A DNA stretch of 40,360 nucleotides from Nemertoderma westbladi. Lineage: Eukaryota > Animalia > Xenacoelomorpha. Below, piece after piece: positions 1 through 40,360 of this stretch. The first letter of the stretch is position 1, and every line of letters starts with the position of its first letter. The translations under genes were made by a program, and so were the position numbers. Where the stretch lies: positions 1 through 40,360 of the forward strand of contig JAUCBJ010006860.1 in assembly GCA_032718475.1 (NCBI GenBank), given 5' to 3'. The notes under the pieces were generated by a model. It searched no databases. It saw only the letters and a program-made list of their open reading frames with translations, and was not told the DNA's origin.

Positions 1-562
1 CAATTAAATTAAGTGAGTATGTTAATTAAGATTGATCAATTAGCGGTAACAGTTTATACTTTCGATAATTCAAGCAGTTCTGCAGTTCACGGTACAGCAG
101 TATCTATCTAAAAAATGCCGGTGTTTCTGGCTTAGACAGCAATAACAACAAAAGTAACAACTCTCTCTCTCTCTCCAGTCAGACCGAACACTCTCCCTAT
201 GATCGACAGGAAAGCTACACGTCGACAGGAAAAACCGCCCTGATTGGCCCAAGCCAAACAAAGAACCACGCTGCCAATGGCTGTTTCCATGTCAGCAACC
301 AGCTGCTAGATGTCGTAATATGAATCATCACGGCTAAGCTGTGAAAGGTGGTTTGTGCATTACAAGTTTTTGTCTTACCATGTCCGCTAAAACACGTATA
401 TAGCAGAATGATTTTTATGTCCGTTAAAACACCTGTAAAGGTACCTTGCGGGCGAGGGGAATATATATACAGTTAGAAAACCCTTTTTAGAGTATTCCAG
501 CGCCGGGGGGGGAACTGGCCAGCAAAGGCAAACGTATCAGTTATCCCACAAAAGCTTTTACA
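1..562 (-). mobile_element. Partial LTR of a third BEL/Pao-family copy (copy C; 5' LTR or solo LTR), truncated by the window start
   Basis: On the minus strand it starts TGTAAAAGCTTTTG at 562, the same terminus as the LTRs at 1953, 22200 and 35049. About 485-562 matches 35049-35125 and about 380-445 matches 1803-1868. It interrupts the Merlin transposase frame at 563. Confidence 0.85.
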
Positions 563-751
563 GAAAGGTCGGTCGCGATTTAAAAGTCTCCACCGAAATT
601 CTGACAGGTGGCCAGCAATAAGTTGCGGTGTTGTGCATTTCTTATTGCGGATGACTGACGTCTTTAAGTGGCCCCACATCGACTCTATACGTTGAGTGTG
701 GGTGCCAGTCGCACTCACCCACTCTACCGAATGGTTGACGGTTTCGTGTAT
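563..751 (-). pseudogene. Merlin/IS1595(ISXO2)-type DDE transposase, C-terminal piece
   Basis: Translates IHETVNHSVEWVSATGTHTQRIESMWGHLK, with the HxTVNHS and HTQxIESxW motifs. It joins in frame with ...GTY-IH at 22201 once 752-22200 and one TGTAT copy are removed. Confidence 0.9.
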
Positions 752-1953
752 TGTTCGCGCTTTCAGACCTTTAGCAGTTTAACCTGCCAAATTGGGATGT
801 CTTCTAGATAATAGATCGTCTTTAGCCTATGACAAGTATTTGATACACTACATTAGCCGAAGCCAGTCTATGCGCGATCATTCACCCGCTGGATATACCC
901 GGGAGACTGGATTCGGAAGCCTAACCGTATTGCGGTGTAGGCCTACTGTATTATTCGACTGATCGTAATATATAATCTCTGACAAATATTATTCACTCTC
1001 GGGAAATATTAACAGTTCCTTTAGGACGTGGCGCTCTAAATATGTAAACAGAGTTATGACTTAAACTAGACACAACGGGATGGCTATAGATTCATGTATA
1101 TGGCGCATTCTTTAGGAGATGCTTTGTTATCAGTCACAATCATACACAATACTGCACAATGCTGCACACCGATCTGCCGACCTTCACTAATTTTAGTCAC
1201 ATACAAAGAGAACAACAACCAATACATGTAGGGCCTATGAAATAGCATTAGATTCACTTCAAAACCACTTTAATGTAAGTCGCAATCGTTATATGTAACC
1301 GGTCTCTCTAACCTTCAGTATATCAAGAAGATTGGGGTGTCTGATTATTGATTGATATTCTCCAATATAATAATATTCCATCAACAGATATAATGAATAA
1401 CCGACAGTAAATAGCAGTAAAAATGCGGTGTTTGTAGTTGACAATATGATTAGGTGAGTGAGTTGTGAGATGCGTTTGGTTTGATATGATTAGTTAAGAT
1501 AACAGATATACATTCTATAATTAAGCCTACTAATGTTGGGCTAAAGACTGAAAACACAGAGATTCCAAAAGCCGGTCTTCTGGGCTCAGGACAAAATGTA
1601 AACATTGACCCATAATGCATTGCGCGATTTCTCGGAGGTTTCTGTACAAAAAGCAGGAGAATCGCTCTGATTGGTTGACCGAACAAAGAAACACCAGAGA
1701 ACAAGGAAAAAGCTACACGTGTACAGCTCAGCTGTTAGCTGTCGTCATAGTAACTACACTGTTTCAAGAGGATCTAGCGCATTGCGTCATAGAATTGCTA
1801 ATTATGTCCGCTAAAGTACACATACAGAATAAATGGCTTTGTATGTCCACTAAAACACCAGTACAGTAAGGATACGGCCTTTTATGCCTGTTAAACCAAC
1901 TACAGAGTACTTTACGGGGAAAATAACCGGCTAATTCCGCAAAAGCTTTTACA
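752..1953 (-). repeat. 3' LTR of copy A (1202 bp)
   Basis: Direct repeat of 20999-22200 with about nine substitutions by eye. The minus strand starts TGTAAAAGC and ends GCGCGAACA. Confidence 0.96.
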
Positions 1954-1961
1954 CCGCTCCC
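1954..1961 (-). promoter_or_regulatory. Probable polypurine tract
   Basis: Minus-strand GGGAGCGG immediately precedes the TG of the 3' LTR. Confidence 0.6.
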
Positions 1962-2031
1962 AGAAAATGGGATTTTAGTCTATAAAATATAAAAAATCAC
2001 AGTTTCTAAAATATAAAAATACTCTAAACAG

Positions 2032-3390
2032 TTAGTTTTTCTTGCGCGGACGGCGTTTACGCAGTTTTTTGAGGCTAGCAAGAGTCCTTTTCTCTTTGGG
2101 GCGAGCCACTTTACTAGGAGGGCTATAACCCTTGGGTAAAGGGTGCAATACAATTGCATCTGAAGGTTTAGGGTTACGGTCGATGTCTCGTCTATTTCGA
2201 TATGCTTCTCCTCGAGTTGATTTTCCTCCGCTTATCGTTGGATGCGTTCGTCCAAAACTCTTGCAGAGAATAGGGTCGTCCAAGTTCGATATTTTCTTAG
2301 AGATTCTGAATTTCCTGATCGAACTGAGATAAAGTTAATTCGTTTACCGCTTGGACTTGCTGCTGCAATTTACGTTTCTATAAACAATTGTAGGTTCATT
2401 TTCCGCTCTTTTGAAGAATAGTGTCCAACGCGTTTCGTACAACTCTCTCCTCCGCCTCGGTGACAGGTTGTATCGGGTTAAACAGGGACGATGATACGGT
2501 TGAGTGACGATATTAGATGTCCGCGTCCCAATCCGACTAGGTAAGTAATATTTAGGGAGCCCACAACCGGAGTGCCACCGACTAACTGTTCGGGTAACAC
2601 TAGATCTTTGAACAGTGAGTACAGTTCGGGAGGGTCCGTCATACTAATAGGATCAAGAGTCTGGGTTCTCACTAGGGAGTGAGGAGGTCTGACCGAGTAT
2701 TCCGGAACTCTGATCATAGGTTTATTTAAGGATCGTTTGAATCGAACGAGCGTAGGTGATACATCGAACAAGTTTCGCTCGAAACTCCCGTAAATTTAGC
2801 GAGTAAAACCGTGTTTAAAGCAACGTCTCCGCGGATGTATATGTCTTTCCGTTTATTGGTTGGGTCTTGGGCATTCCCATTCATTGCAATAATACCAAAG
2901 ACGCACGTCTTGTAGGGGAAACGCGGGTGATATTTATTCGGTTTTACAATGTTTCTCTCAAGAATTCCAAATATACGTTGGAGTTACCGCGTTTATCCGG
3001 TTCTTTAACGTCTTCTCTTTCGAGTCGATTTCGAATAGAATTTTCGCTTTCGATTCTCAACTTATCGTTCCGACTCCGCTGGGTATGATATTTAAATAGG
3101 ACCATTTCCCTTTCGGTGTCGATATCGTCCGTATCGTGTAAATCGATAGGGTGGCCAGTAGTTAAGAAGTCCATATACGTACCATTACAATGCGTATAGC
3201 GAGCAGTGAATTTTCGATAGTCCAATTCACGCGTAAGTTGCTCCTGGGACATCGGCGGTTCGATATAACGACCATCGTCCTCCGTAGTAGTTGGACTAGC
3301 GTCGCTGCGTATCAAGCTATCAACAAACGCTTGCAACGGTAGAGTATATTTTTCCCTGATACCAAAATCATCTTCTATCAACTGAGTCAT
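2032..3390 (-). pseudogene. Decayed accessory ORF of unknown function in the env position of copy A
   Basis: Colinear sense-strand ORF pieces 3390-2944, 2771-2478 and 2283-2032, linked by frames broken by stops and frameshifts. About 450 codons in total, no recognised domain, basic C-terminus. Confidence 0.5.
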
Positions 3391-4004
3391 AGCTGCTATA
3401 TGAGTTTATCAATATTATAATGAGTTTATATTTAGGCTAGCGAGCGTCGCTGCCTACCCCTCTCGGCCCCCGGACAGCGCAAGATCCTCAGCGCTGGTGT
3501 ACTTTCGCCGATGTGCCTATCGCCAACGTCGTAGCTGCACAACGACCACAACAACCAGCGCGAGTCACTCCACCGTCCGTCCCAAAGGCTTATATTTACT
3601 TCAGGTTCTTACTGGAGAGTTAGGGCTACTTTCACAATTGCGACTCGCTACTGTAAACACACTTTAGTAGTAACATTCACCTATAAACGCACAAATTCCA
3701 CACAACTGTCACAAATCGCACACATTCGGGCCATTTGTCCGTTAGTCAGTGCCTTCCAGAATGCCACGTTATTATTAAGTATCCTGGGATACTAGCAGTA
3801 TGCTATTTATTCCTTATGCTATTCAATGGGCAAGCTTTATTGTTCTTTTAACTCACTTCTAATTCTAGCGTGGTTGTTGCCATGGTGACATTATGGAAAG
3901 CTAGCGGTAGAATTAGGGTAATTCTCATGCATACAGATCTGGGATGCTATTTAATAGTAATTTATTCCCGTAAATTTTATTATTTAATATTAAATGGACA
4001 CAAT

Positions 4005-4285
4005 TTTATTCCAGAACATGCCTGGGGACTGGGATCCTTGATTCTAGGAAATTGATCTTTTTAAGAATATCGGTAAGTGCTACGATATCTTAATTGACTA
4101 GAATTTTAAAGGATCTGAAATTTGAAAGATTTTGTAAATATTAATAATTAATATTTAGGATAGGCACCGGTTTATTCCAGAACTTGTCTGGGGACGTTAA
4201 CCACTGATTCTAGAATTTTGTCTTTCAAGTATATCGGTGGGTGCCGCGATATCTTAATCGACTAGAATTACAGATGGTCAAAAGG
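4005..4285. repeat. Two diverged direct repeats (period 166 bp), each with internal inverted repeats
   Basis: TTTATTCCAGAAC...GATTCTAG...ATATCGGT...CGATATCTTAAT.GACTAGAATT starts at 4005 and at 4171. Confidence 0.75.
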
Positions 4286-4345
4286 TTTAACAGATTTATT
4301 TTTGCGTTGTACGCTACTGTTAAAGGGACATCACGCTACTATATG

Positions 4346-5840
4346 TAGGGATGTCCCGGAATTCCGTTCCGGCCGGAATTCCGGCGGTTTTTGCCCGATT
4401 CCGGTTCCGGCCGGAATTGCCGGAATGGGGTCAATTCCGGCCGGAATTTTACCGGAATTTCAAGGTTCATATCTAGTTTAATAGCTGCAATTAGTTTGTT
4501 ATATTATTATCAACATTTATATATTTTTTAAACAATATTACCAATTAGTTTAAGATACTTTTCAACACTTGTAAAAAAGTATAGAAATAAAGTTTTCTTC
4601 GACCGTTAGAGCTAACATTTGGATGCAAGGAATAGATGCCCCCTGGTTAGCCCCTTCAAACCATTCGTGCCGAAACGAAAACTGTCTTGGCCCACATGCA
4701 GGGATCGAACCCACGACCTCCAGATAGATTGGAATTCAATGCAACCACTACACCAAGGTGGAACCTAACTAACCTATCTAACGAGGGAAAATTCACAGCC
4801 ACCCTGTTTATTACAGTGAAATCAGTCTTGATGGGTATGTATCACATTTCCATAAATTTTTTTTTTGACTCAAAAATGAGTCATATGTCAAAAGATGGAA
4901 CATGGGACATAATCACAGTCGTAACTTACGATTTACCATTGGAGACGCTAACATTGAAACCAATGTGTTCCATAATTTATTCTGACTAAGACTACATAGA
5001 CTTACCAGTGGAGCACGGGCCTTAAATGGTGGTTTTTCCAATTTGCTTATAAAATGGCGTTTTTTAGATTGATTTTACATAATTTTACATTGATCTTACA
5101 ATATTTTACATTGAATTTAAATTATTTTACATTGATTTTATATTATTTTACTTTGCATTAATTATTAAATAATATGATAATTACAGGAGGCTAAATAAAT
5201 TGCTAACCTTCTAATGTTAGCAATGAAACTCGATTAACGATTAACACAATTACAATTACTACTTTAACCTAAAACTAATATAAATATAAGACGTTATTAC
5301 AACACGTACAGGTCCTGCGAGTGGTCGTTAGTTCAGTTCTGCGTCGTAGGTGCTGCATAATTAGTTTAATTTATATTTACAGCAAATCCATTTCTTACCA
5401 TAAATCTATTTATTCCCAGCAATAATTAAACTGTAACATGTGATGTACTAGTGGCCTCGTTTATTGTTTTGGTTCGAATAACATGTCACTGTAACCTGCT
5501 CCTTTTCCTTAAAGACACCAGGATATTGCACCAAAGGACCTAATGACGCGATAGGCCATAACAAACAGCTCAGGTCATTCTCCACTCCACCCACCTTAAT
5601 TCCCCCCCCCCCCCCCCCCCCCCCAAGGGTCTGAGTCATCTCATTAACAAACTTACTGTAGAAATTAAAAAAATTCATTTGTTTCATAAAAAATTATAAA
5701 ATTTCCTGGGTCATTTAGTTTATTTCACTAATTATAGAAAATTCCGGTTCCGGTCGGAATTCCGGCCGGAATATTCCGGCATGTTGAATTCCGGTTCCGG
5801 TTACGGCCGGAATCAAAATATCGATTCCGGGACATCCCTA
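4346..5840. mobile_element. Non-autonomous hAT-type DNA transposon (MITE)
   Basis: TIRs TAGGGATGTCCCGGAAT / ATTCCGGGACATCCCTA, an 8-bp TSD ACTATATG (4338-4345, 5841-5848), subterminal CCGGAATT repeats at both ends, and no transposase. Confidence 0.92.
4591..4766 (-). mobile_element. tRNA-derived SINE, internally deleted copy
   Basis: Minus-strand A box TGGTGTAGTGG and B box GGTTCGATCC; homologous to 29021-29274. Confidence 0.8.
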
Positions 5841-6265
5841 ACTATATGTATTATTTAAGATACGGTATGAGAGCAATATCGCACGAAGCAATGTCAGTGA
5901 GAAGAGGCAAGTCGTTTCCAAGGTCTACCCAGAGCTTGGTTTAGCCGAGACACGAGGATCTGAATTTTGCATTCCTAATACTCTACTTACCAATAATACT
6001 TGAATATAGTAGGAGCTTTATTGTACTTTAATAAGTACGGATATTTCATCTTACTGTAGTTACGTATTTGTAATGTAATACGGACAGTAAGGAAAGAGAA
6101 AAGAATTATTTCTCGCCGTCGCACTAAATATATAATATATAAGTAATTAAATAATAAACACTAATATATATTGCACTAATCTACTAAATAATCGCTAAAA
6201 TAACATTCTACTAAATAAAATTAAAGAAAACGATTATAATAAAATTACATAATAATACATACATA

Positions 6266-7021
6266 TTCCGTCGATGTTCCGGTAACGGTAAAGCTACGGA
6301 AGGTGGACCACGTCTATCACGTCCAGGTCTCTCGTATCGAGAGGCGCTATCTGCAAAGGGAGTACATACTCGCTCCGGGAGTCCTGTTTATCGTGAATCG
6401 CCAGGCGCTCAGAGTGTTCGACCAAAGACGGTAGCTCATCGGTCGTATTCACCTGCACCAGAACTTCGAAGGCCAGCTACACCATCGGCAACCTTGCGTT
6501 CCAATCCGTATCACGCCTTATCTGTCACGTCACAGGCAGGCAGTGCTAAGCGACCGAGACCGGCATCCACCTCCGGCGATGACGGGGGCGGTGGTCCGCC
6601 TGCCAGCCATCCTGACGTGCTGGAGATTCCGGTGGATGAGGGGGGGCCATTCCAGCTCCAGCGTAAACAACGGCGACGACATATCGTCGGTACCGGTGGT
6701 AGTGCAGGAACCGGGGCGTCTGGGGTTTCTGCTCGTAAAACAAAAGCTGCTCCGGCTAACATCTTCGTCTTCCGAGTTCACAAGTCGGTAACTACCGCTG
6801 ATCTAGTTTCCGATCTCGCTGAATCAGGTATCACAATCCAGGTCTCAGACATTGAAATAAAGTCCCATAGCGATACCAGATCGAATAGTTATAAGATATC
6901 AGTTCCGCAGTCTGCTTATCAGAAGGCACTCTCCCCTGAAACGTGGGGAGCTGGGATTTGTGTTCGACCTTGGCGTTATTATAGTAATAACTCGCAGGGG
7001 CGCATTGATAATAATACATGA
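6266..7021 (+). CDS. LINE ORF1, C-terminal part (5' truncated, no ATG)
   Basis: Frame is open from about 6266. Contains SYREAL and a C-terminal IFVFRV...SYKISVP...PETWGAGICVRPW domain resembling LINE ORF1 RRM-like domains, and lies directly before ORF2. Confidence 0.7.
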   Translation, partial: FRRCSGNGKATEGGPRLSRPGLSYREALSAKGVHTRSGSPVYRESPGAQSVRPKTVAHRSYSPAPELRRPATPSATLRSNPYHALSVTSQAGSAKRPRPASTSGDDGGGGPPASHPDVLEIPVDEGGPFQLQRKQRRRHIVGTGGSAGTGASGVSARKTKAAPANIFVFRVHKSVTTADLVSDLAESGITIQVSDIEIKSHSDTRSNSYKISVPQSAYQKALSPETWGAGICVRPWRYYSNNSQGRIDNNT

Positions 7022-7110
7022 TCAGGGGTCGTGATGTCATTTCATAATCTTTTTGTTATTTAAATTTTAGCATTAGCGTGTATATATTCTAAACTCAATA
7101 TTATACTAAA

Positions 7111-10100
7111 ATGGCTACCTCAAATCCTACTGTTGTTAACAATAGTTTTTGTATTTCATCCTACAATAGCACTGGTTTGTCGCCGGATAAACGGGAATTT
7201 ATAAATATGTTATTATTAGGGAGTGACATAGTCTGTTTGCAAGAACACTTTGTGCTAAGAGAGAATAGTTATATAATAAAATCAGCTTTTAGCGACTATC
7301 AGTGCATAATACAGCCTGCAACTTATCCCGTGAATGAAATCCGTGCAGGCAGGCCATCAGGTGGATTATGTTATATTTTTCGAAATAAATTATCTAAATA
7401 CATTTCTAGAATAAATGTGAAGAATACGCGTTTACAAGCAATACGTTTACATTTACCAAATGATAAACCATTGGTTATTATCAATTCTTATTTTCCGGTT
7501 GACTCGCGTGATAATAATATCAGCGACGATTTACTTATGACAATAAACGATATTAAAGATATTATTTTATCAGTTAATCAGTGCAATATTCTGCTCACAG
7601 GGGATTTTAATGCTGACTTCTGCCGCACTACGATGCACTGTAGTTTAATTAATCAAATGCTACAAGAATTTCAATTCGATCGCCTTTGGGATTCTTACCC
7701 AGTTGACTATACATATACATGTTTTAGAGAGAATTCAGCATTTCATTCAACGTTGGATCATTTTTTCAGTAATTCACAATTTTGTGAAAATATTTTTGAT
7801 TCAGGTGTTATTCATACTGGTGTCAATTTGTCATTTCATTCCCCAATTTTTCTTAAGTTTAAAGTAAATGTTTCAAATGTGCAATGCGATAGCAATGATA
7901 ATGATAATGGTAGTAATATAGGTGAAGGTAATGTAAAATTTAAACGTTCCACTAATGATCAGCAACGTGAATTTATTAACCAATTAACTATCAGATTGAA
8001 TTCATTAGCAGAACCGCTGCCTATGTGTACTCAGTGTAATAATATTTTTTGTAATGTTCCAGAACATTTGTTATCTACTGAGAAATATGCCTTAGATATA
8101 TTGGAAGCTATTGACCAGTGTAGCAGTAATATTTTACATCGTAGTAATGGAAGTAGGGGATCCCCCTTTAATCATCCTATTATCCCCGGGTGGTCTGAAC
8201 GGGTGAAACCGTTCAGAGATGATGCTATGTTTTGGCATTCCTTGTGGGTCTCGGCGGGTTGCCCAAATGTATCACAAAATAGCCACTTATATCATATGCG
8301 AAGGGTCTCTCGCGCTCAGTATAAATATGCTGTTCGCCGGGTGAAACGCTCAGCTGATAATGTGCGAAGGGATAAATTAATTGAGGCCTGCTTGTTGAAT
8401 AATACTGACATCTTTAAGGAAATAAGGAATCTCCGTTTCTCATCGAATAATGTTAGTTCATCGATCGATGGTTGTACAGACCCGCAGTCTATCGCCGATC
8501 GATTTGCGGGAATCTATTCATCTTTGTATAATCAGCCATACAATTCAGATTTAGAAGCATTGAAGGCACTAATTGATGCCAAGTTGGTAAATTGTACTCT
8601 GGACGATGTTCCTCGGGTTTCTCCGGATTTAGTTGCTGAGGGTCTCCACAGACTAAAAAGTTCTAAAACAGATGTGACTTTTGGCTTTGATTCTGACTGT
8701 CTAATCCATGGTCCTCCTGAACTTTGTTTTCATCTCAGTAATCTATTTAATTCCTTTTTGACTCACGGATTCGTTCCGCAATTTCTTTTGAATTGTGTTA
8801 TCATTCCATTGATCAAGGATAAGTTGGGCGATGATACAGTATCCGGAAATTATAGGGCCATCGCTTTGTCGTCTCTCCTGATTAAATTGTTTGAATGGGT
8901 GATGCTACTCGCACAGGCTGATTGTTTAAAATTGGATGAGTTACAGTTTGGGTTTCAACGGGGATCTAGTACCACTCAGTGTACTTGGGCTGCAACTGAG
9001 GTAATTAGTTTCTATTCCAGAAATGCAACTCCAGTGTTTGGCTGTTTGCTTGATCTTTCTAAAGCATTTGATATGGTGGAATGGTGCAAGCTGTTCCTTG
9101 AGCTCTTAAAGAAGGGGTTTTCTCCGTTTTACATCCGGTCTCTGTTATTTATCTACAATAATCAATCTTGTGTAGTGCGATGGAATAATACGCATTCTGA
9201 GTCTTTTACATCGTCCAATGGGGTACGCCAAGGGTCTGTTGCCTCGCCAATCTTATTCTGTATCTTACTTGATAAGCTGTTTAGGAAATTAAGAAATTCC
9301 AAAGTAGGTTGCTTCGTGGGGTCTGTATATTTTGGGGCGGTTGGTTATGCCGATGACCTATTTTTGCTATGTCCGTCCATCGTAGGCCTTCAGCATATGG
9401 TTAAATTGTGCGAAGAGTTTGCATCGGAAAACAAGTTAATATTCAGCACGAATCCGAATCCGGACAAGTCCAAGTCAAAGTGTATAGCTTTCGGGCGGGT
9501 CTGGGTTAAGCCTTTAGCGACAATTAAGTTGAACGGTTCGCCTCTTCCATGGGTTAAGGAGGCGCTGCATCTCGGTAACCTTCTTGACTTTAAAAACTCA
9601 ATGGAATCTGATATCGTGCGTAAACGAGGGCAGTTTATAGGCAAATTGAATGCCTTAAGGCAGGAACTATATTTTTCGGACCCGTTTGTGCTTTGCAATG
9701 TACAACGTAGTTATTGCACTAGTTTCTACGGTAGTAACCTGTGGAACCTTCTTTCGCCAACATGTATAAGAATTTTTAGCACCTGGAATGTAAATGTTAG
9801 AATGATTTTTGGATTACCATTTAATTCTCATCGATATATTGTTGAAAACCTAGTGCAGTTTAAACACCCGTGTATTATGCTTTACTCTCGCTTCGTTTCA
9901 TTTTGTTTATCATTACGTAGGTCTAACAAAATGTGCATTCGTTTTCTTGCTAATATATGTTTAGTTGATTGTCGTACCCGGTCTGGGAGAAATTTACGAG
10001 AAATAGGAAACATGTGTAACATATTTAATCTTGAATTGCTGACATCTCGTGCGGTATCTAATCTTACTTATGTACCGTTACTGAACGCAGATAAGTGGCG

Positions 10101-10209
10101 AGTTAATTTTTGTAGGGAAATTATTTGGTGCCTAAACAACGGAGGTATTGTAGATGGCTTTACCCGCCAGGAATTGAGTAATATTTTAAATAGTGTATCC
10201 TCATCATAA
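7111..10209 (+). CDS. LINE ORF2: apurinic-type endonuclease plus reverse transcriptase (1032 aa)
   Basis: APE motifs SYN, CLQEH, GDFNAD, LDHF, SFHSPI. RT motifs NYRAIAL, QFGF, LDLSKAFD, GVRQG, YADD. Uninterrupted. Confidence 0.95.
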   Translation: MATSNPTVVNNSFCISSYNSTGLSPDKREFINMLLLGSDIVCLQEHFVLRENSYIIKSAFSDYQCIIQPATYPVNEIRAGRPSGGLCYIFRNKLSKYISRINVKNTRLQAIRLHLPNDKPLVIINSYFPVDSRDNNISDDLLMTINDIKDIILSVNQCNILLTGDFNADFCRTTMHCSLINQMLQEFQFDRLWDSYPVDYTYTCFRENSAFHSTLDHFFSNSQFCENIFDSGVIHTGVNLSFHSPIFLKFKVNVSNVQCDSNDNDNGSNIGEGNVKFKRSTNDQQREFINQLTIRLNSLAEPLPMCTQCNNIFCNVPEHLLSTEKYALDILEAIDQCSSNILHRSNGSRGSPFNHPIIPGWSERVKPFRDDAMFWHSLWVSAGCPNVSQNSHLYHMRRVSRAQYKYAVRRVKRSADNVRRDKLIEACLLNNTDIFKEIRNLRFSSNNVSSSIDGCTDPQSIADRFAGIYSSLYNQPYNSDLEALKALIDAKLVNCTLDDVPRVSPDLVAEGLHRLKSSKTDVTFGFDSDCLIHGPPELCFHLSNLFNSFLTHGFVPQFLLNCVIIPLIKDKLGDDTVSGNYRAIALSSLLIKLFEWVMLLAQADCLKLDELQFGFQRGSSTTQCTWAATEVISFYSRNATPVFGCLLDLSKAFDMVEWCKLFLELLKKGFSPFYIRSLLFIYNNQSCVVRWNNTHSESFTSSNGVRQGSVASPILFCILLDKLFRKLRNSKVGCFVGSVYFGAVGYADDLFLLCPSIVGLQHMVKLCEEFASENKLIFSTNPNPDKSKSKCIAFGRVWVKPLATIKLNGSPLPWVKEALHLGNLLDFKNSMESDIVRKRGQFIGKLNALRQELYFSDPFVLCNVQRSYCTSFYGSNLWNLLSPTCIRIFSTWNVNVRMIFGLPFNSHRYIVENLVQFKHPCIMLYSRFVSFCLSLRRSNKMCIRFLANICLVDCRTRSGRNLREIGNMCNIFNLELLTSRAVSNLTYVPLLNADKWRVNFCREIIWCLNNGGIVDGFTRQELSNILNSVSSS

Positions 10210-10399
10210 TTAATTACCTTCTTAGATCTGCAGTACTTAGACATATCATATTATTTTATAATAGTGCTTGTATTATTAACCTATTGTGCTTTGTGTACCC
10301 ATCTGTATATTTGGTGTACGAAATTAAATTAAATTAAATAAATATAAAATAATAAAACAAATATAAAATAATATAGTCACACACCCACTCCAGACGCTG

Positions 10400-13300
10400 T
10401 TACGTTGGGGAGTCCCTAGATGTTTGTTGGATTAGGGAGGTGGTCGTGGGAAGAGTATCTTGTCTTCCATAGTTTCCGGAGAGTTCTCTGTCTCTTTCCA
10501 GTAAACATAAGCGACCAACTGGGCGATTGAGCTGCTGTGTCTCGAAGACAATTCCCGGTTTCTTGAAGTTACGTCGCATGACGACGAGTTCTACCGATCG
10601 CACCAAACCGTCATCCGAGATGTGAGTCTCGATGATACGACCTGTCTGCCACCGCTTACGTGGAAGATCTGCATCCACAATAAGGACCATGTCTCCAGCG
10701 CTGACGTTTTCTTGCTGCGCAAACCACTTCGTTCGAAGTTGTAGCGTGGGCAGATAGTGCTTTTCGAAATGGTCAGCGAAACGACGGGATAACAACTGCA
10801 TAAGTTGCCAAGTTTGCCGGCAGTATTCGTCTCCGTCTGTGATTTCCGATTGTGGGAGCATGGCTACAGGTTTCTTCAGTAGGAAGTGCACGGGTGTTAG
10901 CGCTTCCAGGGAATCGGGACTCGATGAGACTGGCATAAGCGGTCTCTCGTTGAGATAGGCGGCGATTTCCTCCATTAACGTCCGCAAAAGTTCGTCGGTG
11001 AGATACGCGCGGCACGGCACTATAAAGTGAAATGCGGTCTTCACACTTCTAATTAATCTCTCCCAACTTCCTCCCCACCAAGGGGCGTCGGCGGCGTTGA
11101 AGGTCCAGCTAGACGCTGTTACCTTTAGCTGATCGTCCACCTGTCTTTGGTTCCAATCTTTGACGTAAGCTTTGATTTCATTGTTGGCACCAATGAAGTT
11201 TGTTCCCTTATCAGATCTCATCGTGTTACTAGTTCCAAAGCGAGCGATCTGTCGTCGTAAGCTTAATAGGAAGCTGTTGGTAGATAAATCGTTCACCATA
11301 TCGAGATGGATAGCTCTACAAGTCATACAAACAAAGATGACACACCATCTCTTGACTATAGTCCTAGCACGATATACCAATAGGGCCAAATAAATCCACA
11401 CCGGTATTAGTAAAGGGTGGTTCATAGAAGCTTACTCGTTCCCTAGGTAATTCTGCCTCTCGCTGTGTTAAAGGCCTACTGAATGCTTTCCTACAGGGTA
11501 TACAGTTCCTAAGAACTTGGTTCAGAGCTCTACGGGGTTTATAAAAATAATAGCGAGTTCGAATTTCGCTAAGAACTCGTTCTCTACCAGCATGATAAAG
11601 TTTGCTGTGAACATCTACAATCATCTTGACTTGTATTTCAAGATTTCTAATGAGTATGGGAAACTTAGTGTCAAAGGATAATGGAGCATTTGTTAATCTT
11701 CCTCCAACACGTATCAACCCATCTATCATTGTGCTAGAGAAACGATCCCTTAAGCGCATCTGTGGATTTCTCAACAACAGGAAATACTTATCGGAATCCT
11801 CATAGCATTGCAGGAGTCTCAGCATCTGCTTGTTGGTTTCTTCATGCTCCTGATAACTGATCTTCTCCTTCAGAAACCTGTCGGATATCTTATATTTGGG
11901 AAGATCTTTAACAACATGGACCTGCACCGATGTTAGTGGAGCGGTATCACTATTGGTCTTCGTCCCGGAGTAGTGATGATGAAAACATCGTTTTAAATAT
12001 GTGACGGCCTTACAGAGCCGATTCCAGGAACTGTAGTGATGTATCGCTCTCTGCAGGAGAGGTGAGAGTCCTTGCGAGACGTCTGGTATTCCAGATTTCC
12101 AATCCTTCTCACGGATTTCCACTACAGACTTATTTGTGGCTGTGGGTTTCTAATCCAAAGCGTCGTCTCCGGAAGTATGTAGTACAGACAGATCTACCAT
12201 AGGTTTAAATAACTTCGATTTACTGGCTCGAGTTTTAGGTTTGACTTTCTCCGCTCCCTTGGCCTGTCTAATCTCTGCTGTAGTAAGATGAGGAGGCCAT
12301 TCTTCTTCTTCTTTGTAGAGGAAGTCAGGTCCACCTAACCAGTCTGGAGTATCTACCAGTTCTTGTGGAGTAGCTCCCCTGGAGGCGATGTCTGCTGGAT
12401 TGATCGTTCCAGGGCAATGTCTCCATTGATCCATCGTTGTGCGACTGAGTATAATGGCTACTCTGTTGGTAACGAAGACACTGAACTGACAGACTTCATT
12501 GGTTATATACTCCAACACGAGTAAAGCATCGGTCCAATAGACAGTTTTCTCCAGTGGATAGTCGATCTGTTCTGTTACATTCCGGCCGATGGCTGTAGCG
12601 TATAGAGCCGCTTTTAACTCCGCTCGAGGAACTTTCAACTTGTTGTTTATCAATGCCTTAGAGGTAACCAAGGCGACTTTGATCCCATCCGGAGTTTCCA
12701 CTCTTAGGTAGGCTACTATACCTATTCCCATATCGCTGGCGTCTCCAAACACATGGAGTTGATAGGAATACGTAGGGAGAACATGACCAAAATATGAACG
12801 GGAAATTATAAAGTTCTCGATGGCTGGTAGAGAATCTTCCCATTTCATCCACTTCTTTAATAATTCTCCCTTAAGTGGATCGTCCCGTGAGTGGTTTTCA
12901 AGCCACATTTGTTGTACTAAACTCCGAGCAATCAATATAACTGGGCTAATAAATCCCAATGGATCGAAATAAGTGCTCAGGATACTTAAACAAATCCGTT
13001 TAGTCCGAACTGGATTATCTCGCTGTTTTAGCTGGAAAAACAGGATATCTCTCTCTGTGTCCCATTTCAAACCAAGTGTCTTGGTTTCTGGAAGATCATC
13101 TTTGATTAGATCTAGGTCTTTCGCTCCTCGATCTTCTACTGGGATCAACTCCAGAAACTCACGGGAGTTGCTGGTGAATTTAGTTAATCGAAATCCACCT
13201 CTTTTTAAGCACTCTACCGTTCCTTTAGCGACATCAATGGCTTCTTCGACTGATGGAAGGGACTTTAGATTATCGTCCATGTATATATCCCGTTTGATGT

Positions 13301-16300
13301 TGTCAATCACCTCTTTAGAGAAGGCTTCTCGGTTGTCATCCGCAGTGGTGCGTACCACTGAACAGGCGTTTGAAGGGCTTGAGATTATCCCAAAAGCCTG
13401 GATGGTCATCCAGTACTCCACCGGTTTCTGGTTGAGATCTCCTTCAGGCCACCACAGAAATCGTAGGCTATCTCGATCCCTATCTAGCGCCTTGACTTGT
13501 AAGAACATGCCTTCTATATCTGAGGCGAAAGCGATTGAATATTGTCGTAATCTTAAAAGTATTCCCAACAAGGATTGGAGTAAGTTGGGTCCGGGTAACA
13601 ATTCAGAATTAAGGGATTGGCCCATATAGAGGGCGGAGCCGTCAAACACCACTCGTACCTCATGGGGTTTACCGGGTTTGGGAACGTAATGGTGAGTTAA
13701 ATAATACGTTCTCTCGGTTATAGGTGTTTCTTCCGGCACTCGCTCCGCATATCCCTTGCTAATAAATTTCCTCAACTGCGTTTGATACATTTCTTTAGCT
13801 GAAGAATTTGCCGTAAGGCGTCGATGTAGTTGAGCAATTCTTTTCTCCGCCAAGGGTCTGTTGTTTATGAACTTTGGTTCTCGCTTTCGGAAAGGTAGAC
13901 CGATTTCATATCTACCTTGATCTTTAAGAAAACGTGTAGTTGTCTCTTGGATCTGCTTGGCTCTTTCTTCTTCTACCGATAGGGCCTTATCGTAGGAATT
14001 GGGCTCTACAGCCTCTTGAGTAAAGAATCGTACGGCGTGTTCATCCCGAGTCTTGGCATTACAACGTTCAATGACGTCATTCAGTTCGTCGTTATAGTCG
14101 TCTCGTTCTGATGGACGGAGTAGCTGACATAAGTTCACTTGGTTTTGCCAAGTCTCGTTTTCCTTAAGGAGATCAATGGTATTCTCCTCATCGAAGAGTT
14201 GGTGGACATTGTCATTATCTGAGGAGTATGGTGTTCCCTCAGTTGGATCGTCTAACTCACTGCTCTCAACTTCCCATTCTCTTACCTGATATACCTGATC
14301 TTTCGGTAATCTTACCATGAGAGTTCTACGGGAAGGGCCAGTAAAGTACCAACCCACTCTAGTTCTTCCCGCATAAGCTTGTAGTGGTTGCGGTTGAGCA
14401 GGCCGTTTCTCCAATGTCTCGAGCGCTTCATGTGCGTTTTGACCGATGAGTATTTGCACTCCAGGGTAATCGGTGTTGAATCTAGGTATTTCGAGCTGCT
14501 GGGTGAAATCGTCCTCATCCCAGTTATAAGGTTCCACTTGGCTGGTAGCGAAGTTTTTTATCGCAACCATTTTTACTGACCTTATACTATGTTCTCCTAG
14601 TTCATCCTGGGGGGTGGACAACGCACCTACATAATAATCTGCTATTACTGTAGATTTCCAAACCTGCATAATTCCTGACATGTTTAGCTTAGTTCGGAAC
14701 TTGGGTTGTCCAGCAAAGATGTCTTCGGCTAGTTCTTTGTCGATGAATGTTCCTGTAGCCTACTACCGGAGTCAAGAAGGGCGTTCACTATATAACTCCT
14801 TTTAGGTCCGTGGACCCTTAACTGTACTACAGGAAATTCTCGGATTCCTACATTGGAAGTTGGCGCTTTCCAAGATGGTTGTCGATCAGAAGTAGTTAGG
14901 GTGAGGTCGCTGTCTGTGTCTTTTTCATACGTAAGTGCTCGATACACTGCGGTATTTATCATGTAACAGGATTCATCTTCGTCGGGGAATTCATCCGTAT
15001 AGAATCCTTCCATCTCAGAACTTTGGTCAGTGTCGTTCACATCACTGAATTGGACATGTAGTTCGGAATCACTTACCTGACTCGGGCTGTTTCGTTCGAA
15101 TTCAGTGTGCAACAAGATATGATGTTTCGCACCGCACTTTGCACACCTTGTGTCGGAGTAACAGGTTCGCCGTTGGTGTCCTTGTCTGAGGCAATTATAA
15201 CACAACCGCTCATCCCACATGACTTCCCGTCTCTCCGTTAATGATTTCTTCAGGAATTCATCACACATATTCAAACGGTGGGTCCCGTCACATAGCGCAC
15301 ATTTCGGTTTGATGTTACTTACCTTATTTTGAATAACATTGTGCACACTCGTTCTTTCTTCGGGCTTTCTCACCTGAATTCTCTTGGGAGACGTATGAGG
15401 AGTTTTTCTTACCTGTTCTCTCCTGTCATTGGTTCGAGACTTGAATTTACTTACCTGTTCTTTAGGCGTTTTATTTACATAATAAGATCTTTCAGTGTCT
15501 TTCCCGCTATCCTCTCCTTGAGAAGTCTGGCTTTCGCCGTCGTCTGTATAACACACTGGTGTTACCTTTCTCCTAGAAACGGGTTGCTCACTTACCTTGT
15601 TTTCCGGTGTCTTCTCTCTGGACTGCTTTAGGAGTTGTAATTTCACTTCTCCATCTAAGAATGACATGAGATCAGCCATGGTAGGGTCTCGTCGTTGCTG
15701 TTCCATCATATATAACACTTTCTTATCCCAGCGTGTACCTACTCCACCCTTCGGTAAAGTAGAGGCCACAGCTCCAATAACCATAGAACTCTGATATTCA
15801 TGAGACTTACCTAGCCAATCTAATTGTCTACAGATCTCCTGAATCTCATCGGAAAACTCTATAATCCCGCTGCTAATGAACTTTCGGGGCGCTACTAATT
15901 TTGCATACAAATATTTAGCTATGTTATTCCTATTACCATACCTGATGTTTAGTGTATCCCAAACTTGTCTTAATCCATCTGGATGTCCAATAAACTTTAA
16001 CGCCATTAACTTGGGAGATCCTTCCAAGCACTCGATGAGGAATCTAAGTTTCTCTCCGTTAGATAGCACAGAGTTCTGTATGTTATCTTTGTAATATTCA
16101 TTAAAAGGTAACCATTTCATCTCATCTCCATTGAACTTGACGATCTCTCCCACCTTTACCGCTTGACGGGCTTCGGTTCTAGCCATTTGACGCGTAAAAC
16201 TTTCTTGGGCCATCGTGTTATTTAATATCGAGTTATCGGTATATAAATTTCTCGGATTATGATCAAGTCTATAGGGAATATCATTGTCAACAGGTTTATA

Positions 16301-18565
16301 ATTACCCTTAATAGGGTTCACTATAGGAGTTTCTACTTCGCTAGCAGTATAGATGCGTGTGGGCTCCACACCTTGCGCATGAGATACTTCAGACCTAACA
16401 GGTTGACACATTGTTACCGGGGGTGGTGGTATACCCTTTTGTGTATTTACTAATTTATCGCGTTCTAATGTGATACTTTGCTGCACTTCTTGCAACTCTA
16501 ACCTACTTTCCCTTACTGTGCCCTTGAACTGCTTGACAGTCTCCTGCATCTGCCCGAGCAGGAGATCCATCCCCCGCCGTCTCTCATCCACCCCCTCGAC
16601 CGCCGAAGCGGGAGCCGCCAACGTTGTAGCGGGCGGACGAGGGACAACGGGCGACAAATCATTAATATTTCGCTCGGAGTCCAGAACATGAACTGTCTCC
16701 TGGGCTGTTCTGCTGGGCACAGGTAGCTTAGTGCTATGCAAAGGGAATCTAGAGGTAGGTTCTGGGAGTACAGGTGTCTCTATCACCGAAGGGGTGGATT
16801 CGAGAACAGGCCTAATTATTTCAGGCTCATCTACTATAGTAGGGAGTCTATCTATTTTAATAATTTGGTCTGGGGGTTCTGTACTACCTAAGTCTGTGCT
16901 AACTAGTTGCTTTCGAACAGCTGGGGGCAAATCAGGCAATTTCTGACGGTGGGACATTCTTCTACGTCTGCTGAGACGAGATCGATTTCCTCCGCCTTTA
17001 GGGTCTGTTGTATCACCTTCATCTGATGATGTAAAACCCTGTCTCTTGGGAGTAGATCGACTCATCATCTGCATTTGACTAGCTGTTAACTGTTTATTTA
17101 TGCAGTCCCGACTCTCCTGAATATCCTCCAACTCCAGTTGGGTGGTCTCTTCAGCTGCTCTTCGTTCTGCTTCTGCCACTGCTCGCTTTCTTTCTGCTTC
17201 TACTGCTGCCGCTGCCGCTTTTCTTTCCACTTCTGCCGCTTTTCTTTCTGCTTCTACTGCTGCCGCTGCCGCCTTTCTTTCCACTTCTGCCGCTTTCCTT
17301 TCCACTTCTGCCGCTTTTCTTTCTGCTTCTACTGCTGCCGCCGCCACTTTTCTTTCTGCCTCTGCCTCTGCTGCTGCCGCTGCTGCTATCTTTCTGTCTT
17401 CTATACGTTTTTTCTTTACTTGTTCTTCTTGGACTCTAGTGATGCGGAGGCGTTCATCAAATTCAGCTTGGTTCGCAGCTCTCATATCCACATCGATTGC
17501 GTCCAACACAAGCTTGGCTCCTTCACTGTTAGGGCTAAGTCCATCTAACCTTCTCCTCAACTCTTCATCTCCTACAAAACGTTGATAGTCCGACAGATAG
17601 ATATCAATAGCATCCCTCTTATGCGGCTTCTCTACCGTCGCTTCACTTTCCACTTGGGAAAATCTAGCGTCTGTGGATTCTTCATGGGTTGAGCGCTCAG
17701 ATAACTGAGATTTCCAAGGGGCAGTTATTTGAACTTGGAGACTCAACCGCTGTAACCAAGTCTTTACGGCAACTTGCAACGAAGTGTCTTGTCTTCTTTT
17801 CGAAGCCTCCTCAAAGGCCGATAGGATTAGTCTGATTCTTAGAATTCTTTCTCGAACTTGATAAAGCAGATCTCCCTGCTCTTGAGGTCCTTGTGGTTGT
17901 CCAAACAATTGTTCTTCTAATCGCCCCATGGAGCTGAAGAATCACTGTACGTATCCGGCTGCGGACCTCTTCCACACAGCTGGATCGATGGTTTCCTTGG
18001 TTACTCCCATCCTGTGTATGTCTTCCCAGGCAGCTTCCGATAAATCAAACGGGAGTCCGGGTCCGGGGAAGTTCCATTGCGACTCGACAATAGACTTCAG
18101 TTCTTCCCTTGACTACTCCGCATAACTACCCTTAGTCGATCGCTTACTTTTCGCCCAATCAATCTGGTGTTCCTCCACCGCAATCAATAACCTAGTGAGT
18201 ACGGCTGCAGGAAGGATGAGAAGGGGGTCCGAATAAACCGCATCTGTCATCTTTGCTCCGTGCTCGGGTGTCAGCTCTACAGTATCCGCACTACTGGAGC
18301 TGTCGGGCCGCTGAGAAATAAGTTCTCGGCTCGCGGGTGGTTGCTGTTCCGCTGCTTCTTGGTCCCGCTTGACCTGAGCTCTAGTGCCTATGACAGACCT
18401 ACGGTGTTGGACCAGCCTAGGTTCTGATATTACTACTGGGGGAATGATCTTTCTTACAGTAGGAGGTGAGTTGAACTTCAGTCTCACACGTTCCACACTC
18501 CTGTCTGGGTCACAGATGGTCGTATCTAGGAGACTGTCTGACAGGTTTTGCTTGGTGTCAGACAT
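10400..18565 (-). pseudogene. BEL/Pao gag-pol polyprotein (about 2700 codons), broken by stops and frameshifts
   Basis: Gag KFNGD...LSNGEKLRFL; three Cys/His knuckles (CALC..H..C, CYNC..GH..C, CAKC..HH); protease LLDSGS; RT YMDD; RNase H LHVFGDAS; integrase HHCC, GVDLFGP, SDKGTNF, PWWGGSWERL. In-frame stops at 18113, 17942 and 12150; frameshifts near 14760 and 11400. The first two stops are sense codons in copy B. Confidence 0.95.
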
Positions 18566-18699
18566 GTTTGCTTGTACAGTTGAATGCCTACTGCTATGTT
18601 ACAGTCAAAGCAAGTCTAGTAATTCAGTATCAACTGTTAGCCTAGTAATTAATTACCGATACTGCTACTCAGTGTAGCGTGATATATATATATAATATA

Positions 18700-19182
18700 T
18701 TAGAATACCGGTATGCTTATAGTATATATATAAGTATTATTACAGACTAGGTTTGTCACAGAATACCGGTATGTAATTTCAGCCCAAATATATAGCAATA
18801 TATAATAAGCCTATCGTGAATACCGGTATACAGCTTACACTTATAGTATATATAAGTATAATTATGGATTAGAATTAATTACAGAATACCGGTATAATTT
18901 CAGCCTAAATTTATAAATATATAATAGGCCTATCGTGAATACCGGTATACAGTTTACACTTATAGTATATATAAGTATAATTATGGATTAGAATTAGAAT
19001 TAATTACAGAATACCAGTATAATTTCAGCCAAAATTTATAAATATATAATAGGCCTATCGTGAATACCGGTATACAGTTTACACTTATAGTATATATATA
19101 AGTATAATTACAGAATACCGGTATGATTTCAGCCTAAATTTATAGAAATAAATATAATAAGCCTATGGTAAATACCGGTATG
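18700..19182. repeat. AT-rich tandem repeat (about 60-bp subunits, about 120-bp dimer) with ATACCGGTAT palindromes in the retrotransposon leader
   Basis: (G)AATACCGGTAT recurs about nine times. A shorter array occupies the equivalent place in copy B (about 38135-38320). Confidence 0.85.
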
Positions 19183-20148
19183 TCAATTATTTTGGAATAA
19201 TTGAATTTCTGAATTTTAGGGGTTACTTGGTTACTTTAACTTACTTTATTACCGTTATTTAAGCAGTAGTCCAACTGATATTAAGACCTAATTGTTGTAT
19301 GGCAGGCCTACTATTTTATAAATCGGTTTGAGTTGATTTATAATACATATACCCGTTAAAATGGGTTTTGTCAATATTTGAAATAAATGTTATTATTTCT
19401 GGGGTAGTCACTACACAGAAGCTGTGCGCTCTCAGTGAAGTGCTACTTGTTGGACACTAATACTAATAATTCTAATTTACCTAAGTTACTTAATACTACA
19501 AATTACGTACAATTCGGGTGAGATTACAATCTCTAAATAAACACAAAAATTACAAGTACGAATTTTTAGGGTAATTTTACAAGAAGTCTACAAACCAGCC
19601 TAACAAAGGGTTAGATTATCTGGTTATTACAACGGACAGGGTACTACGGTATTTGAAAATAATAGGTATTTGAAAATAATAAGTAGTAGTAAATATACTG
19701 CATTGTCCAGATAGGAAAAATGCCACCGTCTGACGACTTATAGCCGTATCGCTATAAGTACTACGTTATGTATCACGGAGTGTTCCTACCTAGAAGTTAA
19801 TTACCGCGGTCTACCAGAACCAACGTGCCTATTAACCACTTTACAACACAAATATACTGCCCACACACTAATCACCTTCGGGAAGCACTGTACACTAAAC
19901 CCTAAATTAGGTACAAGTACTTATACAACAAATAATCAGTAGTTAAAAATACTTGAACAGCCAAAAGAACCACGGTATCTGCTGGAGTGACCGGGGTACA
20001 AAATCACCAGTCTTTACCTACGCCAAGCAGCCCTGATGTAGTACCGGGGTTAATTTAACTATAACGGTATATATAACAAGCACAATTACTGTAGGAATAA
20101 ACTTGGGGATATGAATGTTGCGAATAATCGCATAAACTCTGAATAATA

Positions 20149-20719
20149 AATATTACGCTACGCGTACAGACTACTCAAACAAAATGCAGACCAAATACTG
20201 ACAGACTACTATCGAGCCTAAACAAACTACGGTATATGCAGACTCCGAAATGGTTAGTTAGTATGCGTTCTAACCGAGTAGTACGACTTATTCTTTCGAG
20301 GGGGTTTACCTCACAGCTCTGGAAGCCCCTACGTTCCCAACTGGCACTTTATCGGACATACACTCTACACACACCGAAATCTCTTCAGACCTAACAACAG
20401 CCAGACAAAATCCAGCCTACAAATTATCTAAATAAGAAATATTACGCTACCCGTACAAACTACACAAACAAAGTACAGACCAAACGCTGGCAGACTACTA
20501 TCAAGCCTAAACAAACTACAGTATATGCAGACTCCGAAATGGTTAGTTAGTATGCGTTCTAACCGAGTAGTACGACTTATTCTTTCGAGGGGGTTTACCT
20601 CACAGCACTGGAAGCCCCTACTTTCCTAACTAGTAATTTATCGGACATACACTCTACACACACTACAGTCCCTTCAGACTTAACAACAGTCAGACAACAG
20701 TCCAGCCTACAAATTATCT
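20149..20719. repeat. Two tandem 289-bp direct repeats in the leader of copy A
   Basis: TATTACGCTA at 20151 and 20440; both units end CAGCCTACAAATTATCT. Confidence 0.9.
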
Positions 20720-20988
20720 GTACAATCTGGGCAGGCTTACACGTCTTCTGCTCAATATTAACCTACAAGTAAATAAAACTGACAGAAATAAGTAAAATCT
20801 CAATAAAAAACCAGGGCTGCAGTCCCTGATTAATTATTAAGGCCTACCGGTATATAATTATCAAAATTGAATAATACTGCTGTACCTGTACTGCTGTAGG
20901 TACCGGTCCGGGTGGTTAGGTAGTCAGGCCTACTAGGTACCGGTTGACCGGTACTTCAGCTTTATTGCCTACTGCAATACAGAAGCTT

Positions 20989-20998
20989 TATCTGTTAT
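20989..20998 (-). promoter_or_regulatory. Non-tRNA primer-binding site candidate of copy A (sense ATAACAGATA)
   Basis: Abuts the 5' LTR end, has no TGG, and is the exact reverse complement of 21746-21755. Confidence 0.7.
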
Positions 20999-22200
20999 TG
21001 TTTGCGCTTTCAGACCTTTAGCAGTTTAACCTGCCAAATTGGGATGTCTTCTAGATAATAGATCGTCTTTAGCCTATGACAAGTATTTGATACACTACAT
21101 TAGCCGAAGCCAGTCTATGCGCGATCATTCACCCGCTGGATATACCCGGGAGACTGGATTCGGAAGCCTAACCGTATTGCGGTGTAGGCCTACTGTATTA
21201 TTCGACTGATCGTAATATATAATCTCTGACAAATATTACTCACTCTCGGGAAATATTAACAGTTCCTTTAGGATGTGGCGCTCTAAATATGTAAACAGAG
21301 TTATGACTTAAACTAGACACAACGGGATGGCTATAGATTCACGTATATGGCGCATTCTTTAGGAGATGCTTTGTTATCAGTCACAATCATACACAATACT
21401 GCACAATGCTGCACACCGATCTGCCGACCTTCACTAATTTTAGTCACATACAAAGAGAACAACAACCAATACATGTAGGGCCTATGAAATAGCATTAGAT
21501 TCACTTCAAAACCACTTTAATGTAAGTCGCAATCGTTATATGTAACCGGTCTCTCTAACCTTCAGTATATCAAGAAGATTGGGGTGTCTGATTATTGATT
21601 GATATTCTCCAATATAATAATATTCCATCAACAGATATAATGAATAACCGACAGTAAATAGCAGTAAAAATGCAGTGTTTGTAGTTGACAATATGATTAG
21701 GTGAGTGAGTTGTGAGATGCGTTTGGTTTGATATGATTAGCTAAGATAACAGATATACGTTCTATAATTAAGCCTACTAATGTTGGGCTAAAGACTGAAA
21801 ACACAGAGATTCCAAAAGCCGGTCTTCTAGGCTCAGGACAAAATGTAAACATTGACCCATAATGCATTGCGCGATTTCCCGGAGGTTTCTGTACAAAAAG
21901 CAGGAGAATCGCTCTGATTGGTTGACCGAACAAAGAAACACCAGAGAACAAGGAAAAAGCTACACGTGTACAGCTCAGCTGTTAGCTGTCGTCATAGTAA
22001 CTACACTGTTTCAAGAGGATCTAGCGCATTGCGTCATAGAATTGCTAATTATGTCCGCTAAAGTACACATACAGAATAAATGGCTTTGTATGTCCACTAA
22101 AACACCAGTACAGTAAGGATACGGCCTTTTATGCCTGTTAAACCAACTACAGAGTACTTTACGGGGAAAATAACCGGCTAATTCCGCAAAAGCTTTTACA
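20999..22200 (-). repeat. 5' LTR of copy A (1202 bp)
   Basis: Direct repeat of 752-1953, followed by TSD TGTAT. Confidence 0.96.
21746..21755 (-). other. Candidate self-primer motif in the LTR of copy A (sense TATCTGTTAT)
   Basis: Complementary to 20989-20998 and positionally equivalent to 35490-35501 in copy B. Confidence 0.65.
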
Positions 22201-23034
22201 TGTATGTAGGTCCCTGTTCCATTGGTAGCAGACCATGGGTTTGTGGCGTTTGTTATGCCAACATTCACACCGCAATACGCAGACCATTCGTCGGACTGTA
22301 TCTTGGTTCCACCGGCGACATGTTTCTCCAAAATAGGATGGAGGGTGTCTGCATCACGATGCAAAACGTGGTAGAGGCGGATGTCGACTTTATTATCTGG
22401 CGTTTCCATACCAGTCCAAACACCCACGGCCCATCCACTGTCGTCCCATAATTAGATCGGGTGACGGAAAGTGGTCCCCACCAAGCAAACGACCTCGGTT
22501 GTTGGTGCTCCTCTTGCGTTTTCCCCGCAATAGCGTCTCGTCGATTTGGACGATATGTCCTGGTCCACCCATTGGCTCTGACTCCTCTTGATCGCGGTAC
22601 ATTAATTCTCTAATAAAATTGTACTAGTCGACAAGGGATCCATTGCCTTGCACCCCAACAATGTCGCCTAGCAACAGATGTGCAGTACGCATTCGAACTT
22701 CGAGAGCAAACGAATACGAGATGGCCAGAATCTGCCGAACCTCGAATCGACTCTTCTCAAACCACGTTCCAGAACGTGCAGTTTGCTTATCTGCTTGTGC
22801 TTATTAGCCTTGGAGCAACGCCAAACAAGCCGCATGAATCCCCTGTCTGCCTGTCCTTCAGCGTAATTTTAGCTTGCGCAGTACAACCCGGAAAAGAACA
22901 AAGACGTAGGGTTGGTTGCCCATTTTGTTGTAGAGTTCGGGGAGAAGCTCCACGCTTTGAGCAAACTCAATAGCGCGCTCCTCAGTCTCGATAAGTTTCC
23001 CAATCTCAATGAAATTTAATTCAGCCATAGTCAT
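22201..23034 (-). pseudogene. Merlin/IS1595-type transposase, N-terminal and central part, frameshifted
   Basis: Motifs GGPGHIVQIDET, RK..NRGR, WVFG and RDADTLHPILEKHVAGGTKIQSDEWSAY. A possible left terminus GGGTATTAG lies on the minus strand at about 23187. Confidence 0.9.
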
Positions 23035-23298
23035 GAGTACAGTATACAAACAGTAGGCCAGTAAGTAACAGTACAGCAGTAGGCCTAACAATACAGTACT
23101 GCTATACCGGTACCGGTAACAATTTTTATAAGTTTCTATCCGATTTCATGATTGTTTGGCTAGTGTCGTTCAAACGTACTAATACCCATGGAGCTACGGG
23201 TAGGACAGTACAGCAGTAGGAATAATCCCAAAGTCGGTGATTTTTGCGTAGGGCTGTGGCTGTAGGGCCTAAATCAGTAAATATTAGCTAGCTGCCTA

Positions 23299-24714
23299 GG
23301 CCACAAGTCCCTAAAAGGTGCCACCCTGCTCCATAGCGCGGGAAATTCAAATGATTGAAAGACATGTTATTTGTACTGGAAAGGGTGGCAGATCAGATCT
23401 GCCACTGCCACCTATATATTGGCGGTAAATTCAAATTTGTTTTAACATTGAATACATGAATAGAGTAAGACCAATCTGCCAATGTAATTCATTGAATTCA
23501 TTCATTGAATTCAATTATTTATTATCGGTTTAACTCACTCATCCGTTAACGTTGTTGATTTATCTATTCTGGGACTTCGAGCAGCACGTGAACAACTAAA
23601 CCAGCACGCTAACTACCGGTAGTCTGGGGCTTCGAGCACCATGTGAAACAACTAAACTGGCTGGTTACCTAGTCTGGGACTTTGAGCAGCACGTGAACAA
23701 CTAAACCAGCACGTTAACTTGTCTGGGGCTTCGAGCAGCACGTGAACAACTAAACTGGCTGGTTACCTAGTCTGGGACTCCGAGCAGCACGTGAACAACT
23801 AAACCTGCACGTTAACTAGTCTGGGACTTCGAGCAGCACGTGAAAAACTAAGCTGACTGGTTAACTAGTCTGGGATTTCGAGCAGCACGTATACAATTAT
23901 AAATGCTGCCTGGTTAACAAGTCTGGGACATGTCTGGGACAGATATAGCAGTATAGGCAGAAGCATTATACACATATTGTAATTACAGTAGGTCGGCCTA
24001 CCTGCGATATATTTTACTAAAACAATAAAATAGGACATGGGGTCTTATTCCCTCAGATACTCTTAGCATTTAGGGCCACTTTTGGCCACTGTTAGTACTC
24101 AGGCACTAAGGCCCATCAAAAAACAAAATACCAAATCGATTTTAGTGCTACATAACCCAACCCAACTACCACAAGAAAAATTGCACCAAACCATACAGTA
24201 ACTACAGGTTCCGGTAAGTATTGCACGAAAATATATTTTACTATATCAGTTCCCTGCTATATTGTTATAATTATTATGTTCTGATGTAATTATAACTGAT
24301 ACAAGCAAATAATAAATGTTCTTTACATTTTACTGATAGAAGTTAAGCCAAATCCCCCGACCCCCCCCCCCCCCCCCCCCCCCCCTCCTCAATTTGCAAT
24401 TTTGCTCGAAGTCCCAGACTAGTTAACCAGTCAGCTTAGTTGTTCACGTGCTGCTCGAAGTCCCAGAATAGATAAAACAACAACAATAACGGATGAGTGA
24501 GTTAACCGATAAGAAATAATTTATTCTGATTCAATGAATTACATTTAGTCTTACTCTATTCATGTATTCAATGTTAAAACAGATTTGAATTTACCGCCAA
24601 AATATAGGTAGCAGATCTGATCTGCCACCCTTTCCAGTACAAATTACATGACTTTCAATCATTTGAATTTACCGCGCTATGGAGCAGGGTGGCACCTTTT
24701 AGGGACTTGTTGCC
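23299..24714. mobile_element. Non-autonomous DNA transposon with about 300-bp terminal inverted repeats
   Basis: 23299-23610 is the reverse complement of about 24405-24714. Termini GGC...GCC are flanked by TA on both sides. No ORF. Confidence 0.85.
23568..23940. repeat. About 49-bp minisatellite, about 7.5 units, with alternating A/B variants
   Basis: TCTGGGACTTCGAGCAGCACGTGAACAACTAAA core followed alternately by CCAGCACGTTAAC or CTGGCTGGTTACC. Confidence 0.9.
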
Positions 24715-25528
24715 TAGGCCAGATGCAAGATAGGCTACGAGTCAGTGCAAGTGCAAGTACCAAGGCCTACCAGTAAACAGTGAAATTTAAATTTAGCGTA
24801 TTTTAATGTTATCCATTAATCTGTCAGTCAAGAAAAGACATTAATTTGTCAGATCGAATATTAATGTATGTTTCGGTTCGGGGACGTAAACTTAAGTAAG
24901 AGCGTTGTGAAGGGGCTGTGATGTCGGAGGGGGTGGTGTAGCGTCTAGACTCATCTAATATACTGTAATGTAATCAATGCTATGCAAATGTGAGTATATT
25001 GCAGTAAAATGTGAATATAATCATACCCAAGCCATTTACGGCTGCAGCCCGACAGCCAATAGAAACAGGTCAGCTTTACTTTACTATAATGTTTCTCCTT
25101 ATGTTTGACCCACTATACTCACACTACTACTGGTTGACTCATGCTAAATAAATGTTCTGGAATGGATATTTACGACGCTGGCTCATGTTGATTAATGGCC
25201 CTCCTATTTTTAGGTCCGCGTAACGAGACCTCTAGTATTCACTCCGTTGTTTCTTTTTCCTTTACGCCTCAAATCGAGGTAAAATATATATTTCAAACAA
25301 AAACAGCACAAATAGTAAGTGATTAATGAGGAGCACGGAACAGTTACTAGAACGTAAGTCGTATCCTGTCCTTGGACTACTAAAGGGCGGTTAGTTCGGT
25401 ACCGATTGGAGCAGACCGGCAGATACAGGTGTGGGATGGTTCGTGAAACGGCCGGGAGGTGGCGCATATATGGTGGTGGAAACCGTGGTTGTTGCTCTGG
25501 CAACTACCGGTACGTGACGGTTTCTTTG

Positions 25529-25741
25529 GGGTAGGTGTAAAACGCGGATCCGGATTCAAAAATTATCAATTAAGGGAAAAGAGCAGGTTACAGTTGCACG
25601 TTATTTTAACCAAAACAATAAACTACAGTCAATAGAACAGGTTATAGTTTTATTTTTGGGAGTTATAAAAATGTAAACAAAATCGACTTCCGTAATGACA
25701 ATGTTAAATGTAGAATCCGGATCCGCGTTTTACTCTGACCC
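25529..25741. mobile_element. Short MITE with a 9-bp TSD (Mutator-like)
   Basis: TIR GGGT...GTAAAACGCGGATCCGGATTC / GAATCCGGATCCGCGTTTTAC...ACCC; TSD GTTTCTTTG at 25520-25528 and 25742-25750. Confidence 0.88.
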
Positions 25742-26109
25742 GTTTCTTTGTTTTGCCTGTAACCAGGTGACCGAGTGGAAAGCAGGACCCATCATGTAGT
25801 ATTCGATGATGAAGTTTCTCTCACGATCCGCGCGGAATTCACAGTACTGGGTAATCAAATCACATATTTTTCTAAAACGTCTTCAGTAAATGACTGTTGT
25901 TGAACTAAATAAAGGGACAATGTCGAAGAAGCTGATTTATGTAATCTAGTAGTCTTTTGATATAAGATTATTTAATTTTGTCGAGCTGTTTTAAACTCGG
26001 GAGTGAGAGAAGCGGGCAAAAATGGGGAGACAATAAAATGATAGAGGATATATTTTGATTTTAAACAAGAGAAAACCGGCCTTTATTTTTCTTAATTATG
26101 AATGAATAA

Positions 26110-26340
26110 TATTTGATTGACGAAGACCGTCGAAAATCCGGATATAATTATTACAAAGTAGATCCTTAATAATATCAAAAGTTTTACCTTTTACTCCGAA
26201 GTTGTATAAGTCCCTGTTGACGAAGTCGAAGGACTTTTTAAAATTCACAAAAACCGCATATTTTTCTGTTGCGAGACCTTAGTAGATTGATTGCAAGGCG
26301 ATATGTATGTCCGAGAGGAATCCTTCTATCCGGTGGAATT
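26110..26340 (-). pseudogene. Degenerate LINE reverse transcriptase fragment
   Basis: A minus-strand frame reads YAVFVNFKKSFDFVNRDLYNFGVKGKTFDIIKDLL, resembling the RT FxDFxKAFDxV...GxxG motif. Confidence 0.6.
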
Positions 26341-26961
26341 TGTAGTAAGATTGTTAGTAAGCCATTCAAGGAGGAGACAGTTCGTGCGTTAGTAGACGCG
26401 GACCTTTGCGCGATTTCGCGGTTGTTTACACTGGCATTATATCCCCATTGTTCCTCGACCATGGATATCACCCCACTATGATACAGTAATGATATGCAGA
26501 GCTGAGCTGATATCAGATGGACCGAGTCGTATGACAGTACTTTATATCACACCAATGACTTATATGAGTACACTTTATCTCCCAAACTTTATCACATAAA
26601 TTCTGTAACCTCTCAAATTCGGATAAAAGGGTAATAATTTATTTTATTTTATTTTATTAATATAATGGCAAGGTATTTAGGTATCATTGTAAATAAATAT
26701 TGAGATTTAAAAAAACAGAAATGCTAAACAAAAATTTCAAATCAAACTACAGCCTTTTATTATGGGATAAGTAGAAAGTGATAAATCTCCCTCACAGAAG
26801 AATTATAAAAGTTACTGAGAATTACCAATTATTATAAATTGGACATTTAGTTATATAATTTATAAATAAAAGGAGCAAATAAATATATTATTATTGATAA
26901 ATTGTTCGTTAACAGTAGCACATCATCATTAGCTAAGTTAGCATTCAATTAGCCGTAGAAG

Positions 26962-28016
26962 CTAAAAGTCGATAACTTCGCCCTGATTGTCGTAATCGTT
27001 GTAGGCGATCCAATCGCGAGCGATGGGAGCCGAGAGCATCCAATCGGGAGTCCCGAAGGCGTCGGCGATAGCGAGGGACTGCGGCGCCATGTGGCGGCAC
27101 AGCCCCCGGACGGCCGGACCCACAGCGGACGCGGCCTCCGTCGTCAGGATACCCGAGCACATATAGTAAGCGAGGTCGCGTTCGATCGCGGCGAGCGCGT
27201 AGAGTTTATAGAGACGAGTTAATACGGGTTGGATGGCCGGATCCGCGCCGGAGACGCGATCGATGAAGGCGGCGCTGACCAGTCGCTCGGCGTAGCTGCG
27301 CGCCGCGTGTTGGACCTCGTCGCTGAGTCGGCACATCCAGGCGTCGTAGACCCCGGCGGCCCCCCCGACGGCCGACAGCGCGCCGCCTAACTCCATAAAC
27401 ACGGCGTCCTCCCGGCGTCGCAGGAGGTAATGAAGGAACTCAACCGAGTCGAAATCAGCGGCGGGGGCCGAACCGAAGTCCTCGGGTTCGAACACAGCCA
27501 ACCGCTCTTTAGCTACTTTTTGCATGAGAACGCTGTTGTCGCCTTCAGCCGTCATTGAGGCGTGCGTCAACCCTACGAATATACCGAAACGATTGGCCGA
27601 CAGGTAGCCCTGGCCGCCGCACCGCTCCCGACACACCGTAGCAACCTCCTCCCCGTGCCACGACACCAGCGGTTTAATCGCACAGCACATTGTGACTAGC
27701 TCGTTGTGCTCGTCCGTGCCGGCCGTCGCGTACCGGTCCTTCACGTAGTCGACCCCCACGTTCATGGCGACGGTGGCGGCTAGCAGCGGGAGCAGCGCGC
27801 GTTGCTGCAGCTCGTACCGGAGTATCGGGGTGTCCGACCGTCCGGTCGGTCCGACAGCCAGACGGGTCGCCGCGTATCGGAACGCGATGGCGAGCGCCGC
27901 CTTGGTGCAGCCCACCGACATACTCGCGATGCAGATACGGCCGGAGAGGAGCTGGTCGGCCACGGTGAGGAAGCGGCCCCGGTTGCTGGGGATGGAGGTG
28001 GTGAAACGGCCGTCGG
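26962..28016 (-). CDS. Acyl-CoA oxidase-family protein, exon 2
   Basis: Motifs [19 protein letters not shown] and [12 protein letters not shown]. Acceptor (C)n-ACAG at 28017; the phase-1 junction with exon 1 reads SDVE-A-DGRF. Confidence 0.92.
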
Positions 28017-29020
28017 CTGTGGGGGGGGGGGGGGGGGGGGGGGGTAATATTTATTATTTCCCATCAAATCTATTACTTTTAAGTTAAAAAAATTGAATTA
28101 AAAAAAACTTACACCTTTCTACCCTTATTGCCTTATTTAGCCTTGCTGCACACAGGTCTGGTTGGTTGATAGTGTCTGGTACCGACCGGTACTAAGAAGG
28201 GGGATTTCTGAGTCGCTGATATTATTTCCGACGTTAATTTGAATTTTTGGCGGAATTTAGTCTGTCTGTCTGTCTGTCTGTTTGTCGGTCTTGCTTTTAA
28301 CGAAGAGACGGTCAGTAAGGTATCTCTATCGAGAACTACAAGATGCCGCTGATACGTAAGAGGTTTTATTTTTAAGATATCAAATTCTGAAAAAGATCAT
28401 TAGATTCTAATTATAAATAAAAAATCTCGATAAAGTAATGTCCGCATTTGCGAACAATGAAGTTATTATCCAATCCAGGAATGCAGCTAAATAACTATTT
28501 CTTTTACATAAATAATGTAACACATTTCCGTCCGACTTTTTAATCCGAAGTTTCAATGAATAATAAGAGTAACCGAGGAAATACGGAAGTAGGACAACAA
28601 CAAATTATTTTATTCTTAAATTGTTACTTTTTCGCTCAAAATTAGACCGAAATCGGGAGAAAAAGTTGCACTTTTTTCTATAGGGAGAAAAAGTAACCCA
28701 TAGGATTGCATTGCCTCGAGAATAATGAAAAAAAGTTATACTTTATTTCCCATGTAATAAATATTTATATTTTAGTGAAATATGTTGTTTTCTTTAAGAT
28801 ATTAACTTTTGAATTAGAAGTTTAACGTAACAAATTTATCGCAAATTTAAGGTAAATTCTGCACTAATTTCTAATTAAATAATACTAGCTACTACTGTAC
28901 TGGTACTGGTACTAGGCCTATATTAGCTATACTTCGTGGGTGAAGGTGATATTCGAGAACGGTAATCAAATAATTAAACCAACAATTTAATTAAACTAGT
29001 TAAATTTATATATAAAGTAA

Positions 29021-29274
29021 ATTTTCTTCGGCCGTTAGGCCAGGGATTACCCACAAAGTCTGACGACTTATTTCCAGTGCGGTCCCCCCAGAACTTTACT
29101 CCCCAGAGGAAACTCCAGTACTCATTTAGCTACCGCTTAAGGAGAGATGGGCCCTGGCTGGTCCCTTTAAATCATTCGTGCCGAAACAAAAACTGCCCTG
29201 GCCCATGTGAGGATTGAACCCACGACCTACAGGAGATGTGAATTCAATGCAACCACTACACCAAGGTGGAACCT
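29021..29274 (-). mobile_element. tRNA-derived SINE in the acyl-CoA oxidase intron
   Basis: A box TGGTGTAGTGG (29263-29253) and B box GGTTCAATCC (29220-29211); second copy at 4591-4766. Confidence 0.8.
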
Positions 29275-29495
29275 GGGTTATGATTAACAACGTAATTACT
29301 GTTCTAGAATAAATAATGCGAAATCAACAGAATAAAATTCTAGATCGTTGATTGGATAAATACTTTATGGGCATTAAAGTCTTTATTTTCCGCACTTTTG
29401 CGGATAATAAAGGAGGATATTTAAGGGAAAAAAATTAAGTTAACTTTTACTTTTCGTACTAATTAAATTAATTAATAAACTCTCAACAATCTTAC

Positions 29496-30378
29496 CTTCC
29501 ACATCCGAGTATCTATTCAGTAGATTCTCCCTCGGCACCCGAACATTATCGAAGGATAACTTGGCGTTATCCACCCCATTGAGGGCCATCTTGTAGCCCA
29601 TATCCTGTACGAGGACTCCCTCAACGGGACCCAGACCGTCGTCCCGAATCCTCGCCAATATCCCGTGTATCCCATGGTTGGTTCCGCCCACCAACAGCTG
29701 CGCGAACACAACGCAATGCTTAGCGTGAACCGCCCCATTAGTGATCCAATACTTCTGGGCCACGGTGGTCGGAGTATTAATAATAAACTCGTCTGTCGTC
29801 CCATCGTACGTCGCAGTCGTCTCCATCTCGACGGCGTTGTTACCATAACCTAATTCCGTCAAACCGAAACATCCCACATCAGACAGACTGTCTATACCCG
29901 CTAGAAGGCGTTGGTGGTGTCGTTCGGTCCCCAGTTTCAACACGGTTCCGCCGAATAAGTTAAACTGGACTGTCATTTTGGTCGCCATTGATGCGTCAAT
30001 CACGGCAGCCATCTCGTGAGCGGCGAATATTCGCCACGGATTCTCTTTGAAGTCCAAAACGGAGATGAAGTCGTTATCACAAATGGACTTGAGCCGCTTC
30101 AGTGCGACCTCACGTTCTTCCACCAACGTAATGTTGTATTTGGGTACGAAGAGGGGATCTTTGGCGAACTGACGGAATCGATTCCGCATCTCGTGGTTGT
30201 CGTGGTCCAGGAATTCTGTGAGTTTTTCTGAGTTGAAGTCGGCCGCGGGCCATAGAGATCGGAGTTCACCCGGAGATTTGTATTGCGGTAGACGGCTAGT
30301 TGCGTGGAACTTCCGTTGACTTCGTTTCGAGATGACATTGCGGAGTTGCCGGTTAATTAAAACTACAGGTAAACCCAT
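29496..30378 (-). CDS. Acyl-CoA oxidase-family protein, exon 1 (start codon inferred)
   Basis: Motifs VQFNLFGGTV, GCFGLTELGYG, ETTATYD, KYWI and GYKMALNGVDN. Donor G|GTAAG at 29495. ATG at 30378 gives a 645-aa spliced product. Confidence 0.9.
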
Positions 30379-30544
30379 TATCCAATCGGATACAGTAATA
30401 CCAGAATACAGGTCAGTACTGAGCGGCAGGCAGGTACAGGTAGCTGGGTAGGCCTGCACTACAACAGTGCTACTACCGGTACTATATCCTGATATCTGTA
30501 GGCCTATATGCAGCAATACTGCAAACAAATACAATACAGCTACA

Positions 30545-30600
30545 GGGTAAATCTTTTCGACCTACGCGTAGGCCTACGCGTAGGTCGAAAAGATTTACCC
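30545..30600. mobile_element. 56-bp perfect palindrome flanked by an 8-bp direct repeat (miniature transposon)
   Basis: GGGTAAATCTTTTCGACCTACGCGTAGG followed by its exact reverse complement; CAGCTACA at 30537-30544 and 30601-30608. Confidence 0.85.
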
Positions 30601-30779
30601 CAGCTACACAGTTGACATACAGTATGTTAAATTATATTTGATATTGAATATAGAGGAAGGTTAATGACCTCATTTTGTCATCTAGGCATACAATATTGCT
30701 GTATTGTGCAAGAATGTTATCATGGCAGATTTTGATTTGATAAACAACCAGTTCCTGATTGGGGAATCGATAGATTAAT

Positions 30780-33021
30780 TAGGTTAGATAGATAGATTGG
30801 GTTAGGTTAAATAGGTTAGATAGATCGATTGGGTTAGGTTAAATAGGTTAGATAGATAGATTGGGTTAGGTTAAATAGGTTAGATAGATCGATTGGGTTA
30901 GGTTAAATAGGTTAGATAGATAGATTGGGTTAGGTTAAATAGGTTTATAGATAGATCGATTGGGTTACGTTAAATAGGTTAGATAGATAGATTGGGTTAG
31001 GTTAAATAGGTTAGATAGATAGATAGGGTTAGGTTAAATAGGTTAGATAGATAGATAGGGTTAGGTTAAATAGGTTAGATAGATAGATAGGGTTAGGTTA
31101 AATAGGTTAGATAGATATATTGGGTTAGGTTAAATAGGTTAGATAGATAGATTGGGTTAGGTTAAATAGGTTTATAGATAGATCGATTGGGTTACGTTAA
31201 ATAGGTTAGATAGATAGATTAGGTTAGGTTAACTAGGTTAGATAGATAGATTGGGTTAGGTTAACTAGGTTAGATAGATAGATTGGGTTAGGTTAAATAG
31301 GTTAGATAGATAGATTGGGTTAGGTTAAATAGGTTAGATAGATAGATTGGGTTAGGTTAAATAGGTTAGATAGATAGATTGGGTTAGGTTAAATAGGTTA
31401 GATAGATAGATTGGGTTAGGTTAAATAGGTTATATAGATAGATTGGGTTAGGTTAAATAGGTTAGATAGATAGATTGGGTTAGGTTAAATAGGTTAGATA
31501 GATAGATTGGGTTAGGTTAAATAGGTTAGATAGATAGATTGGGTTAGGTTAAATAGGTTAGATAGATAGATTGGGTTAGGTTAAATAGGTTAGATAGATA
31601 GATTGGGTTAGGTTAAATAGGTTAGATAGATAGATTGGGTTAGGTTAAATAGGTTAGATAGATAGATTGGGTTAGGTTAAATAGGTTAGATAGATAGATT
31701 GGGTTAGGTTAAATAGGTTAGATAGATAGATTAGGTTAGGTTAAATAGGTTAGTTAGATAGATTGGGTTAGGTTAAATAGGTTAGATAGATAGATTGGGT
31801 TAGGTTAAATAGGTTAGATAGATAGATTGGGTTAGGTTAAATAGGTTAGATAGATAGATTGGGTTAGGTTAAATAGGTTAGATAGATAGATTGGGTTAGG
31901 TTAAATAGGTTAGATAGATAGATTGGGTTAGGTTAAATAGGTTAGATAGATCGATTGGGTTAGGTTAAATAGGTTAGATAGATAGATTGGGTTAGGTTAA
32001 ATAGGTTAGATAGATAGATTGGGTTAGGTTAAATAGGTTAGATAGATAGATTGGGTTAGGTTAAATAGGTTAGATAGATAGATTGGGTTAGGTTAAATAG
32101 GTTAGATTGATAGATTGGGTTAGGTTAAATAGGTTAGATAGATATATTGGGTTAGGTTAAATAGGTTAGATAGATAGATAGGGTTAGGTTAAATAGGTTA
32201 GATACTGTAGATAGATTGGGTTAGGTTAAATAGGTTAGATAGATAGATTGGGTTAGGTTAAATAGGTTAGATAGATAGATAGGGTTAGGTTAAATAGGTT
32301 AGATACTGTAGATAGATTGGGTTAGGTTAAATAGGTTAGATAGATAGATTGGGTTAGGTTAAATAGGTTAGATAGATAGATTGGGTTAGGTTAAATAGGT
32401 TAGATAGATAGATTGGGTTAGGTTAAATAGGTTAGATAGATAGATTGGGTTACGTTAAATAGGTTAGATAGATAGATTGGGTTAGGTTAAATAGGTTAGA
32501 TAGATAGATTGGGTTAGGTTAAATAGGTTAGATAGATAGATTAGGTTAGGTTAAATAGGTTAGTTAGATAGATTGGGTTAGGTTAAATAGGTTAGATAGA
32601 TAGATTGGGTTAGGTTAACTAAGTTAGATAGATAGATTGGGTTAGGTTAAATAGGTTAGATATATAGATTGGGTTAGGTTAAATAGGTTAGATAGATTGG
32701 GTTAGGTTAAATAGGTTAGATAGATAGATTGGGTTAGGTTAAATAGGTTAGATAGATAGATTAGGTTAGGTTAACTAGGTTAGATAGATAGATTGGGTTA
32801 GGTTAACTAGGTTAGATAGATATATTGGGTTAGGTTAAATAGGTTAGATAGATAGATTGGGTTAGGTTAACTAGGTTAGATAGATAGATTGGGTTAGGTT
32901 AAATAGGTTAGATAGATCGATTGGGTTAGGTTAAATAGGTTAGATAGATAGATTGGGTTAGGTTAAATAGGTTAGATAGATCGATTGGGTTAGGTTAAAT
33001 AGGTTAGATAGATAGATTGGG
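30780..33021. repeat. 32-bp tandem satellite, about 70 copies
   Basis: Unit GGGTTAGGTTAAATAGGTTAGATAGATAGATT; register recurs exactly at 31381 and 31861 (15 x 32). Confidence 0.97.
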
Positions 33022-33184
33022 AATATTGGGGTTCGCTTCCCTTTCCTGTGTCAAATTGATACTGTATTTGGTCAGGAAAATAATTAAATATGTGTAAGAG
33101 AGAAAGAACTTAACCAATTTCATCTTTAAAATAGTAGCATTTTATTACAGTATGTTATATTTTAAATAGATACTGTATATTACA

Positions 33185-33531
33185 GGGCTCCAGTAAGGAC
33201 ATAGAAGCTAGGAAAGCAAAGGCTTGGGTAGCTCTATCAAAAATGGATACCATTTGGAAATCAGATCTCTCCAGGCACCTGAAGACTAAGTTCTTTCGAG
33301 CCACAGTGGAAAGTGTATTTTTATACGGGGGTGAGACCTGGACACTGACTAAATTACTTGAACAACGAATTGATGTTGTTACACAAGACTACTAAGAGCA
33401 GCCCTAAACATCAGCTGGAGACAACACATGACAAATGCCGAGCTTTATGGTACAATACCACCTGTATGAACCACCCTCCGTGAACGCAGATTAAGATTCA
33501 GTGGGCACTGCTGGCGAAGTAAAGACGAGGT
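33185..33531 (+). pseudogene. RTE-type LINE fragment (C-terminal to RT)
   Basis: DIEARKAKAW...IWKS...FFRATVESVFLYGGETWTLT...RLLRAALNISW...RRLRFSGHCWR, with a frameshift and a stop. Cut at 33532 by an LTR. Confidence 0.85.
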
Positions 33532-33889
33532 TGTAATGATTGTTTATACAATCAACAATCTGAATTAACTGTGAACCATAATATTGTTTATTAGAGGGAA
33601 TTCCCATTTCACAGCTATCCGCAATGCGAACTAATAACTCTTCATATTAATACTGAATACCAGCTGAAGTACTTTATCCAGTGGTTATTGGGTATAGCAT
33701 TATATCATAGGGATATTGTGTATGGGGAAATTAATTCGCTCTGTGGCGATTACAATTGAATAATTATGACTAAAGTTAATTTATCAAATCTTTGAAAGAT
33801 TTTAGTTACTTTATTTCATTTAACATTTAAATATTATAATTATCGTATTATAATTCAATTATTTTATTTCGTTATAATGGAATATAACA
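33532..33889 (+). mobile_element. 5' LTR of a Ty3/gypsy-like retrotransposon
   Basis: Starts TGTAAT where RTE similarity stops and ends ATAACA directly before a TGG PBS. The partner LTR is not in the window. Confidence 0.7.
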
Positions 33890-33900
33890 TGGCGCAGTGA
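33890..33900 (+). promoter_or_regulatory. Canonical tRNA primer-binding site (TGGCGCAGT, tRNA-Ser-like)
   Basis: TGG directly after the LTR CA and 60 bp before the gag ATG. Confidence 0.7.
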
Positions 33901-33949
33901 AATCAAATTACCTACGTGAATTAATCCCATTTCTCACCCTAAAGTTAGC

Positions 33950-35048
33950 ATGTCAATGACAGGGAAACAAGAAGAAGTTGGGGCTGCAAAGCGTCGGAGA
34001 GGAGCTTTAAAAGGTCAACTCACAATGGCTGAGAACAACTTGATAAAAGCTCTCGACGAAGTCAACAGGTTGGATCCAACAGAGAGAACAACTGCAGACA
34101 TTAGCCGACTAAACCAACGACTCAAACGTCTCCATGGTGCGTATGAAGCTTATGAAGCTGCGCATATAAATGTTAGTATATTGACAGAAGTTGACCCATC
34201 TATTGATGACGACTATATTACTTTGGGGGAGAAAGCTGCAGCTATTGACGATTTAGCAGCAATGGTAGACACATCGATTGATTTAAAACCGCGTACCCAT
34301 CCACCAACTGGTCACCATGGCGAATTTCGATCCCACGAATCAGAAATTCGTCCACACTTAGCAGCCGCATCAAAAACCATTAAAACCCCTTCAGTTATTG
34401 AAGCCGGTATTGATGCCAAACAATTTGATGGTTGGCTCCAGGTATGGCGCATTTATGTTCAAGCATCAAATCTTGAGGCTATGCCACCTAGAAACCAGAT
34501 TGGAATGCTTTGGTCATGTTTTTCAGCTTCGTTTGCTTCAGAGGTCCGTCATGTCATGGATATTGACTATGAAAAGATAACTCACGTAAACGAGGCCATT
34601 CAATTAATTGAGAAACATCTGCGTGACAAACGCAACCAAGCATTAGATTGGCAAATATTATTAAAAGTACGCCAATCGTCGTCAATGGCATTCTTTTTAT
34701 CAGATATTGAAGAAAAGCTTAAATGGGTAGAAGTTGACAAGGAACAGCTTCACATAGCCTTATTAATTCTCGGTGTGAAAAACGAGGAAATTCGGAGAGA
34801 AGTAATCAAAGAACGTCCACCAACTGTAGTTAAAGCCAAGAAGTTGATGTTGGCTCTAGAAGAGTCATATGGAGCCATCAAATCACTGGCTACTGGCAAT
34901 GGTGGAGAGAAACCTTCGATTGCTGCAACCACTAAAAAATCAAATTACAAAAAGAACAAGGAATCGGGTTGGAACAAATCTCAAAATACTGACAATTGTA
35001 AGGTGGCGGATAAACAGAAGGATTATCACAATACTTCTGCAAACCCAA
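33950..35048 (+). CDS. Gag-like protein of the gypsy-like element, truncated by BEL copy B
   Basis: 367-aa ORF after LTR and PBS, with FDGWLQVWRIY and LILGVKNEEIRREV gag-like segments. Its stop codon is supplied by the inserted LTR. Confidence 0.7.
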
Positions 35049-36252
35049 TGTAAAAGCTTTTGTGGGATAACTGATTCGTTTGCCTTGTTGGCCAGTTCCC
35101 CCCCGGTCGCTAGAATACTCTAAAGGGGATCTATAGCTAAAATAGTGCAAGCTACCAGCTTATTGGCTGATTTGCTGTACGCAGGTATCTGGGCTCTGTT
35201 TAATCGGCCAACCAGCCTAGGAAGGTTGCGTCATAGCCTTGTTTTTGTATCTCCCAATAGAATTTGAGTTAGCCTTGATTTTGACCTATCACAGAGCTAC
35301 TGAACTGAAATTTTCCTATCTCACTGCTCTTTCTCTGTGTTGAACGGGAGCTTCGTGGAATAAGGGTAGTTGGTATCCTCGTATAGAGTAGTAGTCACGA
35401 GTTTTTCAAAGCCACGAAAGAACGGCTTTGTAGTGTTTTGTGCTTTCTGCTTTTTAGCTCCAACACTAGTAGGTTTAATTATAAGGACATATATCCTTTA
35501 ACTGGCGGCTTGAATATCACACGGCTTTTAATAACTGACGTATAACTGCTGAAACTGCTAAAATTACCTGCTCAATCGATACTGTATACTGCTATTTGTT
35601 GTCGGTTATTCATTATATTTGTTGATGAATTATTATATTGGAATAACGAGAAATAACCCCGAAAACCCAATATTCTTGATATACCGAAGGTAAGAGAGAA
35701 AGGTTACCAATAACGATTGTGACTTATGTTAAAGTGGTTTGAAGTGAATCTAATGTTATTTGATAGACCCTACATGAGTCAGTCTGTGTTCCTTTTATAT
35801 GTGACTAAAATCAGTGAAGATTGGCAGATTAGTGTGCAGTATTGTGCAGCATTGTGTATGAGTGAGTCTGTTAAAGAAGCAATTCCTAAAGAATGCGCCA
35901 TATATGTGAATTATAATTAAGCCATATCGTTGTGAGTAGTTTAAGTCATAACTCTGTTTATATAAATAAAGCGCCACGTCCTAAAGGAACTGTTAATATT
36001 CCCTAAGGTGAATAATATTGTCAGAGATTATATAATACTGTCAGTCGAATAATACATTAGGCTTACATAGCAATAAAATTAAGCCGTCGAACCCAATCTC
36101 CCGGGAATATCCAGCGGGTGAATGATCGCGCACAGATTGGTTTCGACTAGTGTAGTGAATCAAATACTTGTCATAGGCTAAAAAGCGATTTAATATCTAG
36201 AAGACATCTTAATTTGGCGGGTTAAACTGCCAAAGGTCTGAAAGCGCGAACA
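35049..36252 (+). repeat. 5' LTR of copy B (1204 bp)
   Basis: TGTAAAAGCTTTTG...AAAGCGCGAACA, the same termini as the copy A LTRs. Confidence 0.92.
35490..35501 (+). other. Candidate self-primer motif of copy B (TATATCCTTTAA)
   Basis: Exact reverse complement of 36253-36264. Confidence 0.65.
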
Positions 36253-36264
36253 TTAAAGGATATA
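36253..36264 (+). promoter_or_regulatory. Non-tRNA primer-binding site candidate of copy B (TTAAAGGATATA)
   Basis: Abuts the LTR end, has no TGG, and can pair with 35490-35501. Confidence 0.7.
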
Positions 36265-36624
36265 GCTTCTTTATTGCAGTAAGCAATAAAGTTGAAAATA
36301 CCGGTCAACCGGTAAACTTGAACCGGTACTTCTGTAGGTCAGTAGGCCCAACTGCAAGAACCGGTACTGCTGTAGGCCCGTAGGTCCAACTGCCAGAGCC
36401 GGTACTTCTGTAGGTCCGTAGGCCTAACTGTCCTAACCGGTACTTCCCGTATAAGTACATTAGTATTATTCGATTTGATTGTTGTATACCGGTAGGTCTT
36501 AATACTTAATCAGGGAACGGCCGCCCTGGTTTTTTATTGAGATTTTACTTATTTCTGTCAAGTTTTATTTGTTTGTAGGCCAGTATTGAACAGAAGACGT
36601 GTAAGCCTGATCAGATTGTACAGA

Positions 36625-37190
36625 CAATTTGTAGGCTGAGCTGTTGTCTGATTGCTGTTAAGTCTGAACGGATTGCAGTGTGTGTAGATCACCTGTCCGA
36701 TAAAGAACGGTTAGGAAGTAGGGGCAGCGAACGCTGTAAGGTAAACCCCCAATTAAAGAATAAGTCGTACTACTGGGTTAGAACGCATACTACCTAATTA
36801 TTTCGGAGTCTGCATGTCCTGTAGTTTATTTAGGCTTGAGAGTAGTCTGTCATCGTTTAGTCTGTACTTTGTTTGTGTAAGTCTGTACGGGTAGTGTATA
36901 ATTTTATTTAGATAATTTGTAGGCTGGATAGTTGTCTGGCTGTTGATAGGTCTGAACGGATTGCAACGTGTGTAGATCACTTGTCCGATAAAGAACGGTT
37001 AGGAAGTAGGGGCAGCGAATGCTGTAAGGTAAACCCCCAACTAAAGAATAAGTCGTACTACTGGGTTAGAACGCATACTACCTAATTATTTCGGAGTCTG
37101 CATATACCGTAGTTTGTTTAGGCTTGATAGTAGTCTGTCAGTGTTCGGTCTGCATTTTGTTTGAGTAGTTTGTACGCGTAGCGTAATATT
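36625..37190. repeat. Two tandem direct repeats of about 289 bp in the leader of copy B
   Basis: TTTGTAGGCTG at about 36628 and 36917; equivalent to 20149-20719. Confidence 0.88.
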
Positions 37191-38448
37191 TATTATTCAG
37201 AGTTTATGCGATTATCCGCAACATTCATTCCCCAAGTTTGTTCCTACAGTAATTGTGTTTGTTATACATACCGCTATAGTTAAATTAACCCCGGTACTAC
37301 ACGGGCTGCTTGGTGTAGGTAAAGACTGGTGATTTTGTGCATCGGTCACTCCAGCAGATGCCGTGGTTCTTTTAGCTGTTCAAGTATATCTAACTACTGA
37401 TTATCTGTTGTACAAGTGCTCGTACCTAATTTAGGGTTTGGTGTACAGTGCTTTCCGAAAGTAATTAGTGTAGGCATTATATTTGTGTTGTAAGGTGGTT
37501 GATAGGCACGTTCGATTAGCTCTATTAACTTCTAGGTGGGAACACTCCGTGATACATAACGTAGTACCTGTAGCGATACGGCTATAGGTCGTCAGGCGGT
37601 GGTATTTTCCTATCTGGACAATGCAGTGTACTTACTACTACTTATTATTTCAAATACCGTAGTACCCTGTCCGTTGTAATAACCAGATTCTAACCCTTTG
37701 TTAGAATGGTTTGTAGACTTCTTGTAAAAATACCCTAAAAATTTCGTATTTTGTGTTTTTGTAAATTTTTGTGTTTATTTAGAGATTGTAATCTCAACCC
37801 GAATTGTACGTAATTTGTAGTATTAAGTAACTTAGGTAAATTAGAATTATTTGTTTTAGTGTCCTAGAAGTAACACTTCACTGAAAGCGCACCGCTTTGT
37901 GTAGTGATTACTCCCCAGAAATAACAACATTTATTTCAAACATTGACTAAACCCATTAAAACGGGTATATATATATATTATAAATCAAATCTAACGATTT
38001 ATAAATAGTAGGCCTACCATATAACAATTAGGTCTCAATATCAGTTGGACTACTGCTTAACTAACGGCAATAAAGTAAGTTAAAGTAACCAAGTAACCCT
38101 AAAATTCAGAAATTCAATTATTTAAAATAATTGATATACCGGTATTTACGATAGGCCTATTATCTTATTTCTATAAATTTAGGCTGAAATTATACCGGTG
38201 CTTGTAATTAATTCTAGTCCAGAATTATATATACTACAAACTGTAAGCTGTATACCGGTATTCCCGATAGGCCTATTATATATTTATATATATTTGTGCT
38301 AAAATTATACCGGTATTCTGTGATAAACTTAGTCTACTACACTGAGTAGCAGTATCGGTAATTAATTACTAGGCTAGCAGTTAATACTGAGTTACTAGAC
38401 TTGCTCAGACTGTAATACAGCAGTAGACATTCAACGGTATACATAGAC

Positions 38449-40360
38449 ATGTCTGATACTAAGCAGAACCTGTCAGACAGTTTATTAGATGTAACTATCT
38501 GCGACTCAGATAGAGACGTAGAACCGTCTGGTCGTAGGTTCAGTTCACCTCCCACTGTGAGGAAGGTCATCCCTCCAGTAGTAGTAAAAGAACCTAGGCT
38601 GGTCCAACATCGTAGGTCTATCATAGGCACTCGAGCTCAGGTCAAGCGGGATCAAGAAGCAGCGGAACAGCAACAACCCGCGAGCCAAGAACTTATTTCT
38701 CAGCGGCCCGACAACTCCAGTAGTGAAGATACGGTAGAACTGACACCCGAACGCGGAGCAAGGATGACGGATGAGGCTTATTCAGATCCCCTTCTCATCC
38801 TTCCTGCAGCCGTACTCACTAGGTTATTGATCGCTGTGGAAGAACACCAGATCGATTGGGCGAGAAGCCAGCGTTCAACTAGAGATAGTTATGCTGGATA
38901 CACAAGAGAAGAACTGAAGTCCATGGTCGAGTCGCAATGGAACTTCCCCGGACCCGGACTCCCGTTTGATTTATCCGAAGCTGCCTGGGAGGACATACAC
39001 CGGATGGGAGTAGCCAAGGAAACCATTGATCCAGCTGTGTGGAAGAGGTCCGCAGCCGGATACGCACAGGGATTCTTCAGCTCTATGGAGCGAGTAGAAA
39101 AGCAACTTTTACAACAACCTCAAGGACCTCAAGAGCAGGGACAGCTGCTTTATCAAGTAAGAGAAAGAATTCTACGAATCAGGTTAATATTATCGGCCTT
39201 TGAGGAGGCTTCTAAACGAAGACAAGACACGTCGTTGCAAGTTGCCGTAAAGACTTGGTTTCAACGGGTGAGTCGCCAAGTTCAAGGAACAGCTCAGTGG
39301 AAAGCTCAGCTGGAGGAGCGCTCAACCCAAGGAGAATCAACAGACGCTACTTTTTCCCAAGTGAAAAGTGGGGCGACGGCAGAGAAGCCGCATAAGAGAG
39401 ATGCCATTGACATCTATCTGTCGGACTATCAACGTTTTTTAGGTGATGACGAATTGAGAAGACGGTTAGATGGACTTAGCCCTAATAGCGAAGGAACCAA
39501 GCTTGTGTTGGATGCCATCGATGTGGAAATGAGGGCTGCGAACCAGGCTAAATTCGATGAACAACTCCGCATCGCTAGAGAACAAGAAGAACAAGTAAGG
39601 AAAAAACGTATAGAAGACAGAAAGGCCGCAGCAAAAGCAGAGGCAGAGGCAAAAGCGGCAGCAGCAGAAGCAGCGGCAGAGGCAAAAGCGGCAGCGGCAG
39701 AGGCAAAAGCGGCAGCAGCAGAAGCAGCGGCAGAGGCAAAAGCGGCAGCGGCAGAGGCAAAAGCGGCAGCGGTGGCGGAAGCAGAATGGAGAGCGGCTGA
39801 AGAGATCGCCCAACTGGAGTTGGAAAATCTTCAAGAGAAGCAAGACGACTTCAGTAAACAGTTAACAGCTAGTAATATGCAGATGATGAATCGATCTACT
39901 CCCAAAAGACAGGGATATACATCATCTGAAGAAGGCGATACCACCGATACTGAAGGCAAAGGAAATAGATTTCGTCTAAGCAGACGTAAAAGAACATTCC
40001 ACCGTCAGAAATTGCCTGATTTGCCTCCAGCTGTTAGAAGGCAACTAAATAACACTAACTTAGGTAGTACAGAGCCCACAGACCAAATAATTAAAATAGA
40101 AAGACTCCCTACTATAGTAGATGAGCCTGAAATAATTAGGCCTGTTCTTGAAATCACCCATTCGGTGATAGACACACCTGTGCTCCCTGAAGCCACCTCT
40201 AAATTCCCTCTACATAGCACTAAGCTACCTGTGCCCAGTAGAACTGCCCAGGAGACAGTTCAGGTCCTGGACCCCGAGCGAAATATTCCAGATTTGTCGC
40301 CCGTTGTCCCTCGTCCGCCCGCTACAACGTTGGCGACTCCCGCTTCGGCGGTCGAATGGG
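38449..40360 (+). CDS. BEL/Pao gag(-pol) of copy B, N-terminal part, open to the window end
   Basis: MSDTKQNLSDSLLD..., homologous to copy A from 18565. No stop seen; absent from the ORF track, consistent with running off the window. Confidence 0.9.
   Translation, partial: MSDTKQNLSDSLLDVTICDSDRDVEPSGRRFSSPPTVRKVIPPVVVKEPRLVQHRRSIIGTRAQVKRDQEAAEQQQPASQELISQRPDNSSSEDTVELTPERGARMTDEAYSDPLLILPAAVLTRLLIAVEEHQIDWARSQRSTRDSYAGYTREELKSMVESQWNFPGPGLPFDLSEAAWEDIHRMGVAKETIDPAVWKRSAAGYAQGFFSSMERVEKQLLQQPQGPQEQGQLLYQVRERILRIRLILSAFEEASKRRQDTSLQVAVKTWFQRVSRQVQGTAQWKAQLEERSTQGESTDATFSQVKSGATAEKPHKRDAIDIYLSDYQRFLGDDELRRRLDGLSPNSEGTKLVLDAIDVEMRAANQAKFDEQLRIAREQEEQVRKKRIEDRKAAAKAEAEAKAAAAEAAAEAKAAAAEAKAAAAEAAAEAKAAAAEAKAAAVAEAEWRAAEEIAQLELENLQEKQDDFSKQLTASNMQMMNRSTPKRQGYTSSEEGDTTDTEGKGNRFRLSRRKRTFHRQKLPDLPPAVRRQLNNTNLGSTEPTDQIIKIERLPTIVDEPEIIRPVLEITHSVIDTPVLPEATSKFPLHSTKLPVPSRTAQETVQVLDPERNIPDLSPVVPRPPATTLATPASAVEW

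Follow-up and report, generated by a model that had tools for sequence, protein, structure and literature searches.

Retrotransposons A and B, two related BEL/Pao copies in a window of 40,360 nucleotides of Nemertoderma westbladi DNA (contig JAUCBJ010006860.1; the window is the whole stretch that was analysed), appear to prime minus-strand DNA synthesis with RNA derived from their own LTR, in a Tf1-like manner, and not with a host tRNA. We give this reading a probability of roughly 0.7, judged from sequence comparison. Self-pairing of the RNA at the primer site is well supported as a real feature by the evidence laid out below, and from it we infer priming itself.

Element A is a defective BEL/Pao retrotransposon

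Element A was delimited by self-comparison of the window and direct slicing (Table 1). Its two LTRs differ at 9 positions and the element has ATACA on both sides, so the LTR edge, which the original prediction had fixed by LTR–LTR identity and the target-site duplication (TSD), stands. The polypurine-tract position has similar G-rich ends in the relatives described below. Four Pfam domains lie above cut-off in BEL order (DUF1759, Peptidase_A17, Integrase_H2C2 and DUF5641), which bears out the predicted BEL/Pao identity. The gene order PR-RT-RH-IN is that of BEL/Pao, as are the types of the gag, RNase H ('Pao peptidase') and integrase-associated domains, and the combination of TG..CA LTRs, TSD and polypurine tract is likewise present. 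The 18-nt tRNA-Arg/tRNA-Gly primer-binding site (PBS) that the ICTV profile gives as a descriptive trait is not found in A or B; this is the finding itself, and BEL/Pao membership rests on the proteins.

For element A, 520 homologues were obtained, the best of them ~38–44% identical. Among the matches listed, all carry PF05380, and the named homologues come from corals, echinoderms, molluscs, ribbon worms and fish. The YMDD motif with the RT aspartates and four acidic residues of RNase H are present and invariant in 40 of 40 aligned proteins. Element A is defective, as judged from the frame break in the protease region, the stop after RNase H, the frame break in integrase and the antisense LINE inside it.

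Table 1. Coordinates of the features in the window
Feature	Position	Strand	Remark
Element A, BEL/Pao retrotransposon	22200-752	minus	delimited by self-comparison of the window and direct slicing
5' LTR of A, 1202 bp	20999..22200	minus	TG..CA
3' LTR of A, 1202 bp	752..1953	minus	TG..CA; intact motif at 1508-1499
Left TSD of A, ATACA (5 bp)	22201..22205	minus	right copy at 751-747
Polypurine-tract position of A	1954..1961	minus	G-rich; precedes 3' LTR
Candidate self-primer motif of A	21746..21755	minus	LTR 446-455
PBS-position segment of A, 10 nt	20989..20998	minus	flush with LTR end; exact reverse complement of LTR 446-455
Conserved A/B block (72%)	21745..21826	minus	stops one base past motif; flanks unalignable (40%, 33%)
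gag frame of A	14729..17941	minus	DUF1759; cysteine-histidine boxes by eye; ends in protease region at frame break
RT + RNase H frame of A	12150..14759	minus	Peptidase_A17; terminates at in-frame stop
Integrase of A, two frames	10400..12149	minus	H2C2 zinc finger; DUF5641
LINE (endonuclease + RT) within A	6215..10375	plus	antisense to A; A-rich tail
5' LTR of copy B, 1204 bp	35049..36252	plus	
Candidate self-primer motif of B	35490..35501	plus	LTR 442-453
PBS-position segment of B, 12 nt	36253..36264	plus	exact complement of B's own motif
gag frame of B	38416..40359	plus	82% DNA identity to A; leaves window at its edge
Third related LTR, C'	1..562	minus	starts at 562, extends past left edge of window; 92% match to B in its first 77 nt
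Third motif variant, in C'	46..58	minus	TATAAACTGTTAC, then C; PBS of C' lies beyond window

The stretch of some 4 kb that separates the LINE from the 3' LTR of A (1954-6200, minus) holds short frames only. No env-like gene was seen there, and neither the 153-aa nor the 105-aa frame of this region has a Pfam match above cut-off. The leader before gag is ~3 kb long in A and contains tandem repeats of 289 bp and 125 bp (18716-20719, minus); the 289-bp repeat is kept in B (36320-37201, plus), and ACCGGT sites recur right behind the PBS in both copies.

The surroundings are dense in transposons. An ISXO2-like transposase gene (473-778 and ~22201-22620, minus) has received both A and C', at points ~190 bp from each other; one piece of this gene matches PF12762 with 26.5 bits, just below the cut-off of 27, while the upstream piece is transposase-like by eye. 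LTR B interrupts a 377-aa frame at 33920-35053 (plus) that has no Pfam match and may be the gag of a different element hit by the insertion of B. The window also contains a satellite of ~70 copies of a 32-bp unit (30771-33021) and an acyl-CoA oxidase in two long open frames with few or no introns (26962-28050 and 29440-30561, minus).

The segment behind the LTR is complementary to a motif inside the LTR

No TGG of a tRNA-type site lies near the LTR end in the leader of A or B, as originally noted; the first occurs at leader nucleotide 186 in A and 275 in B. ARAGORN found no tRNA in the window, and Rfam gave no match over 19000-22300. The first 10 nt after the LTR in A and the first 12 nt in B were confirmed to be exact complements of LTR motifs that occupy orthologous positions in the A/B alignment. 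In both copies the base after the motif is C, which stands opposite the last A of the LTR, so the pairing ends at the terminal CA with a spacer of 0, again as originally described.

The strength of the case, as far as it can be read from the copies, is in three paired changes. Three motif letters differ between A and B, the three facing PBS letters differ with them, and a Watson–Crick pair is kept each time; the covariation that was called for is thus present between the copies. If placed and chosen independently, such changes would have a chance of ~3e-4. Altogether 4 of the first 12 PBS letters differ, including letter 11, which is paired in B and unpaired in A. The calculated duplex energies are –10.2 and –11.6 kcal/mol for the cognate pairs of A and B, against –5.3 and –2.0 kcal/mol for the crossed ones.

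How exceptional the match is within one copy depends on the null. A strict contiguous match of equal length was found at 0 of 250 other leader offsets in A and 0 of 250 in B, and was reached by 21 of 3000 shuffled LTRs in A and 0 of 3000 in B. Under a permissive null, which takes the best of 6 offsets and allows G-U pairs and spliced joins, the score was reached by 12 of 40 blocks in A and 1 of 40 in B; element A alone is therefore not significant under this null. We rejected a spliced primer in A or B, where the best junction scores (6–9) are below the contiguous ones, and also an acceptor-like pyrimidine-AG ~40 nt upstream of the motif in both copies as a conserved intron end, as it is not kept in C'.

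The motif lies at the edge of a conserved island. Identity between A and B amounts to 83% in LTR 526-1202, 85% in the leader's initial 60 bases and 72% in LTR 375-456, but drops to 40% in 21-374 and 33% in 457-525. The homology ends one base past the motif not only between A and B but likewise in C' and in two contigs of X1, one sequencing run from which contigs, possibly of DNA, were available. At the motif, one of these two X1 contigs ceases to match A right at 21745, and the second carries in its loose end a further motif variant followed by C; 5 differences in 40 nt occur at the motif in one contig. At the PBS, an X1 contig has the B-type letters at 20998, 20994 and 20993, and a loose end at 21012, once reverse-complemented, resembles the end of another LTR with a different PBS behind it that begins ATAATAGCTAT. 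As motif and PBS contigs of X1 are not linkable, they indicate variation in kind and not covariation.

The U3 regions look mosaic (22200-22181, 35049-35125 and 562-486): A and B have only the first 20 nt in common, while C' has its first 77 nt in common with B and a 63-nt stretch in common with A. The CCAAT-like boxes noted earlier upstream in U3 do exist, at 21921-21917 in A and 35254-35258 in B, but carry no weight as evidence, because they lie in stretches that are 40% identical and cannot be aligned.

Most distant relatives without a tRNA site carry self-matches, many of them across putative splice junctions

From an alignment of 40 Pol proteins we obtained 127 loci, 56 of which have a repeat on both sides of pol. 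Twenty-four relatives were kept, in which the 3' repeat has a downstream flank and an LTR-like appearance; left out were relatives ending inside the 3' LTR, circular ones, and L025, L030, L039, L097, L120 and L127, whose repeats are odd or broken. Sorted by eye, 8 have a TGG-type tRNA site ≤7 nt from the LTR end and 15 have none, the end of L014 being unsure. The self-match of each, scored as the best at offsets 0–5 with GT-AG junctions allowed, was compared with 40 blocks of the same leader. A score reached by ≤2 of the 40 null blocks was found in 11 of the 15 non-TGG relatives versus 0 of the 8 tRNA-type ones (8–39 blocks), with a one-sided Fisher p of ~0.001, computed by hand and inflated by kinship. 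Complementarity extends to most of the non-TGG relatives, as the original prediction would have it, and this strengthens the self-priming reading; four non-TGG relatives miss the threshold (L032, L041, L075 and L102). For this scoring L068 was trimmed to its last 450 nt, as its LTR start was not found, the computed end of L104 is a few bases off, and the LTR end of L026, L041 and L102 is not CA.

The self-matches of the passing non-TGG relatives are 10–15 bp long and mostly run across a GT-AG junction inside the LTR. Contiguous self-matches of 11 bp were found in L046, L085 and L088, and junction self-matches of 10–15 bp in L020, L026, L032, L043, L052, L068 and L087. The junction-type relatives have textbook GT/AG ends, with consensus-like donors and pyrimidine-rich acceptors. 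In L052 and L003, which pair over 12 and 11 bp, donor and acceptor form conserved islands in diverged LTRs. The sisters L082 and L083 have a common donor and acceptor, and the end of their exon 1 changes from CAC to TAA as the facing PBS letters change from GTG to TTA, giving 11 bp of pairing in the cognate and 8 bp in the crossed combination; their top scores in the block test use donors other than those from the alignment. Because the junction complements are absent as contiguous DNA, the pairing would have to be at the RNA level if the introns are spliced, and these matches together with the compensatory sister pair point to RNA-level pairing.

The helix starts 0–5 nt from the LTR end in all passing relatives, and the PBS sequences of the 15 non-TGG relatives are unrelated to each other. 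The loop is ~750 nt in A and B versus 88–250 nt in the relatives, i.e. 3–8 times longer. A spacer of 2–4 nt separates the LTR end from the pairing segment in L026 (6997-7541), L043, L052, L068 and L088; L026 terminates in TA, and in its 5' copy a CA follows four bases later.

A blind scan for LTR ends in 13 loci of undefined 3' boundary was uninformative, with background matches of up to 15 bp; of these loci only L003 was kept, since its end is homologous to that of L052. Metagenome contigs gave no match to a DNA pattern representing the LTR end, and no relative was found in the viral contigs searched. Among loci L080-L127, animal-type BEL elements occur in contigs of bacterial and archaeal genome bins, and probably represent host DNA.

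A tree of 36 sequences (fast search, midpoint root) places all labelled non-TGG elements together with A in one clade (SH-aLRT 89.8), apart from all tRNA-type elements. Element A, ~43% identical to its best matches, forms a long branch; its placement is only moderately supported, with 17.1 for its position inside that clade. In a FastTree of 115 sequences, A falls outside a group that includes the tRNA-type L019 and L044, with weak support. Both trees comprise unnamed loci only, without Suzu, Sinbad, Tas, Dan, Flow, Pao or Bel references, and L087 and L102 are in neither. Given the long branch of A, its unsettled place and the disagreement of the FastTree, a single origin of the non-TGG clade including A is plausible only.

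The transcription start and alternative roles of the helix

If A and B prime in the way proposed here, the transcript would begin in the 5' LTR upstream of the motif, right in front of it or ~100 nt earlier, and the motif would fold back onto the PBS across ~750 nt. Cleavage of the RNA would then follow directly 3' of the motif, the probable enzyme being, as in Tf1, the RNase H domain of RT, and RT would extend the new 3'-OH from the terminal CA of the LTR. In many relatives the pairing segment would form only after splicing of an LTR intron, the window family being contiguous and intron-less. With odds that we put a little short of even, the comparison extends to a large animal BEL/Pao clade that may do without tRNA priming: its primer would be the 3' terminus of a capped 5' piece of RNA from the element itself, in many families put together when the host splices out an LTR intron, so that splicing gates reverse transcription, and the window family would be an intron-less derivative with a 750-nt loop.

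Folding predictions depend on where the RNA starts. With a start 15–25 nt before the motif end, the motif–PBS helix has a predicted probability of 0.88–0.97 in A and B. A 35-nt start gives 0.28 in A and 0.92 in B, with 0.01 in A when a 180-nt leader is included; a 51-nt start gives 0 in A and 0.92 in B, and starts at 65 nt and 80 nt give 0 in both. The folds favour a start 15–35 nt before the motif end, but as end-to-end helices are favoured in such folds, this is weak evidence on the start. RNAalifold on a longer region of A and B did not recover the motif–PBS helix and its consensus fold was uninformative. Tf1-type systems have additional RNA structure around the PBS, a U5-IR-like stem. A second helix 5' of the core, apparent by eye, was not significant in the 12 elements compared (Fisher p 0.22).

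Promoter motifs were scanned with the textbook TATA and initiator consensus. Two of 10 relatives, L068 and L085, have a near-perfect TATA 43 nt ahead of the motif end, which would place the start at the motif as in Tf1. In 4 of 14 (L046, L052, L082 and L083), a TATA–initiator pair precedes the donor or motif by 90–110 nt; the primer would then be the 3' terminus of a ~100-nt fragment. Five relatives have such pairs inside the intron as well. In the window family, the conserved block of A begins ~80 nt upstream. Both A and B show TATA-like matches at –21 and –12 relative to the end of the motif, whose own 5' half resembles a TATA box. A has, in addition, a weak TATA/Inr pair, missing from B and C', that would place the start 11 nt downstream of the motif. 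For this family, where the indirect evidence conflicts, our rough estimate comes nearest to an even chance for a start well upstream of the motif; a start at or near the motif, as in the original prediction, is possible though somewhat doubtful, and one downstream of it is unlikely.

A downstream start in the 5' LTR would leave the primer LTR-derived but supplied by the 3' LTR copy or by an LTR transcript in trans. The TATA-like letters within and before the motif and the +11 pair of A are in keeping with this, the motif is present in both LTRs, and a 750-nt loop would be unnecessary. Yet the pair is missing in B and C', the pairs 90–110 nt upstream in relatives speak for an earlier start, and splicing in a 3' LTR would be expected to strip progeny LTRs of the intron, yet both LTRs retain it. 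We regard such a supply as improbable.

Covariation demonstrates pairing and not priming, and the ICTV gives the family as tRNA-primed (PMC8742986), so the helix could also be a real RNA structure that acts as a switch for translation, packaging or dimerisation or masks the PBS, with priming from another site or by a host RNA, for instance a tRNA fragment. The PBS letters that differ between A and B and the unrelated PBS sequences of the non-TGG relatives argue against this, as no single host RNA fits them; moreover, the helix lies in every passing case where synthesis must begin, and the tRNA-type relatives are without it. A helix of this kind, with priming by other means, is likewise improbable. 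A chance match or a functionless inverted duplication of DNA, for which one could cite the AT-rich 10-mer of A with its shuffled matches, a second 8-nt match at LTR 564 in A only and the false matches of blind scans, is very improbable and largely refuted by the three paired changes at an orthologous site, the difference between non-TGG and tRNA-type relatives and the junction-type complements that contiguous DNA does not contain.

Comparison with known systems

Self-priming by A and B would matter beyond the window. Annotation filters based on the PBS would miss such BEL elements; the elements would presumably need no tRNA supply and escape host control by tRNA fragments; and a splice-junction primer would tie reverse transcription to host RNA processing. 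Were an entire clade of BEL elements to self-prime, the mechanism would extend over all three superfamilies of LTR retrotransposons.

The reference description of Belpaoviridae has tRNA priming from an 18-nt PBS for tRNA-Arg or tRNA-Gly, with the caveat that replication is poorly understood (PMC8742986). Element A agrees with it in the order Gag-protease-RT-RNase H-integrase, the TG..CA LTRs, the 5-bp TSD and the polypurine tract, and its LTR length is at the upper limit of 1.2 kb (PMC8742986). Neither A nor B has the 18-nt tRNA site, however, and A is far longer than the 4–10 kb of the family, even minus the LINE (PMC8742986). In agreement with the original prediction, our literature search, which covered few subscription papers and neither Repbase nor GyDB, found no report of self-priming in BEL/Pao. 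The terms 'primer', 'tRNA' and 'PBS' do not occur in a BEL survey (PMC3118150), nor 'tRNA' and 'PBS' in the Sinbad paper (PMC554778); the PBS text of PMC8220671 is generic only, and the accessible part of PMC3601003 holds nothing bearing on BEL priming.

In Tf1, the RNA's first 11 bases pair with the PBS and RNase H cuts between bases 11 and 12 (PMC7175516). Tf1-type priming has been proposed for Tj1 of S. japonicus (PMC4600332), and self-priming is listed for fungal gypsy elements (PMC6934838). A and B resemble Tf1 and Tf2 of S. pombe, Tj1 and the Tf1/sushi and Tcn1 groups, as far as these sources describe them, in having no tRNA site and an LTR segment of ~11 nt complementary to the PBS at the LTR end (PMC7175516, PMC4600332). 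Tf1 differs in being a Ty3/gypsy element whose primer is the first 11 nt of its RNA and whose RNase H cleavage has been demonstrated, whereas A and B are BEL/Pao elements whose self-priming is read from sequence. The loop of ~750 nt in A and B and the splicing that their relatives appear to require are both unlike Tf1. We rejected membership of A in Tf1/sushi, since its domains are BEL-type and no chromodomain match was found; A is a BEL/Pao member that likely works like Tf1.

The earlier list of known self-primers omitted the predicted copia cases: outside Tf1/sushi, self-priming is predicted for the TAR lineage of Ty1/copia, including Houba and Osr-1, as it is for Tcn1 (PMC6317226). These are plant copia elements and a prediction only, as opposed to the BEL/Pao elements A and B. 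Taken with the copia predictions, self-priming probably arose more than once, and the BEL case would be a further origin or spread of it, not the first exception.

Follow-up and report, generated by a model that had tools for sequence, protein, structure and literature searches.

To our knowledge, priming of reverse transcription by an element's own RNA has been established experimentally only in Tf1-like Ty3/gypsy retrotransposons, and it is predicted in a few fungal and plant lineages. As described in passages of PMC7175516 and PMC4600332, 11 nt of Tf1's own 5′ LTR RNA are complementary to a site that abuts the 5′ LTR, and this self-primer is made up of the transcript's first 11 bases. The relevant passage of PMC4600332 reads Tj1 of S. 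japonicus as self-primed, like Tf1. For plant elements, a section of PMC6317226 takes as a self-primer any complement of the 5′ LTR of at least 10 bp that starts 0–5 bp past the LTR. According to the ICTV family profile, BEL/Pao elements are primed by a host tRNA at an 18-nt site complementary to the tRNA 3′ end (PMC8742986), and the part of PMC4580426 on Achilles, a BEL/Pao-like fly element, describes a tRNA-Tyr site. A full-text search of the literature outside subscription found no paper on self-priming in BEL/Pao; within the literature searched, descriptions of self-priming concern only Ty3/gypsy and certain copia lineages of plants. In PMC3118150 (de la Chaux & Wagner 2011), the terms PBS, tRNA and self-prim occur zero times.

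The window, i.e. the whole stretch of 40,360 nt that was analysed, contains two subfamilies (A and B) of one BEL/Pao LTR retrotransposon. Element A occupies 752–22200 on the minus strand. It is 21.4 kb long because a LINE is nested inside it, in its 3′ part at 6215–10209 (plus strand), with Exo_endo_phos and RVT_1 domains and ORFs of 1038 and 268 amino acids. The 5′ LTR of A (20999–22200, minus strand) is 1202 nt long with TGT...ACA ends, and is identical to the 3′ LTR (752–1953, minus strand) at 1196 of 1205 nt in a pairwise alignment. The 5-bp target-site duplication ATACA is found at 747–751 on the 3′ side and at 22201–22205 on the 5′ side, and the polypurine tract GGGAGCGG (1954–1961) precedes the 3′ LTR, all read on the minus strand. 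The limits of the LTRs are thus set by the LTR pair, the TG..CA ends, the 5-bp target duplication and the polypurine tract.

The gag-pol region of A (10403–17941, minus strand) consists of four ORF pieces with matches to the Pfam domains Peptidase_A17 of the Pao type (E = 3e-34), DUF5641 (7.4e-21), DUF1759 (5.3e-11) and Integrase_H2C2 (1.3e-07). In a large protein collection, all 19 pol homologues with E ≤ 1e-20 were of retroelement type. Peptidase_A17 was present in 16 of them; of the remaining three, one had DUF1759 alone and two were without a precomputed domain. The nearest pol homologue, named from a sea anemone, was 39% identical. By its protein domains, element A is therefore a member of BEL/Pao (Belpaoviridae). 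It shares with canonical BEL/Pao elements (Belpaoviridae, Semotivirus) the domains, LTRs of up to 1.2 kb with TG..CA ends, the target duplication, which with 5 bp falls within the 4–6 bp of the family, and the polypurine tract (PMC8742986). Membership of the Tf1/sushi group was also considered and is ruled out: that group has a Ty3/gypsy chromovirus pol, whereas A has the Pao-type domains Peptidase_A17, DUF1759 and DUF5641, the first of which recurs among its homologues as given above.

Element B runs on the plus strand from 35049 and continues beyond the end of the window. Its 5′ LTR (35049–36252), which was delimited by alignment to both LTRs of A, is 1204 nt long and likewise has TGT...ACA ends. 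The N-terminal parts of gag are 74% identical between A and B (333/450), and hence the two elements are regarded as two subfamilies of one lineage. This part of gag includes a variable repeat rich in Ala, Glu and Lys, of unequal length in A (17158–17394, minus strand) and B (39591–39803, plus strand). The leader between PBS and gag measures 2–3 kb in both subfamilies and carries tandem repeats, at 20138–20697, 36622–37167, 36320–36444 and 18732–19098. Their units comprise one of about 289 nt (90–91% identity), one of 120 nt, and a CCGGTAC-rich one of 38 nt that lies directly past the PBS hairpin.

In both subfamilies, a short motif inside the LTR recurs as a perfect complement at the position of the primer site. 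In A, the candidate self-primer motif TATCTGTTAT lies at 21746–21755 (minus strand; LTR position 446–455), and the putative PBS ATAACAGATA at 20989–20998 (minus strand) directly adjoins the 5′ LTR. In B, the candidate motif TATATCCTTTAA lies at 35490–35501 (plus strand; LTR position 442–453), and the first base of the putative PBS TTAAAGGATATA (36253–36264, plus strand) stands right after the terminal CA of the LTR. The complementarity is 10 nt long in A and 12 nt in B, where it joins 35490–35501 with 36253–36264; the outermost positions, 35490 and 36264, are the end coordinates given by the initial annotation. Within B, the 10-mer TATCCTTTAA (35492–35501, plus strand) has as its partner TTAAAGGATA at 36253–36262. 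The motif and PBS strings previously listed for A and B were all recovered as exact matches in the window. In these elements with 1.2-kb LTRs, motif and partner are 747–751 nt apart, and in both A and B the partner occupies the leader from its first base onward (offset 0).

A search of the window for TATCTGTTAT returned three exact matches, against an expectation of 0.16, and three were reached in none of 100 shuffles. Two of them are in the LTRs of A (21746–21755 and 1499–1508, minus strand), while the third (20989–20998, plus strand) is the reverse complement past the 5′ LTR. The 10-mer TATCCTTTAA matched twice (35492–35501, plus strand; 36253–36262, minus strand; expected 0.34), and 4 of 100 shuffles reached two matches. 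The coordinates of the initial annotation implied that the motif was the start of the LTR. It is internal instead, starting 442 (B) or 446 (A) nt inside the LTR, which begins 441–445 nt upstream. The 3′ LTR of A also contains the motif; it ends in ...GAACA and is followed immediately by the target duplication, without the partner. Hence, the partner is no terminal inverted repeat of the LTR but leader sequence, at the position of a PBS.

A TGG at the start of a PBS is the complement of the CCA end of a tRNA. Neither of the two putative PBSs begins with TGG, and the LTR end that precedes them is ...AACA in both A and B, so a canonical site for the 3′ end of a tRNA is excluded. Judged by this absence of TGG, the 18-nt complement of a host tRNA 3′ end that characterizes BEL/Pao is lacking here; unlike canonical BEL/Pao elements, A and B carry instead a site that complements their own LTR. 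The 40,360-nt window contained no tRNA genes.

To estimate how often such a complement arises by chance, each LTR was subjected to mononucleotide shuffling. Shuffling A's LTR produced a complement anchored at the first leader position and at least as long as the observed one (10 nt) in 80 of 20000 cases; for B (12 nt), the figure was 7 of 20000. The motifs of A and B occupy identical alignment columns. Three of ten positions differ between the subfamilies in each site, and every one of these differences has its mirror in the partner about 750 nt away, as the initial annotation had noticed; one-sided changes inside the 10-mer were zero. Identity between A and B was 7/10 for the motif 10-mer, 7/10 for the PBS 10-mer and 565/671 (about 84%) for the conserved block of the LTR. 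Along the 12-pair helix on the A/B alignment, eight pairs are invariant, three are changed on both sides (C-G to U-A, G-C to U-A and A-U to U-A) and one is unpaired in A. When the partner was slid by 1–3 columns, no double changes were left, and 36–48% of the cells were paired, compared with 95% in the unslid alignment.

A shuffle control for covariation reached the observed value in 56 of 500 cases with n = 2 linked sequences, a number of copies with which this control is unable to reach significance. The covariation of motif and PBS, seen in the two linked pairs of the window, is therefore best called suggestive. By our own rough estimate, independent substitution at the divergence of the block would produce an exact mirror with a probability of about 4e-5. 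Two of the three changes are adjacent, so that three independent events are an upper bound. The earlier description as three compensatory substitutions consequently holds for the mirroring, but the number of events was overstated.

In several respects the two elements resemble known self-primed ones. Like Tf1/Tf2 of Schizosaccharomyces pombe and Tj1 in the passages cited above, A and B have no tRNA-type site and carry a perfect complement, of 11 nt in Tf1 and 10–12 nt here, that abuts the 5′ LTR. As in those elements, a stem-loop adjoins the primer site (relevant passages of PMC7175516 and PMC4600332). In contrast to Tf1, the motif lies 442–446 nt into an LTR of 1.2 kb, and its site is about 750 nt away. 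Moreover, the Tf1 primer comprises the first bases of the RNA, whereas in A and B a nearby TATA-like box calls such a position into question. Cleavage and priming have been demonstrated in Tf1 and are deduced from sequence in A and B. The complements of A and B, at least 10 bp long and starting within 0–5 bp of the 5′ LTR, agree with the in-silico definition of a self-primer in that section of PMC6317226. The same section predicts self-priming in silico for the Tcn1 clade (Ty3/gypsy) and the TAR lineage (Ty1/copia), with evidence of the same kind as for A and B. Those lineages belong to plants and fungi and to two other superfamilies, whereas A and B are BEL/Pao elements in an animal. With the half-tRNA priming of the copia, Osser and Bianca lineages, A and B share a site that is not complementary to the 3′ end of a tRNA. 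However, half-tRNA sites match, and are fixed by, an internal part of a host tRNA, whereas the site of A and B appears to covary with a sequence of the element.

RNA folding was used to predict whether motif and PBS pair. In RNAs that begin at the motif and end at the PBS, or 43–44 nt past it, the duplex had a pair probability of 0.43–1.0 in both subfamilies. Adding 30 nt upstream lowered the probability in A to 0.2, and with 80 nt upstream plus 200 nt downstream it was 0 in both A and B. The pairing partners that compete in the longer contexts are unlike between A and B. The predicted fold thus depends on context and supports the duplex weakly, in restricted contexts; the duplex is short and AU-rich, with two G-C pairs. 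A hairpin conserved in both subfamilies was found just 3′ of the PBS in B (36269–36291, plus strand), with the arms CTTTATTGC and GCAATAAAG around the loop AGTAA, and a fold prediction placed its counterpart in A at 20957–20988 (minus strand). Of its nine pairs, eight are invariant between A and B and one is unpaired in A.

The reading that we favour, and consider rather probable, is that a segment of the element's own LTR replaces the host tRNA in a Tf1-type self-priming of minus-strand synthesis. It is suggested by a site at the end of U5 that lacks TGG, pairs with the element's own LTR and changes together with it between the subfamilies. The motif would stand at the 5′ end of the transcript, or close to it, and a fold-back of the RNA across about 750 nt would bring it into pairing with the PBS. 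The RNase H of the element would then cut past the last base of the motif (...TTAT|CT in A, ...TTAA|CT in B), and extension of the new 3′-OH would proceed through U5 and R. In both subfamilies, the end of the duplex coincides with the junction of U5 and leader. A primer generated by splicing within the LTR need not be invoked: the complementarity is uninterrupted and, by eye, neither GT nor AG borders the motif.

If the primer were copied during plus-strand strong-stop synthesis, the PBS would be rewritten from the motif in every cycle. Mirrored changes would then be an automatic by-product needing no independent compensation, and motif and PBS could drift together free of host constraint. The initial annotation had named selection and copying of the primer as two routes to the mirroring, and the Tf1 model predicts both. 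Its conclusion that the partner is encoded by the element, rather than by a fixed host tRNA, is also the best reading here, in view of the start at the junction, the absence of TGG, the perfect complement and the joint change.

Alignment of the two subfamilies showed how the LTR is organized. Except for the first 20 nt, A and B can hardly be aligned over the initial 370 nt (210/370 identical). A conserved core precedes the motif at about 35416–35491 (plus strand; 58/76 identical), and a variable segment follows right past the motif at 35502–35584 (plus strand; 43/83 identical), beyond which the LTR is conserved to its end. The conserved core of B includes the TATA-like box TATAAG (35480–35485, plus strand), a putative promoter element. 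The boxes of B (TATAAG) and A (TATAGA) were assigned by eye and begin 10–12 nt before the 10-mer motif. A scan of the LTRs for TATA, Inr and poly(A) words yielded neither a clear transcription start site nor a conserved poly(A) signal that would define R.

Contigs of public sequencing runs were aligned to 35020–36400; these were three DNA runs from three studies and one run of a second organism. In one run (X1), the summed contig depth was approximately 1.2–2.0 million at 35678–36241, but 86,000 in the bin of the motif and 37,000 in the variable segment of B. The depth of the conserved LTR was thus tens of times that of B's variable segment, and the family therefore appears to be highly repeated, with many subfamilies. 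Contigs depart from B at the last bases of the motif, with two joints at 35500 (X3) and loose ends at 35503 and 35504 (X4, X5). The core conserved in further family members thus stops at the last bases of the motif. Among the 40 of 140 variant rows listed, none fell within 35490–35501 or 36253–36264, with contigs too short to link both sites.

The conserved R-U5 part (35600–36300) was also present in the run labelled as a second organism. This block seems to be common to many subfamilies, and perhaps to related species too. A 16-mer from the conserved end of U5, a pattern too short for this purpose, gave 247 loci in metagenome, genome and viral contigs, none of which was related by blastn; the sole blastn match among them was 22 nt long. 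For BEL/Pao relatives in viral contigs, a query with the pol protein gave four pattern matches and an alignment query 22, with none confirmed in either case.

The position of the motif relative to the transcription start bears on a variant in which the primer would come from the U3 copy near the 3′ end of the same or a co-packaged RNA, with transcription starting just past the motif. The spacing from TATA box to start is usually about 30 nt in metazoans. With TATAAG or TATAGA lying 10–12 nt ahead of the motif, this spacing would place the start a few bases (7–12 nt) past the end of the motif, and the motif would fall outside the 5′ end of the RNA; furthermore, the conserved core stops right past the motif, where the variable segment begins. 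However, a cut at the 3′ copy would take off R together with the poly(A) tail, and strand transfer would then have to use a second RNA. The sharp end of the complementarity at 10–12 nt is also what a short primer that is copied up to its 5′ end should give, the TATA boxes rest on assignment by eye, and the literature searched describes no such mechanism. We therefore think it unlikely that the 3′ copy is the primer. About equally doubtful is the reading of this variant as a head-to-tail form of self-priming that would circularize the genome, with the motif between TATA box and start; primer and PBS would then act as a freely drifting subfamily 'barcode' that is rewritten in every cycle. Head-to-tail self-priming of this kind is not known from any LTR element.

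Alternatively, the pairing might be a long-range structure of the RNA by which the PBS is masked or presented, or which serves cyclization or packaging, while a host RNA such as an internal or half-tRNA is the primer. This would agree with the description of BEL/Pao as tRNA-primed (PMC8742986, and the tRNA-Tyr site of Achilles in the cited part of PMC4580426), with the half-tRNA primers known in copia lineages (relevant section of PMC6317226) and with the context dependence of the predicted fold. Yet neither site starts with TGG, and one fixed host RNA cannot match two sites that differ at 3 of 10 positions; if the subfamilies used different tRNAs, the LTR motif would need to reproduce the respective tRNA segment in each of them. 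Moreover, the duplex stops exactly at the junction of U5 and leader, where the 3′ end of a primer must sit. A purely structural role thus has, in our opinion, only a small chance of being correct. Very improbable, finally, is that the complementarity arose by chance or is a feature of the DNA, namely terminal inverted repeats of the LTR to which integrase binds. The coordinates of the initial annotation made the two sites resemble LTR ends, and in AT-rich sequence short complements are not very rare, as the 80 of 20000 shuffles for A illustrate. Against this, the start of the LTR lies 441–445 nt before the motif, the target duplication adjoins the 3′ LTR of A without the partner, and the complement is present in both subfamilies at homologous columns with mirrored differences. 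Terminal inverted repeats in particular are ruled out by the limits of the LTRs.

The sequences around A and B include several other repeats and one host gene. Immediately upstream of B lies another LTR element (33533–35048, plus strand), whose ORF of 377 amino acids was split by the insertion of B's LTR at 35049. It has a canonical TGG-type site, ACA|TGGCGCAGTG, at 33887–33899. The initial annotation had cited it as a gypsy element showing what a normal PBS looks like; the TGG-type site bears this out, but the label gypsy finds no support in the ORF, which has no meaningful Pfam match. With E limited to 0.001, it matched no Pfam domain, and raising the limit to 1 yielded a chance-level match to Prominin (E = 0.19). 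Further upstream, 33180–33540 resembles by eye the C-terminus of a LINE reverse transcriptase.

A satellite array extends from 30625 to about 33000, with a period of 32 bp, at least 66 register positions and central copies that are 97–98% identical. It is located between the LTR elements and a host acyl-CoA oxidase gene, whose exons (26962–30561, minus strand) encode the domains ACOX_C_alpha1, ACOX and Acyl-CoA_dh_M. Inverted repeats at 23294–24719 (112 nt at 96%, with further arms) flank 49-bp tandem repeats at 23542–23891, and the pair could be a foldback or MITE-like element. Two short direct repeats (61 nt at 84% and 41 nt at 95%) are common to 4634–4766, in the 3′ part of A, and 29145–29274, in an intron of the acyl-CoA oxidase gene or its flank; they could represent a dispersed repeat of small size.

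If the self-priming reading is correct, it would extend self-priming to a third superfamily of LTR elements, and to animals. It would combine the priming logic of Tf1 with a BEL/Pao element whose primer lies deep inside a long LTR. It would also bear on hairpin or self-priming as the ancestral state of LTR elements, an idea raised in a passage of PMC3601003. Annotation pipelines that report 'no PBS' in such elements would be accounted for. Moreover, an element of this kind would be independent of host tRNA, and its primer and primer site could therefore diverge between subfamilies.
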